Part shown: positions 1 through 64,000 of the stretch, in pieces
Position numbering within the stretch: position 1 is the stretch's first letter
Layout: each line of letters starts with the position of its first letter
Assembly (NCBI GenBank): GCA_035505655.1
Contig: DATJQP010000063.1
Location: forward strand, 34,757-98,756
Direction of reading: 5' to 3'
From: Bacteroidota bacterium
GTDB lineage: Bacteria > Bacteroidota > Ignavibacteria > UBA10030 > UBA8401
DNA: 64,000 nucleotides
Position numbers and translations under genes: made by a program
Notes under the pieces: model-generated
What the model was told of the DNA's origin: nothing
Database searches by the model: none
What the model saw: only the letters and a program-made list of their open reading frames with translations

Positions 1-357
1 CCGGTAGTCCGGGACTTCGATGATATGCTGGAGCTGTCCCTTCGAATCGGTCACCTCGCCGCCGAGGAGGACGCCGGTCAGAGCGAGGTAAACCTCGCCG
101 GTATTCTTCGGCCATTCGTACGGCGTCTCAATATTGATGGGGAAATTTCCGTTCTCTCTGCCGGTGAAGGCGAAGTTGAAGATCGAGGCGCGGACCCTGT
201 TCCCTTCGAGCTGCGTATGTGTCTTGATTCTCGAATCCCCCCGCTCCTTGCTCGGCACGTGCCCGGGCACCGGAGTACCGAATTGAGAGAAGAGTTGGCC
301 GCTCAGGAACAGGATCGCTGCGGCCGTCAGAATCACATGTCGTTTCATAAGAGTCAT
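1..357 (-). CDS. Partial CDS (N-terminal 119 codons; the gene runs off the window start): hypothetical secreted protein
   Basis: Reverse-strand translation from the ATG at 357-355 gives MTLMKRHVILTAAAILFLSGQLFSQ..., a signal-peptide-like N-terminus, and stays open to position 1. It lies 27 nt downstream of the TonB receptor stop on the same strand. The +strand ORF 25..360 is the likely antisense artefact. Confidence 0.4.
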   Translation of the reverse strand, partial: MTLMKRHVILTAAAILFLSGQLFSQFGTPVPGHVPSKERGDSRIKTHTQLEGNRVRASIFNFAFTGRENGNFPINIETPYEWPKNTGEVYLALTGVLLGGEVTDSKGQLQHIIEVPDYR

Positions 358-383
358 TAGGTTATTCCTCCGTTGCAGGGCGG

Positions 384-3074
384 TCAGAATGTGAGCTCAA
401 GTCCAGTTTGAATTAACCGGGGGGCGGCATAGAACCACGGATAGCGAATATATTCGGCCACCGTATTTGGCCGCGCCGGGTCCGGACCTATACCTGAGAC
501 AGAGGTGGTAAAATCGGGCTCGCCGGTGTCCCCGAAAACATTGACGACATTTCGCGCGTCGAGGACGTTGAACACTTTGACATACGCAGTGAAGTCGGTC
601 CCGAACATGTTGAACGTCTTGTTCGCGTAGAGGTCGACATCAAACTGAGGCGGAAGATTTCTCGAGTTCGGTTCGAAGCCGGTGCTGAGTCCCCTGTCCG
701 AGGTGTACTGTGTGACAGCGGGAGTGTACGGAAGTCCGGTGCCGTACTTCATCAGGAGGCTCACGTTCCAACCCTGATCTCCGACGAGGAAGTCGAGATT
801 GAGATTGTGCCGCTGATCCCAGCCGAGGGGCGAGAGAAAGATCACCGGCTGTTGATTGCTGATGGCCGCGTTGAACGCATCATCCGGGTTCGAATTGCTT
901 CCTTCGGCAACCTGATACGTGTAGTTCAACTCGATCGAATAGTGGTTCGAAAACCTCTTCGAGAAGTTGAGCGTGATTCCCCGAACGTTTGAGTAGTCCT
1001 TGTTCGTGTAGACCGAATACGTCACCCCGTTGAGCGTTGGAATCGGCGTACCTGCGGTGATCCAGTCGCGAATGTCCCGGTAGAACCCTGTCGCGTCGAT
1101 GACGAACTCATCCATGAACTGCTGCCGGAATCCTATCTCGTACATGACCGTCCGCTGGGGTTGAAGATCCGGATTGCCGAACGGGCTCGTGGTGGTTCCC
1201 GTACCGGGGACTTTGTATTCGCCTCCATTATAGAGGTACTGGAAGGTCGGAATCTGCAGGAAATGACCGTATGAGAAGTGAACGACCCCATCGACACTGA
1301 TCGGATATGAAACACCGAACCTCGGGCTTAGTTGGGATTTCGGAGTCGCATTTCTGTAGAAGTACGGCTCAAGCTGCGCAACACTCAGCGATTCAAGCCC
1401 GGGTCGGAGCGGATTGTTGATGTTCGGGTCGGAGGGATCGACGAGGACCCTCCCCTTCGAGTTGAAGTAGTCGAATCGGAGACCGACATTGATGATGACG
1501 TCCTTGTATTCGATTTTGTCCTGAAGGTAGCTGGAGAATTCGACCGGCTTCGCATCGTAGAGGTTTCTGTTGATCGACGTCGGGTCGGGGATCGACGGGA
1601 CAAAGGGGACAACCGGCACGCCGTTATCGGTGAGGGGCTGGAGGTAGTAGTCGTCGAACTGGAGATGATGTGCCTTCCCCTCAAACCCGAACTGGACGAG
1701 ATGACTCTCGGACACCTGGCTCGAAAAGTCGAGTTTCGCGGTGTACGATTGCGTCTCCCTGAAGAACCGATGGAGGTCTGTTCCCTTGTCATGGAACGCA
1801 TACGACACCGTCGTGAGGGAGTCCGGAGACTCATACCGCGGATCGTAAGGGTCTGAAAAGAGATACTGGTGGAACGTCTTGTAGAAATAGTTGGTCCTGA
1901 AGGTGTAGAAGGTCCCGGACGAGAGAATGTGATTGATCGTCAGGGTCCCGTCGTAACTCTGCGCATATTTAAAAGGATTTCCGCCGGGTTCCAGCTTGAA
2001 GCCATAGGTATCACTGTTGAAGTCCTGATAGTTGTCCTTCGAATAAAGAAGCTCCGTGTTGATCTTGAGGTCCTTCACAAACTGATAGGCGATGTTTGCC
2101 TGTCCAAGCCACCGTTTGCTCCAATTCATCGCCACTGTATGGCCGTCCCCTTTCGTGCCGTCGATATTGTAATCGTCGTATCCGTAAAGGTATCCGTCGT
2201 CGTACACGTAGCGGCCATTCCCGAAGAACGTCACGGTGTTGTTGGTGCCGGGGATGGGGCCGCTGAGGCTCCCCTGGTAATTGTAGTTTGAAAAGGGATT
2301 GTAGTGGTCGACGTTCGGGAAGTACGAAGTAAAATTGCTCACGTAGTCCGAACCGTAGACATTGAGGGATCCATGATAGTCCTTCCCTCCTTCTTTCGTC
2401 ACGGTGTTCACAATCCCGGACATCGCGTTGCCGTACTCCGCGTTAAAAGTCCCGCTGATGACCTGGAGTTCCTGGATACTGCTATTGTCGAGGTCGATGC
2501 CTCGGCTGTTGTCGTACGGGTCAGTCACGGAGATTCCGTTCACCCAGTACGCGATTTCCGTCGTCCGACCGCCGCGAATGTGGAACCCTCCGCTGGCGTC
2601 TTTCGAGATGCCGGCCTGGAGGCCCAGGACGTCATCGAACTCGGCCGCGGGAAGCGACTTGATCTGATCGGCGGAGACCGTCGATTGCGACGAGGTGACG
2701 TCCTTCTTCACGGCGTCCTGCTTTCCCTCGATGACGACAGCCTGCATTTCCACGGTGGTTTCCATCAGCGAGAAATCGACCTTCGTCGTCTGATCGATCG
2801 AGACGGAAACGTCGTTGACGTCGACAGGCTGGTAGCCGAGATATTGTGCGCGGATGGAATACTTCCCCGGAGGGATGTTGAGGATGACGTAGTTGCCGTC
2901 GATGTCCGCGACCGTGCCGAGGGTCGTCCCGACGATGATGATATTGCAGGCCGGGAGAGACTCTTTGGTCTTCGCATCGACGACTTTCCCCGTCAACTTG
3001 CCGGTGGTCCCCCCGAATGCTTCACTGATCAGAACAAAACTACTGAGGAGCAGAACTGGTAGAAGTTTTCTCAT
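384..3074 (-). CDS. TonB-dependent outer-membrane receptor (carboxypeptidase-regulatory-like N-domain, plug, beta-barrel)
   Basis: Signal peptide. The N-terminal NIIIVGTTLGTVADIDGNYVILNIPPGKYSIRAQYLGY is CarbopepD_reg-like. The plug region reads FHIRGGRTTEIAYWVNGISV. The C-terminus is ...LELTF with a terminal Phe. Confidence 0.85.
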   Translation of the reverse strand: MRKLLPVLLLSSFVLISEAFGGTTGKLTGKVVDAKTKESLPACNIIIVGTTLGTVADIDGNYVILNIPPGKYSIRAQYLGYQPVDVNDVSVSIDQTTKVDFSLMETTVEMQAVVIEGKQDAVKKDVTSSQSTVSADQIKSLPAAEFDDVLGLQAGISKDASGGFHIRGGRTTEIAYWVNGISVTDPYDNSRGIDLDNSSIQELQVISGTFNAEYGNAMSGIVNTVTKEGGKDYHGSLNVYGSDYVSNFTSYFPNVDHYNPFSNYNYQGSLSGPIPGTNNTVTFFGNGRYVYDDGYLYGYDDYNIDGTKGDGHTVAMNWSKRWLGQANIAYQFVKDLKINTELLYSKDNYQDFNSDTYGFKLEPGGNPFKYAQSYDGTLTINHILSSGTFYTFRTNYFYKTFHQYLFSDPYDPRYESPDSLTTVSYAFHDKGTDLHRFFRETQSYTAKLDFSSQVSESHLVQFGFEGKAHHLQFDDYYLQPLTDNGVPVVPFVPSIPDPTSINRNLYDAKPVEFSSYLQDKIEYKDVIINVGLRFDYFNSKGRVLVDPSDPNINNPLRPGLESLSVAQLEPYFYRNATPKSQLSPRFGVSYPISVDGVVHFSYGHFLQIPTFQYLYNGGEYKVPGTGTTTSPFGNPDLQPQRTVMYEIGFRQQFMDEFVIDATGFYRDIRDWITAGTPIPTLNGVTYSVYTNKDYSNVRGITLNFSKRFSNHYSIELNYTYQVAEGSNSNPDDAFNAAISNQQPVIFLSPLGWDQRHNLNLDFLVGDQGWNVSLLMKYGTGLPYTPAVTQYTSDRGLSTGFEPNSRNLPPQFDVDLYANKTFNMFGTDFTAYVKVFNVLDARNVVNVFGDTGEPDFTTSVSGIGPDPARPNTVAEYIRYPWFYAAPRLIQTGLELTF

Positions 3075-3102
3075 AGATCTCTCCGAAGATACGGTGGCAT
3101 TT

Positions 3103-4815
3103 TTAGTTGCCGGCTAATTTTAGAGTGTAATTCTTGACAAGCTCGACGTTCGTTTTGACCGATGTCAGCTTCGCTAGCGCTTCGAGCTTCCGCTGCATAT
3201 ACGGGAAGCCCTTTTCATTCCTGATTGCCTTCACGATGGCGTCGCGCACGAGAGCAAGATCGATCGGTCGTCCTTCTTCCCTCCCGAGAAGACGGAAGAG
3301 GCCGTAGTATTTGTCGAAGTGGACGGGCCCGAGAACGCTCCCCGAGGGGAGGTTCCAGAGAGTGTCCTTCAGCTCCCCAAAATAGGAAAAGGGAGAGAGA
3401 CCCATGATCCCCCTGTTCTTCGCAGTCCACGAACGCAACGAATACTTCGCAGCGAGATCTCCGAAATCCTCTCCGCTGTCGAGCCGGCGGCGAAGGTTCT
3501 CCGCCGTCTGATCGTCGGCGACGATAATCTCCTGCACGTTCATCTGTCGCTCGCCCGTATAGTAGGCAATGTTCTTCTCGTAGTAGCGCGTGATTTCAGA
3601 GTCGGCCACGGGAACGAGGTCGAGAACCTCGTTTCGTTTGTAGTCGAGGTAGATGTAGTTGGCGAGCGTCGTGTACGTCTCCGCGACATAGGACGTGGTG
3701 TCGTACCCCTTCGCATGGGCTATCCCCATGAGCACATCCTGCATGACGAGGCCCGTGACGGCAAGCTTCAACTGGCGCTCGTTCGTCACGAGCTTGCGGT
3801 CGAACTCGGGCGTCCCGAAGAGTTTTGTTTCGATGTCGGCCTGGCTGTAGACCCTTCCGGCGTATTCAACGCACCGCTGGGAACCTGCGCGGCGTTCCGG
3901 GTTCACCTCATGCAATCCGGATTCGGTCTTTTCGAGGTCGTCATAGATGGCCTTCAGCGCCTTGTCGTTGAATTTCATCTTCTCTCTATTGAAGACGTTT
4001 TTGAGGTATGCCGCCTCGTACGGGGCCTTCTTGTCGATCTTCAGCGCTCGTTCAATCTTTCGCTTCATGTTCAGGAAACCATACTCTGTCGCGAAGGGGT
4101 CCTCGACTCTCCCGTCGACACGGATGATGCTGTACCCCTCCGCCGTCCTCACCGGACGCGAGACTTCCCCCACTTTCAGCGAGTAGGCAACACGCTCAAA
4201 CTCGGGGTCCGTTTGCCCCCACGTGATATAACCAAGATATCCGCCGTTGTTCCTCAACGTGGTATCCGTGAAGACCTGCTTTGCGAGCTCCTCAAAGCTG
4301 ACACCGATTTTCACGAGATGATAGAGGTTTTCGGCCTCCTTCTCGGTCGCGGCATAGAGGTGTCGCACTGCGATCTTGACCTTCGATCGTTGGTACGCTT
4401 CCCGGAGTTCGCGATCCGTCACGGTGATCTTCGCGTAGACTTCCTGGTCCTTAAGGAAGGCAAGGACCGTTCTCGTCCAGGCGGAGGCAAGCTCCTTCTT
4501 GTATTCGGGATCACTGTACACTTTGGCGTTATCGTCGTACCGTCTCAGGAGGATTTCGTTCACCATATTGTTGAGAACGGCGTAGCGCGCCCTTACGTTG
4601 TCCTGGACGCCGGTGAAGACGAGGTAATCTTCGTACCTCGACTTGAAATCGTTGTACGAAAGAGCGCTGTCGCCGACCCACGCCACGGTCGTCGCGGAGT
4701 CGGGAATCGTCGGAGCGGACTCTGCGAGGGTCGGGATGAGCATCCATACGCAGAGCGAGGCGAGTAGGGAGATCATCATTCGCCTGCGGTTTGCCCGATG
4801 AAACCTGTCAGTCAT
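3103..4815 (-). CDS. SurA/PpiD-like periplasmic chaperone with two parvulin-type peptidyl-prolyl isomerase domains
   Basis: Two PPIase-like blocks: VRHLYAATEKEAENLY...GGYLGYITWGQ and MNVQEIIVADDQTAENLRRRLDSGEDFGDLAAKYS...GIMGLSPF. N-terminal hydrophobic segment. The exact start is uncertain, possibly at MMISLL. Confidence 0.75.
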   Translation of the reverse strand: MTDRFHRANRRRMMISLLASLCVWMLIPTLAESAPTIPDSATTVAWVGDSALSYNDFKSRYEDYLVFTGVQDNVRARYAVLNNMVNEILLRRYDDNAKVYSDPEYKKELASAWTRTVLAFLKDQEVYAKITVTDRELREAYQRSKVKIAVRHLYAATEKEAENLYHLVKIGVSFEELAKQVFTDTTLRNNGGYLGYITWGQTDPEFERVAYSLKVGEVSRPVRTAEGYSIIRVDGRVEDPFATEYGFLNMKRKIERALKIDKKAPYEAAYLKNVFNREKMKFNDKALKAIYDDLEKTESGLHEVNPERRAGSQRCVEYAGRVYSQADIETKLFGTPEFDRKLVTNERQLKLAVTGLVMQDVLMGIAHAKGYDTTSYVAETYTTLANYIYLDYKRNEVLDLVPVADSEITRYYEKNIAYYTGERQMNVQEIIVADDQTAENLRRRLDSGEDFGDLAAKYSLRSWTAKNRGIMGLSPFSYFGELKDTLWNLPSGSVLGPVHFDKYYGLFRLLGREEGRPIDLALVRDAIVKAIRNEKGFPYMQRKLEALAKLTSVKTNVELVKNYTLKLAGN

Positions 4816-4818
4816 TGC

Positions 4819-5871
4819 TCAGTCTTTCGCGTGGACGAAATCTTCGACCGGGGAATACATTTTGTTCATTCCGCACGTTGCCCGCACCACGAGCTTCGGG
4901 AGGAAGTTGATGTGAGAGGGGGGGCCGGAGGCGTTATCCATCCGGGCGATAAGTTTTTCGACAGCCAGTTCTCCGATTTCATGCATCGGCTGTCGCATCG
5001 TTGTGAGGCCGAATTGCTCGGCAAGTTCAATATCGTCAAATCCTACAAGGGCAACGTCCTGCGGGACCTTGAGGCCGGCCTGCCGGAGCGCACTGAGCGC
5101 TCCGATCGCCTGGATGTCGCTCGTGATGAAGATTGCGGTCGGAAGCTCGCCTCCTGCACTCAGCATCTCTTTCATCGATTGGTATCCCGCCTCCCGGGTA
5201 AACCCGTCGTTCTTCGTTATCTTGCTGACAACGACGTTTTCCGGCCGCAGGTTGAGTCCGGCGGAGGTGATGGCGTCCTTGAAACCCGCAATGCGTTCGC
5301 GCGAAGGAACGCTGTTAACGTTGGCGCTGATCATCCCGATGTTTTTGTGCCCCATCGAGATAAGATGGTTTGTGGCGATTGTCGCTCCCTGAAAATTTTC
5401 CACCGCGAGCGAATCGAACTGATCGTCGAACGTATCGACAAGGACGACAGGCTTGGAGTGGTCCTTAAACTTGTCGACGAAAGAACCGGGGAGCTTCATG
5501 GAGAAGAAGAGGATTCCGTCGACCCGACCTCGCTGAAGACTCTTCCGTAAGTACTCGTCGATCTGTTCCGGGTGGTCGATCCCGTATAAGATCAGGTCGT
5601 ACCCCGCGGCTGAAATCTTATCCTGGACGCCCTGGAGGACCTCGATGAAAAAGTAGTTCGTGAAGAACGGTATGATCGCCGCAATGGTGTTCGTCCGTTT
5701 TCGGGCGAGGGCCTGAGCATAGGCATGCGGATGGTAGTTGAGCCGTTTTGCCACGGCGAGGATCTTTTCACGGGTCTTCGCGGTGACGTTCGGATGATTA
5801 TTAAACACCCGGGATACCGTCCCGATTCCGACTTGAGCTTCCCTTGCGATGTCGTAGATCGTAACTGCCAA
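4819..5871 (-). CDS. LacI-family transcriptional regulator
   Basis: N-terminal HTH AVTIYDIAREAQVGIGTVSRVFNNHPNVTAKTREKILAVAKRLNYHPHAYAQALA followed by a periplasmic-binding-protein-like sugar-binding fold. The first possible start is TTG at 5871-5869, because an in-frame TAA lies 45 nt upstream. Confidence 0.9.
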   Translation of the reverse strand: MAVTIYDIAREAQVGIGTVSRVFNNHPNVTAKTREKILAVAKRLNYHPHAYAQALARKRTNTIAAIIPFFTNYFFIEVLQGVQDKISAAGYDLILYGIDHPEQIDEYLRKSLQRGRVDGILFFSMKLPGSFVDKFKDHSKPVVLVDTFDDQFDSLAVENFQGATIATNHLISMGHKNIGMISANVNSVPSRERIAGFKDAITSAGLNLRPENVVVSKITKNDGFTREAGYQSMKEMLSAGGELPTAIFITSDIQAIGALSALRQAGLKVPQDVALVGFDDIELAEQFGLTTMRQPMHEIGELAVEKLIARMDNASGPPSHINFLPKLVVRATCGMNKMYSPVEDFVHAKD

Positions 5872-5944
5872 TCGAGGCCTGGAGGCTAAGGTACTTGTGG
5901 AAGGGCTTCCAAGAACTTAAGACATTTTTGGCCTGATTGTCAAG

Positions 5945-5989
5945 GAAAAAATGAAGAATCTTGAAACGATGGCAAAAAGCGACCCATCG
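5945..5989 (-). terminator. Candidate intrinsic terminator after the carbamoyltransferase/SxtJ/DUF5989 operon
   Basis: On the minus strand the stem CGATGG (5984-5989) pairs with CCATCG (5967-5972) across an 11-nt loop, followed by the U-rich tail UUUCAAGAUUCUUCAUUUUUU. It sits about 60 nt downstream of the DUF5989 stop. Confidence 0.4.
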
Positions 5990-6020
5990 CTTCCAAGAAA
6001 TTGGAAGTAAATCGGCAGAC

Positions 6021-6032
6021 TTTACCGGTAAA
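6021..6032. promoter_or_regulatory. Perfect 12-bp palindrome TTTACCGGTAAA (CG-centred); candidate LacI-type operator
   Basis: Read directly from the sequence. It lies between the DUF5989 stop (6051) and the lacI start (5871). Many LacI-family operators are CG-centred palindromes. Confidence 0.25.
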
Positions 6033-6050
6033 GGGCCCCGACGTGCGGTC

Positions 6051-6209
6051 TTAGAAGAGGGTGTAGATGAACGGAGCCAGGGCGCTCCCTTTCGTGAGGA
6101 CAATGAGGAGCCCAAAGAGAACAAGCACCACCACGATCGGGACAAGCCACCATTTCTTGTTCTCTTTGAGGAACTGAAGATACTCTGCGATGATCCTGAG
6201 CTTGGCCAC
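6051..6209 (-). CDS. DUF5989 (SxtK-like) small membrane protein; not in the supplied ORF track
   Basis: Manual reverse-strand translation gives (GTG)AKLRIIAEYLQFLKENKKWWLVPIVVVLVLFGLLIVLTKGSALAPFIYTLF*, 52 aa. A GGAGGT Shine-Dalgarno sits 5 nt upstream of the GTG. The KKWWL(L/V)P motif followed by one TM helix is the DUF5989 signature. The gene starts 11 nt after the SxtJ-like stop. Confidence 0.7.
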   Translation of the reverse strand: MAKLRIIAEYLQFLKENKKWWLVPIVVVLVLFGLLIVLTKGSALAPFIYTLF

Positions 6210-6220
6210 GGTGGACCTCC

Positions 6221-6652
6221 TTATACCATTTTGTCGTAATCAATTTTCTTTCCGCCCGGCCTCGGAATCCAGTACGATTCCTTCCCGCTTCCGAAACCAG
6301 TGTTGATAAACTTCTTCCCCACCGCCCGCGCAATCGCTCCCAGCGGGGAGAGGACTGTATAGAAAAGAAGGATGAGAATAAGCCTGGAGACAATCCAACC
6401 GAGCGCAAAGGCTATTGCCATCCAGACTACGTACGACCTGTCGAGGAGGCGCGGTTTCGCCCATCCTGCAAGAAGAAGGAGAAGACCCGCGAGCCCGATC
6501 GGCACAATCGCCGACTCAGACCAGTGCTTGATCGAGCCAAGGAGGGCAAGAAGGAGAAATGCGCCACCGACGACGAGCCCGAATTTCCTCAGTTCCAGAT
6601 CCCCCCGCTTCAGTCGCTCAACCTCGTCCCGTACATCGCTAATCCAGCTCAT
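6221..6652 (-). CDS. SxtJ-family membrane protein
   Basis: 143 aa with two TM segments; the N-terminus is MSWISDVRDEVERLKRGDLELRKFGLVVGGAFLLL. It overlaps the carbamoyltransferase stop by 14 nt. SxtJ-like genes classically follow O-carbamoyltransferase genes. Confidence 0.7.
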   Translation of the reverse strand: MSWISDVRDEVERLKRGDLELRKFGLVVGGAFLLLALLGSIKHWSESAIVPIGLAGLLLLLAGWAKPRLLDRSYVVWMAIAFALGWIVSRLILILLFYTVLSPLGAIARAVGKKFINTGFGSGKESYWIPRPGGKKIDYDKMV

Positions 6653-8459
6653 AGACCTCCTTCCATCGGACGTCGTCGTGAAACACCGGCTGAGCCGATT
6701 TCTCCAACACGCAACACCCGAGTACGAGAAGATCGAGATCCGTTCTCATGAAACACTTGTACGCATCGAGAGGTGTCGCGACGATCGGCTCGCCTCTCAC
6801 ATTGAACGAAGTGTTGACAACGACGGGACACCCGGTCAAGTCAAAAAAGGTCGAGATAAGCTTGTGGTAGAGAGGATTGTCCCGTTTGTTCACGGTCTGG
6901 ATCCTGGCGGAATAATCGACGTGCGTCACCGCCGGAATCGTTGACCGGACGATATTGAGCTTCTCGATCCCCCAGAGATTCTTCTCCGCCTCGGTCATGG
7001 CCCGTTGCTTCTCTTTTGCCACATCTGCCACAAGGAGCATGTAGGGACTCTCGCGGTCGAGATCGAACCACTCCTCCGCCTTCTCTGCGAGGACCGACGG
7101 CGCAAACGGACGGAATCCTTCGCGGAATTTAATCTTCACGTTCATCTTCTTCTGCATCTCCGGAGAACGCGCATCCCCAAGGATGGATCGATTGCCGAGC
7201 GCACGCGGACCGAATTCCATCCTTCCCTGGAACCATCCGATGATCCTGCCGTCGGCGATCGCTTGAGCGACATGGCTGCACAGTTCGTCGTTTCCTTTGA
7301 GACGCGTGTACGGGAGGCGATGGGCATCAAGGAATGCCGCGATGTCTTCATCCGAGTACTGAGGACCGAGATACGTCCCCCCCTGCTCGTCGCTCCCCGA
7401 TTTCGGCGGCGCCTGAGCGCCGCGGTAATGGTAATGGGCGATGTACGCCGCACCGATGGCACCTCCTGCGTCCCCCGCTGCGGGCTGAATCCATAGATCG
7501 TCAAAGGTCCCCGAACGAAGGATCCTCCCGTTTGCCACGCAATTCAACGCAACGCCCCCGGCGAGGCAGAGATGCCGCTCCCCCGTCATGCGCTTGACGT
7601 GGCGAACCATTTTCATCATCACCTCTTCGGTGACGACCTGGATTGATGCCGCGAGGTCGAGTTCCCGCTGTGTAAGACGGCTCTCCGGAATGCGAGGAGG
7701 ACCGTCGAAGAGCTCTTCAAATTTCCTGTTCGTCATCGTCAGTCCGGCACAATAATCGAAGTACTCCATGTTCATGACGAACGATCCGTCCTCTTTGAGG
7801 TCGAGGAGGTAGTCGAAGATCTTCCGGGCGTACCGCGGCTCGCCGTACGGAGCCAGCCCCATGACCTTGTATTCTCCCGAGTTGACCTTGAACCCGGTGA
7901 AGTACGTAAACGCAGAATAGAGCAACCCTAACGAGTGCGGGAAATGAATCTCGGAAAGGATCTCGACCCGGTTCCCCCGTCCGGTCCCAATCGAGGAGGT
8001 GGCGAGTTCTCCAACCCCGTCGATCGTGAGGATGGCTGCCTCCGTGAAGGGAGAAGGGAAAAAAGCGGAGGCCGCGTGCGATTCGTGGTGTTCGGGAAAG
8101 ATAACGGGCCCGTTGTAGTCGAGTTCCTTTGCGATGAGATCGGGAACCCAAAGCTTCTCCTGGAGCCAGAGGGGCATCGCCATCATGAACGACTGTATCC
8201 CTCGCGGTGCGAAGGTGAGGTACGTCTCGAGGAGTCGGTTGAACTTCAGCAGCGGTTTGTCATAGAAGGCGACGCAGTTGAGCTCGCTCGCCTTTACTCC
8301 CCCCTCCTCCAGACAGTAGGCAACCGCATGGCGTGGAAAGCGATGATCGTGTTTCTTCCGGGTGAAACGTTCCTCCTGCGCGGCTGCGACAAGCTTGCCG
8401 TCGCGAAGAAGACAAGCCGCCGAGTCGTGATAGTATGCTGAGATGCCGAGGATGTCCAT
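6639..8459 (-). CDS. O-carbamoyltransferase (NodU/CmcH/SxtI family)
   Basis: MDILGISAYYHDSAACLLRDGKLVAAAQEERFTRKKHD... matches the N-terminus of NodU/CmcH. The start was trimmed to the ATG at 8459-8457. The track ORF extends 107 codons further upstream, into the 3' end of the M64 gene. Confidence 0.9.
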   Translation of the reverse strand: MDILGISAYYHDSAACLLRDGKLVAAAQEERFTRKKHDHRFPRHAVAYCLEEGGVKASELNCVAFYDKPLLKFNRLLETYLTFAPRGIQSFMMAMPLWLQEKLWVPDLIAKELDYNGPVIFPEHHESHAASAFFPSPFTEAAILTIDGVGELATSSIGTGRGNRVEILSEIHFPHSLGLLYSAFTYFTGFKVNSGEYKVMGLAPYGEPRYARKIFDYLLDLKEDGSFVMNMEYFDYCAGLTMTNRKFEELFDGPPRIPESRLTQRELDLAASIQVVTEEVMMKMVRHVKRMTGERHLCLAGGVALNCVANGRILRSGTFDDLWIQPAAGDAGGAIGAAYIAHYHYRGAQAPPKSGSDEQGGTYLGPQYSDEDIAAFLDAHRLPYTRLKGNDELCSHVAQAIADGRIIGWFQGRMEFGPRALGNRSILGDARSPEMQKKMNVKIKFREGFRPFAPSVLAEKAEEWFDLDRESPYMLLVADVAKEKQRAMTEAEKNLWGIEKLNIVRSTIPAVTHVDYSARIQTVNKRDNPLYHKLISTFFDLTGCPVVVNTSFNVRGEPIVATPLDAYKCFMRTDLDLLVLGCCVLEKSAQPVFHDDVRWKEVYELD

Positions 8460-8494
8460 GAATTTCCTGAGACCCGGGGTCTCGTCTGCAAACC

Positions 8495-9916
8495 CTATTT
8501 TGAGTAGAAGTCGATCATCCTGTTGATTGCGCCGGCGCACACCGGGTCGAAATCCACAAGACTGAGTGAAAACATACGGCAGTCGAGCGACGGGCGGTAG
8601 AACCCCTTCGAACTGTACCCCGCACCTTCGAAAGCCCCGACAACCCCCTTCAAGGAATCTACCGTCAGGGCGCGATGCTCTGCGTCGAGGATCATTTGCC
8701 GCTTTTCGGCATACCCTTTCTCCTCCCGGCGGAGGTTGCCCCGGGCCGCCTCCATACTGTCGTAGAGCTGCTTGTTCCACGGAGTTGGGAGTGGAGTTTT
8801 TGCGTCAACGAGGCCAGCCCATTTCAGCCCTGTCCGCGATACGTCGACGGCAATATTCGGTTCCCATGGCTCGACGCCCTTTGGGTAAAAGTCATTGTAG
8901 GCGACGGACGAGGAGTAGTATTCGTCTCCAAGTCCCGCAAAACAATGGCCGAACTCATGGACGAAGACATAGTCTGCCTGCCATGCCGTCTCCGGTGTCT
9001 CGCCGGTGGCGTAGCACGTGGCGTAGAGCTGGAAAATTCCTCCTCCGCCGTAGCGGCCGACGTTGACGAGGATGAACATGAAGTCGTAGGGTGCAAGGGC
9101 GGCGTAGTCTCTAATTTCCGCGTTGTCGTCCGACAGAACATAGCGGGCCGAGCCGAAACTATTGTATGACGTCCCGAGCGCATTCCCGGTCCAGATGCCG
9201 CGGTCCGGCTGGTTGATCCCCGACCGGCGTGACACCACTTCTATCGCCCGAACGTTGAATTCCTTTTTTCTCGACTTGAACGGTTCCGTCCCGAGAAGCA
9301 CGTTTGTGAAATGCTTCGCGTCCGCCCGGAACTTCGGCATGTCGGCGGCGGAATAGCCGTCGCCGAGAATGACGATGTCTACCTTCGAATGGCTATCACC
9401 ATGCACTTCGATGTCGTCCACCTTTGCTTCCCGACGGCTCGCTTCGCGGCGGACCTCTTCTCCGTTCGGATCAATGACCGCGGAGAAGAGCTCATCAAAC
9501 GCCATCTCTTTGTTCCTGCCGAAGATCCTGAGCTGGACCTTGCCCTTCGGGAAAGGGAACCGGACCGTCTCATGAAATGTCCTCCAGACCCCTGCGAGAG
9601 CCTCGTCGGTCGTCTGCCACTCGTGAAAGAGCGAAGAGAATCCGCGCGAGTAGAGTACCTTGTCCGAGCGGTAGTCTACGACCTCAAAACAATACTCTCC
9701 GAGGTTCAGCGTGTCGAGGAGTTGAGTCGTGCTTCCCGGCCACTCTCCTTCTTCATACATCTTGTCGGAGGTGAATCGTTCTTCGCCCTTCGTCCCGGAA
9801 TGATAGTAGTCAAACCGGAACGTGGAGTCTTTGAAGAAACGGTCGAACTGGCTTTTCGCGTTTGTCGCCGCAAAGAGGACGAGGAGCGACATCAAAAGCA
9901 GACGCAATCGAATCAT
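8495..9916 (-). CDS. Peptidase M64 family (IgA-peptidase-like) zinc metallopeptidase, secreted
   Basis: Signal peptide MIRLRLLLMSLLVLFAATNAKSQ. The HEFGHCFAGLGDEY zinc motif and overall layout fit M64_N plus the M64 catalytic domain. Confidence 0.8.
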   Translation of the reverse strand: MIRLRLLLMSLLVLFAATNAKSQFDRFFKDSTFRFDYYHSGTKGEERFTSDKMYEEGEWPGSTTQLLDTLNLGEYCFEVVDYRSDKVLYSRGFSSLFHEWQTTDEALAGVWRTFHETVRFPFPKGKVQLRIFGRNKEMAFDELFSAVIDPNGEEVRREASRREAKVDDIEVHGDSHSKVDIVILGDGYSAADMPKFRADAKHFTNVLLGTEPFKSRKKEFNVRAIEVVSRRSGINQPDRGIWTGNALGTSYNSFGSARYVLSDDNAEIRDYAALAPYDFMFILVNVGRYGGGGIFQLYATCYATGETPETAWQADYVFVHEFGHCFAGLGDEYYSSSVAYNDFYPKGVEPWEPNIAVDVSRTGLKWAGLVDAKTPLPTPWNKQLYDSMEAARGNLRREEKGYAEKRQMILDAEHRALTVDSLKGVVGAFEGAGYSSKGFYRPSLDCRMFSLSLVDFDPVCAGAINRMIDFYSK

Positions 9917-11889
9917 CGCTTCACCTTTATGAGTCCGGACTGGAGAATACTTCTCGTAGCGTTATCCTGCACGAAGGCCAGCAGGTAGAGCCGGCTTGGG
10001 TCGATCTCCGACTTCCTCTCCTTGAACACTCCTCCCGGATGACCCTCGTTCGCCTCATACTCCGAAAGATACTTGTCAAGTTGATCTTCCACGGAAGAGA
10101 TCTTGAACGCGTCTCTGACGGTGGCTTTTCCGCTTGCCGTGAAGGCGACTCCGCCGGCGCCACGGATCATTTTTCGGACCACAAAACGATGCTCGGAGAT
10201 ACCGTTAAGGCCGGTGTATCGGATCGGATCCTCCAGGAGAACAATCCTGAGGCGGGCAGACTTCCTGGCTTTGAAAATTGTCGCGGAGATCGCGAAGGAG
10301 ATCCGGCCTCGCCTCATTCTGGCCGACATCCGGATACTTGCCTGGGGCGGTTCCAGAAGCGCCTTCTCGATTTGCTCTGCATAGACGGCGAACTTGTACT
10401 TCGCGGATGTCCCCGGTCCGCCGCTTGGGTTCACCTCCGTTCCCTCAATGATGGAGGTCGGAGTACTTCCGACATGGTAAAAGGTTTCCCGCGAGAGATC
10501 ATCTCCGTTCACCAGAGGGTCCGGACGCGGACCATGAAGATTGTACTCTGCAATGACAAGTTCCGATCGGTCGAAACGCTCGAGGAGCTTGTCGTATGCG
10601 ATATCAACCGCCTGGCAGGGGCGTGACTCCGTCCCTGTGAACAATTCAGCAAGAACGACGCGTCGTGCGGAGCCCTCCGTTGACGAAGAGGAACGATCGT
10701 ATTTGTCGGGAAAGAAGTCGATGATCCTTCGCTGGGCCGCGGTGATGAGGGAATCGAGGGAGGAATGAGGAGCGAGATCCTTCTGAAGGAGGGCAAGCGG
10801 CCTCATGATCGACGCCTGCTTTCCTACGGCAGCGGCGTCAAGATAGGTCGCGAACGCCTGATCCTTCTTCCCCTGTTTCTCCTGGCTCGATCCGAGCAGA
10901 GAATACAGCTCGGTTTCGTTTGGTGGGATCGTTCTGGTTGCTTCCGCAAGATACTTTTCAGCTTCGGCGTACTGCTCCCTGTTGTACAGAACGACGCCGA
11001 GAGCGTAAGCCGCGTTGGAGCGGTTTTCGATCGGGCTCTGTTTCACCTGATCGTACGCCTGCCGGGCGAGTTCCTCGGCTTTCGACAAGAGAACGTGGTT
11101 TCTCGCATATTGGGCCGCGACGTAGCTTTTCCCCCGTGCCAGATCATGTTCGCGTGCAAGGTACTCCATGCCGACAGCGCCGAAGAGGCTATCGCGGACT
11201 CGGACGCCGGCGGTTGAGTCTTTGAACGCCCCCCTGACGAGAGAATCGAGTTCGCCGTATTCCAGAACAGGTTGGGTCGAGACAAACCGCGCGTGAACAA
11301 CGCTGCGAAGTCCTGCGAGCTTCTCACCCTGCGCGAGCTGGATTACTCCCAGCTGCTCGTAGTAGTTGCCGTACCTCGCCTCGAACTTCGTCGCAGGAGG
11401 AAGAATCGCCATCGCTCCCGTCTGGGTCGATTCTGCCTCGGCATAGCGCTCAAGCAGATAAAGGATCCAGGCCCGCGTGTAAAGCATGGAAGGATTCGGC
11501 CTGCCGTAACGCTTTTTGTAAAGCGAAATGGAAGAATCGATAAGGACGAGCGCCGTGTCGGGAAACCTTCTCCTTACACCAAGTTCCATCGCCTTATCCT
11601 GGAGCGCTACGCTGAGACTTTGAGAGTCCCTCGATGCCAGGTACTGGTGAAGAGAAAAGAAGGCGGCACTGTCCTGATGCATCGAGAGAAGAAGACTGAA
11701 GCGGGCTCCGTATGCCTCGCCCGCCTTGCCGGTTTGCGGCGATGTTCCGATGAACCTGTTGAGTTCTTCGAGCCGGGCGCTGTCGGACGGAGGGGCGGCG
11801 TTCCGCCCGAGATGTTCCGTTTGTCCGTGGCTGTAGGCCGGAAAGAGAAGAAGAAAGGAGATGAGCAAAACCTGTGGGGGAATTTTCAT
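9913..11889 (-). CDS. Hypothetical secreted protein with TPR-like repeats and a C-terminal thioredoxin-like region carrying a single Cys (TGTESRPC)
   Basis: Start trimmed to the ATG at 11889, which gives the signal peptide MKIPPQVLLISFLLLFPAYSHG. The stop overlaps the M64 start as ATGA, and the start overlaps the MFS stop as ATGA. The central region is helical-repeat-like. Confidence 0.5.
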   Translation of the reverse strand: MKIPPQVLLISFLLLFPAYSHGQTEHLGRNAAPPSDSARLEELNRFIGTSPQTGKAGEAYGARFSLLLSMHQDSAAFFSLHQYLASRDSQSLSVALQDKAMELGVRRRFPDTALVLIDSSISLYKKRYGRPNPSMLYTRAWILYLLERYAEAESTQTGAMAILPPATKFEARYGNYYEQLGVIQLAQGEKLAGLRSVVHARFVSTQPVLEYGELDSLVRGAFKDSTAGVRVRDSLFGAVGMEYLAREHDLARGKSYVAAQYARNHVLLSKAEELARQAYDQVKQSPIENRSNAAYALGVVLYNREQYAEAEKYLAEATRTIPPNETELYSLLGSSQEKQGKKDQAFATYLDAAAVGKQASIMRPLALLQKDLAPHSSLDSLITAAQRRIIDFFPDKYDRSSSSTEGSARRVVLAELFTGTESRPCQAVDIAYDKLLERFDRSELVIAEYNLHGPRPDPLVNGDDLSRETFYHVGSTPTSIIEGTEVNPSGGPGTSAKYKFAVYAEQIEKALLEPPQASIRMSARMRRGRISFAISATIFKARKSARLRIVLLEDPIRYTGLNGISEHRFVVRKMIRGAGGVAFTASGKATVRDAFKISSVEDQLDKYLSEYEANEGHPGGVFKERKSEIDPSRLYLLAFVQDNATRSILQSGLIKVKR

Positions 11890-13145
11890 GCCTGAGTCAT
11901 TGATGATTGAACCATCGTACGTCTTTTGTTCATGACCTTGTACATCGCTCCCCCGGCCACGGCGCAAACGGAACCGCCGACCGCGACCGCGGATCGAACG
12001 CCGACGGCGTCGGCCAAATATCCTATCGCGAGGCTGCCGAACGGAAAGAAACCCTGGAAGACCAGCGCGTAAAGACCCATGACGCGTCCGCGGAGAGCGT
12101 CGGGTGCCGTCGTTTGAAGCGTTGAGTTGGCCGTCGCGAAAAACGAAATCAGTCCCATCCCCACTCCCACGAGGCAGAGCATCGATAAGAGCGCCGAAGT
12201 CGAAACGGAAAAGATGAGGAGCGAGGCTGAAAAAACCGCCAACCCGCCATAGATGAACTTGCGCGGCGGAACGCTCTGCGCAACGGAGGCAACCGTCAAA
12301 GCGCCGATGAGGGCCCCGATACCGTTGGCACTCAGGAGGTTCCCGAGCCCCATCGCCCCGATTCCAAGGATCCTGTCGGCAAAGATCGGAAGCAGCACTG
12401 CGTAGGACCAGCCGAACACGGTCACCACGCCGATGAGCATCATGAGAGCTTCGAGGACTTTCTCCGAGCGGACATACGCCACGCCATCTTTGATCGCACG
12501 GAGAACGGTCGTGTCCTGACCGCCCCGGGGTTTCTCTACGACGTCCATCATGAGGAGCCCGACAATCACCGCAATGAATGACACTCCGTTAAGAAAAAAG
12601 CACCAACCTACTCCGAAGAGTCCGATGATGATCCCTCCGATGGCCGGCCCGAACATACGGGCACCGTTGAATATTGCCGAGTTGAGCGCAATAGCGTTTG
12701 AGAGATCTTTCTTTCCGACCATCTCGACGACAAATGACTGCCGAGTAGGCATGTCAAAAGCATTGACCAGTCCCAGAGTGAAGGCCAGAATTCCAACGAC
12801 CACCGGCGTAATGAGTCCCGACCAGTAGAGCCCCGCAAGGACGAAGGCCTGCACCATCGAGGCAGTCTGGGTCGCGATGATGAGGGGCTTCTTTTTCATC
12901 TTGTCGGCCAGCGTTCCGCCGAACATGGAAAACAGGAGCACCGGGATTGAATTTAGGAAGCCCACCGTTCCGAGCCATACCGCCGAATGAGTCAGCTCGT
13001 AGACGAGCCAGGCCTGGGCGATATTCTGCATCCATGTCCCGATGAGGGACAGGAGCTGACCGAAAAAGAAAAGACGATAATTCCGATGGTGGAGCGACCG
13101 GAACGCCGGAAACGTCATCAGATACCGGAGGAATCGCATGATCAC
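11886..13145 (-). CDS. MFS transporter, putative exporter
   Basis: 12 predicted TM helices; the N-terminus RNYRLFFFGQLLSLIGTWMQNIAQAWLVYELT is typical of MFS_1/EntS-like exporters. The GTG start (13145) overlaps the upstream stop as GTGA; an ATG lies 2 codons in. Confidence 0.85.
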   Translation of the reverse strand: MIMRFLRYLMTFPAFRSLHHRNYRLFFFGQLLSLIGTWMQNIAQAWLVYELTHSAVWLGTVGFLNSIPVLLFSMFGGTLADKMKKKPLIIATQTASMVQAFVLAGLYWSGLITPVVVGILAFTLGLVNAFDMPTRQSFVVEMVGKKDLSNAIALNSAIFNGARMFGPAIGGIIIGLFGVGWCFFLNGVSFIAVIVGLLMMDVVEKPRGGQDTTVLRAIKDGVAYVRSEKVLEALMMLIGVVTVFGWSYAVLLPIFADRILGIGAMGLGNLLSANGIGALIGALTVASVAQSVPPRKFIYGGLAVFSASLLIFSVSTSALLSMLCLVGVGMGLISFFATANSTLQTTAPDALRGRVMGLYALVFQGFFPFGSLAIGYLADAVGVRSAVAVGGSVCAVAGGAMYKVMNKRRTMVQSSMTQA

Positions 13146-14386
13146 GACCGTCGACCAGCCTCGCTCCCCGGCACGATCACTTTCACCGCCTCGACCCTCG
13201 TCTTTGTCGCGCGGACGATCTGAATGTCCAACCTGTTCACTTTGACAGTCTCTCTTTCCGCCGGTATCCGTCCGAGCGTGTGAACGATGAGGCCGGCCAC
13301 CGTTTCGTACGGCCCATCGGGAATCTCCCGGGGGGCAATCGACCTCAGCTTCTCAATCGGGGTTTTCCCGCTCACGAGGTACGCTCCCTCCTGCGTCTTC
13401 ACGATCTCCTCCTCGGACCCCGACTGGTCGTCCGAGATTTCTCCGAGGAACTCCTTGAGGATGTCTTCCGTGGTCACGACACCGGCGGTACCTCCAAACT
13501 CGTCGACGACGACGGCGAGAGAGACCTTCTTTGCGCGGAAGTCACGAAGAAGATCGGAACAGTTTTTCGTCTCCGGAACAAAGACCGTCTCCCTGAGAAT
13601 CTGGCTCAGCGTTCTCGGGAACGCGAAGAAATCCCTCGCGAAGACCACCCCGACGATGTTATCGATCGAGCGCTCGTAGACGAGAAGACGTGAGTAGCCG
13701 CGCTCGGCAAGAACCTGCCAGGCCTGCCGGACAGGGGTCTTGAGGTCGACCGCAACGACATCGGTGCGAGCCTTCATGATGTCCTTTGCAAGAACATCGC
13801 TCAGCGTGATGACCTTGATGAACTTTCTTCCCTCTTCTCTCCCCACCACCCCGACATCTTCACTCTCCTTGAGAAGGAGTTCGAAATCTTTCTTGTGGAG
13901 AAACCTCCCGACCGGCGTTCGTTCGTATCCAAGGACGGAGACGATAAACCTCGATGACTGGTTTGTCACCCAGACAAGGGGCCAGAGGACAAACCGGGTA
14001 GTGTCGAGAAAGAAAGCAGCGTACGAGACCACCGCGTCGGCAACCATCCGGAGGAGCGACTTGGGGATCAGCTCGCCGAAGATGAGGATGACGAATGCGA
14101 CGACGATTGTGATGGGCGTGTCGGTCCAATGGAACAACGACTGTAAAAGAATCGCAGCGGCGGATGAGAAGGCGATGTTGACGATATTGTTTCCGACAAG
14201 AACGGTCGTCAAATATTCTTCCGGCGAATTGGCGAATGCCAACGCAAGGGATGCTCCGAACTTCTTCCCTCTTGCCCGAACCTGTAGCTTGGTCTTGTTG
14301 GCAACAATGAAGACGATCTCAGACGAGGAATAGAGTCCGCTGAAGAGGAGCAGCACCACAAGTAATGTTATCTGCAGAGCCATCAA
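13142..14386 (-). CDS. Hemolysin-family/CNNM protein (DUF21 TM domain, CBS pair, CorC_HlyC)
   Basis: The N-terminal 4-TM DUF21 reads LQITLLVVLLLFSGLYSSSEIVF...NNIVNIA. CBS-type segments and a CorC/HlyC-like C-terminal transporter-associated domain follow. Confidence 0.85.
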   Translation of the reverse strand: MMALQITLLVVLLLFSGLYSSSEIVFIVANKTKLQVRARGKKFGASLALAFANSPEEYLTTVLVGNNIVNIAFSSAAAILLQSLFHWTDTPITIVVAFVILIFGELIPKSLLRMVADAVVSYAAFFLDTTRFVLWPLVWVTNQSSRFIVSVLGYERTPVGRFLHKKDFELLLKESEDVGVVGREEGRKFIKVITLSDVLAKDIMKARTDVVAVDLKTPVRQAWQVLAERGYSRLLVYERSIDNIVGVVFARDFFAFPRTLSQILRETVFVPETKNCSDLLRDFRAKKVSLAVVVDEFGGTAGVVTTEDILKEFLGEISDDQSGSEEEIVKTQEGAYLVSGKTPIEKLRSIAPREIPDGPYETVAGLIVHTLGRIPAERETVKVNRLDIQIVRATKTRVEAVKVIVPGSEAGRRS

Positions 14387-14441
14387 ACCTGACCGACTAT
14401 TCTCAAGGGAGTGATCTCCACGGGCGATGACGTCCTTTCAA

Positions 14442-16019
14442 TTAAACGGTCTTCCGGAAACCGGGCCGAGCTGCGAGCGAAGAAAGGGCCATGGGAACAT
14501 GTTCCAGGATGTCTCCGGCGAGCATTCCCATCTCTCCCCGCTCGTCCCGGGCTAAATCGCCGGCGAGCCCATGGACGTAAACGCCATTGATCGCGGCCTG
14601 AAGCGGTGCATTTCCCTGACCTGCCAATGCCGCAATGATTCCGCCGAGGACATCGCCCGATCCTGCAGTCGCCATGCCGGGGTTTCCCGTCGAATTCACA
14701 AAAACCTCTCCCGAAGGGTCAACGACGAGCGTCGGGGCCCCCTTAAGAACAAGGACGGCACCGGAGTCTTTGGCGTAGGCTCGGGCCAGTTTCAGTTTCG
14801 CCCCCTCTATCTCTTTTGCGGACCGCGATATCATTCTCGAGAATTCGCCGAGATGCGGCGTCAGGACGAGCCTCCCCCTGCGAACGACTTTCGTGCGACG
14901 GAGACCGGAGGCGAAGGCCTGGAGCGCGTCGGCATCGACGACGAGAGTTTTCGTTGCTCTCTCCAGAATAGCTCCGACCAATTTCTGCGTTTCTGCATTC
15001 CGAGACAAGCCCGGTCCTATCAGCGAGATGTCAGCCCACTCCATCCTCTCTTCTATTAGAGAGAGAGCCGTCGCGGCAACGCTCCCCGCGGAGGTAGACG
15101 GAAGCTCCAGCGGCATCACCTCCATTGTTCTTCGCGAGACCGCGGAGAATGCCGATGACGGAACTCCCAGCGCCACCGCTCCCGCACCTGCCTTCATGGC
15201 TGCAAGCGAGGACATGAGGGCAGCACCAGTGAGTCCTTTTGAGCCGGCAAGGACGAAGACCTTTCCGACCGAATGTTTGTGGGCGTTTTTTGGGCGAGCC
15301 GGAAGTGTCCGCGAGACATCCTCACGTTCAACAAGATGAACCCGGACCTGCTTCTCCTCCGCGAGAAACCGCGGAATGTGGATGTCTGCGACCACCACCG
15401 ATCCGCTCAGCACGGGGCCGTGATCAACGAAAAGACCCGGCTTGGGGAATGCCATCGTCACCGTGAGGTCCGCCGATACCGCCGTTTTTCCCGAACGCCC
15501 CGACTCCGCGTCGAGCCCCGAAGGGATGTCGACGGCAACGACAGTCGCATCGCTTTGAGCGTTGATCCAATCGATGACCTTCCTCGGGTTTCCCTTCACA
15601 TCGCCGTGGAACGAGGTTCCAAAGAGCGCGTCGACGATAAACCTATAATTCTTTCGGGGGTATGTCACTGCCCGCAGCGAGGTCTTGATTTCGAGACGTT
15701 TGTCCCGGAGTCCTCGCAGGATCTCGAAATTCGTCTTTGCATCCCCTTTGAGCTCGCCGATTGCCGAAACGAGGAGGAGAGTCACATCCGCCCCGCAGCG
15801 CAATGCATGTCGCGCCGCCACGTACCCGTCTCCCCCGTTGTTTCCTTTCCCCGCCACCACGAGCATCGGAACACCTTCGAGTGATCCGTACCGGCGCACA
15901 AGCTCATCGACGACGCTCCTCCCTGCCTGCTCCATAAGAAGGACTGAAGGAATTCCGCATCGACGGGTGGCAAGCTCGTCGATCCGTCTCATTTGTTCAA
16001 CGCTGACCACCGGTATCAT
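14442..16019 (-). CDS. nnr: Bifunctional NAD(P)H-hydrate epimerase / ADP-dependent dehydratase
   Basis: The YjeF-N domain reads GKGNNGGDGYVAARHL. The C-terminal carbohydrate-kinase-like domain reads GPGLSRNAETQKLV...TPHLGEF...GSGDVLGGIIAAL. Confidence 0.9.
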   Translation of the reverse strand: MIPVVSVEQMRRIDELATRRCGIPSVLLMEQAGRSVVDELVRRYGSLEGVPMLVVAGKGNNGGDGYVAARHALRCGADVTLLLVSAIGELKGDAKTNFEILRGLRDKRLEIKTSLRAVTYPRKNYRFIVDALFGTSFHGDVKGNPRKVIDWINAQSDATVVAVDIPSGLDAESGRSGKTAVSADLTVTMAFPKPGLFVDHGPVLSGSVVVADIHIPRFLAEEKQVRVHLVEREDVSRTLPARPKNAHKHSVGKVFVLAGSKGLTGAALMSSLAAMKAGAGAVALGVPSSAFSAVSRRTMEVMPLELPSTSAGSVAATALSLIEERMEWADISLIGPGLSRNAETQKLVGAILERATKTLVVDADALQAFASGLRRTKVVRRGRLVLTPHLGEFSRMISRSAKEIEGAKLKLARAYAKDSGAVLVLKGAPTLVVDPSGEVFVNSTGNPGMATAGSGDVLGGIIAALAGQGNAPLQAAINGVYVHGLAGDLARDERGEMGMLAGDILEHVPMALSSLAARPGFRKTV

Positions 16020-16092
16020 TATGCCACCAAAAAAGAAAACCGTCCATTGTTCCGCGCGGGGGGAATGGACGGCGATTCCGTAAGCCCTGCCC

Positions 16093-17517
16093 TCAGAATA
16101 GTAGGCGCGTGACGTTCAACACGAGGGATGGGAGAACGCCGAGGATGAGGATTCCCGCGACCGAAATCCCCAGCGAGGTCATCGCGAGGGGGGCGACGCG
16201 AGGAACCGTCCCGGATTCGCCGCCGCGGAAATACATCACCACGACCACACGGAGATAATAATATGCCGAGATGAGGCTTGTGACCACTCCGAGGATTGCA
16301 AGCCACGTGAGGTTTGACTGCACCGCGCTGGTAAAGAGATAGTACTTGCCGATAAAGCCGGAGAAGGGCGGCATCCCTGTCAGCGAAAACATGAAGCACG
16401 ACATCATCGCGGCGAGCGCCGGCCTCCGTGCGCCGAGTCCTGCGTAATCCTCGTACGACACGCGTCCTCCGTTCTCATCCTCCAGAATGCTGATGACGCC
16501 AAAGGCGCCGAGGGTCGTGAGGGCGTACGACACGAGGTAGAAGAGAATTCCCTGCTCGCCGACAGACTGGCCGGATGCGATCCCGATCAGCATGTAACCG
16601 GCGTGTGCGATGCTTGAGTATGCAAGCATTCGTTTCAGGTTGGTCTGGGCGAGTCCCAGCACATTGCCGACGATCATCGATCCTGCCGCGAGGAGCGCCA
16701 CCAGCACTCCGAGGCGCTCATCGTGCTGCGACATCGGGATCGCGAAGACAAGAACGAAGGCGGAAAAGGCCGCTGCCTTCCCTCCAGTGGCCATCAGACC
16801 CGAGACCGTCGTGGGAGATCCCTCATAGACGTCGGGGGCCCACATGTGAAACGGAAACGCCGCCACTTTGAAGCCGAACCCGATGAGGAGAAGACCGAAG
16901 CCGGCGGCGCACCACGGGTTTCCGGCGAGGCGCGGGTACTCGATGGCAAGACGCATGAGGCTCGTCGTCCCGGAACATCCGTAGATGAGCGCAATCCCGT
17001 AAAGAAGAAAGCCGGTTGCGAATGCGCCGAGCAGGAAGTACTTCATCGCAGCTTCATTCGAGGTGCCGCGGGTCCGCATGAACCCCGCGAGGACGTAGAA
17101 ACTCACCGACATGAGCTCAAGGCCGAGAAAGATCGTGATGAGATCGGCGGCGGAGCTCATGAGCATCATGCCGATGACCGCGAAAAGGACGAGCGCATAG
17201 AATTCGCGGAAGTGCAGGCCGACTTTCTTCAAGTAGGTCACGGAATGCATGATCGTGAGGAGCGCGATGACGAGGAAGACGGTGTCGAAGAAACTGGCGA
17301 AGCCTCCCACAATCGTCATATCGCTGAAAGCGGTGGTGCTGCGCGGAAAGGTCCACACCGCGGCGGCGAGGCCGGCGAAGATCCCCGCGACGCTGACCGT
17401 CGTAATGAGTTTCTCCCCTTTCGGCACGGCCGCCTTGATCACGAGGACCGCAAGGGCCGTGAGAGACAGAATGAGGATGGGGGAAACCCCTTCGATATCA
17501 GAATAGACAAACACCAT
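16093..17517 (-). CDS. nuoN: NADH-quinone oxidoreductase subunit N
   Basis: 14-TM antiporter-like subunit with NuoN-type motifs such as MLAYSSIAHAGYMLIG. Confidence 0.9.
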   Translation of the reverse strand: MVFVYSDIEGVSPILILSLTALAVLVIKAAVPKGEKLITTVSVAGIFAGLAAAVWTFPRSTTAFSDMTIVGGFASFFDTVFLVIALLTIMHSVTYLKKVGLHFREFYALVLFAVIGMMLMSSAADLITIFLGLELMSVSFYVLAGFMRTRGTSNEAAMKYFLLGAFATGFLLYGIALIYGCSGTTSLMRLAIEYPRLAGNPWCAAGFGLLLIGFGFKVAAFPFHMWAPDVYEGSPTTVSGLMATGGKAAAFSAFVLVFAIPMSQHDERLGVLVALLAAGSMIVGNVLGLAQTNLKRMLAYSSIAHAGYMLIGIASGQSVGEQGILFYLVSYALTTLGAFGVISILEDENGGRVSYEDYAGLGARRPALAAMMSCFMFSLTGMPPFSGFIGKYYLFTSAVQSNLTWLAILGVVTSLISAYYYLRVVVVMYFRGGESGTVPRVAPLAMTSLGISVAGILILGVLPSLVLNVTRLLF

Positions 17518-17537
17518 TCGGTGTGCCTCGAGTGATT

Positions 17538-19025
17538 CTAGGACCGGAAAAACAAATACCAGACGACAACAAAACTTGGCAGAAGAATCGGCAGCGTGAA
17601 GCGGACGACATAGCCAATGAATGACGGCATCCTCACGCCGCTCTCTTCCGCGAGCGAGCGCACGACAAAATTCGGCCCGTTGCCGATGTACGTGCAGGCT
17701 CCAAAGAAAACGGCGCCTGCCGAAATCGCCCGCACCACGGCCGGGTGGTTGGCGATGAGATACGCGGTTTCAATCCTTGCCGCCGGCGTCCCTCCCGATC
17801 CAACCAGGCCGGAGTTTTGTCTCAGGAGCAATTCAACGGCTGCCGAAATTTCCTTCCCTCCCATTAGCACCCCGCCGCTCGCGATCGATTGACGGATCAT
17901 TTCCACCGCGTTCTGCGGAACCAATCCAGCAACCGCCGCGGCCAGAAAATTCAGATATGTCGGAGCATTGTCGAGGAAGCTCGACGCAACACCCGTCCCC
18001 CAAAAATACACCCCCAGATGGCCCTCTCCGAGGAGCTGGGAGTGGAGTCGAAGCCAATCGACGGCAGGGATCATCGCGGCAAAAATACCCGCGAAGAGGA
18101 TTCCCACCTCCTTTAAGGGACCGATGCTGAAACCATTCTCCTCGTGGACCTTCGCGGAGGTCGTAGCATACGAACCTATGGCCGCCCCGAGCATAAGCAG
18201 CTCACGCGCGAACCTTGGCTCCTCTAGAAAGGACGAGGCGAGAATCACTCCCAGAAAGAATAGATTGTGCAGCCCGGAGAATCCCGCAGTTTCATGAATT
18301 TCCGATCGCGGGATGGCGTCCGGCCCAGCCTCAAACCTTCGCAGACTGCCGAAGTCGAGAATCGCGAAGACAGCCAGCAAGAAAACTATTTCAAAGAGCC
18401 ACACCGTCCAGAGGTTCTCCAGCACCCAGAAGAACGGGATCCCTCTCAGGAATCCGAGGAACAGAGGCGGATCTCCGATCGGCGTGAGCGCCCCGCCAAC
18501 GTTGCTCACCAGGAAAATGAAGAATACCACATGAAACGCCCGCAACCGATAGCGGTTCACCCGAAGGTACGGGCGGATCAGTATCAGGGATGCGCCCGTC
18601 GTACCGATCAGGTTTGCCGCGACGGCCCCCGCTGCGAGCATTCCCACATTCGCAGCAGGACTCGATTTGCCGCGGAGACGAATCAGAATTCCGCCGGAGA
18701 CGACATAGAGTGAGCCGATGAGGATGATGAAGCTGAGATACTCCATTCCTGTCTCCAGGACCTCCGACCCGCCGTCCGCGACGATGAATTCATACAGAAG
18801 CGCGGCACCGCCAAGAGCGAGCGCGATAACCGGGTAGTATCTCTTCCACCACGCGGAATTGACGAACGGCAGCACAGCCATCGCCGCAAGGAGTGCAACG
18901 AACGGCAGTACTGCGAGCGTGGAGCCGATCTCCGGCCCATCCCCTGCACCAGCCATTGCCAAAGAACAACACAGTCCGGAAAGGACTGAGATAAAGACAA
19001 CCCTTGCGAAAATCCTCCCCGTCAT
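17538..19025 (-). CDS. nhaD: NhaD/ArsB-superfamily Na+/H+ antiporter-like permease, embedded between nuoM and nuoN
   Basis: Polytopic permease with IT-superfamily-type motifs (LILIRPYLRVN...SNVGGALTPIGDPPLFLGFL). It lies 6 nt after the nuoM stop and 20 nt before the nuoN start. The same gene order is reported for the Rhodothermus marinus complex I cluster. Confidence 0.65.
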   Translation of the reverse strand: MTGRIFARVVFISVLSGLCCSLAMAGAGDGPEIGSTLAVLPFVALLAAMAVLPFVNSAWWKRYYPVIALALGGAALLYEFIVADGGSEVLETGMEYLSFIILIGSLYVVSGGILIRLRGKSSPAANVGMLAAGAVAANLIGTTGASLILIRPYLRVNRYRLRAFHVVFFIFLVSNVGGALTPIGDPPLFLGFLRGIPFFWVLENLWTVWLFEIVFLLAVFAILDFGSLRRFEAGPDAIPRSEIHETAGFSGLHNLFFLGVILASSFLEEPRFARELLMLGAAIGSYATTSAKVHEENGFSIGPLKEVGILFAGIFAAMIPAVDWLRLHSQLLGEGHLGVYFWGTGVASSFLDNAPTYLNFLAAAVAGLVPQNAVEMIRQSIASGGVLMGGKEISAAVELLLRQNSGLVGSGGTPAARIETAYLIANHPAVVRAISAGAVFFGACTYIGNGPNFVVRSLAEESGVRMPSFIGYVVRFTLPILLPSFVVVWYLFFRS

Positions 19026-19031
19026 CGCCGC

Positions 19032-20573
19032 CTACCGTGAGCCCAGGAATGTCGGGCGACTCTCTCCTGTTTTTGCCTGCTCCAGCATTTTTACGATCTT
19101 CGTGGTAGAAGCGGCGGAGGACTTCAGGAACGGTGATGGATAGACCCCGATCCAGACTACGAAGATGATGATCGGGACGAGGACCACGAGCTCGCGCTTC
19201 GTCAGATCTGTCAGCGATGCGTTGGAAGGATTAGAAAGTTTCCCGAAGACGACGCGCTGATACATCCAGAGCATGTAGACCGCCGAAAAGATCACTCCCG
19301 TCGCGGCGAAAGCCGTGTAGAGATGCGAGCCGAGAAACGCCGACTTGAAGGAGCCGAGGAGAATCAGAAATTCCCCCACGAATCCGTTGAGCCCGGGGAG
19401 ACCGATCGACGACAACATGACAATCATGAACATCGCGGAGAAAACCGGTATCTGCTTTGCCAGGCCGCCGAACTGGGAGATCTCGCGGGTGTGCCGTCTG
19501 TCATAAATCATTCCAACAATAAGAAAGAGGGCTCCCGTCGAGAGGCCATGGTTGATCATCTGGATCATGCTCCCCTGGATCCCCTCTTCGGTCATCGAGA
19601 AAATCCCGAGGACGACGAAGCCGAGGTGACTCACCGAGGAATACGCGACAAGCTTCTTGATATCGGTTTGCACCATCGCCACGAGGGCGCCGTAAATGAT
19701 GCCGATGACGGCGAGGATCGTGATGAGAGGCGTAAACTCAAACGCTGCGTACGGGAAGAGCGGAAGACTGAAACGCAGCAATCCGTAGGTCCCCATTTTC
19801 AGCAGAACTCCCGCGAGGATGACGCTCCCTGCCGTCGGCGCCTGAACGTGGGCATCCGGCAGCCACGTGTGGAACGGGAAGAGGGGCACCTTGATCGCAA
19901 ACGAAAGAGTGAAGGCGAGAAAGAGCCACATCTGGAGGTTCCGCGGAGACGACGGGGCAATCTGGTAAAGCGTCTGCAAATTTGTGGTGAAGTGTCCTCC
20001 GGGCAGCGTCGACGCATAGTATCCGACTGAAAGAATCGCGATGAGCATGAGCAGGCTGCCAGCCATCGTGTAGAGAAAGAATTTCACCGCGGCATAAATT
20101 CTCTCCTGTCCACCCCAGATGCCGATGATGAAATACATCGGGATGAGCATCGCTTCCCAGAAAACATAAAAGAGGAAAAGGTCGGTGGCAAGGAAAACTC
20201 CAAGCATCCCAAGCTCGAGGAGAAGCATGAAGATCGTGTACTCTTTGAGCCTCTGCGTGATCGAATCCCACGAGGCAAGCAGTGCAATCGGAGTGAGAAA
20301 CGATGTCAGGACGACCAGGAGGAGCGAGAGTCCGTCGACCCCCACTTCGTAGCTGATGTCCAGTCCTTCAATCCAGGCGGCATGCCTGACAAGCTGCAAC
20401 TGCGGATTCGCAGGGTCAAATGCGACATAGACCGCCAGAGAGAGAAGAAGCGTGATGAGCGAAGAGGCGATCCCAGCCGATTTGATCCAGAAGGTCCGCT
20501 CCTTGCTCATCGCCATGACGGCAACCACCCCTAGAAGGGGTGAAAAGAGAAGGTATGTCAGTACGTTGCTCAC
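19032..20573 (-). CDS. nuoM: NADH-quinone oxidoreductase subunit M
   Basis: NuoM-type antiporter subunit with motifs YVFWEAMLIPMYFIIGIWGG and KKLVAYSSVSHLGFV. Confidence 0.9.
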   Translation of the reverse strand: MSNVLTYLLFSPLLGVVAVMAMSKERTFWIKSAGIASSLITLLLSLAVYVAFDPANPQLQLVRHAAWIEGLDISYEVGVDGLSLLLVVLTSFLTPIALLASWDSITQRLKEYTIFMLLLELGMLGVFLATDLFLFYVFWEAMLIPMYFIIGIWGGQERIYAAVKFFLYTMAGSLLMLIAILSVGYYASTLPGGHFTTNLQTLYQIAPSSPRNLQMWLFLAFTLSFAIKVPLFPFHTWLPDAHVQAPTAGSVILAGVLLKMGTYGLLRFSLPLFPYAAFEFTPLITILAVIGIIYGALVAMVQTDIKKLVAYSSVSHLGFVVLGIFSMTEEGIQGSMIQMINHGLSTGALFLIVGMIYDRRHTREISQFGGLAKQIPVFSAMFMIVMLSSIGLPGLNGFVGEFLILLGSFKSAFLGSHLYTAFAATGVIFSAVYMLWMYQRVVFGKLSNPSNASLTDLTKRELVVLVPIIIFVVWIGVYPSPFLKSSAASTTKIVKMLEQAKTGESRPTFLGSR

Positions 20574-20600
20574 GCTCTCAGATTTCCAATTTCGTTTGGT

Positions 20601-22541
20601 CTAGCGGATGATCAGCCATCCGAGGATAAAAAGTATTCCGGCGACGAAGGCCATCGCATACGTCTGCACGACTCCGGTTTGCACTCTCCGGAAGAACTGA
20701 CTCGCATATTCCGTCGCCTTCGCCCCGAAATTGATTGTCCCGTCGATGAAGCCGACATCGACACCTTTCCAGAGAAGTCGCTGCGATCCCTTGACAATCG
20801 GCGTTACGACCGAGGCGTCGTAGGCTTCGTCGACAAAGTACTTGTTGAGGAGGAGCCTGTAGATGCGCGGGAAACGATGAGCGGCCTTCTCGGCAATCTC
20901 CGGTGTCACGAGGTAGATCCTTCGCGCGAAATAGATTCCCGTCACTGCGATTCCGACAGAGACGATCATGAGGACGTACTCGAGCGCCGATGGCTCCGAA
21001 AACGGCAGAAGCATTTTCGACCTGGCAGGTTCGAAGACCGGAGCGAGGAACCGCTCGAACGAATTCGCGCCTCCGAGGCTTTCGGGTATGCCGACGAATC
21101 CACCTACCACCGAGAGGGCGGCGAGTACTATCAGCGGTACCGTCATCGACTTCGGTGCTTCGTGCGGATGGTGCTGATGCGAATCAAAACGCGAGGTTCC
21201 CTCGAACGTGAGGGAGACGAGACGGAACATATAGAAGGCGGTGAGTCCCGCTCCGAGCGCCCCGACGATCCAAAGAATCGGTGAGCCGTCGGTGAAGGCC
21301 TTCCACAAAATTTCATCCTTGCTGAAAAACCCGGCGAGGGGCGGGATGCCGGAAATTGCAATAGCGCCCACGAGGAAGGTTTTGTACGTGGTGGGGAGAA
21401 ACGATTTCAACCCTCCCATCTTCTGAATATCCTGCTCGTCGTGCATCGCATGGATGACGGCGCCGGAACCGAGAAAAAGGAGCGCCTTGAAGAACGCGTG
21501 AGTCATGACGTGAAAGAGACCGGAGGCGAATGCCCCAACGCCAAGCCCGAGGAACATGTACCCCAGCTGGCTGATCGTAGAGTAGGCCAGCACTTTCTTG
21601 ATGTCGTTCTGAACAAGCCCGATGGTCGCGGCGTAAAGAGCCGTCAAGGCTCCTATGATCGCCACCACTTCCATCGAAACGGGGGCCAACGCAAAAAGGA
21701 TCGAGCTTCGCGCGACCATGTAAACTCCGGCCGTAACCATCGTGGCGGCGTGGATGAGAGCGCTTACCGGCGTCGGCCCGGCCATCGCATCGGGGAGCCA
21801 TACGTAGAGCGGAATCTGAGCCGACTTTCCCGTTGCGCCGAGGAACAGAAGGAGCGTGATCCATGTCATCGTCGTATCGCCGCGAGTGAAAACCGAGGCG
21901 GCGGGGAACACGGTATCAAAACGAAGAGACCCGAAGGTCGCCACGAGGAGAAACATCGCAAGGAGGAATCCAAAATCGCCGATCCTGTTGACGACAAACG
22001 CTTTCTTGGCCGCATCTCCGGTCGTCCCCTTCTCGAAGTCCTTCTCGTACCAGAAGCCGATGAGAAGATACGAGCAGAGCCCCACCCCTTCCCATCCCAC
22101 GAACATCACCAGGTAGTTGTCGGCGAGAACGAGGATGAGCATGGCGACCATGAAGAGGTTCAGGTAGGCAAAGAATCGCCAGAATCCCCTGTCTCCGTGC
22201 ATGTAGCCGATGGAGTAGATATGGATAAGACCCCCGACTCCGGTGACGATGAGAGCCATGAGAATCGAGAGCTGGTCGACCTGGAGCGAGGCGTCGATCG
22301 CGAACGTGCCGGCGGAGATCCAGGAGAACTGTCGGACGATGTGACGGCGGGCTTCGACCGGCAGGGAGAGCATTTCAACAAAGATCGCTGAGGCGACGAA
22401 AAAGGCCAGGATGACAACCGTTGAACCAATCGTTCCGACGAGCTTCTCCGACTTCATCCGGGAACCGAAGAGACCCAGGATGAGAAATCCGGCGAGCGGG
22501 AATGCTATGATAAGGCCGACATACGAATACATCGTCACCAC
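20601..22541 (-). CDS. nuoL: NADH-quinone oxidoreductase subunit L
   Basis: NuoL-type subunit (646 aa) with motif [19 protein letters not shown] and the long C-terminal helix region. Confidence 0.9.
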
Positions 22542-22837
22542 TTCAGGATATTGATTTCATCGATGTTGACGGTCCGCTTGTTCCGGAAAAGCGCGATAAT
22601 GATCGCAAGACCGACGGCCGCTTCCGCCGCCGCGACCGTCATGACGAAGAAGACGAGCATCTGGCCGGTGGAATCGCCGAGATACGACGAGAAGGCGATG
22701 AGGGTGAGGTTCACGGAATTGAGCATGAGCTCGATGCACATGAAGACGATGATCGCATTCCTCCGGACAAGAACACCGAGGACGCCGACGCAGAACATGA
22801 ACGCAGAAAGAAGCAGGTAGTAGTTCAGCGGAATCAT
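22535..22837 (-). CDS. nuoK: NADH-quinone oxidoreductase subunit K
   Basis: 100 aa with 3 TM helices; [17 protein letters not shown] is the NuoK signature. It overlaps the nuoL start by 7 nt and the nuoJ stop as ATGA. Confidence 0.9.
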
Positions 22838-23349
22838 TCGGCGATCTTCTTCTTTGCGAGGATGACCACTCCGACGATGGCGGCGAGAAGGAGCAGCGAG
22901 GTAATTTCGAACGGAAAGAGGAACTTCGTAAAGAGCACTTTGCCGATGTACTCGACCGTCCCCATTTCGGCAGCGGCGGGAGACTGCTGAACCGCAAGTT
23001 TGCCGGACCGGTAGAGGAAGAGATAGACCAATTCCACGACAAGGGCGATGCTCACCCCGATGCCGACATACATCCTTGTTCCCAAGTGCTCCCTCAGGTG
23101 CTTGTCATCTCCCAGGTTCAGCAGCATGATGACAAAAAGGAAAAGCACCATGATCGCCCCTGCATAAACGAGCACCTGGACCATGGCGATGAACTGCGCG
23201 CTCAGGGTAAGGTAGAGTCCGCCGAGGCAGAAGAAGTTCAGGATGAGGTAAAGGGCGCTGTTGACGGGGTTTCGCTGGAATATCATCATCACTGCGGCAA
23301 AGGCAGCGACCGCCGCAAGGACGAAGAACCCTACCTGATCGAAAATCAT
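22834..23349 (-). CDS. nuoJ: NADH-quinone oxidoreductase subunit J
   Basis: [40 protein letters not shown] is a typical NuoJ N-terminus. The start was trimmed to the ATG at 23349-23347; the track ORF reaches 23520. Confidence 0.85.
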
Positions 23350-23496
23350 AGATGGCGCGAACGAATGTTGACTCGTAGCAAACGTGGTCAATATACAAAG
23401 TGTAGGGAAGAGAATCAATGAATACGGGAGAACAGATCCGTGCTCCGGAAGACGTCTCATTGGTACCGCAGAATGACCCCATCCGTTGGTTGCAGC

Positions 23497-23530
23497 ATGA
23501 TTGACAATGTCCTCAATCATCCATACTTTT
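23497..23530 (+). promoter_or_regulatory. Candidate promoter for the T9SS-cargo gene (TTGACA, 17 nt spacer, TACTTTTG)
   Basis: The downstream box TACTTTTG also fits the Bacteroidetes-type -7 consensus TAnnTTTG. It lies about 110 nt upstream of the ATG at 23639, in a divergent intergenic region. Confidence 0.25.
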
Positions 23531-23638
23531 GTCGCAGCGTTGGGGAGTCACACCTTCCGGTAGGCGCACCGGCTCGAAGTCAATGGGGGAATTGCGCAGT
23601 TGACCGCGGGGGGACGGCTCAACTTGAAAGGGGCGATC

Positions 23639-25153
23639 ATGAACTCACGGCTTGTCAGTTCCTTCTCCGGCATTCTTCTCTTCTGTGTATCACTCGCCAT
23701 CGGACAGTCGGACGGCCCGTTCTATAAGGTTGACACGCTGACAGCAGGTCCATTCAATGACCTCCATCCGCGTTCGCAGAACGGCTGGTCCGGAGCTGGT
23801 ACCGGGCTCAACGATTGGATCGTGTTCGAACGCCAATCAGATTCGTTGGCGATGATCGCGGCGATGAGACGACCCCGAAGCTCTCATGCGTGGGATACGC
23901 TTGTCGAGATTGTTTCTTCGTCTCCTGCATCTGAAACGCAGGCTCTCCCTCAGATCGTCTTTTCGAACCACCCTCCGTGTCTCATCGGGGTGTGGCAGAA
24001 GCGGACCGACGGCAAATGGGGCATCTGGTATTCATGGCAAAAAGGGGATACGACCGTCTGGAGCGATCCCGCAAGGGTGACTCGTGATAGCGTGGATTGT
24101 ACGAGCCCGCATGGAGCGAATTGGGAAGACACTGCCTCTCTCATCACCTGGAGGCGGGGAAAGGCGATCCTTGGGACTTTTCTTTCTCAAAGTTCCCTGG
24201 GTTCGCCAGAAAGCGCCGCTCCGCCGGAGACGCTCGCAGTCTCCAATGACGATTCTCTTGAGTATGACCTGGGATTTTCCATTGGGACGGCGGGCATCGT
24301 TTGGACCGTGAAGGACAGCTCTGGCGGCCGCCTCCTCCTCACTCGCCAAATCAACTCCTATCCTTTCTTCTCGCTCTCTGTTCCTGAGACCCTCGCCGCC
24401 CGAGGAAGCGTCTTGAATCCAAGGGTTGCCTCACCATACTACTCGGCATACGGTCCCTACTTCTATGAACGTCTGGTGGGCGGCCGGCACGAGGTGCACT
24501 TCGCGAGCACAGCCTCCGACGAGCTGATCTCCTCCGATTCCTCCGTCGATTTCCGCAATCCTGTCGTGTTCGAATCTCCGGTCGTCACCGCGGGGACAGC
24601 TTCAGCGGAGGATGCTGGGATCTTCTGGTATGGCTCTTATGTGGTCGAAGCGTACAGGCACGGTGACTCCACCCTCTTCTTCCAAGAAGATGATCAGCCT
24701 ATTGATACTGTCCGAAGCGCTGGCCACAACCGTGATGCGTGTTTCGGATCGATGATTTTCTACGATCCGCTTTATCATCAGACAGTCATCCCGATCGTCT
24801 GGGAAAGTAATCGGAGCGGGAGGTGTCATCTTTACACGAGGATGGCCGCGGTCCCACTGGGACTCGTGAAGCAGGAAAACTCGGTGGCAAAGGATTTCGG
24901 CCTCGACCAGAATTTTCCAAACCCTTTCAACCCGTCCACCAGCTTTCGCTTTCATATAGGTCATCCCGCAGAAGTCTCGATCGCTATTTTCGATATCCTT
25001 GGGAGGATGGTGAAGACACTCATTGCTCAGAGACTTGGAGCCGGCGACTACACGGTCACATGGAATGCGGGAACGCGATCAAGCGGGATCTACTTCTGCA
25101 GGATGAGAGCGGGTGATTACACCGAAATAAGAAAGCTATTGCTCGTCAAGTAA
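23639..25153 (+). CDS. Secreted protein with a T9SS (Por) C-terminal sorting domain; N-terminal function unknown
   Basis: Signal peptide MNSRLVSSFSGILLFCVSLAIGQ. The C-terminal FPNPFNPSTSFRFHIGHPAEVSIAIFDILGRMVKTL...GIYFCRMRAGDYTEIRKLLLVK matches Por_Secre_tail. The start was trimmed from 23600. Confidence 0.7.
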   Translation: MNSRLVSSFSGILLFCVSLAIGQSDGPFYKVDTLTAGPFNDLHPRSQNGWSGAGTGLNDWIVFERQSDSLAMIAAMRRPRSSHAWDTLVEIVSSSPASETQALPQIVFSNHPPCLIGVWQKRTDGKWGIWYSWQKGDTTVWSDPARVTRDSVDCTSPHGANWEDTASLITWRRGKAILGTFLSQSSLGSPESAAPPETLAVSNDDSLEYDLGFSIGTAGIVWTVKDSSGGRLLLTRQINSYPFFSLSVPETLAARGSVLNPRVASPYYSAYGPYFYERLVGGRHEVHFASTASDELISSDSSVDFRNPVVFESPVVTAGTASAEDAGIFWYGSYVVEAYRHGDSTLFFQEDDQPIDTVRSAGHNRDACFGSMIFYDPLYHQTVIPIVWESNRSGRCHLYTRMAAVPLGLVKQENSVAKDFGLDQNFPNPFNPSTSFRFHIGHPAEVSIAIFDILGRMVKTLIAQRLGAGDYTVTWNAGTRSSGIYFCRMRAGDYTEIRKLLLVK

Positions 25154-25185
25154 GGCGGGGAATTTCCGCGACATGGACGGAACTG

Positions 25186-26175
25186 CTACCCTCCGATCTG
25201 ACTCATCGTTCTCTCCGGCTTAACGAAGCCGGGTTGATTGATGAGATGACCGCGCTCCTTTTTCCACACCGCGGCCGTGATCGTTTCAGCGATCTCGCTA
25301 TCCGCCAAGCCCGACCGAAGCATTGATTTCAAGTCGGTCTCCGTGAGGGAAAAGAGGCAGGTTCGGAGCCGGCCGTCGGAGGTGATCCTGATCCTATTGC
25401 AGTGAGAACAGAAGGGATCGCTCACCGAACTGATGAATCCTATCTCCCCCACTCCGTCGGCGAACCGGTACCGATCGGCAGGCTGATTGCCGTGATACTC
25501 GACCGGGATGAGTTTCGGAAACTTCGTCTCAATTCTCGCGATGACATCCTTCGTCGGCACGACTTTCGAATAGTCCCATCCGTCCCCCGCACCGATCGGC
25601 ATGTACTCGATGAAACGAATGATGTACGGTTCCTTCCTCGCTAGCTCGGCGAAGCTCTCAACCTCCCGCTCATTCACTCCTTTGACGAGAACAACGTTGA
25701 TCTTGATTGGAGCGAGCGAGAGTCCCCGAAGGACGGCCAGTCCTTCCTGAACTCGATCGAAATACTCCCTCCTCGTCATCTCGGCGAAGGTCGACGGGTC
25801 GAGCGAATCCATGCTGACCGTCATCCGACGAATTCCCGCTTCGTGCAATGCCAGGGCCTGTTCCTTAAGAAAATAGCCATTCGTCGTCAGGGCAATATCC
25901 AGGATCCCATCCACTCTCGAAATCTTCGAGACAAGCAGGTGAAGCTCTTTCCGCATTAAGGGTTCTCCCCCCGTCAGACGCACTTTCGTGATACCCAGCC
26001 GTGCGAGGATCCGGACGAGCCGTTCGATCTCCTCGAAGGAGAGAAGCTGATCCTTCTTCATCCAGACCATCCCCTCTTCCGGCATGCAATATGAGCAGCG
26101 GAAATTGCATCGGTCCGTCACCGAAATGCGGACGTTGTCGATCGTTCTTCCGAATGAATCTTTCAACTCGGGCAT
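25186..26175 (-). CDS. moaA: GTP 3',8-cyclase (radical SAM)
   Basis: ISVTDRCNFRCSYCMPEE carries the CX3CX2C radical SAM motif, and a C-terminal Cys cluster is present, as in MoaA. Confidence 0.9.
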   Translation of the reverse strand: MPELKDSFGRTIDNVRISVTDRCNFRCSYCMPEEGMVWMKKDQLLSFEEIERLVRILARLGITKVRLTGGEPLMRKELHLLVSKISRVDGILDIALTTNGYFLKEQALALHEAGIRRMTVSMDSLDPSTFAEMTRREYFDRVQEGLAVLRGLSLAPIKINVVLVKGVNEREVESFAELARKEPYIIRFIEYMPIGAGDGWDYSKVVPTKDVIARIETKFPKLIPVEYHGNQPADRYRFADGVGEIGFISSVSDPFCSHCNRIRITSDGRLRTCLFSLTETDLKSMLRSGLADSEIAETITAAVWKKERGHLINQPGFVKPERTMSQIGG

Positions 26176-26252
26176 CTTCTCATCGATGATTGCTGCCAGG
26201 TTTCCCGCCAGGGCCTTCTATAGCACCACAACACATCCGAAGCTTATCAGGT

Positions 26253-27332
26253 TCAGGCATCGCTCTCCCCTCGATTCTCCTCCGCGAAGAGAATCTCGGT
26301 CTGACCATCCTTCGAAGGCCGGATGAATTTGTCAGTAGCCAGCGAGAATGTCCGCATGTCCATACCATACTTCACCCGCGATGCGTGGAACAACTGACTG
26401 ATGGAACGGGCTATTTCCCCCTTCCCCCTCATCCTTGTCGCAAAGCTCGAATCGTTGAGCTTCCCGTCTCTGGTCTCCTGGATCCGATGGATAACGCGGG
26501 CCGCCCTTTCGGGGACCTCTCTCCGGAGCCAGTCGACGAAGAGATCTTTCACACCGTACGGAAGTCGCAGCAGCGTGTATCCGGCCGACTTCACCCCTCT
26601 CTGAGCGCATTCTCGCAGGATAGTGGGAATTTCCTCATCGGTGAGGCCGGGAATCACCGGCGCGACGTTGACGGCCGCAGGGATCCCCGCCTTCACGAGC
26701 TCTCCAAGCGCATTGAGGCGCTGATCGGGAACCGATGTCCGCGGCTCCATCCTGCGGGAGAGCACGCTGTCGAGTGTTGTCACGGAGAGGCAGACCGAAA
26801 CGAGGTTCATCGAGGCGAGCTGTGAGAGAAGATCGACGTCCCTCAGCACGAGGGCATTCTTCGTGACGATCGAAACGGGATTGCGATATTTGAGGAAGAC
26901 CTCAAGGCACTGCCGCGTGATCCGGAGAGACCGCTCAAGCGGCTGATAACAATCGACGTTCCCGGAGAGCATGACGACATCCGGAGACCAGCTTCGGCTG
27001 CGGAATTTCTCTTCGAGCAGACGCGCCGCATCCCTCTTGATGACGATCTTCGTCTCAAAATCGAGTCCGGAAGAGAATCCGAGATACTCGTGCGAGGGTC
27101 GTGCGTAACAGTAGCTGCATCCATGTTCGCAGCCGCGGTATGGATTGAGGTCGAAGGTGAACCCGATATCGGGGCTGTCGTTCTTCGCGAGGATCGTCCG
27201 CGAGGTGTCACTGAACAACTGCGTGGGGACGGTGCGCGCTTCGGATTCCGCGGGCCAGTCGTCGACGAAATCCTCCCGCGAGATGAGTTCAAAACGGTTC
27301 CTGGGATTTTCTTCAGTTCCTCTTCCCTTCAC
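26253..27332 (-). CDS. PA0069-family radical SAM protein (COG1533 / SplB-like), function unknown
   Basis: The N-terminus GRGTEENPRNRFE plus CEHGCSYCYARPSHEY (CX3CX2C) are hallmarks of the PA0069/Rv2578c radical SAM family. The 5' end overlaps the moaE stop by 20 nt. Confidence 0.75.
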   Translation of the reverse strand: MKGRGTEENPRNRFELISREDFVDDWPAESEARTVPTQLFSDTSRTILAKNDSPDIGFTFDLNPYRGCEHGCSYCYARPSHEYLGFSSGLDFETKIVIKRDAARLLEEKFRSRSWSPDVVMLSGNVDCYQPLERSLRITRQCLEVFLKYRNPVSIVTKNALVLRDVDLLSQLASMNLVSVCLSVTTLDSVLSRRMEPRTSVPDQRLNALGELVKAGIPAAVNVAPVIPGLTDEEIPTILRECAQRGVKSAGYTLLRLPYGVKDLFVDWLRREVPERAARVIHRIQETRDGKLNDSSFATRMRGKGEIARSISQLFHASRVKYGMDMRTFSLATDKFIRPSKDGQTEILFAEENRGESDA

Positions 27333-27765
27333 CGCTTCCTCCGTCTTTCATCAGCGCCTCGGCATTTTCGACCCACACAGCCCCGTCTTTGTAGACCTCC
27401 TTCTTCCAGATCGGAACTCTGCGCTTGAGCTCGTCGATCGCGTACCGGCACGCTTCGAACGCTTCCTTCCGATGAGGGGCCGCAACGGCGATGCCAACGC
27501 TTGCTTCGGTCACCGGCACCTCCCCGATCCGATGAATGATTGTGATCGCGGAGATCTTCCAGCGCTCCCGGACTTCCCTCTCGATCTCTCCCATGAGTTT
27601 CAGCGCCATCGGAACGTAGGCCTCGTAGTACAGGGTGAGGACATCCTTCCCCTTCGAGGTATTTCTCGTGGTCCCGAGAAAAATGTCGATGCCGCCTGCA
27701 CCGGGTGAAACGACGGAGTCGATGAGTTCAGACGTTTCGATGGATTGTTCGACGATCTTCACCAT
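27313..27765 (-). CDS. moaE: Molybdopterin synthase catalytic subunit
   Basis: 150 aa with a MoaE-like core (...IGEVPVTEASVGIAVAAPHRKEAFEACRYAIDELKRRVPIWKKE). Confidence 0.85.
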   Translation of the reverse strand: MVKIVEQSIETSELIDSVVSPGAGGIDIFLGTTRNTSKGKDVLTLYYEAYVPMALKLMGEIEREVRERWKISAITIIHRIGEVPVTEASVGIAVAAPHRKEAFEACRYAIDELKRRVPIWKKEVYKDGAVWVENAEALMKDGGSGEGKRN

Positions 27766-27768
27766 AAT

Positions 27769-28029
27769 TCATCCTCCACTGACCGGAGGCAACACGGCCA
27801 CTTCATCGCCGTCGTGAAGCGTAAAGTCGGAATCGACATACGCCTCGTTGACAGCCAGCCGGATGAACGGCCGGAGCTTTGTCATCGCCGGGTAGCTATC
27901 GGAGAGATGATCGAGCACGACTCCGGCCCGCGAAGCGATCGGAAGCTCGACCTTTGTCTCAGACAGCTTCGCCACCTCTTTCGCGGAAGCGAAGAGTCGC
28001 ACAGTGATGAGGATTGATTGGGAGGGCAC
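27769..28029 (-). CDS. moaD: Molybdopterin synthase sulfur-carrier subunit
   Basis: 86 aa ubiquitin-like protein ending ...VAVLPPVSGG, the C-terminal Gly-Gly. It lies 4 nt upstream of moaE. Confidence 0.8.
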   Translation of the reverse strand: MPSQSILITVRLFASAKEVAKLSETKVELPIASRAGVVLDHLSDSYPAMTKLRPFIRLAVNEAYVDSDFTLHDGDEVAVLPPVSGG

Positions 28030-28059
28030 AACAGAATATAGAGAGATCCCCCGCGGATA

Positions 28060-28641
28060 TCAAGGCGCGGGAGGGAGGCCGCGGGAATAAAGCTCCGAAT
28101 TGAAGTACGGGGCAAGCGCGTTGAGGGTTGCGAGTTCGAAAGAGTCCTCGCGCGTGACAAGGTCCTTCGTGAGAATCCCCCAGGTCCCCTGATTGCTCCG
28201 GACGTCCAATTGTCCGGCAAAACGATCGATGATCTCACCGAGATCTTTCCCCTCCGTCACCACCGCCTCGGCAACGGCATGGGGCAACTCTATGCTTCCC
28301 GAACTGCCGAAGGATGAGCTCCCGTTGCGCAACACGCAGGCCCAACTTTGAAGAAATGCTCTCTCCCCCATGATCGAGATTCCCCCCTCAACTCCAACCG
28401 CAAAGAGAGAATCTGCCGTAGTGGCTCCTTTCCTGTTCCAGGCGGATGTGGCAAGTTCGGCCCGCTGTCTAGCGCCGGTCATCAATTCATCGACCGACAA
28501 AGGGGTGTCCTTCACACCGCTTTCCACGGAAATCGATTCGAAAAGGATTGCGGGAAATTCCTTTTCGCCGGTGAGCCGTCTAAAGGCCCGCTTCACTCCG
28601 TTGATCTTCGGAGTCCGAGTGCTGGCGATAAGAACGATCAT
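28060..28641 (-). CDS. yjjX: Inosine/xanthosine triphosphatase, YjjX (DUF84) family
   Basis: The region from MIVLIASTRTPKINGVKRAF through SVESGVKDTPLSVDELMTGARQRAE to FAVGVEGGI aligns with E. coli YjjX. The start was trimmed to the ATG at 28641, which overlaps the cdd stop as ATGA. The track ORF extends 98 codons further upstream. Confidence 0.7.
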   Translation of the reverse strand: MIVLIASTRTPKINGVKRAFRRLTGEKEFPAILFESISVESGVKDTPLSVDELMTGARQRAELATSAWNRKGATTADSLFAVGVEGGISIMGERAFLQSWACVLRNGSSSFGSSGSIELPHAVAEAVVTEGKDLGEIIDRFAGQLDVRSNQGTWGILTKDLVTREDSFELATLNALAPYFNSELYSRGLPPAP

Positions 28642-29069
28642 TTCCCGGTCCGTCGGGTTCGAAGGGAGAGCTTTTTGAGGTCGGGGGGGGTGGGGAAAAG
28701 CTTGTCGAGGGAAGTCACCTTGATGTTTCCCCGAGCATCGGTCAGGAGGACTTCCAGACGAGGGGCAAATTCGGAAAGGACCTGACAGCAAGCTCCGCAC
28801 GGCGAGAGATAACCCTTGTCGTCGGATGCAATCGCGATCGAGCGAAAAATCTTCTTCCCCGCCGCTACTGCCTGGAATACCGCGTTCCGCTCCGCACAAA
28901 TGGCAAGTCCGTAGGAAGCGTTCTCGACATTGCACCCTTCGAACACTGTTCCGTCCGAGGTCAGGAGGGCCGCACCGACCCGGAACCTCGAATACCCTGC
29001 GTATGCATGCCCCTTCGCGTGGCGGGCTATTGCCGCCAGCTCATTTCTTTGACGTTTTGTCGTCGCCAC
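28638..29069 (-). CDS. cdd: Cytidine deaminase
   Basis: CAERNA and SPCGACCQ are the zinc-binding CDA motifs. GTG start. Confidence 0.85.
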   Translation of the reverse strand: MATTKRQRNELAAIARHAKGHAYAGYSRFRVGAALLTSDGTVFEGCNVENASYGLAICAERNAVFQAVAAGKKIFRSIAIASDDKGYLSPCGACCQVLSEFAPRLEVLLTDARGNIKVTSLDKLFPTPPDLKKLSLRTRRTGK

Positions 29070-29241
29070 CAGAACACCGTAATCCAGTTCGGTATGTCAG
29101 CCGCCTCGATCTCACGCCGCACACAAACATCACAAAAAAAGGGTTGAGAATCAAATCGATCCGCTGGAACCCGGTGCCGACGGAAACCTACAAGGAGTGC
29201 CGCCAATCTACGGAGCACGGCCGGTCTGCTGCGCGGACAGC

Positions 29242-29565
29242 CTATTCCCTTTTACTCAGGCATTCGTCACACGGACATATCTCGCGAAGGTATTCCCACG
29301 CATAAAGGCCGGTCTCGTGACCGTCCCCCCAACTGATTTGAATTGCGTAATTGCCGACCGGGGTGATCGATTTGAGGGCATACCGCCCGGGCTTATCGGG
29401 CTGAGGCGAAGGATGAAAGGTGTGAAGAAGGACCGTCTCTCCCTTGCATTCCGCACAGGGACATTCGTCCCGGAGATACGATAAGGGAAACGGGCTCACG
29501 TGTCCGTCATCCCATGTCAAGATAAGTGCCGTGGGGCTTGTCTGCTTAATGGAGGTTACGATCAT
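29242..29565 (-). CDS. DUF971 (gamma-butyrobetaine-hydroxylase-like N-terminal domain) protein
   Basis: LILTWDDGHVSPFPLSYLRDECPCAEC...YAIQISWGDGHETGLYAWEYLREICPC carries the paired CPC(A/D)EC motifs typical of DUF971. Confidence 0.7.
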   Translation of the reverse strand: MIVTSIKQTSPTALILTWDDGHVSPFPLSYLRDECPCAECKGETVLLHTFHPSPQPDKPGRYALKSITPVGNYAIQISWGDGHETGLYAWEYLREICPCDECLSKRE

Positions 29566-29569
29566 CGGG

Positions 29570-30115
29570 CTACAGCATCGTCTGGAAAATCTGCTTCAGG
29601 TACCCCGCCCACTTTTCATATCCCGATGCGGTCAAATGGAGCCCGTCGTCGCTCAATTCTTCCGCCAATTCTCCTCTCACATCGAGAAACAACGGATAGA
29701 TATCGAGATACTTCGCGCCATACTTCATGGCTAGTTTGTGGATCTCGAGATTGAGGAGTTGGATCCGTTCGATGGGCCTGTTCTCGAGATTGCGGGTCGG
29801 GAGGATTGATTCGACAAAAAGCTTCACTCCGGGGAGCCCCTTCACGATGCGAAAAATTATCCTTTCGTAATTGACGAGCAAGGTCGTGTTCGACCGGGTG
29901 AAGGAGAGGTCGTTGATGCCGACCAGAAGAAAGACGGCATGTGGTGCGAGTTCGATGACGTCGCGGTTGATCCTCTCCAGAATTGAATCCGTCCTGTCAC
30001 CCGCGACCCCCTTGTTGACGACAGGAAAATCGCCCAACAAGGTCGAAGTAGGAAACCCCTCGGTGATCGAATCACCCAAAAAAACTATCCTGGACACTCT
30101 TCTCCTTTCGCTCAA
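29570..30115 (-). CDS. SGNH/GDSL-family hydrolase
   Basis: IVFLGDSITEG is SGNH block I with the catalytic Ser; the later GINDL and DGLHLT blocks are present. Confidence 0.8.
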   Translation of the reverse strand: MSERRRVSRIVFLGDSITEGFPTSTLLGDFPVVNKGVAGDRTDSILERINRDVIELAPHAVFLLVGINDLSFTRSNTTLLVNYERIIFRIVKGLPGVKLFVESILPTRNLENRPIERIQLLNLEIHKLAMKYGAKYLDIYPLFLDVRGELAEELSDDGLHLTASGYEKWAGYLKQIFQTML

Positions 30116-30164
30116 TGCCTGGCCGACCGTTGCCGACGGCCGGTACGATACGATTCAACGAAAC

Positions 30165-31454
30165 TCACGCCGTCCGGTTTCCCTCTCCGGCGTACCGGGG
30201 TTCAGTCACCTTCACCCAGAGCCAACCGACCGCGATCATTCCGAACAGAGCCGAGAGACCGAACATCAGCTCGAAACCGTACAGCCGCGCTATCCATCCG
30301 AAGAGAATTCCGACGGCGAGGGTCGGAGCAGTCACGGTGTTGGTAAGTCCGACGTATGCTGGACGCTCGGCCTCGGAGCAGAGCTCGACAACGAACGAGA
30401 GTCGCGAGATCCCCTGGAGGCTGGTCGTCCAGGCCATGAAGACGAACACCGCCCCGAAGACGAGGATGTTTCCCGCCCCCATCGCCACTGCGCTTGCCAG
30501 AGCAGACGACCCGGCCAGGACGATAAGGTTGATTTTATGTCCCAGCGCATCCGCAAGATAACCGAAGACAATATTTCCGGCAACCATTCCCGCCATGACA
30601 ATCACCGTGAACGTTCCTGCGTAGGATGCATCAAGGCTGAACTTCTCGATTGCGAAAACGGCGTAGAAACCCGATGCGCTCATCGACATTAGAGTGAACG
30701 CATCGGCGAGAAGAAAGTTTCTAAAATTCTTGTTCCGACGGACGATAGCCATTCCGTCGGAGAGGATACCTCCCACCGGGGCGAGCGGGCGGCCGGCAGA
30801 GATCGGGGGTTCAATAAGCGCACGCAGGAATTGGAACGAAAACATCGTGAAAACAAACGCAATAATGAAGAGGAGGGCAAAATTGGCAGGAAAGGGGACA
30901 ACGAAGAGAATCAGGGTCACCAAAGATCCCCCCAAAATGCCCAGGGAAGAGCTCAGCAATTGGCGGACCGCCTGCAGCTTCCCCCTCAACTTCATAGGGG
31001 TGGTCTTGGCGAAGATCTGGAACCACGGGGGAACTCCGAAGCTCCCCGAAACCGCGATAAGAAAGATGAAGAGGAGAAGGAGCGGGACCGATACCGTCGC
31101 ATCGAGATGGCCGACAAAAAAAAGCGTAAAGAGCCCCGCAAAGAGGAACGACAATCGGTAGAGGAGCCCGTACTTGAGAACAGCCGGTTTGATCTCCCCT
31201 TCGGTCTTCATGAATCTCAGAACGATCGCCTGCGGGAAATTCGTGCCAATAAGCCATAACACCGGGACGCTTCCCACCGCCACGACACTCCCCCCCACCT
31301 GTTGGATGAAGACGGGAAGGATTGTGTTGTACGAAATGAGGCTCGTCGCAAAACCAAAGAGTGCCCCGTCAAAAATGTGCGCACGAAGGTTCGACCTCAG
31401 AGTGGGAGTGTCGATTCCGGGGAACTTTGACAGCTGGAAAACCTGCTTGAGCAT
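30165..31454 (-). CDS. MFS transporter
   Basis: About 12 TM helices with MFS-like topology. Confidence 0.75.
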   Translation of the reverse strand: MLKQVFQLSKFPGIDTPTLRSNLRAHIFDGALFGFATSLISYNTILPVFIQQVGGSVVAVGSVPVLWLIGTNFPQAIVLRFMKTEGEIKPAVLKYGLLYRLSFLFAGLFTLFFVGHLDATVSVPLLLLFIFLIAVSGSFGVPPWFQIFAKTTPMKLRGKLQAVRQLLSSSLGILGGSLVTLILFVVPFPANFALLFIIAFVFTMFSFQFLRALIEPPISAGRPLAPVGGILSDGMAIVRRNKNFRNFLLADAFTLMSMSASGFYAVFAIEKFSLDASYAGTFTVIVMAGMVAGNIVFGYLADALGHKINLIVLAGSSALASAVAMGAGNILVFGAVFVFMAWTTSLQGISRLSFVVELCSEAERPAYVGLTNTVTAPTLAVGILFGWIARLYGFELMFGLSALFGMIAVGWLWVKVTEPRYAGEGNRTA

Positions 31455-31842
31455 CCGACCGAATGGAGGTGGAAATGATGAAGTTCGAGCTCGCGGCCCG
31501 GCTCCGGGACAGTTCCCGCGGGGGGCTCTTCTCCAATACTTAGGCCGCGGAGTTATTCAATGTAGGGAAAAATAACCGAATTGCGAATGATCGGTCTGCG
31601 TCCCACGGCTCAGAACTTCCGGGTCGAAGCCTGCGGCATGTCAGGGCTGGACCGTTTACGGATCTTCCCGGCGAACCCTCCGTCAAACGATGAGAACGGA
31701 GATGGGGTCGCGATGACCGCGGAGTCCATTGCCTCCGTTCATCTTTTTTTGTACCTTCGTTGTCAAGCAACGCAAGGCCCGTGTCACACCGCGCAGTGCC
31801 GCTCGATCCAGGCTTTGCGAGTCCGCGGAACTCAGATCTTTC

Positions 31843-32361
31843 ATGAAAGAACACGAGCAGATTTACAAACGCCGCATCATCCGGGAAAGGGTGATGCAGG
31901 CACTCTATTCATATGAGATCTCGAAGGATCCCCTTCCCCATGTTATCGAGCATATCTTTTCCGAGCTGAAAGAGCACGCGGAAGAATTTGCGTTCGCCGA
32001 AAACCTCCTTCGGCTTACCGTGGATCACCAGGGAGCGATCGACGCGATCATCAGAAAAAAAGCAACGAACTGGAACTTCGACCGGATTGCACTCATCGAT
32101 AAGCTCCTCCTGCGGATGGGTATCTGCGAGCTTTATTACTTCGAGGATATTCCTCCGAAGGTGACGATCAACGAGGCGATTGAGATCGCCAAGCATTTCA
32201 GCACCGAAAAAAGCGGCCAGTTTGTCAACGGGATCCTCGATTCGATCCTCCACGACATGAAGGCGGACGGCACGCTCGAAAAACGAGGAAGAGGGCTCCT
32301 CGATTCTCCGGCCAGAAAAAAAAGGGGGCGATCCGACCGGGTCTCGGGGAGCGAAGCGTAG
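31843..32361 (+). CDS. nusB: Transcription antitermination factor NusB
   Basis: KRRIIRERVMQALYSYEIS...IDAIIRKKATNWNFDRIALIDKLLLRMGICELYYFEDIPPKVTINEAIEIAKHFSTEKSGQFVNGILD is a typical NusB. The start was trimmed to the ATG at 31843. Confidence 0.8.
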   Translation: MKEHEQIYKRRIIRERVMQALYSYEISKDPLPHVIEHIFSELKEHAEEFAFAENLLRLTVDHQGAIDAIIRKKATNWNFDRIALIDKLLLRMGICELYYFEDIPPKVTINEAIEIAKHFSTEKSGQFVNGILDSILHDMKADGTLEKRGRGLLDSPARKKRGRSDRVSGSEA

Positions 32362-33636
32362 ATGACCTCCCCCCCTTCTTCAGCCGATAGAAAGGCATCC
32401 CGGTTCCAGATCTTCGTTTGGACACTCTTCGATTTCGCCAATACCTCCTTTTCCGTCATTGTCATCTCAGTCGGGTACTCGCTCTACTTCAAGAATGTTG
32501 TCGTCGGCGGAAGGGGGCGAGGCGATCTTCTTTGGGGAGCTGCGGTCAGCGCATCGATGCTCATCACCGCGCTCATCGCGCCGGTGCTCGGAGCAGCCGC
32601 CGATTTCTCGAGCCGGCGGAAGAGGTTTCTCTTCGGGTTCACCCTTGTCACCGTCGTCTGCACCGCGCTGCTCTATTTCGTCGGTGCCGGGATGGTCGTC
32701 ACAGGGATGATCCTCTTTATTGTCGCCAACATCGGGTTCGAAGGGGGAATCGTTTTCTACGACGCATTCCTTCCCACCATCGCCTCCGAACGGAGCTACG
32801 GGAGAGTTTCGGGGTACGGATATGCAATGGGATACCTGGGGTCGCTGACGACGCTCCTTCTGGCGATGCCTCTCTACGCCGACGGCTTCGTCGCCTCGAA
32901 CCTTGGAAACGTGAGGACAAGTTTTCTTCTCGCGGCCGGCATGCTCCTCGTCTTCACTTCCCCGCTCTTCTTTTTCTTTCGCGACCACAGAATCACATTC
33001 CAGGAGAAGCCGTCGTACCTCGGTGCAGGCTGGGCCCGGGTGAAAGAAACAGTCAGCCACCTCCGTAACTACCGTTCGGTCGCCCGGTTTATGCTCGCGT
33101 ACTTCATCTACAACGACGGGATCCTCACCGTCATCTCCTTCGCGTCGATCTTTGCCCAGCAATCGCTCAACTTCACCCTCGAGGAAATCATCGTCCTCTT
33201 TGCGGTCGTCCAGGGATCCGGCATCATCGGATCGATCATTTTTGGGTTCGTCACCGATCGTCTCGGTCCGAAAAAATCGATCGACATCAACCTCGTGTTA
33301 TGGCTCCTTGTCGTCACGGGGGCGTACTTCGTTAAAACGAAGGGGATGTTCTTTGCGATTTCGGTCGTCGCGGGGAGTTCCCTCGGCGCCGCGCAGTCCT
33401 CAAGTCGCAGCCTCATGGCCCTGTTGACGCCGAGAGAACGGGAAGCGGAGTTCTTCGGCTTCTATGACGGGCTTTGCGGAAAGGCTTCGGCCGTCATCGG
33501 TACTTTCTTATTTGGATTGATTTCGTATCTTACCAATAATCAACGGCTTTCAATTCTCTCCGTCGGCGCATTCTTCATCGCAGGGTTCATCCTTCTGCAG
33601 CGCGTCGACGACACGCGCGCGGCTCAACCACACTGA
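32362..33636 (+). CDS. MFS transporter, UMF1 (Atg22-like) family
   Basis: The N-terminal WTLFDFANTSFSVIV motif is characteristic of UMF1. It has 12 TM helices. The start codon immediately follows the nusB stop. Confidence 0.75.
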   Translation: MTSPPSSADRKASRFQIFVWTLFDFANTSFSVIVISVGYSLYFKNVVVGGRGRGDLLWGAAVSASMLITALIAPVLGAAADFSSRRKRFLFGFTLVTVVCTALLYFVGAGMVVTGMILFIVANIGFEGGIVFYDAFLPTIASERSYGRVSGYGYAMGYLGSLTTLLLAMPLYADGFVASNLGNVRTSFLLAAGMLLVFTSPLFFFFRDHRITFQEKPSYLGAGWARVKETVSHLRNYRSVARFMLAYFIYNDGILTVISFASIFAQQSLNFTLEEIIVLFAVVQGSGIIGSIIFGFVTDRLGPKKSIDINLVLWLLVVTGAYFVKTKGMFFAISVVAGSSLGAAQSSSRSLMALLTPREREAEFFGFYDGLCGKASAVIGTFLFGLISYLTNNQRLSILSVGAFFIAGFILLQRVDDTRAAQPH

Positions 33637-33643
33637 ACCCCCT

Positions 33644-34084
33644 ATGTTGCTGGTTTCATTCATTGCGGCTTTCTTCACGGTCCTCTCCCCCGCCCGGAGC
33701 CTCGATGCGGTCGAGCGAAGGGGTGCACGGTGCGAAATCCGGTTGACCAACTCGACGGTGAGGCCCGGAGGCTCGGGCGAATTGGAGATACTCTTCTCGG
33801 CCGACGAAGGCTTCTCGATCGCGACCCGGCCACCGGTCGAGGTACGGTTCGGAAAGCTTTCCCCTCTCCGCGTCACCAGCATCACGCCCGTGTCTATGAG
33901 ATCTAAGAGCGAGCTCATCGACACAAGAAAGCCGGTCGTCGCAGGGTTCATCGTGGAGAAGAAATGCAAGGGCGGAAAACACACCGTCGAGGGGACCGTC
34001 ACATACACGGTTTGTTCGGATGCCGAAGGATGGAGCACCAAGGTCACCGAGCCGTTTGAGCTGACATTTTCGGTATCGCCATAG
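33644..34084 (+). CDS. Hypothetical exported protein, weakly DsbD-alpha-like Ig fold
   Basis: The hydrophobic N-terminus suggests export. YTVCSDAEGW resembles the DsbD N-domain YQGCADAGFC but lacks the second Cys. The gene sits tightly between the MFS gene and lpxH. Confidence 0.35.
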   Translation: MLLVSFIAAFFTVLSPARSLDAVERRGARCEIRLTNSTVRPGGSGELEILFSADEGFSIATRPPVEVRFGKLSPLRVTSITPVSMRSKSELIDTRKPVVAGFIVEKKCKGGKHTVEGTVTYTVCSDAEGWSTKVTEPFELTFSVSP

Positions 34085-34087
34085 TCG

Positions 34088-34816
34088 ATGAAAAAGGCCT
34101 TCTTCATCTCAGACGTTCATCTCGGGCTCGAAGACAAAGAGCGAGAGCGAGCGAAGGAGCGGCGCCTCCTTTCGTTCTTCCGCCGCGTCGGGGAGGAGGG
34201 GGACCAGCTTTATATCCTCGGCGATCTCTTCGACTACTGGTTCGAGTACAAGTACGTTATTCCTCGCGGCTACCACCATGTCCTTTCCGCCCTCGGTCGC
34301 CTCGTCGAGCACGGCGTCGAAGTTCGATATCTTGCAGGGAATCACGATTTCTGGCTCAAAGACTTTTTCCCCTCCGATCTCGGCATCCCGGTTTACAAGG
34401 ATCCGGTGGGAATCACGATCGGGGGGAAGCGGTTCTACCTCCATCATGGAGACGGATTGGCCTTGCGCGACGCAGGGTACCGGTTGCTGAAAAAGGTATT
34501 GAGAAATCGCGTGAGCATTTTTTTCTTCACGCTGATCCACCCGGACATCACGGCGCCGATAGCAAAGGCGTCGTCGAAGGGAAGCAGGCAGTATACCGAC
34601 CGCAAGGACTTTGGAGAAACGGACGGCATGATCCTCTGTGCGACCGACAAGATTCGCGAGGGGTACGACTTCGTCGTCATGGGGCACCGCCACGTGCCCC
34701 TCTACCAGGCGATCGGACGCGGCGTGTACATTAACCTCGGAGATTGGATTTCGTACTCTTCCTACGCGGAGTTCGACGGCTCAACGATCGCTCTGAAAAG
34801 CTGGAAAGAAGACTAA
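34088..34816 (+). CDS. lpxH: UDP-2,3-diacylglucosamine diphosphatase-like calcineurin-type metallophosphoesterase
   Basis: The SDVHLG, LGDLFDYWFE and GNHDFW metallophosphoesterase motifs match LpxH. Confidence 0.75.
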   Translation: MKKAFFISDVHLGLEDKERERAKERRLLSFFRRVGEEGDQLYILGDLFDYWFEYKYVIPRGYHHVLSALGRLVEHGVEVRYLAGNHDFWLKDFFPSDLGIPVYKDPVGITIGGKRFYLHHGDGLALRDAGYRLLKKVLRNRVSIFFFTLIHPDITAPIAKASSKGSRQYTDRKDFGETDGMILCATDKIREGYDFVVMGHRHVPLYQAIGRGVYINLGDWISYSSYAEFDGSTIALKSWKED

Positions 34817-34819
34817 GAC

Positions 34820-37156
34820 ATGGGAAAAACACCCCCGACCGGCCCTCGCAAACCCACGCAAAAGGGGCAGTACAGCTCCGAGCAGATGAAGCGTTATTTC
34901 ACGGAACCGAAGTACCGCGACGAGATGTATCTTCGTAGCAAGAATTTTCTCAAGAAGTACTGGTACGCGTTCGCCGGGGGCGGTATCGTACTGCTCCTGC
35001 TTTTCGTCATCTTCATGAAGATGGTCTTCGCGGGACTTCCTTCCCTCGAGCAGTTGGAAAATCCGAAGCCCGAACTGGCGACAAAGGTCTTTTCGTATGA
35101 CGGTGAGGTCCTGGGGCAGTTCTATCTGAAGAACCGGACTTATATCTCTTTCGACAAGATCCCGCAGAGCACCGTCGATGCGCTCATCTGCACGGAAGAT
35201 AAGGATTTCTACAGCCACTGGGGCGTTTCGCCGCTCCGTTTCGTCAAAGCGATCATCAAAGATCTTCTCGCGCTCCGCTTCAAGGAAGGGGCGAGCACCA
35301 TCACCCAGCAACTCTCGAGGAACCTCTACAATCTCAAAGCGGCGCAGGAGACGACGTTCGACAAGATGACTCGGAAGATCCGGGAATTCATCACCTCGGT
35401 CCAGATAGAGCGGACGTATACCAAGAAAGAGATCCTTGAGATGTATCTCAACTACATCTATCTGGGGCGCGGGGCGTACGGAGTCTCCGCGGCCGCGTCG
35501 ATCTACTTCGACAAATCAGCGCAGGACCTCAGCCTTGCAGAGTCCTCTCTTCTCATCGGAATGGCCAAGGGTCCGTTCTACTACGATCCGATCAAGCACC
35601 CGGATCGTGCATTCGCCCGCCGGGCAATCGTCCTCTCCCAGATGGTGAAGTACGGCAAGCTCACCCAGGCAGCGGCAGATTCCGTCAGCCGTGATTCCCT
35701 CCATTTCACCTCAGCGGACGCCCTCACGCTCACCGGGATCGCGCCGCATTTCGTGGAGTCTGTGCGGCAGCAACTGCTCCAGAAGGCTGACAAGTACGGA
35801 TTCGATATCTACAAAGACGGGCTCAACGTCTACACGACGCTCGACAGCCGCATGCAGAGATACGCAAACCGGGCTGTCTCCGAGCACCTCGCCGATCTCC
35901 AGCCGGCCTTCGACTCGACCTGGGACTGGAAGGCAAACTCCGAAATCCTCAATCGGGCGGTCGACAAGTGCATCCAGGATATCATTTCGACGAGAAAGAC
36001 CACGAGCCGGGTAGAGAGCGACAGCATCTACCGTTACTACCGCAGCAACCGCCAGTTCGTCGATTCAGTGAAAAAGGTCTGGCAGACGATCGAAGTGGGG
36101 CTCATCATCATCGACCCGCACACAGGATACATCTGCGCGATGGTGGGCGGATCCGATTTTAAAACCTTCAAGTATGGTCTGAACCACACCACGCAGATCC
36201 AGCGCCAGCCGGGGTCGGCGTTCAAACCCTTCGTCTACACCGTCGCGATCGACAACGGTTATCCGCCAACGTTCGAGCTCCTCAATCAGCCGGTGACCCT
36301 CATGATGGAGGACGGAACACGATGGACGCCGGGGAACTTCGACGGAACGATAGGCGGGAAGTACACGCTCCGCGAAGGGCTGAGGGAATCGATCAACCTC
36401 ATCGCGGTGCGGGCGATCATGGAGATCGCCCCGAAAAACCAGGTCATCGAGCTCGCCCATCGCATGGGCATCACGACTCCCATTCCCCCGTTTGAATCGA
36501 TTGCGCTCGGGACCGCCACCGTCAAACCGATAGAGCTTACGTCTGCCTTCGGGGTCTACGCGAACGAAGGGGTCTATGTCCAGCCGGTGAGCATCCTCCG
36601 GATCGAGGACAAGGATGGCAACGTCATCGAGGAGAACACGCCGGAGAAACGGGAAGTCATGAGCAAAGAAACGGCATATATCATGACGTCGATGCTCCAG
36701 GATGTTGTCGATCATGGGAGCGGCGGGCGGGTTCGTCACTTCTTCCACTTTCCTGCTGCGGGGAAGACAGGAACAACACAGGACTTTGCGGATGCCTGGT
36801 TCGTCGGTTTCACTCCGCAACTTGTGGCCGGAGTATGGATCGGCTTCGACGACCAGGCGGTGAAGTTCACCTCTTCCGACGGTCAGGGAGGGAGAACGGC
36901 TGCGCCTCTCTGGGGAAGGGTGATGAAGTATATTTACGAGGATCCTTCGATTCCCATCACGAACGAGTTTTTCGAGAAACCCGACGGCGTCGTCATCGAC
37001 ACGATTTGCGCCGACACAAAGAAGCTCGCGACGCCCTTCTGTCCGAAACGGATGACGGAGGTCTTCAACGTGAAGTATCAGCCGGGGATGTGCGACAAAC
37101 ACACGTCGGCGAATTGGAAGGAATCGGAAGAAAACCCGAACGACATCAAATTCTGA
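34820..37156 (+). CDS. mrcA: Class A penicillin-binding protein 1A (glycosyltransferase plus transpeptidase)
   Basis: GT51 motifs: CTEDKDFYSHWGVSP, GASTITQQLSRN and RKIREF. The transpeptidase region carries SAFKPF (SxxK) and KTGTT. Confidence 0.9.
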   Translation: MGKTPPTGPRKPTQKGQYSSEQMKRYFTEPKYRDEMYLRSKNFLKKYWYAFAGGGIVLLLLFVIFMKMVFAGLPSLEQLENPKPELATKVFSYDGEVLGQFYLKNRTYISFDKIPQSTVDALICTEDKDFYSHWGVSPLRFVKAIIKDLLALRFKEGASTITQQLSRNLYNLKAAQETTFDKMTRKIREFITSVQIERTYTKKEILEMYLNYIYLGRGAYGVSAAASIYFDKSAQDLSLAESSLLIGMAKGPFYYDPIKHPDRAFARRAIVLSQMVKYGKLTQAAADSVSRDSLHFTSADALTLTGIAPHFVESVRQQLLQKADKYGFDIYKDGLNVYTTLDSRMQRYANRAVSEHLADLQPAFDSTWDWKANSEILNRAVDKCIQDIISTRKTTSRVESDSIYRYYRSNRQFVDSVKKVWQTIEVGLIIIDPHTGYICAMVGGSDFKTFKYGLNHTTQIQRQPGSAFKPFVYTVAIDNGYPPTFELLNQPVTLMMEDGTRWTPGNFDGTIGGKYTLREGLRESINLIAVRAIMEIAPKNQVIELAHRMGITTPIPPFESIALGTATVKPIELTSAFGVYANEGVYVQPVSILRIEDKDGNVIEENTPEKREVMSKETAYIMTSMLQDVVDHGSGGRVRHFFHFPAAGKTGTTQDFADAWFVGFTPQLVAGVWIGFDDQAVKFTSSDGQGGRTAAPLWGRVMKYIYEDPSIPITNEFFEKPDGVVIDTICADTKKLATPFCPKRMTEVFNVKYQPGMCDKHTSANWKESEENPNDIKF

Positions 37157-37160
37157 CCTC

Positions 37161-38195
37161 TCAGCCCGCAAGCAATCTTGCGGCGGCCGCGGCCACGTCG
37201 GTCGTCCGCACATTCTTCATGCAATCAAACGTTCCAATCGGGCACTGAGAACCGCCGTGGATACTGCACGGCCTGCATGATAGCCCCTCACTCTCGACCA
37301 CGACATCTGCCGAACCGTAGGGCCCGAAGCCGAAGGCAGGGACCGTCGCGCCGAAGACGGCGACGACCGGGACCTTCATCGCCACGGCCAGATGCATCGG
37401 GGCGGTATCATTCGTGACAAGCAACGAAGACCGCCGGAGAAGTTCCGCAGACTCCAGAATCGAGAATCTACCCGCGGCGGAGATGACCCATCTGTTTCCC
37501 CCCTTCCCGGCGATCGCTGACGCGAGTTCGGCATCCTCTTTGCCACCGACACATACCACCTTGTACCCTCGTGCCACAAACTCTCCCGCGAGTTCGGCAA
37601 ACCGATCCGGGAGCCAACGCTTCGTGGCCCAGACGGAGCCCGGAGCTAGTGCGATGAGCTTCTCCCCGGGGGCGATCCCGGAGGCTACGAAGAATCTGTC
37701 AACGGCTTCGGCGTCGTTCTGAGAAGGATACATCGACGGAACTTCTCTTTCCCCCTCCCCGATCCCAAGAGGTGAGAGAAGTGAGAGGTTGCGTTCGATC
37801 TCGTGGATGTCCTTGCGGTACGGAACTAGGTGCGAGAAGAGGATCGATCCGGCGCTCGTGTCAAAGCCGATGCGGATTGGGATTCTGCTCAGCGCAATGA
37901 GAACAGCGCTGCGGATCGACCGATGCGGGACGATGGCAACGTCGTATCCTCCCTTTTTCAGCATTCGTGAAAGAGAGATGATCGGGGCATATCCGCGTTG
38001 ACGCCCACGCTTATCGTACTCAATGATCGACCGGATCGCCGGATGGTTCCTGAGCACCTGTGCGCCCCGGGGGGTCGCCACGAAATCGATCTCTGCTTCC
38101 GGGAATACTTTGTGAAGCCGTTGAACAAGGGGCAAGGTGAGGACAACGTCGCCGAGAAATGCAGTCTGGAGAATCAAAACCTTACGCGGCGGCAT
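37161..38195 (-). CDS. waaF: ADP-heptose:LPS heptosyltransferase (GT9)
   Basis: KVLILQTAFLGDVVLTLPLVQRLHKVFPEAEIDFV is a typical GT9 N-terminus. Confidence 0.8.
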   Translation of the reverse strand: MPPRKVLILQTAFLGDVVLTLPLVQRLHKVFPEAEIDFVATPRGAQVLRNHPAIRSIIEYDKRGRQRGYAPIISLSRMLKKGGYDVAIVPHRSIRSAVLIALSRIPIRIGFDTSAGSILFSHLVPYRKDIHEIERNLSLLSPLGIGEGEREVPSMYPSQNDAEAVDRFFVASGIAPGEKLIALAPGSVWATKRWLPDRFAELAGEFVARGYKVVCVGGKEDAELASAIAGKGGNRWVISAAGRFSILESAELLRRSSLLVTNDTAPMHLAVAMKVPVVAVFGATVPAFGFGPYGSADVVVESEGLSCRPCSIHGGSQCPIGTFDCMKNVRTTDVAAAAARLLAG

Positions 38196-39102
38196 CGTTT
38201 GTCCCTCCGGGAGAGTGCGCTTCGGGAGGTGGCGAGTGTTTCCATCGTTTGTGCATCCAGAGCCAATGATCCGGATACCGCGTTACGTATTCCTGGAGAA
38301 GCGCCACGTGGCGGATGGTGATCTGTTTGATCTTTTCGTCCTCTGTCCCGATCAGGTCATCCGTTTTGATCTCCCTGAATTCGACCGCGTAGTCGCCCGC
38401 CGGTTGACGAAGGATGAATGCCATAATGATCGGAGCCCCGGTCCTGAGGCTGAAGAGTGCCGGACCCCGGTGTGTGGCGGCCGGCCGGCCAAAGTAGTTG
38501 ACGAACAGACCCTCCTGCGGCCCGCTCTGATCTGCGAGCATCGCCACCACCCGGTTGTCGCGAAGAGCGGCGATGATCTCCCTCGGTGCTTTCGCCATTT
38601 CGACGACCGCATTGCCGAACATCGTGCGGTTCTTGTTCATAAATGCGTCGACGTAGTCGTTCCGCTGGCGGTGGAAAATGATTGTCAACGGATGACCGGT
38701 TAGGAGCCCCACGGCGATTGCGATGAGCTCCCAATTTCCGAAATGCCCGCCGAGCATGATAAGCCCCTTTCCTTCCTTCAATCGCTCGTCCATGAGGCCT
38801 GGATCGGGCATGGAGACCGCCTCCTTTACCCGTTCGGGAGTGAGCCGGGAAAACCAGAAAACCTCGAGGAGTGAAATAACCAGATTGCGGTAGGCTCCGA
38901 CTGCAATCGCGTTGATCTCTTCCGGCGATTTTTCCGGAAACGCGCTGCGGAGATGATTCAGAGTGAGCGTGCGCCGAATCGGAATGCAATGAAACGCGAA
39001 GGTCCCCAGCAGGGAACCAAGTCGATTCACTCCTCTCCACGGCAGCAATCGCACCATTGCTCCCAACGAAGCATAGAGGAAGTATTCAATCCTGTTACGC
39101 AC
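38182..39102 (-). CDS. lpxL: Lipid A biosynthesis lauroyl/myristoyl acyltransferase (LpxL/HtrB family)
   Basis: LGGHFGNWEL is the acyltransferase HX4E-like block; the overall LpxL architecture has an N-terminal TM. Confidence 0.8.
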   Translation of the reverse strand: MRNRIEYFLYASLGAMVRLLPWRGVNRLGSLLGTFAFHCIPIRRTLTLNHLRSAFPEKSPEEINAIAVGAYRNLVISLLEVFWFSRLTPERVKEAVSMPDPGLMDERLKEGKGLIMLGGHFGNWELIAIAVGLLTGHPLTIIFHRQRNDYVDAFMNKNRTMFGNAVVEMAKAPREIIAALRDNRVVAMLADQSGPQEGLFVNYFGRPAATHRGPALFSLRTGAPIIMAFILRQPAGDYAVEFREIKTDDLIGTEDEKIKQITIRHVALLQEYVTRYPDHWLWMHKRWKHSPPPEAHSPGGTNDAAA

Positions 39103-39175
39103 GGATCAAAAGTACGAAATGATTGCAGGAGAATCAAAGCACGGGAGAAGGATCGTTCTCCAAGATGGGCCAGGG

Positions 39176-39679
39176 TCACTCTTCGATCTTGGTTCGATAA
39201 TCCGTGGAGGGAGCGAGGACAAATTCCCGGTAGAAGCGCATGCTCCCCGCGAGCAAGACTCCTCCCATGACGTAGTACGGCACGATGAGGTAATCCTTCG
39301 GGAAGCTCGAATTTCGGAGGGAAATTCCGACAGTCATCATCAGCGCGATCATCGCATATCCTCTTGCGGCGGTGAAGGAAAAGAAATGCGCGCGCTCCGG
39401 CAAACCGGCGATCCGATCGATGTTTCTTTTCACGATCCGGGAGAATCCAAAAAGATAGGCGGGCGTCGCTAGGATGAGACTGGTCGCTCCTAGAACCCCG
39501 GCGGCATCCGAAGGAAGTGCGCTGAGCCAGATTGTTCCTCGATAACAGAGGATACTCCCGGCGATCGTCCAGAAAAGACCCGCGAAGAAATAGAGGTACC
39601 TTTTCTTCACTCTCGGGATCAGTCTGTGCACGGTCCTTGCTCCACGATTGAGATCAACCTCGATGATTTCCGCCGTCAT
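39176..39679 (-). CDS. Hypothetical membrane protein
   Basis: 167 aa with 4 predicted TM segments. No recognisable family motif. Confidence 0.4.
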   Translation of the reverse strand: MTAEIIEVDLNRGARTVHRLIPRVKKRYLYFFAGLFWTIAGSILCYRGTIWLSALPSDAAGVLGATSLILATPAYLFGFSRIVKRNIDRIAGLPERAHFFSFTAARGYAMIALMMTVGISLRNSSFPKDYLIVPYYVMGGVLLAGSMRFYREFVLAPSTDYRTKIEE

Positions 39680-39727
39680 GTCTCGTTGTTGCTCCGAGGA
39701 GATCGGAGAAACTAGCCGCGGCGTGTG

Positions 39728-40264
39728 TCAATGACCCGGGCCATCGTTCAGTTTCGCCGCGAAGGCCTTTCGGAACTTCTCAAGTTTGGGTCTGATGACA
39801 AAGAGGCAATACGGCTGAGCACCATGATCATTGAAGTAGTTCTGGTGGTATTGCTCCGCCGGGTAGAAACTCCCCGCCGGGACGATCTCAGTGACGATGG
39901 GGCCGTCGAAGGCACCTGATTCCTCCAGACTTGCTTTGAAGTGTTCAGCGAGCTTCTTCTGTTCTTCATCGTGATAGAAAATCGCGGACCGATACTGAGT
40001 GCCGACGTCGTTCCCTTGCCTGTTGGGCGTGGTGGGGTCGTGGGTCTTCCAGAAAACCTCGAGGAGATCCTTGTAACCGACTACGGAAGGGTCAAAGACG
40101 ATTCTGCACGCTTCTGCATGGCCTGTCGTTCCCGAACAGACCTCCTCGTACGTCGGATGCGGATTCGTCCCGCCGGCATAGCCGGACTCCACCGAAACGA
40201 CTCCTTTCAGTCGCTGGAACACCGCTTCAACGCACCAAAAGCATCCCGCAGCAAAGGTGGCCAT
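39728..40264 (-). CDS. msrA: Peptide-methionine (S)-S-oxide reductase
   Basis: ATFAAGCFWCVEAVFQRLKGV carries the GCFWC active site. The start was trimmed to the ATG at 40264. Confidence 0.9.
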   Translation of the reverse strand: MATFAAGCFWCVEAVFQRLKGVVSVESGYAGGTNPHPTYEEVCSGTTGHAEACRIVFDPSVVGYKDLLEVFWKTHDPTTPNRQGNDVGTQYRSAIFYHDEEQKKLAEHFKASLEESGAFDGPIVTEIVPAGSFYPAEQYHQNYFNDHGAQPYCLFVIRPKLEKFRKAFAAKLNDGPGH

Positions 40265-40294
40265 CTGTGAACCCGGTCGTTCTGCAGGCATCTT

Positions 40295-41557
40295 CTACTC
40301 CTTCCTTTTCGCCGACGATCTCTCCATTTCCAATTTCAGGGCGTACGCAAAGACCCCGAAGGCGCGAACCGCTTGCGATTGCGCGTGCACGGTCCCGACC
40401 TGATCGACACCATAACCCTCCTCGCCCCCTCTTGGGTTCCATCCGTTTCTGATTCCGTTGTCGTCGAGCCGGTGGAGAAGGACGTACGAGCCACCATGAT
40501 GATTCGACCAGACGTGCTCAAGCATCCTTCCGATTTTTTCCGGGATGTCGGAAAGAGAGTCGGGCTCGAGCATATACGCGTCGAGAATAAAATGGACAAA
40601 CGCTCCGTTTCCGTCCATCTTCAGCTGGAAATAATCCTCCGGGTCCACCCAACCGTTTGCGGGATCCATGATACGTCGAGCCGATAGCAGGGCCATTTGC
40701 AGGAACTTCGGATCGCGAGTGATCTTGTACATCTCAGCCACTTGTGAGAGGTACGAAGCCCCCTCCCACGGCAGTTGCTTGCCGAAAGCCGCGCGCCCGG
40801 GTTTTCCTTCCCACACCCCATCCCCTTTATAGAAGGTCTTCTCAATCCCCGGATAGGTAGCGTCCCCATTCCATGCCAGCATCGCATCGTTAAAGTACTT
40901 TTTCTCCTTTGTCGCCTCGTAGAGCATGCCGGCAACCGTCACCATTTGGTTGGTGTTGCTGTTCGTGATGATGAGATCATTGACTCCTGAGTCGGGCGCG
41001 TAGCTGTACCAGCTCCAGAAGCCCTCGTTGTGCGAAAGCCTTCCTTCCCCGCGCGCTTCGTCGTAGCGTGCCATGGCATCCTTCACCCATTCCTGATGCT
41101 TCCTGCCTGAGAACTCCCACCAGTAGAGTTCGGCCAGGCAAACCCAAGCCCGGTCGTCCACCCACGTTCCGTTGGCCATTTCAGTGAGCTTTCGCTCTCT
41201 CAGATACACGTCAAGGAGGTTGGGATCCCCCGTTGCTGCGTAGAGAAACGCTTCTCCGATCGCGCCGTTCGCCGCCTCCCACGCATCGTTGTAGACACGT
41301 TGAAAAAGAAAGTCTATCTCTTTTGCCCTTTCCACTGTGACCCTGTATTCTGCGTCCGGACTCAACGCCGGGGGACGTACATATCCCCCTCCCGTCTCTT
41401 GGTGTGTCGTTGGCACTAGCCGGCGGTTCGTCAACCAAAGGAAGATCGCGATAAGGAGGACGACACCTGCGAGCAAAATGAAAAGCCGGCGCCTTCCCGG
41501 GACAGCAGGAGTGGTCTGCGCTGGCCCCCTTGACTTCTTCTCTTTCGTTTTACTCAT
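40295..41557 (-). CDS. Membrane-anchored (alpha/alpha)6-barrel glycosidase-like protein (GH76/GH88-like); family uncertain
   Basis: N-terminal TM anchor. The periodic W/Y-rich helical hairpin pattern and VDDRAWVCLAELYWWEF resemble GH76. Confidence 0.4.
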   Translation of the reverse strand: MSKTKEKKSRGPAQTTPAVPGRRRLFILLAGVVLLIAIFLWLTNRRLVPTTHQETGGGYVRPPALSPDAEYRVTVERAKEIDFLFQRVYNDAWEAANGAIGEAFLYAATGDPNLLDVYLRERKLTEMANGTWVDDRAWVCLAELYWWEFSGRKHQEWVKDAMARYDEARGEGRLSHNEGFWSWYSYAPDSGVNDLIITNSNTNQMVTVAGMLYEATKEKKYFNDAMLAWNGDATYPGIEKTFYKGDGVWEGKPGRAAFGKQLPWEGASYLSQVAEMYKITRDPKFLQMALLSARRIMDPANGWVDPEDYFQLKMDGNGAFVHFILDAYMLEPDSLSDIPEKIGRMLEHVWSNHHGGSYVLLHRLDDNGIRNGWNPRGGEEGYGVDQVGTVHAQSQAVRAFGVFAYALKLEMERSSAKRKE

Positions 41558-41569
41558 TGATCGGCGTGA

Positions 41570-42559
<990 letters not shown>

Positions 42560-42614
42560 GAGATCTTCCTCGCGTTTACAAGTGGTGGATCGTTGGGATA
42601 CCCAACGGAATCGT

Positions 42615-42950
42615 TCAGCCTGTCACCCGATATCCGAGTTCGCCCATTCTCTTCGCGACCCGGCTCCTCTGGTCGCCTTGAATTTCGATGGTGCCATTCT
42701 TCACCGATCCCCCGGCCCCGCAATGCTGCTTCAGTTCGCGGGCGAGGTCCTGAAGCGTCGTCGGGTTATGGTGAAGCCCTGAGATCAGGGTGACAATTTT
42801 CCCCTTCCGCCCCTTCGTCTCCATACTGATCCGGACCGTTCGACCTTTCCCGTTATGGCGAAAGGGTTCGGTAGAGGCGAAAGACGGCTCCGGATCGGCT
42901 CCGGCACCGGAAGAAAGCCGCGCGAGATCGGAGAGAGAGTTCAGTTTCAT
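42615..42950 (-). CDS. yciH: SUI1/YciH-family translation initiation factor
   Basis: [19 protein letters not shown]...[30 protein letters not shown] is the SUI1 fold. Confidence 0.85.
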
Positions 42951-43345
42951 GGATGACTTCGTCGAAATCGATTCGATGGAGACGCCGGCGAGGACTCATT
43001 CTTTTTTACGAAGACGGCTCGCGCTTCTCGCCACCCCGATCGAAGGTGGACCCGCGGTCGTCGAAACTGACGTTTAACGAAAGTAGAAAAATCGACGCCG
43101 AATTGCAACGCGGAGCAGGCAGCGAGTGGACCGTCCTGCAGTAAAGTCATAATGGTCAGTCCGGAAGTTTGAAACCTTCAGAATCGTCGCAGATCGACCT
43201 CCGGCTTGATCATCGGGAGTCCATCTTCGGAGATCGCGAAAAGTCTTGACTTTAACACTCCCCACACGATCAGAACATTGATTCTCTTTTTCCAATACCC
43301 CATATTGGGTCACAGTCTGGATGGCAACCCATTGATGGAGGTCTT

Positions 43346-45076
43346 ATGCGCACTTTGCTTCTACTGGTAATCGGAGCCGGATGTCTGCTCATTGAATCCT
43401 GCACGCCTCGACCGTCGGCCGACCAGAAATTCGAATCGCTCGCAGACAAATACATCGAACGTTTTGTCGCGACAAACCCGGAGCTTGCGACATCGCTTGG
43501 CGATCATCGCTATGACACTCTCCTTTCGGATTACTCAGAGACCGGGCTGGAGGTGCAGCGCACCCTGGCTAAATCTTACCTCGACTCATTATCAGGTATC
43601 GACGACGCAGACCTTCAGCCCGTCAACAGCATCGATGCGAAGATCCTCCGCACGAATCTTGAATCGACCCTCTACGCCCTCGACACCTTGCGCGAAAACG
43701 AATGGAATCCTCTCGCGTACAATGTCGGCGGGGCTATTTACGGACTCGTGGCGAGAGATTTCGCTCCTCTTCGGGACCGGCTCGCGAGTGTCAAATCGCG
43801 CCTGACAAAGATCCCGGCCGTCATTGCGGCGGCGGAGGCCAACTTGAAGAATCCTCCAAAGATTCATACGGAAACTGCCATCCTTCAGAACGACGGAACC
43901 ATCGGTCTCATCAAGGATGATCTCGACGCCTATGTCGATCAGGTTCCCGAGATGAAGAAAGAGCTTGCCCCCGCCCGGGAAGAGGCGGTCAAAGCCCTCA
44001 AAGCCTACGGCGATTGGCTGCGCCACGACCTTCTGCCGAGATCGAACGGAGATTTCCGGCTCGGGGATCAGAAATTCAGACGAAAGCTGTTCTATTCCCT
44101 CGAGTCAAACCTTCAGAAAGAGGATATCCTCAAAGCAGCGGAATCTGAGTTGAAGAAGACTCAGGATGACCTGTACCTCTCCGCGCTTCCTCTGTTTCGT
44201 GCGTCGTTCCCACGGATCACCGACTCAACGAAACTCGCCGACCGTCCGATGGTGATCAAGGCCGTGCTTGACAAACTCGCGGGCAATCACCCGACGAATG
44301 CGAGCATCGTCGAAATCGCCAAGACAGATCTCAACAGCGCCACCGCTTTCGTCCGGACGCACAACCTCGTCTCGGTTCCGGACGAGCCGATTAAGGTCAT
44401 CGTCATGCCGGAGTACCAGCGCGGAGTCGCCGTGGCTTATTGCGACGCCCCCGGACCTCTCGAAAAGAACGGCGAAACATTCTTCGCTATCTCCCCGACT
44501 CCAAAAGACTGGACACCTCAGCGCGTCGAATCGTTCTTTCGCGAGTACAACAGCAGCATGATCCAAGATCTCGCGATCCACGAAGGGATGCCCGGCCACT
44601 ATCTTCAGCTCGCTCATTCCAACGCCTTTAAGGCACCGACGATGGTGCGCGCCATCTTTAGCAACGGGATGTTCGTGGAAGGCTGGGCGACCTACGCCGA
44701 GCAGTTCATGGCTGAACAAGGCTACGGCGGTCCTGAAGTAAAGGTCGAGCAATTGAAAATGCGGCTCAGGATCATCATCAATGCAATCCTCGACCAGAAA
44801 ATACACACCGCCGGCATGACCGAATCCGAGGCCATGGCGCTGATGATGAAGGAAGGATTCCAGGAGGAGGGTGAGGCGGCGGGAAAATGGCGGCGGGCAT
44901 GCCTCTCGTCGACGCAGCTTTCCACATACTTTGTCGGGAACACCGAACTCAACCTTCTCGCGAATGCCTACCGTTCGCGATATCCGACGGCGGATGACAA
45001 GACTGTCAACGACGCAATACTCTCCGTCGGGTCTCCGGCGCCGAAGTACATCCGCCAGGCCCTTGGGCTCCAATGA
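43346..45076 (+). CDS. DUF885-family lipoprotein (putative zincin-like metallopeptidase)
   Basis: Lipobox LLIESC. IHEGMPGHYLQL is the conserved DUF885 HE..PGH motif. Confidence 0.75.
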   Translation: MRTLLLLVIGAGCLLIESCTPRPSADQKFESLADKYIERFVATNPELATSLGDHRYDTLLSDYSETGLEVQRTLAKSYLDSLSGIDDADLQPVNSIDAKILRTNLESTLYALDTLRENEWNPLAYNVGGAIYGLVARDFAPLRDRLASVKSRLTKIPAVIAAAEANLKNPPKIHTETAILQNDGTIGLIKDDLDAYVDQVPEMKKELAPAREEAVKALKAYGDWLRHDLLPRSNGDFRLGDQKFRRKLFYSLESNLQKEDILKAAESELKKTQDDLYLSALPLFRASFPRITDSTKLADRPMVIKAVLDKLAGNHPTNASIVEIAKTDLNSATAFVRTHNLVSVPDEPIKVIVMPEYQRGVAVAYCDAPGPLEKNGETFFAISPTPKDWTPQRVESFFREYNSSMIQDLAIHEGMPGHYLQLAHSNAFKAPTMVRAIFSNGMFVEGWATYAEQFMAEQGYGGPEVKVEQLKMRLRIIINAILDQKIHTAGMTESEAMALMMKEGFQEEGEAAGKWRRACLSSTQLSTYFVGNTELNLLANAYRSRYPTADDKTVNDAILSVGSPAPKYIRQALGLQ

Positions 45077-45216
45077 CGGGCACGCTTGTTTGGCGGAGGC
45101 CGACGGGTTAAACCCTCGCGAACTTTTTCCCTCTAAGTAAGGAAAAGCTCGCATCAAAATCGGGTAATATTGTTTTCGCTGCAGCAATCGATTCCATCCA
45201 CAATCGGGAGAATTCT

Positions 45217-45579
45217 ATGAAACGTGCCACGGTACTTCTTTTTGGGCTCTTCCTCACCCTCAGCATCGTCGCATCCAATGCCTCCGCGCAGGGGATGATG
45301 CGGGCCACACCGGAAGAACGGGCGAAATCATTGAAGGACTCGCTCGGGCTCAATGATAAGCAGACGGATAGCGTCATCGCGATCTTCAAAGCGATGAATG
45401 TCAAACGACAGGCGGCGATGGACTCGGTCGACGACCGTGACGCCCGGAGAGACGTCATGATGAAACTGATGTCCGAGACCGACGAAAAGATCGAAGCGCT
45501 CCTCACGCCCGATCAGAAGACCAAGTACGAAGCGATGAAACAAGAGAGGATGGCCCGCTTCCGCCGTCCCCAGAACTAG
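45217..45579 (+). CDS. Periplasmic LTXXQ-motif protein (Spy/CpxP-like)
   Basis: Signal peptide. Two LTXXQ-like elements (LNDKQTD and LTPDQKT) sit in a helical, charged 120-aa protein. Confidence 0.55.
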   Translation: MKRATVLLFGLFLTLSIVASNASAQGMMRATPEERAKSLKDSLGLNDKQTDSVIAIFKAMNVKRQAAMDSVDDRDARRDVMMKLMSETDEKIEALLTPDQKTKYEAMKQERMARFRRPQN

Positions 45580-45693
45580 TGCCCCTTCCACCAAGTGATC
45601 TTGTTTCCAGATACGTACAGGGCCGCTCCAAACTGCACTCCCGCTCTTTCAGTGCACAACAGCAGTCTTTTGAAGCGACACTAGCGGTTCCAA

Positions 45694-45748
45694 CCCCTCC
45701 TCTGAACCCCGCCCGGCGGAGAGTTCAGAGGAGGGTCTGCTTCTTCCC
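45694..45748 (+). terminator. Candidate intrinsic terminator
   Basis: CCCCTCCTCTGAAC (45694-45707) pairs with GTTCAGAGGAGGG (45723-45735) across a 15-nt loop, followed by a C/T-rich tract. It lies downstream of the LTXXQ gene. Confidence 0.45.
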
Positions 45749-45878
45749 TCCTGAGAGACATCTGCCAGATCGACCATCGAAGCAACACGCGACGACTTCA
45801 ACATTTATCATCTTTTTTTCGTACGTTGTGGGCGCTAATCCGCGTTCATAACCCACGACCACCGGCGAGAGACCTGCC

Positions 45879-46964
45879 ATGCAAATCGGAATAGTTGGAC
45901 TCCCCTTTTCAGGAAAGTCGACCCTCTTCCAGACAATCACGAAAACGCATCTCGACCAAACCGCGCTCGCAAAGGCGGAAGCCCACCACGCGGTCGTGAA
46001 AATCCCCGACGCGCGACTCGACAAGCTCGCCGCCCTCTTCTCACCCAAAAGCACCGTTCATGCGGCGATCGAATTCGTGGACGTTGTCGGGCTGAAAAAG
46101 GGAGATTCCGGGTCGACCCAGTTCACGACAAACTTTCTCGCGAACGTGAAGACCAACGACGCGCTCGTCCAGGTAGTCCGTCTCTTCGCCAACGACGCAG
46201 TTTCGCATCCGGAAGGTTCGAACGATGCCCTCCGGGATATTGCCTCCTTCGAGACGGAATTCATCATCTCGGACCTCTCGATCGTTGAGACAAGGATCGA
46301 AAAGATCACCAAGCAGCTTCAGAAGATCCATGACGAGCTGCTGAAGAAGGAACTTCCCGTGCTCGAGAAATGCCGGGCGAACCTCGACAGGGAAAAACCT
46401 CTCCGTGACGTGGAGTTTTCCCGCGATGAACTGAACATCCTGAAAACCTACCAACTCCTTTCGCTCAAGCCCATGCTCATTGCATTGAATTTCGACGATG
46501 CCCAGTTGTCTTCATCCGGCGAGCAGGTGGAGGTCGTGAGGAAGAGCAAGTCGGGGACGAACACGAAAATCGTTTCATTCTTCGGGAAGATCGAGCTCGA
46601 GATGTCCGAACTTCCCGACGACGAGGCCGCAGCATTCATGAGCGAATACGGGATCAAGGAATCGGCACTCAATGCATTGATCCGGGAAGCCTATTCCTTG
46701 CTCGGGCTGCAGGCGTTCTTCACCGTCGGCGAGGATGAATGCCGTGCGTGGACGATCCGGAAAGGCATGAATGCCCAGGAGGCGGCGGGCGCGATCCATT
46801 CGGACTTCGTGTCGAAGTTTATCCGGGCTGAGGTCGTACACTACGATCACTTTATCGCCAACGGCGGGTCGTTCGCTAAAGCGAAGGAGACGGGTCACTG
46901 GAGGCTCGAAGGAAAAGAATATCCTGTCAAGGACGGCGACATCATTTCTATCAGACATAGCTGA
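45879..46964 (+). CDS. ychF: Redox-regulated ribosome-binding ATPase YchF
   Basis: GIVGLPFSGKSTLF P-loop, an Obg-like GTPase fold, and a C-terminal TGS domain. Confidence 0.9.
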   Translation: MQIGIVGLPFSGKSTLFQTITKTHLDQTALAKAEAHHAVVKIPDARLDKLAALFSPKSTVHAAIEFVDVVGLKKGDSGSTQFTTNFLANVKTNDALVQVVRLFANDAVSHPEGSNDALRDIASFETEFIISDLSIVETRIEKITKQLQKIHDELLKKELPVLEKCRANLDREKPLRDVEFSRDELNILKTYQLLSLKPMLIALNFDDAQLSSSGEQVEVVRKSKSGTNTKIVSFFGKIELEMSELPDDEAAAFMSEYGIKESALNALIREAYSLLGLQAFFTVGEDECRAWTIRKGMNAQEAAGAIHSDFVSKFIRAEVVHYDHFIANGGSFAKAKETGHWRLEGKEYPVKDGDIISIRHS

Positions 46965-47257
46965 TTCTTTTGCGACGATGAAGAACGGAACTAAGACCCT
47001 CATTTCTTGGCTCAAGGACGGATCAAAAATCGAAGAGCAAAAAAGAAAAATACAGAGTAAAGAGAAGAAACCCTCGCACATCTACACTTTGCGGGAACGG
47101 ATACGTCTAGGTTTTTGATTTTTGCCTTGCATTGTTCCTCTTTCCGTTTTGCTCTTTGATCTCTCCTCTGGCTCCTGATTGATCTTCACGCCTACCTTTA
47201 GTACCTTGCTGTTGCCAATTTCCCCATCACCAGAGAACAACCGAAGGAGGTAGAGCT

Positions 47258-48043
47258 ATGCGCTTGACGATCGTCATGTTGTTGCTTGTCGCGACCTCTC
47301 TCATGGAGGCAAAAGTCATCGGGACGCGTGTCGAGTATTCTGCGGGCGGAACCACGCTGAAAGGATACGTCGCGTTTGATAACACCTTCAAAGGCAAGAG
47401 ACCGGGCATCATCGTCGTCCATGAATGGTGGGGGAACAACGACTACCCGCGTCACCGTGCCGAGATGCTCGCCAGACTTGGTTATGTGGCGTTCGCCGCG
47501 GACATGTACGGCAATGGCACGGTCGTCAGCACTCCTGCGGAGGCGGGCAAATTGTCCGGTGAATCGATGAAGAATCCGGAGACGCTGAAAGCGAGATTTG
47601 ACGCAGCGGTCGAGGCTCTAAAGAAGGAAAAGCACGTCGACCCTGCACAGATCGGCGCAATCGGGTACTGCTACGGCGGGGGCGTCGTTCTTTCGATGGC
47701 CTCGGCGGGCGAAGACCTTAAAGGGGTCGTGAGTTTCCATGCGGGACTCGGCGGTGTCCCGGCTCCGAGCGGGAGTGGTGTGAAGGCAAAGATCCTCGTC
47801 TGCAACGGAGCGGCGGATAAGTTCAATCCCGAGCCGGTCATCAAACAGTTCAGATGGGGCCTCGATTCCGCCAAGGCGGCGTATACGTTCATCAACTACC
47901 CGGGCGCGATCCACAGTTTCACAAATCCTGCATCGACCGCCATCGGGAAGAAATTCAACATCCCACTTGCATACAACAAGGCGGCGGACAAGAAATCCTG
48001 GGCAGACATGAAGGAGTTCTTCGCGAAAGTATTCGCTCAGTAG
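47258..48043 (+). CDS. Dienelactone hydrolase family protein (secreted)
   Basis: Signal peptide. PGIIVVHEWWG and GYCYGG (nucleophile elbow) are DLH motifs. RBS AAGGAGG 7 nt upstream of the start. Confidence 0.85.
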   Translation: MRLTIVMLLLVATSLMEAKVIGTRVEYSAGGTTLKGYVAFDNTFKGKRPGIIVVHEWWGNNDYPRHRAEMLARLGYVAFAADMYGNGTVVSTPAEAGKLSGESMKNPETLKARFDAAVEALKKEKHVDPAQIGAIGYCYGGGVVLSMASAGEDLKGVVSFHAGLGGVPAPSGSGVKAKILVCNGAADKFNPEPVIKQFRWGLDSAKAAYTFINYPGAIHSFTNPASTAIGKKFNIPLAYNKAADKKSWADMKEFFAKVFAQ

Positions 48044-48060
48044 GATTCGGAGAGGAGTAA

Positions 48061-48091
48061 GCCTCGGACGAACTCGCAGGAACTCCGAGGC
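48061..48091. terminator. Hairpin between convergent genes (candidate bidirectional terminator)
   Basis: GCCTCGGA (48061-48068) pairs with TCCGAGGC (48084-48091) across a 15-nt loop. It lies between the dienelactone hydrolase gene (+) and the OMP gene (-). Confidence 0.4.
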
Positions 48092-48125
48092 TCCATGCGG
48101 GGAGAGCCTGCGATTGTCGACCTGG

Positions 48126-50993
48126 TCAGCGGACAGTGTATGTGAAGGTGAGCATATAATAGCGGCCGAGGACATTGTTCTGCGTGTCCTCGATGTATGT
48201 ACCGGTCACCGTCCGCGTCACGCTTTTGTTTTGATTGAGCAGATCGGCGACCGACATCGTCAGTTCTCCCTGTTCCTTCGCGAACAATTTCTTGCCGAAA
48301 CTCATATTCCACAGGACGGTGTTTTTGTCATACCCTCCGCTCAGCCCGCTGATCAAAGCGTTGTCGACTTCATTCCGGTAAACGATCCCCTGCCAGAACA
48401 TGAGACTCGATTTCACCCCGGCCGTGTGAGAATAATAGTGGCTGTTGAGGTCCGGCTCGAAGGAGTTTTGTGAGATGTTATAGTTCCCCTGGTAGGAAAG
48501 GGTAAAATCGACCTTTTCGCTCACGTTGCTGCTGAGCACCGCTCCGGCACTCGGGCCGTACGTATTCGCGACGTTGAGGTTTCTGTTGATGAGGCCGGGA
48601 CTTCGTGCATAGGTGAGCCCAGACGTGAGGTTGAGGTTGCTCTTGATGGGGGTGACGACGAGACTGTAGGTGAGGAATGAATTGACCGTCCATTGGTCGT
48701 TGAGATTCACCGGATACGTCAATTGCGTTCCGCGGTTCATGACGATCCCCCCCGAGAGTATAGTGTCGCGAAGCGCCGTTGTCGTCGCGTTCGCAATATC
48801 ATTGTTGGTGTAACCGGCCGAGAGAAGAAGAAAGACGCTCCGGGCATTGTCGACGTTTGTCACCGAATAACGGGCGATGATAGACTGGGTGTATGATTGG
48901 CTCAGCGCCGGGTTCCCCGTGCTCAGCTGGAGCGGATTCGAATTGTCGACGACGTCCTGGAGCTGGGTGATGGACGGAGCCTGGGTAGAGGTTCTGTAGA
49001 AGATCCGGAGGTTTTTGTGGTCGGCAAGGTTGACCATCAGCATCGCATTCGGAAGCACATTGTAGAAGATCCTGTCGATCGTGCTGCTGAGGGGAAATGT
49101 CTGACGTCCGTGCAGTGATGCGACCTGATAGGAAACGCCGGCCATTGCATTGAGCCCTGAAATCCTGAGCCGATAGGCGATCCCTCCGCTTTGTGTCCAG
49201 TATTGGTTTTCATAACTGTTCGAGTATGCGGTGTCCGGCGTTGTGTACTCGCCGGTGAGTGGATCGAAATTGTACTTCTTATTGTCGGAGTTATTCCGCG
49301 AAAACGACGGGGTATAGCTCAGCATGAGCAGGCTAACGCCTCCGACCGGCTCGGTGTAGGCAAGCCGCGAGCTCAGCGAATAGCCCTCCGTCCGGACCGG
49401 CGTCTGCTGGTTGAGGGTATCGGAAGCGGTGCCGGTCGCCTGGTAGTATTCACTCGTCGCCTCCTGCATCGTGGTGCCGCGTTTGTTGTTCATTGTCGCG
49501 CCGACGTCGAGCGAGATCGTCCGTCCCGGCTCGTCGAATTTGTGGCGCAGGATGATGTGGTTTGACAGGTTGTCTCCGCTCGTATGGGCGTAGTTGTCGT
49601 TCGCGGTCTGATTGATGAGCTGCTGAGTTGCGAGTGAGTTAACGCCGCTGAGGAGACTTGAAGAGCTGTTGTTCTGAAAATAAAGCCGCGGGAGCTCGAT
49701 GATCGAGTTCAGTGTGTCCGGCGTATACACCATTCTCATGTCGACGCGGTGGTTCCCGTTCTTGCTCTCCGCATTGCTGTTTTCGTCGTAAAGGGTGACG
49801 GAATCCGGAGTCGGGAAGTACTGCATCCTCTGTTTCTGATCGTTCGATGTGTTCGTATTGTTGTAGAAATAGCTCTGCGTCACGGAGAGATCGCTCCCCC
49901 AGTTGTCGGTGTAATTGAGGCCGACGGAATTCGTCGTCGCGATTCCGCTCTGCTGACCGACGAGGAAGTTGCTCACATTCCCTCCGCCGAATCCTCCCGG
50001 TCCGCCGCCGACAAATCCGCCGCCTCCCATCCCACCCCCACCTCCGCCACCCCTGAATCCTCCTCCACCGCCTCCGCCAAAACCGCCCCGGCCGCCGCCG
50101 TTTCCGACAACCCCGAGCAGATCCTGGGTCGAGAAGTTCTGCTGGTTCAGGTTGTTCGAAAGAGCAATCGCGGAAAGCCTCGTTCCTTCGTGAAAGAAAT
50201 TGCCGCTTCCTCCGGTCAGGTAGCGGTCATCATCGCCGTATCCGCCGTAGACTTTGCCGAATTGTTGGTTTCGTTTGTTGGCTCTCGTAATAATATTGAT
50301 CGTCTTCACCGACTGACCGTCGTCGAAACCGGTAAACTCGGCCTGATCGCTCATTTTGTCAAAGACCTGGATCTTTGCAATCGCGTCGGCAGGAAGGTTC
50401 CTCAGCGCAAGGGTAGGATCGTTCCCGAAGAACGGTTTCCCGTCGACGAGAACCTGCTGAACGGTCTCCCCCTGAGCAGTGACCGTCCCGTTGGTGACGA
50501 TGACTCCGGGGAGTTTGCCGATGAGGTCTTCGGCGAGCGCATCCGGGTTCGTCTTGAAAGCTCCTGCGTTGAACTCCGTCGTATCGGCCTTTTGCACCGC
50601 CGGGGGCGGAGATCCCTCGATATCGACCTCTCCGAGAGGAATTGGGATCTGCTCAAGCTTGAGGTCCGGAAGGGTCACATTCCGGTCCATTACGCGGATT
50701 GTCTTCGTGAACGTCGTGCATCCGACAAAGGTCGCCTCGAGGAGGTAGGAATGCGTGCGGATTCCGGTGAACTGATAGTGACCGGAATAGTCGGTAGAGG
50801 TGATGTACGTTTCTTCGGGATTGTCGCTGTTCGTGATCTTGACGTGTGCACCATAAAGAGGAGTGCTTGTCTTGCTCTCAATGACCCTTCCTTCTACCTG
50901 GGAAGTCTGAGCGACTGCAAGGGAGGATATCAAGCAGAGGAGAACAATGCAAAAAGGTACCAACCTTGTCATCGGGCGTATCCAGACATTCAT
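48126..50993 (-). CDS. Outer-membrane beta-barrel / TonB-dependent-receptor-like protein (OMP_b-brl_3-like) with a Gly-rich insert
   Basis: Signal peptide after trimming the start to MNVWIRPMTRLVPFCIVLLCLISSLAVAQ. The CarbopepD_reg-like N-domain reads EGRVIESKTSTPLYGAHVKI, followed by a plug-like segment and a long Y/T/N/S-rich beta-strand region. The low-complexity insert reads GGGRGGFGGGGGGGFRGGGGGGGMGGGGFVGGGPGGFGGG. Confidence 0.7.
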   Translation of the reverse strand: MNVWIRPMTRLVPFCIVLLCLISSLAVAQTSQVEGRVIESKTSTPLYGAHVKITNSDNPEETYITSTDYSGHYQFTGIRTHSYLLEATFVGCTTFTKTIRVMDRNVTLPDLKLEQIPIPLGEVDIEGSPPPAVQKADTTEFNAGAFKTNPDALAEDLIGKLPGVIVTNGTVTAQGETVQQVLVDGKPFFGNDPTLALRNLPADAIAKIQVFDKMSDQAEFTGFDDGQSVKTINIITRANKRNQQFGKVYGGYGDDDRYLTGGSGNFFHEGTRLSAIALSNNLNQQNFSTQDLLGVVGNGGGRGGFGGGGGGGFRGGGGGGGMGGGGFVGGGPGGFGGGNVSNFLVGQQSGIATTNSVGLNYTDNWGSDLSVTQSYFYNNTNTSNDQKQRMQYFPTPDSVTLYDENSNAESKNGNHRVDMRMVYTPDTLNSIIELPRLYFQNNSSSSLLSGVNSLATQQLINQTANDNYAHTSGDNLSNHIILRHKFDEPGRTISLDVGATMNNKRGTTMQEATSEYYQATGTASDTLNQQTPVRTEGYSLSSRLAYTEPVGGVSLLMLSYTPSFSRNNSDNKKYNFDPLTGEYTTPDTAYSNSYENQYWTQSGGIAYRLRISGLNAMAGVSYQVASLHGRQTFPLSSTIDRIFYNVLPNAMLMVNLADHKNLRIFYRTSTQAPSITQLQDVVDNSNPLQLSTGNPALSQSYTQSIIARYSVTNVDNARSVFLLLSAGYTNNDIANATTTALRDTILSGGIVMNRGTQLTYPVNLNDQWTVNSFLTYSLVVTPIKSNLNLTSGLTYARSPGLINRNLNVANTYGPSAGAVLSSNVSEKVDFTLSYQGNYNISQNSFEPDLNSHYYSHTAGVKSSLMFWQGIVYRNEVDNALISGLSGGYDKNTVLWNMSFGKKLFAKEQGELTMSVADLLNQNKSVTRTVTGTYIEDTQNNVLGRYYMLTFTYTVR
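49969..50110 (-). repeat. Low-complexity Gly-rich coding tract inside the OMP gene
   Basis: GGN codon run. The opposite strand reads as the Pro-rich spurious ORF 49969..50193. Confidence 0.8.
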
Positions 50994-51302
50994 CGTCGCT
51001 AGTTCGACGCTCGCTACGGAGCATTGGTTTAACGAAATCCCGGTTGTGCGAAGCGCCTTCGAGCGCAAAGATCCGGGGGATCTCACCATATGAACTACTC
51101 ATCAAAGGCTCCGCCATTTTTCTGCCGAAGGAATGGCTTTGCCAGACTCTCTCCACGCATCCACCAACGCTTCCCTCGCTCACGACGGCTGGGTCTCTTT
51201 TTTCCATCAGGCAAATCAGGACACTACCAAGATCCGTCACTCCTTGATTCAATGCGAAAAAGTTCCTATCCTCAGAAAGTCTGCACCCTCTGAAAGCATC
51301 GA

Positions 51303-51887
51303 ATGGATCTGGCCCGCTCGTTTTCCCATGTCTTCAAAGACAGCTCCTGGTTTTTCAAAGTCTTTGTCGGGGGTCTGTTCCTCATCCTCTCGATGGCCGG
51401 AGTGGGCATCCCGTTCGTTCTCGGGTATGAGGCGCGGCACGTCGCCTCCATCTCCCGCCAACAGGATTCAGCGCTCCCTGAGTGGAAGCGACTTTCCGGG
51501 ATTTTCAGAGAAGGGATGACGATTGTGGCGGCGATGCTCGTCTATCTGACCGTCATCATCCTGACGGCGGCGGGAGCCGCCGGTGGACATCTTGATGGGG
51601 TGACAATCGGGGTCGGAGCCATGGCCGCGCTGGCGGCGAAGCCTCTCCTGATCATCCTGTACGTCCGGCGAAAAACGTTCATCGGATGCTTCCGGCTCGA
51701 CGATGTCATGCGATCAGTCTTCCACCACCCTGCACTCTTCGCCGTCGGCCTCGGAGTTTCCTTCCTCACCGTGTTGGGGACGCTGGCGCTGGGATGGATG
51801 TCGTTGATCCTCGGCTGGCCGTTTGTGATCTTCTGGGGGATCATCGTCAACGCGCATATCGCGGGACAACTCGCAACGATATCCTGA
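51303..51887 (+). CDS. DUF4013-family membrane protein
   Basis: FKDSSWFFKVFVGGLFLIL...IPFVLGYEARHV...LPEWKRLSGIFREG fits the DUF4013 N-terminal pattern. 4 TM helices. Confidence 0.55.
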   Translation: MDLARSFSHVFKDSSWFFKVFVGGLFLILSMAGVGIPFVLGYEARHVASISRQQDSALPEWKRLSGIFREGMTIVAAMLVYLTVIILTAAGAAGGHLDGVTIGVGAMAALAAKPLLIILYVRRKTFIGCFRLDDVMRSVFHHPALFAVGLGVSFLTVLGTLALGWMSLILGWPFVIFWGIIVNAHIAGQLATIS

Positions 51888-51894
51888 TCTCACA

Positions 51895-52803
51895 GTGAAA
51901 CTTGGGCGAATTGAGAAGGGGGTGAGTTTCTTCCTCAGAAACTTCTGGGACGCAACACGGTACTACACTCGCGGGCTTCTGGCGAGGTTCGTGGAAGACG
52001 ATGTCCTCTTTCTCGCATCGGGCATTGCCTTCAACGTCCTCCTCTGCATTATTCCCCTCCTTCTTCTCGTCTCCTCGCTGCTCGGGATTTTTCTGAAGTC
52101 ATCGGACATCGCGATGGCGAACATCGACAAGTTCCTTTCAAAGGCGCTCCCGAGTCAGGCCCAGGCCGTCGCGATCAAAGAGCTCACGTTCAGGATCATC
52201 AACGACTTTGTGGAATTTCGCCGCTCGCTGGGTCTTTTTGGAGCGCTCGTTCTTATCTACACCTCTTCATCACTTTTCAGCGCCGTCCGGTCGGCCCTTC
52301 ACCGGATCTACCATGTCACGACGACAACCGGGATTTTCGTCAGCCAGCTCAAGGACCTCATCCTTGTGCTCGCTCTCGGATGGCTCTTCATTTCGATCAA
52401 CACGCTCAACGGGCTCTACACGATGTTCTCACGGTACAGCTCGGAGATTTTTGGGCCGAACTTCCTCTTCCTGCAAACCGCCCTCCCCGATTTCCTTGCG
52501 AGGCTTACCTCGTTCCTGCTCACCGTTCTGATGGCGTTCCTGGCCTTCCGGTTCATCCCATTCTACGGGACGACGAACAGATCCTCGATCGTCGCAGCCA
52601 TATCGACGACCGTGCTCTGGAAGGCGGCCGGATTCCTCTTCGCGTGGTATTTGACGATGTTCCAGCCCTTCAGGAAGGTCTACGGAGCGTACGCTTTTAT
52701 CCTCGTCGCAATGGTGTGGGTCTATTGCTCCAGCATTGTGTTCATCATTGGAGCAACGCTCGGGGGGCTTTACAAAGAGCGGATAGAGATCAGCGATACG
52801 TAG
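51895..52803 (+). CDS. YihY/BrkB-family inner-membrane protein
   Basis: FLASGIAFNVLLCIIPLLLLV plus a 6-TM topology typical of YihY. Confidence 0.8.
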   Translation: MKLGRIEKGVSFFLRNFWDATRYYTRGLLARFVEDDVLFLASGIAFNVLLCIIPLLLLVSSLLGIFLKSSDIAMANIDKFLSKALPSQAQAVAIKELTFRIINDFVEFRRSLGLFGALVLIYTSSSLFSAVRSALHRIYHVTTTTGIFVSQLKDLILVLALGWLFISINTLNGLYTMFSRYSSEIFGPNFLFLQTALPDFLARLTSFLLTVLMAFLAFRFIPFYGTTNRSSIVAAISTTVLWKAAGFLFAWYLTMFQPFRKVYGAYAFILVAMVWVYCSSIVFIIGATLGGLYKERIEISDT

Positions 52804-52836
52804 GGCCGGCCTGCGGCGGGGGGAGGGGTGACACTC

Positions 52837-53826
52837 CTACTTCGCAAGAAAATCCTTCACGGCAGCAATGAACTCATCCTTCTTCTCGATGAAGAAGAAG
52901 TGGCCGGCATTGTCGAAGATTTGCTCCTTCGACCTTGGAAGCGATCCTACGAGGGATTCCATAGTGAAGTTGGAGATGTAATCCTTGTCGCCCACAAGGA
53001 CGAGCGACTTGATTTTGAGCGTCCTGAGGTCCTCCCTCGAGTCGAAATCCTTCAGGTTTCCGCTGATATCAAAGTAGCCGTGGGTCCCCCACATTTCAAA
53101 GTAGACCGGCCATGATCGATCGGGCATTGTGAAGTTGTCGGGGATTGACGCGGCGTTGGCGAAATAACTGGAGCTGCTCATCATCCCCTGAAGGACAACG
53201 TTTTCGTAGCCTGGAGTGTACTGGCCGTTGGCGATGAGACTATCTTTCTCGTATGCCTTGATCGTCGCTGCAACTTTGCGGGGCAGGAAATCACGAAAAT
53301 TGTTAAGCCACGCGTTGAGATCCGACACCTGGGCGGTCGTGCTCATGAGGACCAGTTTGTTGACGTTGGCCGGATGTTTGATCGCGTACTCCTGGGCCAC
53401 CATCCCCCCGGTTTCATGCCCGATGATGTTGAGGGCGGAGATTTTCAGCGTCGTCCGGACCGACTCGATGTCGGCAACCATGTTCTCGATCGTGTACATC
53501 GCCGGATTTCTGAACTCGGCCGAACGACCGCAGCCCCTCGGGTCGAGATAGATCATCTGATTGGAAGAGTCAAGCTCTGTGAGGTACGGAAGGAGATAGT
53601 CGAACGAGTATCCCGGGCCTCCCGGAATAACCAGCGTCGGCGACCCGTTCCCTTCGATCCGTATATAGAGGCTCACTCCCCCCTTGCCGGTGACGTATCC
53701 CGTGACGACCTTCTGCTTCAACGGAATGGCATCCGAATTCACCGCGTTCACCCGCTCCGTCCGCAAGCACCCATCGAACGAGCACGTCAGCGCCGCAACG
53801 AAGATCATCAACAATGGAGTGCGCAT
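52837..53826 (-). CDS. Secreted alpha/beta hydrolase (proline-iminopeptidase-like)
   Basis: LVIPGGPGYSFDY, the GHETGG nucleophile elbow and the overall fold. The start was trimmed to the ATG at 53826 (signal peptide MRTPLLMIFVAALTC). Confidence 0.75.
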   Translation of the reverse strand: MRTPLLMIFVAALTCSFDGCLRTERVNAVNSDAIPLKQKVVTGYVTGKGGVSLYIRIEGNGSPTLVIPGGPGYSFDYLLPYLTELDSSNQMIYLDPRGCGRSAEFRNPAMYTIENMVADIESVRTTLKISALNIIGHETGGMVAQEYAIKHPANVNKLVLMSTTAQVSDLNAWLNNFRDFLPRKVAATIKAYEKDSLIANGQYTPGYENVVLQGMMSSSSYFANAASIPDNFTMPDRSWPVYFEMWGTHGYFDISGNLKDFDSREDLRTLKIKSLVLVGDKDYISNFTMESLVGSLPRSKEQIFDNAGHFFFIEKKDEFIAAVKDFLAK

Positions 53827-53939
53827 ACAAAGTCTCCTGCGGGAGTCATTGAATGGTTCGTCCTCATTCAGCACAGATGGGCGGCAACGCTGGATCAAAT
53901 CAGGCAGAATGTAAACAGTTTTTCTGCGAATGTAAAGGG

Positions 53940-54521
53940 CTATTTTCTCAACCACTCTTCGAAAAGGCTCTCAAAAAGTCCGGGGGAAAACTGGAGTCCA
54001 TCGTACTGTCCGGCGGCGGTCCGCTGACGAAGTGCCTCGTAAAGAATGACGGCACAGGCCACTGAGACGTTAAGACTCTGGATCATCCCCATCATGGGTA
54101 TTTTGATTGTCCCATCCGCAAGCGACGCCGCTTCGTCCGAGACGCCGATGTGCTCGTTTCCGAAAACGATCGCGCATTTTGATGTGAGGTCGATGGCATA
54201 GGGTGATCGTGCCTCATCGGAGAGGCGCGTCGCAAGGATGAGAAAACCCTCGGATCGGAGCTGATCGTAGCACGACCGCACCGATGGAAATTTCCTGCGT
54301 CCCACCCACTTGTTCGCGCTCGACGAGCTCTTCTTCCCCACCCTCGGAAACTTCTCCTTCGTGTAGACGAGCTGGACTTCGTGAATTCCGACCGCATCCG
54401 CCGAGCGGAGCATCGCGCTGACGTTGTGGGGATCGTGAATATTCTCCATGACGATCGTCAGCCCGGGCTGGCGCCGCGACAGGACCGACCGGATCTTCGA
54501 TTCACGCCGCTCCGATTTCAT
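53940..54521 (-). CDS. trmH: SpoU/TrmH-family tRNA/rRNA 2'-O-methyltransferase
   Basis: LTIVMENIHDPHNVSAMLRSADAVG...IVFGNEHIGVSD...IPMMGMIQSLNVSVACAVILYE are the SPOUT motifs. Confidence 0.85.
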   Translation of the reverse strand: MKSERRESKIRSVLSRRQPGLTIVMENIHDPHNVSAMLRSADAVGIHEVQLVYTKEKFPRVGKKSSSSANKWVGRRKFPSVRSCYDQLRSEGFLILATRLSDEARSPYAIDLTSKCAIVFGNEHIGVSDEAASLADGTIKIPMMGMIQSLNVSVACAVILYEALRQRTAAGQYDGLQFSPGLFESLFEEWLRK

Positions 54522-55420
54522 TGCTGTTCGCCGACCGTTCCGTTAGCTGTTGACGAGGTGAGTTCGAGGAGCACAATCGCTCCAATGACCATCGTCCCCC
54601 CGGCAACCTGAAGGGGCGCCATGCCCCCTCCGAGGAAGAAATACGCCGTCGCAATGGCAACGACGGGCTCGAGGGTGCTCGTGATGATCGCCCGCGTCGG
54701 TGTGAGAAGATGGAGTCCGGCGAAATAGAATGAGTACGGCACAAGAATCGACGTCGTCGACACGAGGGCGAAGATCCCCCAATCCGAAAGCGAATATCCC
54801 GCGCTGAGAATCACCTGGGGAGGTTGAACGAAGAGCCAGAAAATCGTGGCCGCTCCGAGTGAAAAGATCATAGAGGGCCAGATCGCGTACCTCCGGGTGA
54901 GCGGTTTTCCGGCGATATTGAAGATCGAGTACGACACCGCGGCGACGAGGGCGTAGAGGATTCCTGCTCCGCGAGCAACAAGCAGACCGTCAAGTCCTCC
55001 GACAGCGAGAAAAATCCCCAAAGTCGAAACAACGAGGGAAAGAAGTTTCCACCTCGTCATCTTCTCTCCCTGAACGATGACGGCGTAGATCGCCACCATC
55101 ATCGGTGCGGAATACTGGACAAGGATGGCGGTCGCAACATTCGATTCCCGAATCGCATAGTAGTAAAAGTAGTTAGATCCCGCGATACCGCCGATCCCGA
55201 CGAGAGCAATGAGAGGAATGTCTTTGATCCTGAACCTGAGCGACGAAGGGTTCTTCACAAGCACGGCAAGGAGGAGGACGAGGAACGCGATCGAGACGCG
55301 GGTCTGGATAATAATGAGGGGCTGGAACTGGATGTTAAAGAGATGCTTGACGATCGTCGCGGAGGCTCCCCACAGCGTAGCCGCCGCGGCAATGAGAAAA
55401 TACCCTTTTGCGGATTTCAT
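54518..55420 (-). CDS. EamA/DMT-family transporter
   Basis: 10 TM helices forming two EamA repeats. 4-nt overlaps with both neighbours. Confidence 0.85.
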   Translation of the reverse strand: MKSAKGYFLIAAAATLWGASATIVKHLFNIQFQPLIIIQTRVSIAFLVLLLAVLVKNPSSLRFRIKDIPLIALVGIGGIAGSNYFYYYAIRESNVATAILVQYSAPMMVAIYAVIVQGEKMTRWKLLSLVVSTLGIFLAVGGLDGLLVARGAGILYALVAAVSYSIFNIAGKPLTRRYAIWPSMIFSLGAATIFWLFVQPPQVILSAGYSLSDWGIFALVSTTSILVPYSFYFAGLHLLTPTRAIITSTLEPVVAIATAYFFLGGGMAPLQVAGGTMVIGAIVLLELTSSTANGTVGEQQ

Positions 55421-55959
55421 TGCGGAGGCTGCTCTCCCGCCTCATCCGCCTTGAGCCGGTAGTACTCGGCGAGGTCCTCATCGCCGAGGAGATGATAGAG
55501 GTACGACAGCCGGCCGCAGAGGGTCTTCTTGTCCGTCACGGCGTCGAGACCGTGCTTGACGAATTCGATCAGCCCTTCAAGCGGAGGAATATTGAGGTCC
55601 GGATCGTAGCAGTCGCACGCATGGAGGTACGGCTCGGCCGCCGACGGATTTACCCGCGCGGCCTTTTCGTAATAGAGGAGACTGTGCTCGAAGTTGTCCT
55701 TCGAAGCGAAGACCGCTTCGAAGACGCTGGCCATCCAGAGATAGATGTCGTACGAGGCGTGGGGAAACTCCCGCGCGAGCTTTTCGCCGAAGAGTTCGAT
55801 CTCCTCGACGCGAAGGGAGTCGTTCCAGAAGAGAATACGGTACAGCTCTATGTCGTCGATCTTCTGGGCGATCGCCGACTCAAACGCATCGAAGATTTCG
55901 TTGAAGTTTGTGGCGGAGGCGAAACGCTGGCGGATTTCATCGCGAGAGAGTTCCGGCAT
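55417..55959 (-). CDS. Hypothetical cytoplasmic acidic helical protein
   Basis: 180 aa with no signal peptide and no recognisable motif. It lies immediately downstream of the large secreted PLD-family protein gene. Confidence 0.35.
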   Translation of the reverse strand: MPELSRDEIRQRFASATNFNEIFDAFESAIAQKIDDIELYRILFWNDSLRVEEIELFGEKLAREFPHASYDIYLWMASVFEAVFASKDNFEHSLLYYEKAARVNPSAAEPYLHACDCYDPDLNIPPLEGLIEFVKHGLDAVTDKKTLCGRLSYLYHLLGDEDLAEYYRLKADEAGEQPPQ

Positions 55960-56052
55960 GATCTCCTCAATTTGCAGCGTAAAATACGGATGCCGCTCCT
56001 GAAAATCAACAAATCAGGAGAGCGAGTCGCCTCCGGAGATCGCGGTCGAGCC

Positions 56053-59000
56053 CTACTTCAGCAACATCAACTTGGTCGTAGCGACGAAGCTTCCGGACTC
56101 CATCCTGGCAAAATAGACACCGCTGGAATACCTCCCGGCGTTCCACTCCACGGTGTACGTTCCCGGATTGAGCTTCCCGTTCACGAGCGTCGCCACCTCC
56201 CTTCCGAGAATGTCGTAGATCCTCAACGTCACCGGGCGCGCAGCGGCAATCGAGAACCGCAGTTTCGTCGAGGGGTTGAACGGATTAGGATAGTTCTGCC
56301 CGAGCGCGAAGGTCGTCGGCAACACGGTCGGGACCTCCGTCACCGAGATGGCGATGTTGTCGGTTCCCCCAGCGTCGAGGTAGCGCTGTTTGAACTCCTG
56401 AAGGTAAAGGTTCGCTACTCTCTTGCTGTGAAGGATGAGCGTGTTTTCATCGTTCGCCGTTTCGGCGGAACTTGACCAGTTGTGCGACCCGGTGATGACG
56501 ATGTTCGACTCCGAGGGGATGTCGGCGTCAACGATCGCATACTTGTGATGCAGCAGACCGTTGAGACTCGCCGCTTTGAGAAGAACGTCGACCCCGGCAT
56601 TTTTGAGGGTAGCGAACTCGTTGCCGGTGTCGGTGTTGTTGTCCAGCACGACGCGCACCTTCTCATTCTCGCCTTTCTCCGCGATGAGAGCTTGTGCAAG
56701 GTCGTCCCTCGTAAACGTCAGCATGCAAATGTTGACGGAAGATTTCGCCGAGCTTACCGCCGTGAGGATCTTCGATGTCGTCTTGTCCGAGGGGCTGAAA
56801 TACGATTCGACAGGAATCCCGCCGATGACAAACCTGTGCGGCGTGATGTCGGACTTTCTGTAGCCGAAACGCGAAGCAGTCTGGTTGGGACTGTCTCCGC
56901 TGCTCCCCCACATTTGGTTGAACTCGACAGTGTAGGCCTCGGCCAGCGACCGATCCTGGATTTCGACCATATTCTGAGCGTCATTGTTGGTGCCCGGGTC
57001 GGTGGCGTTCCAGGAGCCGGTGACGACCCAATCGATGCGGGTCGCCGAAGTATCCCGATGATCGAAGACGTAGAACTTATTATGCATGAGCCCCGCCCCC
57101 GCATCGACAGCGTCGTAGGCGTCGTCGATGACGACGATCCCGGCACTCCTGAGCGTCCCCCAGGGAGCGGTGGTGATATTGTCGTGTTCGCCGATGACCC
57201 GGATCTTGACGCCGCGGTTGTGCGCGGCGAGAAGCGCCGCCGCAATATTGGCCCCGACAGTCCCGCTGAAACTGTAGGTGCACATGTCAATCGAGCGTTG
57301 CGCCTGGCCGATGCGGTAGAGAAGCACTTTGGAGAGGTCGGTTGTTTTGGCGCTTTCCGCAAGGGCAACCGAAAAATTTACCGTCTTGTTGAAGTAGATC
57401 CTCAGCGAATCGCTCGACGTTGAGCCGCTGATGAAAATCGCGTCGCCCGTTGCATCCGACCCGGAGTTGTCACTGGCCACCACCTGGTAGTGATAGATCG
57501 TCGAAGGAACGAGGTTCTTCAGGAGAACGGAGTGGGCCGTGTCGGAACCAACATTTACAGAATCTGTGTACGAAGTCGTCGTGCCGTACCGCACAGTCTC
57601 AGTTGAAGCGGTAACCGTCGGCGCAACGATGGTCACCGAAGTCGGAGTAATGCCGGTCTCGTACGGGATTCCCTTATAGACCGGTCCGGGGTGTACGATG
57701 ATGTCGGCCGGCGTCCGGGGATCGACCTCGTAGTCCGCCGTGTACGGCGCTGCCGCCGTTTGCTTGAACTGCTTGAGGATTCCTATGAGGTCAAACGTTC
57801 CGGTCGGCGGAGTCCAGGTGGAGGGAAGGTAGCACGACGTCGTCCCGGTCGCATCGGTGATCGGTCCGGCGGTCCCCGGAGTTCCAGCATAGGTGACGTT
57901 GTTGATTCTTACCAATCTTCCCTCGTCGGGTTCCGTGTAGACGTCTGTGTTGAATGTCTCGTTGACGTCGTGCGCCGTAAGGAGAAACGGAGCGGGAAGA
58001 GGGTTGCCGCTTGAGTGGAGGAAATATTTCGTGGAGTCGAGTGAAACTTCCAGGAGACCGTGAAATTGAGTAATGGTTCCTGTAACGGTGATGCTGTCTC
58101 CGACTTGGTAGTTGTACGACCTGAAGGGCCGATAGATGCACACTCCCGCCGTGGCGTCCTGGACAAAAATGTTGGTGTACGAAGCGCTGAAATCTCCGGT
58201 GACAACACCGGACACTGACACCGTAGCACCAACCTGGTACGGCGCCGCCTGCACTCCGAGGGAATCGTTGACATGGAGGTCTATGATCGGAATTACTTTG
58301 ATCACAGCAACATTGAGGTTCGAGCTGATTCTCACCGGCACGCCGCCGTTCAGGGCGCTCAGGACGTTGAACTGGCAAGTGAGGGCAGAGTCCGGAGCCG
58401 TCACCGAGGCAATGACGATGATCCCCGTATCCGAATCCGTCACCGAAGCATGTCCGACCTGAATCGTGTCCCCCACGACCGTCACGTGTCCCGCCGCAGC
58501 TCCTCCCCCAACGGTGACGCTCGCCGCAGACTGGGACCACGTCAGCCCGTCGGGGACAACGATAACGAGGCTGTCGAGGGTGTTTACCCCGTCGCCGGCG
58601 ACTTCAATGGTAAATGAGCCGGTTGTGCCCGCCTGAATGAAGGTCGGAGCGATCGCCGCGGATCCGGTCCCGTTCCCGCCGACCGTGAGCGAGGGTTCGA
58701 CAGGGCTAGCGCTGTTTTGCGGCTGGGGAGACGTGCGGACGACAAAATCACTGGAGTTGTTGTCCGAGTCGTATCCGTTCCCGGCGAACTCATCGCTTCC
58801 CCCAGCCGCCAGTGTCAGCGCCGTTGAGGAGGAATTCGCCTTTCGCTCCACGGAGGTCGAGTTGCTCGGAGCGGGAGTCGGTCCGCTCCCTTCGTAGCCA
58901 TTCGCCGTGCCGTACCCTACCCTGTCGATCACTGAAGATCCGGTCGGGTTGGCCCCGCTCAGAGCGGTTGTGCTGTTCACGAGCGCGATCTTTCCCGCCG

Positions 59001-59364
59001 TCGAACTCATGGCAAGCGTTCCGGAGACGTCGGGCGTCGGAAGTCCTGCCGTGCCGCCGCTGCCGACGGCCTCTCCGACGAGAAAGAAACCATGGGGCGC
59101 TATCGTACCGGTGAGATTGGTCACCAGCCACGAGCCTGTGCCCGTTGCCGAAGCGTACTGGACCGACCAGCCGCTCAGGCTCACCGTCGACGAAGTCGGG
59201 TTGTAGAGTTCGACAAAATCGTTTTTGTAGTACGCGCCGGAATTTCCCCCTCCGCCGTAGACTTCACTGATGACGACATGGTTCGCGGTTTGAGCGTGCA
59301 CAAGAGTGAGCAGAGAAACCGAGAGGATGATGCCGGCGGCAATCGACTCTAGAATTTTTCGCAT
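56053..59364 (-). CDS. T9SS-secreted multidomain protein: lamin-tail domain, OB-fold, FN3-like domain, PLD-superfamily domain with two HKD motifs, Por C-terminal domain (candidate extracellular nuclease)
   Basis: Signal peptide. The LTD reads HVVISEVYGGGGNSGAYYKNDFVELYNPT...GWSVQYASATG. The OB-fold-like block reads YQVGATVSVSGVVT...IFVQDATAGVCIY...ITVTGTITQFHGLLEV. The FN3-like block reads TSYTDSVNVGSDTAHSVLLKNLVPSTIYHYQV. The two HKD motifs are GLMHNKFYVFD...GSWNAT and GLLHHKYAIVD...GSHNWS. The C-terminus NYPNPFNPSTKLRFSI...GVYFARMESG...KLMLLK is Por_Secre_tail. Confidence 0.75.
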   Translation of the reverse strand: MRKILESIAAGIILSVSLLTLVHAQTANHVVISEVYGGGGNSGAYYKNDFVELYNPTSSTVSLSGWSVQYASATGTGSWLVTNLTGTIAPHGFFLVGEAVGSGGTAGLPTPDVSGTLAMSSTAGKIALVNSTTALSGANPTGSSVIDRVGYGTANGYEGSGPTPAPSNSTSVERKANSSSTALTLAAGGSDEFAGNGYDSDNNSSDFVVRTSPQPQNSASPVEPSLTVGGNGTGSAAIAPTFIQAGTTGSFTIEVAGDGVNTLDSLVIVVPDGLTWSQSAASVTVGGGAAAGHVTVVGDTIQVGHASVTDSDTGIIVIASVTAPDSALTCQFNVLSALNGGVPVRISSNLNVAVIKVIPIIDLHVNDSLGVQAAPYQVGATVSVSGVVTGDFSASYTNIFVQDATAGVCIYRPFRSYNYQVGDSITVTGTITQFHGLLEVSLDSTKYFLHSSGNPLPAPFLLTAHDVNETFNTDVYTEPDEGRLVRINNVTYAGTPGTAGPITDATGTTSCYLPSTWTPPTGTFDLIGILKQFKQTAAAPYTADYEVDPRTPADIIVHPGPVYKGIPYETGITPTSVTIVAPTVTASTETVRYGTTTSYTDSVNVGSDTAHSVLLKNLVPSTIYHYQVVASDNSGSDATGDAIFISGSTSSDSLRIYFNKTVNFSVALAESAKTTDLSKVLLYRIGQAQRSIDMCTYSFSGTVGANIAAALLAAHNRGVKIRVIGEHDNITTAPWGTLRSAGIVVIDDAYDAVDAGAGLMHNKFYVFDHRDTSATRIDWVVTGSWNATDPGTNNDAQNMVEIQDRSLAEAYTVEFNQMWGSSGDSPNQTASRFGYRKSDITPHRFVIGGIPVESYFSPSDKTTSKILTAVSSAKSSVNICMLTFTRDDLAQALIAEKGENEKVRVVLDNNTDTGNEFATLKNAGVDVLLKAASLNGLLHHKYAIVDADIPSESNIVITGSHNWSSSAETANDENTLILHSKRVANLYLQEFKQRYLDAGGTDNIAISVTEVPTVLPTTFALGQNYPNPFNPSTKLRFSIAAARPVTLRIYDILGREVATLVNGKLNPGTYTVEWNAGRYSSGVYFARMESGSFVATTKLMLLK

Positions 59365-59628
59365 AGGATGAATATCCTTCTTCTTCTGGATTGAACCTTA
59401 GGATCATGCAATCAATATATGAAAAGAGTCTTAGCAAACAACACACTGTGTCACAAAGGCACTCTTCATCGTCGATGCCCGCCGCATCCCAAAAAGCCGG
59501 CGAAACACCCAGTTCGTCGTTGACTTTTGAAGCTGTTTCAGTTATATTTTTAAACTTTTGATTGAACCGCTTCACCGCAGGTCATTTTCCCGAACAGGAA
59601 CAACGATCAGCCGCTCGGAGGATATTTC

Positions 59629-61506
59629 GTGAAACAATATCGTGGCAGAATCATCATCATCCTGCTGGCCATAGGGCTCGCCCTGTATTTTCTCTACCCA
59701 ACCTATGAGTCCTACAAGATCAACAAGCACCTCCAGACTCTCGCCGGAGCCGACAGCACGAACTACATCCTGACAAACGAAAAACACATCCGCGACGTCC
59801 GCGCCAAACGGATCAAGCTGGGCCTCGACCTTCAGGGAGGCATGCGGGTTGTGCTGGAGGTGAACGTCTTGAAGATGCTCGAGGAGCTTGCGAAGAACAA
59901 GGATGACCAGTTCAACTCAATCGCTGCGGAGATCGAGAAGGAAGCCCAGGTCAGCGAGGAGCCGGTCACCGACATCTTCAAACGGAGGTTCGACGAAAAA
60001 GGGATACGCCTCAGCCGCTATTATGGATCGCTGCGGGAATCGAACGACGAAATCATCAAGCGCCTTCAGGACGAATCCGAGAAGGCCGTCGATAGGGGCA
60101 TGGAGATCCTCCGGAACCGTGTCGACCAGTACGGAGTTTCCGAGCCATCGATTCAGAAAGAGGGAGCACGGAGGATCATCGTCGAGCTGCCTGGCGTTTC
60201 GAACGAGCAGGAAGTCACCACGCTGATCCAGGGGACCGCCCTTCTTGAATTCAAGCTCATGAAAGATCCCGACATCATCTACAAGACGATGGAGGCGATC
60301 GATAAATACCTCGCGTCGCAGGGATTCACCGACACATCCGCGTCGGCCAAGAAATCTGATACGACCACGCAGACGAACGCTCTTGCGGCGCTGACGCAGG
60401 ATTCGTCGAAGTCGGTGCTCCCGGGTGACAAAAGCCCCGAGCAGTTTGCTAAAGAACATCCCTTCTTCGCCCTCCTGCGGCCGAATCAAAAAGGAACCGG
60501 AGAGGGTTACGCCTCCGAGAACGACAGGCCGAGAATTGATCAGATCCTCAAGCGCCCGGACGTCCAGAAGCTGATCCCGAGCGATATGGAATTCCTCTGG
60601 ATGGCCAAGCCGAGCTTTGTCAGTGAGGGGTCGCGGTTCTTCGCGCTGATCGGCCTTGAGAAGAAAGCCGAGCTAACCGGAGGGGTCATCGTAGACGCAA
60701 GGGCGACCATCGACCCGAATTTCAACCAGCCCATCGTCACGATGAACATGAACAGCGAAGGTTCACGGGATTGGGCTCGTATCACCGGCGCGAACGTAAA
60801 CAAAAGGATGGCGATCGTCCTCGACAACGCCGTCTTCTCGGCTCCCGTCATCCGGGGTAAGATCACCGGCGGCCGGTCGCAGATCGAAGGGATGGAGAAC
60901 ATCGATGAGGCGCGCCTCCTGGAGATCGTCCTCAAAGCAGGCGCTCTTCCCGCCCCGGTCAATATCATTGAACAGCGGAGCGTCGGACCGTCACTGGGTG
61001 AAGACTCGATCCATGCCGGCATCAACTCGTTCACCTATGCGCTCATCCTCACCGTTCTCTTTATGCTTATGTACTACAGGACGGGTGGGATCGTTGCGTG
61101 CGTCGCGCTCTTCATCAACGTCTCGTTCATCTTCGCGACCCTCGCGGCGTTCGGCGGCACGCTGACGCTCCCGGGCATCGCGGGAATCGTCCTCACCATC
61201 GGTATGGCGGTCGATACGAACGTCCTGATCTACGAGCGTATCCGCGAAGAGCTGACGACCGGCAAGACGCTCAACGCAGCGATCAGCGCCGGTTACTCGA
61301 AGGCGTTCAGCGCAATCTTTGACTCGCACGTCACAACCTTCTTCAGCGGCGTCGTGCTCTTTCAGTTCGGAACGGGACCTGTCCAGGGCTTCGCTCTCAC
61401 GGTCATGATGGGAACCGCGGCGAACCTGTTCACCGGCATTGTGATCACCCGCGTGCTTTTCAACTTCATGACCACTCGTTCCACCTCAACCATTAACTTC
61501 GGCTAA
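59629..61506 (+). CDS. secD: Protein translocase subunit SecD
   Basis: LGLDLQGGMRVVLEV...; a periplasmic domain followed by a 6-TM C-terminal domain. Confidence 0.9.
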   Translation: MKQYRGRIIIILLAIGLALYFLYPTYESYKINKHLQTLAGADSTNYILTNEKHIRDVRAKRIKLGLDLQGGMRVVLEVNVLKMLEELAKNKDDQFNSIAAEIEKEAQVSEEPVTDIFKRRFDEKGIRLSRYYGSLRESNDEIIKRLQDESEKAVDRGMEILRNRVDQYGVSEPSIQKEGARRIIVELPGVSNEQEVTTLIQGTALLEFKLMKDPDIIYKTMEAIDKYLASQGFTDTSASAKKSDTTTQTNALAALTQDSSKSVLPGDKSPEQFAKEHPFFALLRPNQKGTGEGYASENDRPRIDQILKRPDVQKLIPSDMEFLWMAKPSFVSEGSRFFALIGLEKKAELTGGVIVDARATIDPNFNQPIVTMNMNSEGSRDWARITGANVNKRMAIVLDNAVFSAPVIRGKITGGRSQIEGMENIDEARLLEIVLKAGALPAPVNIIEQRSVGPSLGEDSIHAGINSFTYALILTVLFMLMYYRTGGIVACVALFINVSFIFATLAAFGGTLTLPGIAGIVLTIGMAVDTNVLIYERIREELTTGKTLNAAISAGYSKAFSAIFDSHVTTFFSGVVLFQFGTGPVQGFALTVMMGTAANLFTGIVITRVLFNFMTTRSTSTINFG

Positions 61507-61529
61507 GCTTAGGATTCGGAGAACCGTTC

Positions 61530-62453
61530 ATGCGATTATTCAAGAAAACGAACATCGATTTCATGGGCAAGCGGAAGATCTGGTATACCATTTCCGGTAT
61601 CACGCTCTTCGTCGGTCTGCTTGCCATCATCTTCAAGCCGGTGAACTACAGCATCGACTTCCTCGGCGGAACCGAGTTACTTGTCCGCTTTCAGACCGCA
61701 CCTCCGATCAACGAAGTCCGGGGGACCATGGATAAGATCGGCCTTCCCGGGAGCGAGATCAAGACGCTCGGCGATGCGAGGGATATCCTCCTCCGTACCT
61801 CTGCACAGGAGCAGGGCGCGGTGATCGCCGACAGGATCCGGGCTGGGCTCTCGGCGCAATTCGAAGGGAATAAGTTCGAGGTTCTGAGGGAGGAGAAAAT
61901 CGGGCCGAAAATCGGCGCCGAACTTCGTCGCAATGCCTACTACGCCGTCATCGCGACCCTCGTCATCATCCTCATCTACATCGGCTTCCGGTTCAAGTTC
62001 ATTTACGGCGTCGCCGCCGTCGTGGCCCTTTTCCACGACGTCCTCCTGACCCTCGGCCTGGTCATCCTCTTCAACGGGGTATCATCGCATCTCAACCTTG
62101 AGATATCGCAGAATCTCATGGCAGCGTTTCTGACCCTGATCGGCTACTCTACGAGCGACACGGTCATCGTCTTCGACCGTATCCGCGAGAACCTCAAGAT
62201 CTACAGAAGCGACGACCTCTTTACGGTCATGAACCGGTCGATCAACGAGACGTTAAGCCGCACCGTCATCACGAGCGGCACCGTGATGCTCGTCCTTAGC
62301 GTCCTCATTATCTTCGGCGGGGAGGTGAACCGCGGCTTCGCATTCACGTTCCTCATCGGCACGATCACCGGGACTTATTCTTCGATCTACGTCGCGAGTG
62401 CCATCGTTCTCGATTACACCAGATACAAGAATCTGAAAGCACACCAAGTCTAA
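61530..62453 (+). CDS. secF: Protein translocase subunit SecF
   Basis: FMGKRKIWYTISGITL...DFLGGTEL; SecF topology. Confidence 0.9.
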   Translation: MRLFKKTNIDFMGKRKIWYTISGITLFVGLLAIIFKPVNYSIDFLGGTELLVRFQTAPPINEVRGTMDKIGLPGSEIKTLGDARDILLRTSAQEQGAVIADRIRAGLSAQFEGNKFEVLREEKIGPKIGAELRRNAYYAVIATLVIILIYIGFRFKFIYGVAAVVALFHDVLLTLGLVILFNGVSSHLNLEISQNLMAAFLTLIGYSTSDTVIVFDRIRENLKIYRSDDLFTVMNRSINETLSRTVITSGTVMLVLSVLIIFGGEVNRGFAFTFLIGTITGTYSSIYVASAIVLDYTRYKNLKAHQV

Positions 62454-62494
62454 CCGAAAAGCGGGCGGGGCTCCGTCCCGCCGGGAGAAAGAAC

Positions 62495-62830
62495 ATGAAA
62501 TTCGGAGCGAAAGAGATTTCAGGAATCACGGTCATCACCCTCGAAGGAAACGTCCTCGGCGGCCCGGATGCGACGGAACTCAACAACACGCTTCACAAGC
62601 TTCTCGACGCCCGGAAGAAGAAGGTCGTCGTCGACCTCAAGGGCGTTTCCTCGATGAACAGTTCGGGACTTGGAATGCTGATCGGCGGGGTAACAACGAT
62701 GCGGAACGCCAAGGGGGATCTGAAGCTGGCCTGCGCGTCCGAGAAAATTATCAGACTCCTCGAAGTGACAAAGCTGCTTTCAGTCTTCGAGCACTACGAC
62801 TCGGTCAAAAAGGCGGTCGAAAGTTACTGA
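62495..62830 (+). CDS. STAS-domain anti-sigma-factor antagonist-like protein
   Basis: VVVDLKGVSSMNSSGLGMLIG is the SpoIIAA-like STAS core with a phosphorylatable Ser. Confidence 0.75.
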   Translation: MKFGAKEISGITVITLEGNVLGGPDATELNNTLHKLLDARKKKVVVDLKGVSSMNSSGLGMLIGGVTTMRNAKGDLKLACASEKIIRLLEVTKLLSVFEHYDSVKKAVESY

Positions 62831-62870
62831 CACTGGCGCAGCGTGCCGGGCTCATCCTCCCCTTCCAACC

Positions 62871-63548
62871 CTACCGGGAGAATCTTCGTTCGACGTCGGA
62901 GATCTTGTCCACCCGTTTCTTGTGTCTCCCTCCACCGAACCACGTTTCGAGCCAGACTCTCACGATCGACTTCTGCAATTCGCTTCCGAGCACTTTTGCC
63001 CCGAGCGTGAGCACGTTGGCGTCGTTGTGCTCGCGGCTGCTTGCCGCAACGACTTCATTGTAACACGCCGCCGCCCTGATCCCCGGCACTTTGTTGCAGA
63101 CAATTGCAGAGGCGACACCCGTCGCATCGATCATGATCCCCCGCCAGGCCTCCCCTTTCGCGACGATTCTGGCAACGGCATAGGCGAATTCCGGGTAGTC
63201 GCATGCCTCAGCCGAATTCGTGCCAACATCGAGAACCTCATACCCCAGCTCTCCCAGATACTTTTTCAATTCCTCCTTCGAGCCGTAGCCGCCGTGATCG
63301 CTTCCGACAACCACGAGTCTCCGTTCCACTTTCGTCTGACTCACCGGACCTGCGGGAGCTTCGCCTCCCTTGACCGCAGGCTGTGAAGCGGAGGTGTCGG
63401 CTTTTTCACTCGTGAAGACGATGTTCAGCTCGCGAGCCTTGTCGCGCGCGGAAGGTGTGATGACAGTGTTTCCATCGGCAAAGACGGTGACCTTCCCCGC
63501 TTTCGAAGCGTTGACGATGTCTCGTTCTGTAAGGACGGTTTTTGCCAT
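62871..63548 (-). CDS. rpiB: Ribose-5-phosphate isomerase B (RpiB/LacAB family) with a roughly 75-aa N-terminal extension
   Basis: RLVVVGSDHGGYGSKEELKKYL...IVCNKVPGIRAAACYNEVVAASSREHNDANVLTLGAK is the RpiB core. It is preceded by MAKTVLTERDIVNASKAGKVTVFADGNTVITPSARDKARELNIVF and an Ala/Pro/Ser linker. Confidence 0.75.
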   Translation of the reverse strand: MAKTVLTERDIVNASKAGKVTVFADGNTVITPSARDKARELNIVFTSEKADTSASQPAVKGGEAPAGPVSQTKVERRLVVVGSDHGGYGSKEELKKYLGELGYEVLDVGTNSAEACDYPEFAYAVARIVAKGEAWRGIMIDATGVASAIVCNKVPGIRAAACYNEVVAASSREHNDANVLTLGAKVLGSELQKSIVRVWLETWFGGGRHKKRVDKISDVERRFSR

Positions 63549-63572
63549 AGGATGTGGTCGGCGGCCGACAGG

Positions 63573-63983
63573 CTACCTGGAGTACTCCTCATCCCCCCAT
63601 TCGACCACCTCGAGCCGGACTCTTGCCGTCCCGGTTCCTTTCATGCCAAGCTGGGTCGCCGCGGCGAGGGAAAGGTCGATGATGCGATCGAGTTTGAACG
63701 GACCACGGTCGTTGATTCTCACGATCACCGACCGCTTGTTCTCGAGGTTCGTCACTTTCACTTTCGTGTTGAATGGAAACGACCGATGGGCGGCGGTGAA
63801 CTTGTACATATCGTACGTCTCCCCGTCCGCCGTTTTCTTGCCGTTGAAATCGTCCGCGTAGTAGGAGGCGATTCCCTCAAGGGTCTTCCCCGCTTTCGTC
63901 GCCGTGCTTCCTTCACGGGGCTTTGCCTCTCTCGTTTTCTCCCGGGTAAACCGGGGAGAGGAGGCACAGCCGGCCATCAGCAC
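63573..63983 (-). CDS. rlpA: RlpA-like lipoprotein (double-psi beta-barrel)
   Basis: Lipobox MLMAGCASS. GIASYYADDFNGKKTADGETYD...RINDRGPF matches the RlpA DPBB domain. Confidence 0.8.
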   Translation of the reverse strand: MLMAGCASSPRFTREKTREAKPREGSTATKAGKTLEGIASYYADDFNGKKTADGETYDMYKFTAAHRSFPFNTKVKVTNLENKRSVIVRINDRGPFKLDRIIDLSLAAATQLGMKGTGTARVRLEVVEWGDEEYSR

Positions 63984-64000
63984 GGCCGCCGCTACCCAGA

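Follow-up and report, generated by a model that had tools for sequence, protein, structure and literature searches.

The three genes at 6051-8459 (minus strand) of the DNA analyzed here, a 64,000-nt stretch from a Bacteroidota bacterium (GCA_035505655.1 DATJQP010000063.1:34757-98756; hereafter, the window), are, as judged by sequence comparison, a self-contained cassette of the SxtI/J/K type, which is of an already-known and widespread, uncharacterized kind. The cassette encodes an O-carbamoyltransferase, an SxtJ-like membrane protein, and a DUF5989 protein. Upstream of it, the CNNM, MFS_3, TPR/thioredoxin-like, and M64 genes owe their adjacency to shared descent within one narrow clade of uncultured Bacteroidota, and are not components of the cassette. 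Taken jointly, a self-contained cassette with neighbours by descent is the best explanation of the locus, and we regard it as probably correct.

Gene organization of the locus

All genes of the run are encoded on the minus strand. Their positions, domain assignments, and junction distances in a preliminary description of this DNA were confirmed by the gene calls of the window and by Pfam. The features are as follows.

13142-14386, minus strand: CNNM/CBS/CorC_HlyC membrane protein, GldE-like (Pfam; below the GldE cutoff)
11886-13145, minus strand: MFS_3 (EntS-like) transporter, 417-419 aa (Pfam MFS_3, E 2e-61)
9913-11889, minus strand: secreted TPR protein with a putative Omp28-like/thioredoxin-like C-terminal domain, 658 aa (TPR_2, E 9e-7)
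8495-9916, minus strand: secreted M64-family zinc metallopeptidase with a signal peptide, 473 aa (Pfam M64_N and Peptidase_M64)
6639-8459, minus strand: O-carbamoyltransferase of the NodU/CmcH/TobZ/SxtI class, 606 aa (Pfam, PDB homology, and motifs)
6221-6652, minus strand: SxtJ-family small membrane protein, 143 aa (Pfam PF19588)
6051-6209, minus strand: DUF5989 small protein with one predicted transmembrane helix, 52 aa (Pfam PF19451; SxtK position)
5945-5998, minus strand: hairpin with a U-rich tail, possibly a weak terminator, within the 179-nt gap 3' of DUF5989

The CNNM and MFS genes overlap by GTGA (or are separated by 2 nt if translation starts at the ATG two codons further on, as in the public gene call), and ATGA overlaps were found at both the MFS/TPR and the TPR/M64 junctions. 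A 35-nt spacer separates M64 from the carbamoyltransferase gene, the stop and start of the carbamoyltransferase and SxtJ-like genes overlap by 14 nt, and 11 nt separate the SxtJ-like gene from DUF5989. The genes are packed as previously described, but the tight run begins upstream of CNNM: it extends through yjeF, nuoN, the gene for a CitMHS_2 transporter, and nuoM with gaps of 58, 73, 20, and 6 nt, which are as short as those within the claimed seven-gene unit. The whole co-directional string exceeds 20 kb and starts in the nuo operon; thus, if short spacers are the criterion, the "operon" would also include yjeF and the NADH-dehydrogenase (nuo) genes. The sole sizeable gap of the run (179 nt) is located 3' of DUF5989. 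As for the hairpin/U-tract terminator placed there, an imperfect 14-bp hairpin (5959-5998) and, after it, a U-rich stretch are present, but the folding energy of the hairpin was not distinguishable from that of shuffled sequences (z -0.71), and a terminator consensus scan returned only a weak site (6027-6013). A TTGACA box (5943-5938) lies after the hairpin and its tail, ahead of LacI. The LacI and TonB-dependent receptor genes said to follow are both present, but a two-domain PPIase gene (3103-4815), which had been overlooked, lies between them.

The carbamoyltransferase, the SxtJ-like protein, and DUF5989

By its sequence, the carbamoyltransferase belongs to the NodU/CmcH/TobZ class, with full-length matches to both domains: Carbam_trans_N (PF02543; E 5e-103, profile positions 2-345 of 346) and Carbam_trans_C (PF16861; E 2.5e-74, profile positions 1-170 of 170). 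The HHESHA (residues 124-129) and GPRALGNRS (residues 417-425) motifs are intact. GdmN, NovN, and TobZ were found as PDB relatives over the full length of the protein (E 1e-97 to 1e-82), with the same two-domain construction (Kae1-like and YrdC-like), and the score against the NCBIfam NodU equivalog model was far below its cutoff (145.7 versus 1000). TobZ, GdmN, and NovN are structurally solved O-carbamoyltransferases of antibiotic pathways. In this class, carbamoyl phosphate and ATP are converted to carbamoyl-adenylate in the YrdC-like C-terminal domain, and the carbamoyl group is then moved to a hydroxyl in the Kae1-like N-terminal domain. The same carbamoyl-AMP to O-carbamoyl chemistry is expected, from knowledge of the family, for the enzyme of the window, and homology suggests that it would carry out O-carbamoylation dependent on carbamoyl phosphate and ATP. 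To our knowledge, TobZ, GdmN, NovN, and NodU/NolO act alone as soluble tailoring enzymes, with neither an SxtJ nor a DUF5989 partner.

The preliminary assignments of the two small ORFs were upheld, both proteins scoring above the Pfam thresholds for SxtJ (PF19588; E 8e-10, 39.9 bits, gathering cutoff 24.4) and DUF5989 (PF19451; E 3e-25, 88.3 bits, cutoff 27, profile positions 2-49 of 49), to which families they are assigned by sequence. The AF2 model of the SxtJ-like protein (pLDDT 84.7) is all-helical, with helices at residues 18-41, 46-65, and 67-110, and no solved structural relative was found. The SxtJ family comprises 4823 clusters at 50% identity, and homologues of the window protein carry the SxtJ annotation. 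The 52-aa protein is a candidate SxtK equivalent on the basis of size (54 aa in SxtK), position, and the RefSeq naming of such trios. A literature search retrieved no mention of DUF5989. The statement that the two partners have no assigned function agrees with the literature, in which the partners of SxtI are still only "hypothesised to work in conjunction" with it (PMC12300590).

The trio resembles that of the saxitoxin clusters in order, sizes, family, and motif. In sxt clusters, sxtI (1839 nt), sxtJ (405 nt), and sxtK (165 nt) occur in the same order, with sxtK after sxtJ, and the genes of the window are of similar sizes (1821, 432, and 159 nt; PMC2679770). The window protein matches the Pfam family of SxtJ, and the proposed SxtI motif GPRALGRS corresponds to GPRALGNRS. 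Unlike the sxt clusters, the window has no other sxt gene near the trio, and the host is not a cyanobacterium; Pfam scans across the window found none of the core sxt genes (the sxtA-type PKS-like enzyme, the amidinotransferase sxtG, and others). Decarbamoyl-saxitoxin cannot be the acceptor here. The same trio in the same order is also present on plasmids of two cultured Planctomycetes (Paludisphaera borealis PX4 plasmid PALBO1 and Planctomyces sp. SH-PL62 plasmid pPL62-1), on both of which RefSeq names the products carbamoyltransferase, SxtJ family membrane protein, and DUF5989 family protein. SxtJ identity between the window and these plasmids is only ~35-39%, over part of the protein. The plasmid trios lie in an exopolysaccharide locus (exosortase/EpsI/tyrosine-kinase/glycosyltransferase) with a sugar O-acetyltransferase gene directly after them, whereas the trio of the window lies between M64 and LacI.

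The upstream neighbours

The M64 protein is a member of peptidase family M64 (IgA protease-type) by sequence, with full-length matches to both Pfam domains (M64_N, E 1.3e-36; Peptidase_M64, E 8.5e-79) and the HExxH zinc motif as HEFGH at residues 320-324, of which H320, E321, and H324 are invariant in the alignment. The TPR protein had been described as TPR plus thioredoxin-like. A TPR_2 match, weak matches to Omp28 models (NCBIfam Omp28_seleno, E 8.5e-6, 25.4 bits versus a cutoff of 200; Omp28 also sub-threshold), and the CRPC of its orthologues (FTGSECRPC) are in line with this, but the C-terminal 260 aa gave no Pfam match even at E<=10, and the first cysteine is replaced by serine in the window (FTGTESRPC; SRPC at 10615-10626). 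The protein was found only in L002-L007, L083, and L084. The CNNM protein scored 222.7 bits against NCBIfam GldE (cutoff 376), and in L085 and L061 a VanZ-like gene stands in its place.

Distribution of the trio and of its neighbours

The survey covered 80 genome loci with close carbamoyltransferase homologues (64-80% identity) from Ignavibacteriota, Calditrichota, KSB1, Verrucomicrobiota, Nitrospirota, Acidobacteriota, and other phyla. The claim that the triad is recurrent was borne out. SxtJ was found directly 3' of the carbamoyltransferase in 79/80 loci, and the identical 14-nt overlap (ATGAGCTKGATTAR) was present in 60 of these 79, across phyla. DUF5989, detected with an HMM built for this analysis, was present in 50/80 loci, mostly 3' of SxtJ and in some loci 5' of the carbamoyltransferase. 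The arrangement of the window, carbamoyltransferase followed by SxtJ and the DUF5989/SxtK-position gene on one strand, is the order common to most of the 80 loci. Clustering of the flanking ORFs revealed no further family in more than 14/79 trio loci. Recurrent neighbours elsewhere were GDSL/SGNH (SxtL-like) proteins (~17 loci), carbamoyl-phosphate enzymes, and polysaccharide loci. In 11 Melioribacter-type loci the trio is flanked by carbamate kinase and ornithine carbamoyltransferase, which fits the use of carbamoyl phosphate; WbaP-like sugar transferases (5 loci), GT4 (5 loci), GT2, and Wzx-type flippases also adjoin it, and in L162 it lies within a Wzy/Wzz/Poly_export locus. The remaining contexts were heterogeneous (cytochromes, T9SS cargo).

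M64 adjoins the trio in only 6/80 genome loci (L002-L007), which are the closest relatives of the window and group as one clade in the tree of carbamoyltransferases; two metagenome loci (L083 and L084) of the same clade also carry the M64/TPR/MFS/CNNM neighbourhood. Within this clade, the whole ~20 kb from the nuo genes to the TonB receptor, including nuoN, CitMHS, yjeF, LacI, and PPIase, is collinear. M64 was found in 0/74 other trio loci (69 of these with >=1.5 kb upstream) and the trio in 0/77 other M64 loci. In nearly all relatives M64 is a stand-alone gene: none of the window neighbours recurred at the 77 M64 loci outside the clade, and no partner family was present in more than 15/79 M64 loci. 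The recurrence of M64 and MFS beside the triad, for which a neighbourhood comparison had been proposed, was thus negative beyond one narrow clade. A conserved system consisting of the trio, M64, TPR/Trx, and MFS was considered as a candidate and is not supported, its recurrence being confined to that clade and not seen in independent genomes. The TPR-M64-trio order is kept in 8/8 clade loci with short spacers (35-48 nt), so co-transcription is likely, and the upstream neighbours are probably co-transcribed with the cassette here. No observation here ties M64 to carbamoylation; a functional recruitment specific to this lineage is conceivable on the sequence evidence.

Alternative explanations

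One alternative, after the preliminary description, is a single dedicated system, in which the seven genes from CNNM to DUF5989 together carbamoylate a small molecule, a glycan, or a peptide, MFS exports it, and M64 and TPR act in processing outside the cell. The stop/start overlaps and short spacers, the order kept in the 8 clade loci, and the terminator scan, which found no convincing terminator within the CNNM-to-DUF5989 run, would agree with this. However, we consider it very improbable, since the adjacency is limited to the one collinear clade, M64 and the trio do not meet in the 74 and 77 loci outside it, and the same spacing criterion would draw in yjeF and nuo. The parts are also separated elsewhere: L085 has nuoN-yjeF-VanZ-MFS-M64 followed by unrelated genes without the trio, L040 and L061 have yjeF-(VanZ)-MFS-carbamoyltransferase-SxtJ(-DUF5989) without TPR-M64, and L003, a clade member, has the trio without MFS. 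The same loci bear on a narrower link, in which only MFS_3 belongs with the trio and exports the carbamoylated product, with TPR-M64 inserted between the two as unrelated genes. In L040 and L061, whose carbamoyltransferases are placed outside the clade of the window in the tree, an MFS_3 orthologue (53-57% identity) directly precedes the trio, which could hint at such a link; MFS_3 is likewise upstream of TPR-M64-trio in the window clade, and exporters accompany sxtI/J/K in the sxt cluster as well, but these are of the MATE type. Nevertheless, MFS follows yjeF in every case, as fits a backbone gene, including in L085 without the trio; it is missing beside the trio of L003, and it accounts for only 2/115 immediate trio neighbours outside the clade (L040 and L061). 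We consider this link unlikely, though somewhat less so than the seven-gene system; MFS_3 is part of the conserved nuoN-yjeF-x-MFS backbone and not of the cassette.

The trio might also serve to tailor a soluble natural product as a module of a secondary-metabolite cluster (saxitoxin, suomilide, or banyaside type), given that sxtI/J/K are assigned to the carbamoylation of decarbamoyl-saxitoxin (PMC2679770; PMC12300590) and that the suomilide gene cluster also holds sxtJ, K, and L (PMC10157211). This is the least probable of the three, with hardly any likelihood in our view: Pfam scans detected no NRPS, PKS, amidinotransferase, or other sxt-type genes within 60 kb, and the window carries housekeeping genes instead (nuo, PBP1, lipid A acyltransferase, SecDF, and YchF). 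Moreover, the identities of 64-80% between carbamoyltransferases from many non-toxigenic phyla point towards a conserved function, either primary or in the envelope.

Possible role of the cassette

Under the preferred reading of a self-contained cassette, the carbamoyltransferase would be made in step with the 143-aa multi-helix membrane protein, with the 52-aa single-helix protein usually next. We infer a membrane-tether role for SxtJ and DUF5989, which would keep the soluble enzyme on the cytoplasmic side of the inner membrane and might also offer it an acceptor bound to the membrane. As for the acceptor, a glycan is suggested because of the Wzy/Wzz/Poly_export and Planctomycetes exopolysaccharide loci, and because of the WbaP-like/GT4/GT2/Wzx-type, GDSL/SGNH, and carbamate kinase/ornithine carbamoyltransferase neighbours. 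Against it, the Pfam scans found no polysaccharide genes adjoining the trio in the window, the contexts elsewhere are heterogeneous, and for the homologous cyanobacterial trio the assigned target is saxitoxin, a soluble alkaloid (PMC2679770; PMC12300590). Our best guess, a tentative one with somewhat less than an even chance, is that the acceptor may be the hydroxyl of a sugar in an envelope or exopolysaccharide precursor that is linked to lipid or close to the membrane.

Gene organization

Seven back-to-back genes were confirmed, and every domain assignment of the preliminary description was upheld by Pfam.

Genes of the run, in the direction of transcription
13142-14386, minus strand, CNNM/CBS/CorC protein (Pfam)
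11886-13145, minus strand, MFS_3 transporter (Pfam)
9913-11889, minus strand, TPR protein (Pfam)
8495-9916, minus strand, M64 peptidase (Pfam M64_N and Peptidase_M64)
6639-8459, minus strand, two-domain carbamoyltransferase (Pfam E 5e-103 and 2.5e-74)
6221-6652, minus strand, SxtJ (Pfam E 8e-10, exceeding the family cutoff)
6051-6209, minus strand, DUF5989 (Pfam E 3e-25)

The junctions (GTGA, ATGA, ATGA, 35 nt, a 14-nt overlap, and 11 nt) were also as described, and the public gene calls for the window contig, found by exact-match look-up (metagenome, uncultured 'Bacteroidota bacterium'), agree with the genes here. The short spacing expected of an operon is present, but the CNNM gene does not mark its start: gaps of 58, 73, 20, and 6 nt continue the run upstream, where yjeF, nuoN, a CitMHS_2 transporter gene, and nuoM are co-directional, and the single sizeable gap (179 nt) lies 3' of DUF5989. 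Since spacing alone would add NADH-dehydrogenase subunits to the 'operon', it says little here on shared function. The CitMHS_2-type gene (17538-19025) interrupts the NADH-dehydrogenase gene string at the border of nuoM and nuoN; the interruption is kept in the close relatives of the window (the clade defined below) and in L085, a metagenome locus around an M64 homologue.

The terminator placed after DUF5989 does have an imperfect hairpin and a U-rich tail, but the stability of the hairpin cannot be told apart from that of shuffled sequences. A scan with sigma-70 and terminator consensus sequences (Bacteroidota-type promoters lie outside this model) detected nothing convincing as a promoter or terminator inside the run from CNNM to DUF5989, and its terminator-like matches were not above the frequency in shuffles. 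The GC-rich hairpin GAGACC-CCG-GGTCTC (8467-8481), which lies in the 35-nt spacer between the M64 and carbamoyltransferase genes and has no U-tract 3' of it, was rejected as a regulatory element, being unconserved among the eight clade members. Farther 3', the LacI and TonB-dependent receptor genes were found as described, but they are not direct neighbours of each other: a SurA/PrsA-like PPIase gene with two rotamase domains (3103-4815) lies between them. In Ignavibacterium-type loci (L058, L069, L071, and L077), PPIase genes distantly similar to this one immediately precede the carbamoyltransferase. Neither Rfam (gathering thresholds) nor a tRNA scan gave a match anywhere in the window. Two window proteins (23600-25153 and 56053-59364), one of them of 1103 aa with PLD-like and LTD domains, have Por_Secre_tail (T9SS sorting) domains, which indicates type IX secretion in the host.

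The TPR protein had also been called thioredoxin-like. Sub-threshold Omp28-family matches and a CRPC motif in 6/6 orthologues favour this, but the motif in the window (10615-10626) is SRPC. The best NCBIfam match of this motif-bearing protein was a weak one to an Omp28-related selenoprotein family; the C-terminal 260 aa had no Pfam match at E<=10, and the PDB sequence search returned designed TPR proteins only. As a side observation, the Ser codon of the motif, TCA, is one base from TGA.

Distribution of the trio

The carbamoyltransferase/SxtJ/DUF5989 trio forms a cassette of its own and is very widely distributed. Carbamoyltransferase homologues number in the thousands (the best 120 are 69-100% identical), and a scan in which each species was represented by one genome gave 80 loci (carbamoyltransferase identity, 64-80%) from Ignavibacteriota, Calditrichota, KSB1, Verrucomicrobiota, Nitrospirota, Acidobacteriota, Deferribacterota, and deltaproteobacterial MAGs. 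In essentially every locus, the gene after the carbamoyltransferase is SxtJ. The 14-nt overlap of the carbamoyltransferase stop with the SxtJ start (ATGAGCTKGATTAR, window 6639-6652) is in the same register in 60 of 79 loci (L002-L081) from many phyla, which speaks for coupled translation and a fixed stoichiometry. The nearly invariant N-terminus of SxtJ (MSWI..DV) is coded partly within the last codons of the carbamoyltransferase. DUF5989 was detected with HMM in 50 of the 80 loci, mostly 3' of SxtJ and at times 5' of the carbamoyltransferase; in the Melioribacter/Stygiobacter-type group, HMM detected none within 10 kb. SxtJ relatives in a library of 1.8 billion proteins form 4,823 clusters at 50% identity, nearly all of them stand-alone proteins of ~140 aa.

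In the sequence features examined, the proteins of the window cassette belong to the carbamoyltransferase, SxtJ, and DUF5989 families, and the gene order is that of SxtI/J/K. In order and size its genes match those of the sxt clusters, in which sxtI, sxtJ, and sxtK have 1839, 405, and 165 nt, respectively (PMC2679770), but it belongs to no sxt-type biosynthetic cluster. Reviews and a 2026 preprint still treat SxtJ and SxtK as presumed partners of SxtI; the SxtJ papers found were all on saxitoxin or suomilide, without function experiments, and no paper mentioning DUF5989 was found in the library searched.

Recurrence of the neighbouring genes

The CNNM, MFS, TPR/thioredoxin-like, and M64 genes had been proposed to form, with the trio, one system for carbamoylation and export or for surface processing. 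The one testable criterion for this is recurrence in independent lineages, and none was found. When the window proteins were used as tblastn queries against the 80 trio loci, M64, TPR, MFS, CNNM, yjeF, and nuoN neighbours were found only in L002-L007. These are the six nearest relatives, with carbamoyltransferase identities of 76-80%, and in them collinearity extends to LacI, the PPIase, and the TonB receptor. In a neighbour-joining tree of the carbamoyltransferases, these six and the window form a single clade. None of the remaining 74 loci has an M64 gene (upstream sequence was at least 1.5 kb in 69 and at least 3 kb in 52). Unsupervised clustering of the flanking ORFs gave, besides the carbamoyltransferase and SxtJ, no family in more than 14 of 79 loci, and a Pfam tally of 115 immediate trio neighbours outside the clade gave AA_kinase 11, OTCase 10, GDSL lipase 10, GT2 4, Polysacc_synt 3, MFS_3 2, and M64 0.

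The M64-centred test gave the same picture. Among 80 metagenome loci around M64 homologues (identity, 45-100%), only three have the trio next to M64, namely the contig of the window itself and two further members of its clade (L082-L084). Neither the carbamoyltransferase nor the TPR protein is present in the remaining 77; among these, MFS recurs only in L085 and, as a weak (40%) match ~8 kb from M64, in L158. No regular partner of M64 was found among the M64 loci. TPR-M64 was also rejected as a conserved pair of its own, as M64 is without TPR outside the clade, in L085 and in the other M64 loci.

The gene order in L085 is nuoN-yjeF-VanZ-MFS_3-M64, followed by a homocysteine methyltransferase gene; that in trio loci L061 and L040 is yjeF-(VanZ)-MFS_3-carbamoyltransferase-SxtJ(-DUF5989), and clade member L003 has CNNM-TPR-M64-trio without MFS. 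Most simply, these orders would reflect a conserved backbone, nuoN-yjeF-x-MFS, with cargo that varies 3' of MFS and that in the clade is TPR-M64 and then the trio. It is very improbable, despite the order shared within the clade, that the clade recruited the cassette into a real seven-gene unit. In such a unit the product would be carbamoylated at the membrane and exported by the MFS_3 protein, and the TPR/thioredoxin-like protein and M64 would mature or release it outside the cell; carbamoylation and proteolysis would then be joined in a pathway specific to this lineage, for which no counterpart has been described. The MFS_3 gene that precedes the trio in L061 (2173-3415) is broken into two ORFs that overlap, which reflects either a frameshift or pseudogene or an assembly error.

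Contexts of the trio in other genomes

Trio loci with recurrent or plasmid-borne contexts
Carbamate kinase/ornithine carbamoyltransferase: L010, L013, L015, L016, L018, L023, L025, L029, L031, L032, L044 (~10001-13300 in full-length loci)
GDSL/SGNH protein, ~370-400 aa: L008, L012, L037, L041, L053, L079
GDSL/SGNH protein with TPR, ~640-720 aa: L035, L048, L051, L055, L056, L058, L059, L068, L071, L077
Plasmid-borne, Planctomycetes: L165 (9925-13058), L166 (8740-11859)

Carbamate kinase and ornithine carbamoyltransferase are the immediate upstream and downstream neighbours, respectively, of the carbamoyltransferase-SxtJ pair in 11 Melioribacter/Stygiobacter-type loci, flanks that point to carbamoyl-phosphate supply; GlmS and a cobW-like gene are farther upstream. 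GDSL/SGNH proteins adjoin the trio in ~17 loci, and their long forms start with a membrane anchor and have TPR repeats at the C-terminal end. In L079 the GDSL/SGNH gene stands between SxtJ and DUF5989. These neighbours have a parallel in sxtL, which is beside sxtIJK and, as sxtJ/K/L, in the suomilide cluster; an HMM from other trios' neighbours found no SxtL-like GDSL/SGNH gene in the window, giving TPR cross-matches only.

The trio of L162 lies within a Wzy/Wzz/Poly_export polysaccharide locus, and those of the two cultured Planctomycetes lie within exosortase/EpsI/tyrosine-kinase/glycosyltransferase loci, with a sugar O-acetyltransferase directly 3'. WbaP-like sugar transferase, GT4, GT2, and Wzx-type genes are near the trio in further loci. 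Besides the trio, some genomes have another carbamoyltransferase gene, a divergent one, at a distance of a few kb (L162, 8001-17818; L066, 18160-19854), and in L162 both enzymes are encoded within the polysaccharide locus.

Predicted function

Enzymes of the GdmN/NovN/TobZ family perform carbamoyl-phosphate/ATP-dependent O-carbamoylation via carbamoyl-adenylate. The alignment of the window carbamoyltransferase with GdmN, NovN, and TobZ, O-carbamoyltransferases of solved structure, covers the whole protein, and the HHESHA and GPRALGNRS motifs are retained; from this homology, O-carbamoylation is expected of it. The AF2 model of SxtJ is confident (pLDDT 84.7) and all-helical with hydrophobic helices at 18-41, 46-65, and 67-110, and had no PDB match at E<=0.001 with Foldseek (best, ExbB/TolQ-like helices, E ~2); DUF5989 has one hydrophobic helix. 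The two small proteins would hold the soluble carbamoyltransferase at the inner membrane. Because of the contexts elsewhere, we guess, tentatively and at somewhat short of an even chance, that the acceptor is a membrane-proximal glycan precursor; other contexts are unrelated, and no polysaccharide genes are beside the trio in the window.

Significance

The claimed carbamoylation/export/peptidase system falls, and with it this reason for special follow-up of the locus; the locus adds to a known, functionally uncharacterised trio type, on which the window gives no special handle. The trio itself is worthwhile, with ~4,800 SxtJ clusters, an enzyme 64-80% identical across distant phyla, and a nucleotide-exact overlap. 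The GDSL/SGNH partners, exopolysaccharide loci, and carbamoyl-phosphate enzymes provide concrete hypotheses on the trio, and its cultured carriers include Paludisphaera borealis, Stygiobacter electus, Ignavibacterium, and Melioribacter, the two Planctomycetes being tractable organisms.

Follow-up and report, generated by a model that had tools for sequence, protein, structure and literature searches.

What does a probably secreted protein do when the front end of one kind of extracellular nuclease is joined to the catalytic module of a different enzyme superfamily? The question arises for a 1103-aa protein encoded in the window (by which we mean the whole 64-kb stretch of DNA that was analysed). 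[quoted passage not shown] We find the ORF at the predicted position, 56053–59364, complete from ATG to stop and, a detail that the prediction lacked, on the minus strand. NCBI already holds an identical protein, named 'phospholipase D-like domain-containing protein [Bacteroidota bacterium]', and a protein database search returns full-length homologues down to about 40% identity; we therefore take the gene to be real. Its features are as follows.

56053–59364, minus strand: whole gene, the 1103-aa ORF plus its stop codon (56053–56055), running from ATG to stop and 100% identical to the NCBI protein
59293–59364, minus strand: Sec signal peptide, aa 1–24 (MRK, a hydrophobic core and VHA/Q, with no lipobox Cys), as read from the sequence
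58699–59292, minus strand: LTD, aa 25–222 (Pfam PF00932, E 2e-15; invariant residues; pLDDT about 90)
58294–58689, minus strand: Ig-like beta-sandwich, aa 226–357 (all-beta in the AlphaFold2 (AF2) model; weak Big_3_3 match)
57691–58293, minus strand: tandem OB-fold module, aa 358–558, corresponding to Pfam DUF5689 (DdbD-type; profile, AF2 and Foldseek)
57415–57690, minus strand: FN3-like domain, aa 559–650 (Pur_ac_phosph_N, E 2e-5; fn3, E 0.019; beta-sandwich in the model)
56860–57414, minus strand: PLD lobe 1, aa 651–835, with HKD motif 1 at nt 57007–57084 (PLDc_2; conserved residues; Zucchini match)
56350–56859, minus strand: PLD lobe 2, aa 836–1005, with HKD motif 2 at nt 56479–56547 (PLDc_2 at aa 867–993; Zucchini, Nuc and NucT matches)
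56056–56298, minus strand: T9SS type A C-terminal sorting domain (CTD), aa 1023–1103 (TIGR04183, 40.8 bits; PF18962)

The protein thus reads, from its N-terminus, as signal peptide, LTD, Ig-like sandwich, tandem OB module, FN3, two PLD lobes and T9SS type A CTD. Pfam and NCBIfam annotation bears out most of the predicted layout, namely the LTD, PLDc_2, Por_Secre_tail and (as DUF5689) the OB-fold, together with a weak FN3 match; the OB-fold proves to be a tandem, and the Ig-like beta-sandwich at aa 226–357 is an extra domain that the prediction had missed. The AF2 model of the 1103-aa protein has a mean pLDDT of 85.9, and its domains fold as expected.

Both HKD motifs quoted in the original prediction are present. 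Motif 1, LMHNKFYVFDHRDTSATRIDWVVTGSWN (aa 761–786), supplies H761, K763, D768 and the run G783-S-W-N786; motif 2, LLHHKYAIVDADIPSESNIVITGSHNWS (aa 940–962), supplies H940, K941, D946 and G959-S-H-N962, and a conserved inter-lobe segment (RFGxRKxDxTPH) sits ahead of it. Across 65 homologues (42–73% identity) the HKD motifs and the GSxN that follows each of them are invariant or at least 90% conserved. Pfam PLDc_2 matches in two stretches (E 3e-47), and a comparison of lobe 1 with lobe 2 shows them to be homologous (28% identity, E 2e-15). With two full HxK(x)4D(x)nG(S/G)xN motifs and a bilobal alpha/beta fold in the predicted model, the module belongs to the PLD (HKD) superfamily.

To which branch of this superfamily is it closest? 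Searched as a single sequence, the protein finds only Zucchini, Nuc and NucT among solved structures. A family profile searched against the same kind of target ranks Zucchini (2.8e-24), Nuc (4e-19), NucT (2e-9) and PLD3 (2e-6) above Serratia PLD (9e-6) and a poxvirus nicking-joining enzyme (2.5e-5), and at E <0.1 it returns no chain of Streptomyces PLD, human PLD1/2, cardiolipin synthase or phosphatidylserine synthase. Lobe by lobe, lobe 1 matches fly Zucchini (E 2.4e-17) and lobe 2 matches mouse Zucchini, Nuc and NucT (E 2.8e-24, 4e-19 and 2e-9). Among NCBIfam models, NucT gives partial matches to both lobes (27–62 bits against cutoffs of 211–351) and cardiolipin synthase a weak one (E 1e-3, 18 bits against a cutoff of 290). 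The residues behind the HKD motif are a further guide, GS marking nucleases and GG true phospholipases (PMC8004604); both motifs continue with GS and are nuclease-like by this measure. In structural comparison, the AF2 model aligns over about 400 columns with the bilobal PLDs 7e0m, PLD3, PLD4 and F13. These whole-module matches have E 4e-18 to 1e-14, TM 0.58–0.70 (target-normalised) and 15–18% identity, the top one being 7e0m, deposited as a phospholipase; the single-lobe matches are Nuc, NucT and Zucchini, at 24–31% identity. Sequence affinity and the GS motif place the module with the Nuc/NucT/Zucchini subfamily, from whose single-HKD homodimer form and equivalog scores it departs with its lobes fused, and the same two measures (affinity and the GG motif) set it outside the classical phospholipases D, cardiolipin synthases and phosphatidylserine synthases. 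The closest sequence relatives are thus Zucchini, Nuc and NucT, and there is no EEP match, in agreement with the claim that a PLD/Nuc-like module stands where such nucleases normally carry an EEP domain.

The likeness to Nuc (pKM101), H. pylori NucT and Zucchini/PLD6 extends to the order of the motifs, since each lobe carries HxK(x)4D...GSxN and then an N-x-E-N segment, and metal-independent chemistry would be expected here too. Those enzymes form homodimers of single-HKD chains of about 150–200 aa; our protein instead has both lobes, diverged to 28% identity, in one chain, and that chain is a multidomain T9SS cargo of 1103 aa. The exported, cation-independent NucT, which is implicated in purine salvage, is a precedent for a PLD-family nuclease with a scavenging role. 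The fused format has its own counterparts in the lysosomal 5' exonucleases PLD3 and PLD4, the poxvirus F13/K4-like proteins and the Serratia plymuthica PLD (7e0m), all of which hold two HKD lobes in one bilobal chain. PLD3 and PLD4 show that this format is compatible with nuclease function, but all of these proteins work in other cellular contexts and none has an LTD, OB, FN3 or CTD.

Ahead of the catalytic module, the Pfam LTD match itself spans aa 24–152 and the C-terminal part of the domain holds a conserved ERK...GNGYDSDNN..DF segment. The Ig-like domain that follows is the least conserved of the protein (conservation 0.46). For the FN3-like domain the Pfam matches at aa 587–636 (Pur_ac_phosph_N/fn3) are weak; a profile of the region matches fibronectin in a search against solved structures, and in most family members with accessory domains the architecture census finds FN3 directly before the PLD module.

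The OB module is the best modelled part of this front end (AF2 pLDDT 95.7). In the full-protein Pfam scan DUF5689 appears at E 9e-6 (aa 372–495); scanned alone, aa 358–558 reach 29.8 bits, above the gathering score of 28.6, and the model also matches 23 of 26 family members (best E 1e-12), so that by score and by its tandem OB fold the module is a DUF5689 member. Foldseek pairs it with the OB folds of RPA, STN1 and the DNA-binding HIN-200 domains. Its profile matches OB3 of the streptococcal nuclease SpnA (E 2e-6), and in the NCBIfam scan the protein matches the N-terminal positions 1–109, and only these, of the ExeM_NucH model NF033681 (E 5e-4, 19 bits against a cutoff of 300). For SpnA, OB3 is required for DNA binding and cleavage and OB2 with OB3 for DNA binding (PMC13601614). 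One property of the module sits awkwardly with this kinship: with a pI of 4.5 and a net charge of -11 (family mean -10.4) it is acidic, and just one Lys/Arg is conserved, which would be odd for a non-specific DNA binder. The net charge of the PLD module is also negative, and other exported proteins of the window are likewise acidic. Among 150 PLD-module representatives, about 70 also have the OB module, and several different domain orders occur. An OB-profile search of a large protein database returned mainly fragments and hence no usable census of fusion partners.

These matches bring us back to the claim that an LTD with an OB-fold is an ExeM-type front end. ExeM consists of LTD, OB and EEP, with the OB region essential and the LTD dispensable (PMC6085458). 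Our protein resembles the ExeM/NucH and SpnA types (LTD and/or OB plus EEP) in its signal peptide, its LTD and a sequence-homologous OB module up front, and the claim stands; the ExeM/NucH and SpnA types are also extracellular or surface-located, as is predicted here. It differs in the catalytic domain (Mg/Ca-dependent EEP there, PLD here) and in surface delivery (a C-terminal hydrophobic anchor or LPXTG there, a T9SS CTD here). The LTD-then-OB order of the ExeM/NucH family (NF033681) is accordingly present, but the full-length match and the EEP domain, sought in the Pfam scan, are absent.

A second set of relatives comes from DNA-utilization and DNA-uptake systems. DdbD, of the Bacteroides ddbABCDEF DNA-utilization locus, is a DUF5689 protein whose model resembles p202 HIN and which is predicted to bind DNA, and the DUF5689 protein RA0C_RS04920 of Riemerella anatipestifer is essential for natural transformation. 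Our module shares with both the Pfam family of tandem OB folds, the structural resemblance to p202/HIN-200 and, in one branch of the family, an association with TonB-dependent outer-membrane receptors: in 14 loci of the Ignavibacteria type, genes for a TonB-dependent receptor, a PorV/PorQ-family protein and an NHL protein precede ours, with overlaps of 4 bp. DdbD and RA0C_RS04920, however, are stand-alone proteins, predicted to bind substrate and paired with a transporter; in our protein the module shares its chain with a catalytic domain.

Export via T9SS to the cell surface, as had been predicted, is probable. The type A sorting domain scores 40.8 bits in NCBIfam (TIGR04183) against a cutoff of 23, Pfam Por_Secre_tail matches at E 1e-7, and together with the Sec signal peptide read from the sequence this gives the two hallmarks of a T9SS type A cargo. 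The signal peptide is poorly conserved, and AF2 models it as a helix whose pLDDT is low at aa 18–25. No core T9SS gene lies within the window. A second CTD protein is also encoded there.

Taken together, these comparisons suggest that the protein is likely a metal-independent surface or secreted nuclease acting on extracellular DNA or RNA. We picture a Sec-exported T9SS cargo, released or surface-anchored, that would cleave extracellular nucleic acid by the metal-independent phosphodiesterase chemistry of the PLD (HKD) superfamily. From what is known of the family, the two covalently joined Nuc-like lobes would pack as a pseudo-dimer and form one active site, in which H761 or H940 would attack the phosphodiester to give a phospho-histidine intermediate, as in Nuc, Zucchini and NucT, and the remaining histidine of the pair would protonate the leaving group. 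The polymer may be kept near the active site by the tandem OB module and possibly also by the LTD, with the FN3 and Ig domains as putative spacers. The products would serve phosphorus, nitrogen and carbon scavenging, and in the Ignavibacteria they might be imported via the TonB-dependent receptor of the same operon. This makes the protein a good enzyme candidate and not a new biological principle.

Could the substrate be a lipid instead? A true phospholipase D or lipid phosphodiesterase might be secreted against the membranes of competing or prey cells, or to release phosphate or head groups from phospholipids in the environment, with the LTD targeting it to membranes. The names given by Pfam, NCBI and JGI (PLD-like or cardiolipin-synthase-like) lean this way, as do the 'phospholipase D' label of 7e0m and the weak cardiolipin synthase match, and the passage of PMC6085458 that cites Mans et al. 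mentions LTDs as proposed membrane-directing domains. We nevertheless consider this unlikely, because nucleases dominate the sequence matches and the classical phospholipid-acting PLDs and synthases are missing from them, because GS instead of GG stands behind both HKD motifs, and because the OB/DUF5689 module is tied to DNA systems.

A phosphodiesterase for some other anionic polymer, such as teichoic acids, phosphoglycans, capsular phosphodiester links or polyphosphate, strikes us as improbable as well. OB folds are able to bind sugars, and the module here might be an oligosaccharide binder; its strong acidity and near lack of conserved basic residues would fit, PPK1 (which has PLD-like domains) is among the structural matches, and the Ig and FN3 spacers are like those of glycan-active T9SS cargo. 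Against it, the protein has no sequence affinity to such enzymes, the OB relatives of known function at the sequence level occur only in nucleases or DNA-uptake systems, and we find no carbohydrate-binding module by Pfam and no glycan gene context in the window or the examined loci. Nuclease chemistry is retained if the protein is instead a surface factor for natural transformation, binding incoming DNA at the outer membrane and nicking or trimming it, and this differs from the nuclease reading above in purpose alone. The requirement for DUF5689 proteins in Riemerella transformation, the mild involvement of NucT in competence and the operon shared with an outer-membrane receptor in the Ignavibacteria all point in that direction. 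Yet ComEA, ComEC and DprA are absent near the gene in the window and the loci examined, and the family is very broad, with many members that lack the OB module, which leaves a role in transformation a slim prospect.

How novel is this putative extracellular nuclease? Among species-representative genomes we find more than 590 loci of the family, in Bacteroidota (Ignavibacteria and Kryptoniota included) and related phyla, all of them within FCB-group lineages. One homologue, 41% identical, comes from a MAG of Melioribacter roseus, which points to a cultivable carrier. The commonest shared core is FN3-PLD-CTD, to which the OB and LTD modules are variably added, many members having neither. The architecture is therefore not rare; it belongs to a widespread family. 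Automatic annotation already calls its members PLD-like or cardiolipin-synthase-like (Pfam, NCBI, JGI), and some JGI records read 'predicted extracellular nuclease'. In the literature that we searched (LTD with PLD, T9SS with PLD nuclease, Ignavibacteria nucleases) there is no description of it. The words 'unusual' and 'undescribed class' in the original prediction thus hold for the literature and fail against the databases, where the family is common in Bacteroidota and their relatives and already carries automatic annotation.

Extracellular nucleases are usually surveyed by way of EEP, Endonuclease I, SNase or NUC-type domains, and a widespread PLD-type enzyme labelled 'phospholipase D-like' or 'cardiolipin synthase-like' would escape such surveys. 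In soils and sediments, extracellular DNA makes up a large phosphorus, nitrogen and carbon pool, and a major part in degrading it has been ascribed to Bacteroidota (PMC8289736). If active, the protein would be an EDTA-resistant secreted nuclease of unusual modular build, and it would provide biochemical evidence on nucleic-acid binding by the DUF5689/DdbD module. A bolder extension, possible but doubtful, is that the family is a major unrecognised metal-independent, T9SS-delivered DNase of Bacteroidota, Ignavibacteria, Kryptoniota and Eisenbacteria in soils, sediments and groundwater, uniting a DdbD-type DNA-binding module with PLD chemistry; in the Ignavibacteria it would form part of a DNA-utilization operon with a TonB-dependent receptor, a PorV/PorQ paralogue and an NHL propeller, distinct from the Bacteroides Ddb loci.

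The gene neighbourhood in the window itself is uninformative: the neighbours (a 180-aa acidic protein, EamA, SpoU, an alpha/beta hydrolase, SecD/SecF, RpiB and others) are housekeeping genes, and among them there is no nuclease-related partner, nucleotidase, phosphatase or nucleoside transporter. We looked for a Ddb-like pair, defined as a CarboxypepD_reg outer-membrane protein adjoining a DUF5689 protein, and found none: a 987-aa outer-membrane protein (48126–51089) has no DUF5689 neighbour, and no further ORF in the window matches the OB model. A scan for promoters and terminators gave counts not above chance. A defence-system reading was dropped, the matches to DrmC and ZacB being weak and partial and the protein being secreted. 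We also rejected the idea that the 180-aa acidic protein encoded downstream inhibits the nuclease or confers immunity to it. Of 80 loci, 21 have this protein, always together with EamA and SpoU; 1–4 kb of inserted genes often lie between its gene and the PLD gene, and the Ignavibacteria-type loci lack it. We therefore consider its link to the PLD gene to be synteny by descent.

The 1103-aa open reading frame of the original prediction lies at exactly 56053-59364 (minus strand, ATG to stop), and both of the motif strings quoted from it are found, at aa 761-786 and aa 940-962. NCBI already holds an identical protein under the name 'phospholipase D-like domain-containing protein [Bacteroidota bacterium]', and a protein database search returns more than 100 full-length homologues with 40-73% identity and the same architecture; the PLD gene is real. 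The predicted domain list was also correct when we checked it with Pfam and NCBIfam, with a single omission, an Ig-like sandwich at aa 226-357. Pfam detects the lamin-tail domain (LTD, E = 2e-15), PLDc_2 in two stretches (E = 3e-47) and Por_Secre_tail (E = 1e-7), together with weak Pur_ac_phosph_N/fn3 matches at aa 587-636 and, when the whole protein is scanned, a sub-threshold DUF5689 match at aa 372-495. NCBIfam finds a T9SS type A sorting domain (CTD) scoring above cutoff, NucT models that match both PLD lobes only partially, and an alignment of positions 1-109 of the ExeM/NucH model to aa 384-488.

Compared by sequence with all PDB chains, the single PLD protein matches only Zucchini/MitoPLD, Nuc and NucT. 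The family profile recovers mouse Zucchini (2.8e-24, lobe 2, aa 836-1005), fly Zucchini (2.4e-17, lobe 1, aa 651-835), Nuc (4e-19), NucT (2e-9), PLD3 (2e-6), the Serratia PLD 7e0m (9e-6) and a poxvirus nicking-joining enzyme (2.5e-5), as well as F13. Structurally, Nuc, Zucchini and NucT each match a single lobe (24-31% identity), and the whole module aligns with the bilobal PLDs 7e0m, PLD3/PLD4 and F13; PLD3 and PLD4 are known nucleases of the PLD family that carry two HKD motifs on a single chain, as the PLD protein does. Lobes 1 and 2 are themselves homologous (28% identity, E = 2e-15), so the catalytic unit can be described as an internally duplicated, covalently fused pseudo-dimer. Across a 65-sequence alignment, conservation is highest in the PLD lobes and lowest in the Ig domain and signal peptide: H761, K763, D768 and G783-S-W-N786 are invariant in lobe 1, as are G959-S-H-N-W963, N971, E973 and N974 in lobe 2, where H940, K941 and D946 reach 90% conservation or more, and the inter-lobe motif RFGxRKxDxTPH (aa 832-843) hardly varies. 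AlphaFold2 modelled the full-length protein with a mean pLDDT of 85.9 and a pTM of 0.54, the latter leaving the relative placement of domains uncertain. Taken by descent, sequence and model comparisons place the module in the nuclease branch, a placement that does not in itself prove the substrate.

The front end of the protein, LTD plus OB, agrees with the predicted likeness to ExeM, a proven nuclease whose activity depends on the OB region and is merely enhanced by the LTD (PMC6085458); here, on a T9SS cargo, a PLD catalytic domain stands in place of the usual EEP. In a separate model built with 26 homologues, aa 358-558 forms two consecutive five-stranded barrels (pLDDT 95.7), and scanned alone it clears the Pfam DUF5689 threshold, as do 23 of the 26 homologues. 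The top-ranked Foldseek matches are all nucleic-acid-binding OB folds (HIN-200 domains of p202, p204, IFI16 and AIM2 type, RPA, STN1 and TEN1), with probabilities of about 1 and modest TM-scores. The OB-region profile also matches the N-terminus of PDB 9sf8/9sf9 (E = 2e-6), Streptococcus pyogenes nuclease A, and the part aligned is its OB3 domain, reported to be needed for DNA binding and cleavage (PMC13601614). The same domain, DUF5689, is that of DdbD, which is predicted to bind DNA as partner of the TonB-dependent transporter DdbC in a Bacteroides thetaiotaomicron DNA-utilization locus; the authors of that work noted a resemblance to p202 (PDB 4JBM), which DdbD thus has in common with our OB module. 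The module has a pI of 4.5 and a net charge of -11 (family mean -10.4 ± 2.5), with several conserved aromatics. Such strong acidity is unexpected for a non-specific DNA binder and bears on the role proposed for DdbD.

We think it probable that the PLD protein is a T9SS-delivered, metal-independent nuclease acting on extracellular nucleic acid. After Sec export, the T9SS would recognise the CTD and release the protein or anchor it at the surface, as established T9SS biology suggests; nucleic acid would be kept close to the active site by the OB module, perhaps with help from the LTD. There, H761 or H940 would form a phospho-histidine intermediate with the other histidine as general acid, a metal-independent reaction like that of Nuc, NucT and Zucchini, and the cleavage products would be scavenged. 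Counted against this are the acidity of the OB module and its single Lys/Arg conserved family-wide (R550), and the fact that DdbD, too, is a DNA binder by prediction only. The PLD module is also net negative. The generally acidic character of the window's exported proteins softens the objection from charge without removing it.

A further point against a nuclease is that the best bilobal structural match is labelled a phospholipase; phosphatidylserine synthase appears lower down the same list. Action on lipid is nonetheless improbable: GS, found in nucleases where true phospholipases have GG (PMC8004604), directly follows both HKD motifs, and the family profile finds no Streptomyces PLD, human PLD1/2, cardiolipin synthase or phosphatidylserine synthase chain in the PDB at E < 0.1. 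About equally improbable, perhaps slightly more so, is a phosphodiesterase for another anionic polymer; the OB module would then bind sugar, a role favoured by its acidity, while its only sequence-level relatives with a known function belong to nucleases or DNA-uptake systems. Least likely of all is a DNA processor for transformation. Riemerella anatipestifer RA0C_RS04920, essential for natural transformation, does have DUF5689, but this alternative shares its chemistry with the extracellular nuclease and differs in purpose alone.

The family is large: with each species represented by a single genome, at least 593 loci were recovered. The best 80 of these belong to uncultured Bacteroidota, Ignavibacteria, Kryptoniota, Chlorobi-type, Eisenbacteria and Fermentibacteria genomes, one of them to a Melioribacter roseus MAG. 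A search with just the PLD module yields 710 cluster representatives at E <= 1e-30, and we classified the best 150 of them using HMMs built from the 65-sequence alignment.

Architectures among the best 150 PLD-module representatives (gene fragments may be among the short entries)
OB2-FN3-PLD-CTD: 37
(LTD-)Ig-OB2-FN3-PLD-CTD: 21
FN3-PLD-CTD: 19
PLD only: 19
PLD-CTD: 17
OB2-FN3-PLD: 12

In other forms two or three OB2 (tandem OB-fold) modules are present, or the order is permuted, as in PLD-OB2 and LTD-PLD-OB2. FN3-PLD-CTD is thus the commonest shared core, and the OB module is a frequent, repeatedly rearranged partner of PLD, which argues for functional coupling. The full architecture in the window is one common variant and no rarity. 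The proposal of an undescribed class with unusual architecture stands in one part: we found no description in the searchable literature of a T9SS cargo in which PLD replaces EEP after an LTD/OB front end, but the database copies run to hundreds, and some automatic annotations already read 'predicted extracellular nuclease'. Each part, PLD-family nucleases included, is known already; the combination is new. The protein is a sound, testable and ecologically relevant enzyme candidate, unsurprising to a specialist, and a route toward testing what DUF5689 binds.

In the window the PLD gene stands alone between divergent SecD/SecF and a 180-aa/EamA/SpoU/hydrolase operon, with no nuclease-related gene nearby. 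Clustering of flanking ORFs separates the related loci into two synteny types. The window type (about 21 of 80 loci) looks like inheritance by descent. The Ignavibacteria type (14 loci) has the order TonB-dependent receptor (CarboxypepD_reg-Plug-barrel), PorV/PorQ-family protein (238 bits, cutoff 90), NHL propeller and PLD gene, tightly set with 4-bp overlaps, and is found in L010, L011, L014, L061, L069, L072, L079 and other related loci, and in L071:

L071, 533-8655: receptor (936 aa), PorV/PorQ (325 aa), NHL (357 aa) and PLD gene, with 4-bp overlaps

This set may be a polymer-utilization-like operon; polymer-utilization loci, and Ddb loci too, follow the logic of pairing a hydrolase with a TonB-dependent receptor. 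Downstream of the PLD gene in the window, at a distance of 93 bp, is the gene for:

55417-55959, minus strand: 180-aa protein without signal peptide or family match (pI 4.5, net charge -18)

Among the 80 related loci, 21 have it downstream of the PLD gene, often with inserted genes between the two, and it is always the first gene of a p180-EamA-SpoU unit whose members overlap by 4 bp. A role as nuclease inhibitor is an attractive but unsupported idea.

Four other genes of the window deserve mention:

384-3074, minus strand: CarboxypepD_reg, Plug and TonB-barrel receptor (896 aa), at the window edge
48126-51089, minus strand: 987-aa outer-membrane protein with CarboxypepD_reg and OMP_b-brl_3, without a Plug match
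23600-25153, plus strand: second T9SS type A cargo (517 aa)
8495-9916, minus strand: M64 (IgA-peptidase-like) metalloprotease

The receptor gene lies 53 kb away from the PLD gene, and its product shares 28% full-length identity (E = 4e-93) with the receptor heading the Ignavibacteria PLD operon. The outer-membrane protein, about 5 kb from the PLD gene and with no DUF5689 gene adjacent, resembles the Riemerella transformation protein RA0C_RS04915 as compared by domain description only. In the second cargo, the CTD closely resembles that of the PLD protein and the remaining ~430 aa contain no recognisable domain; the metalloprotease gene, which has TPR-protein and MFS-transporter genes next to it, seems to be an ordinary chromosomal gene.
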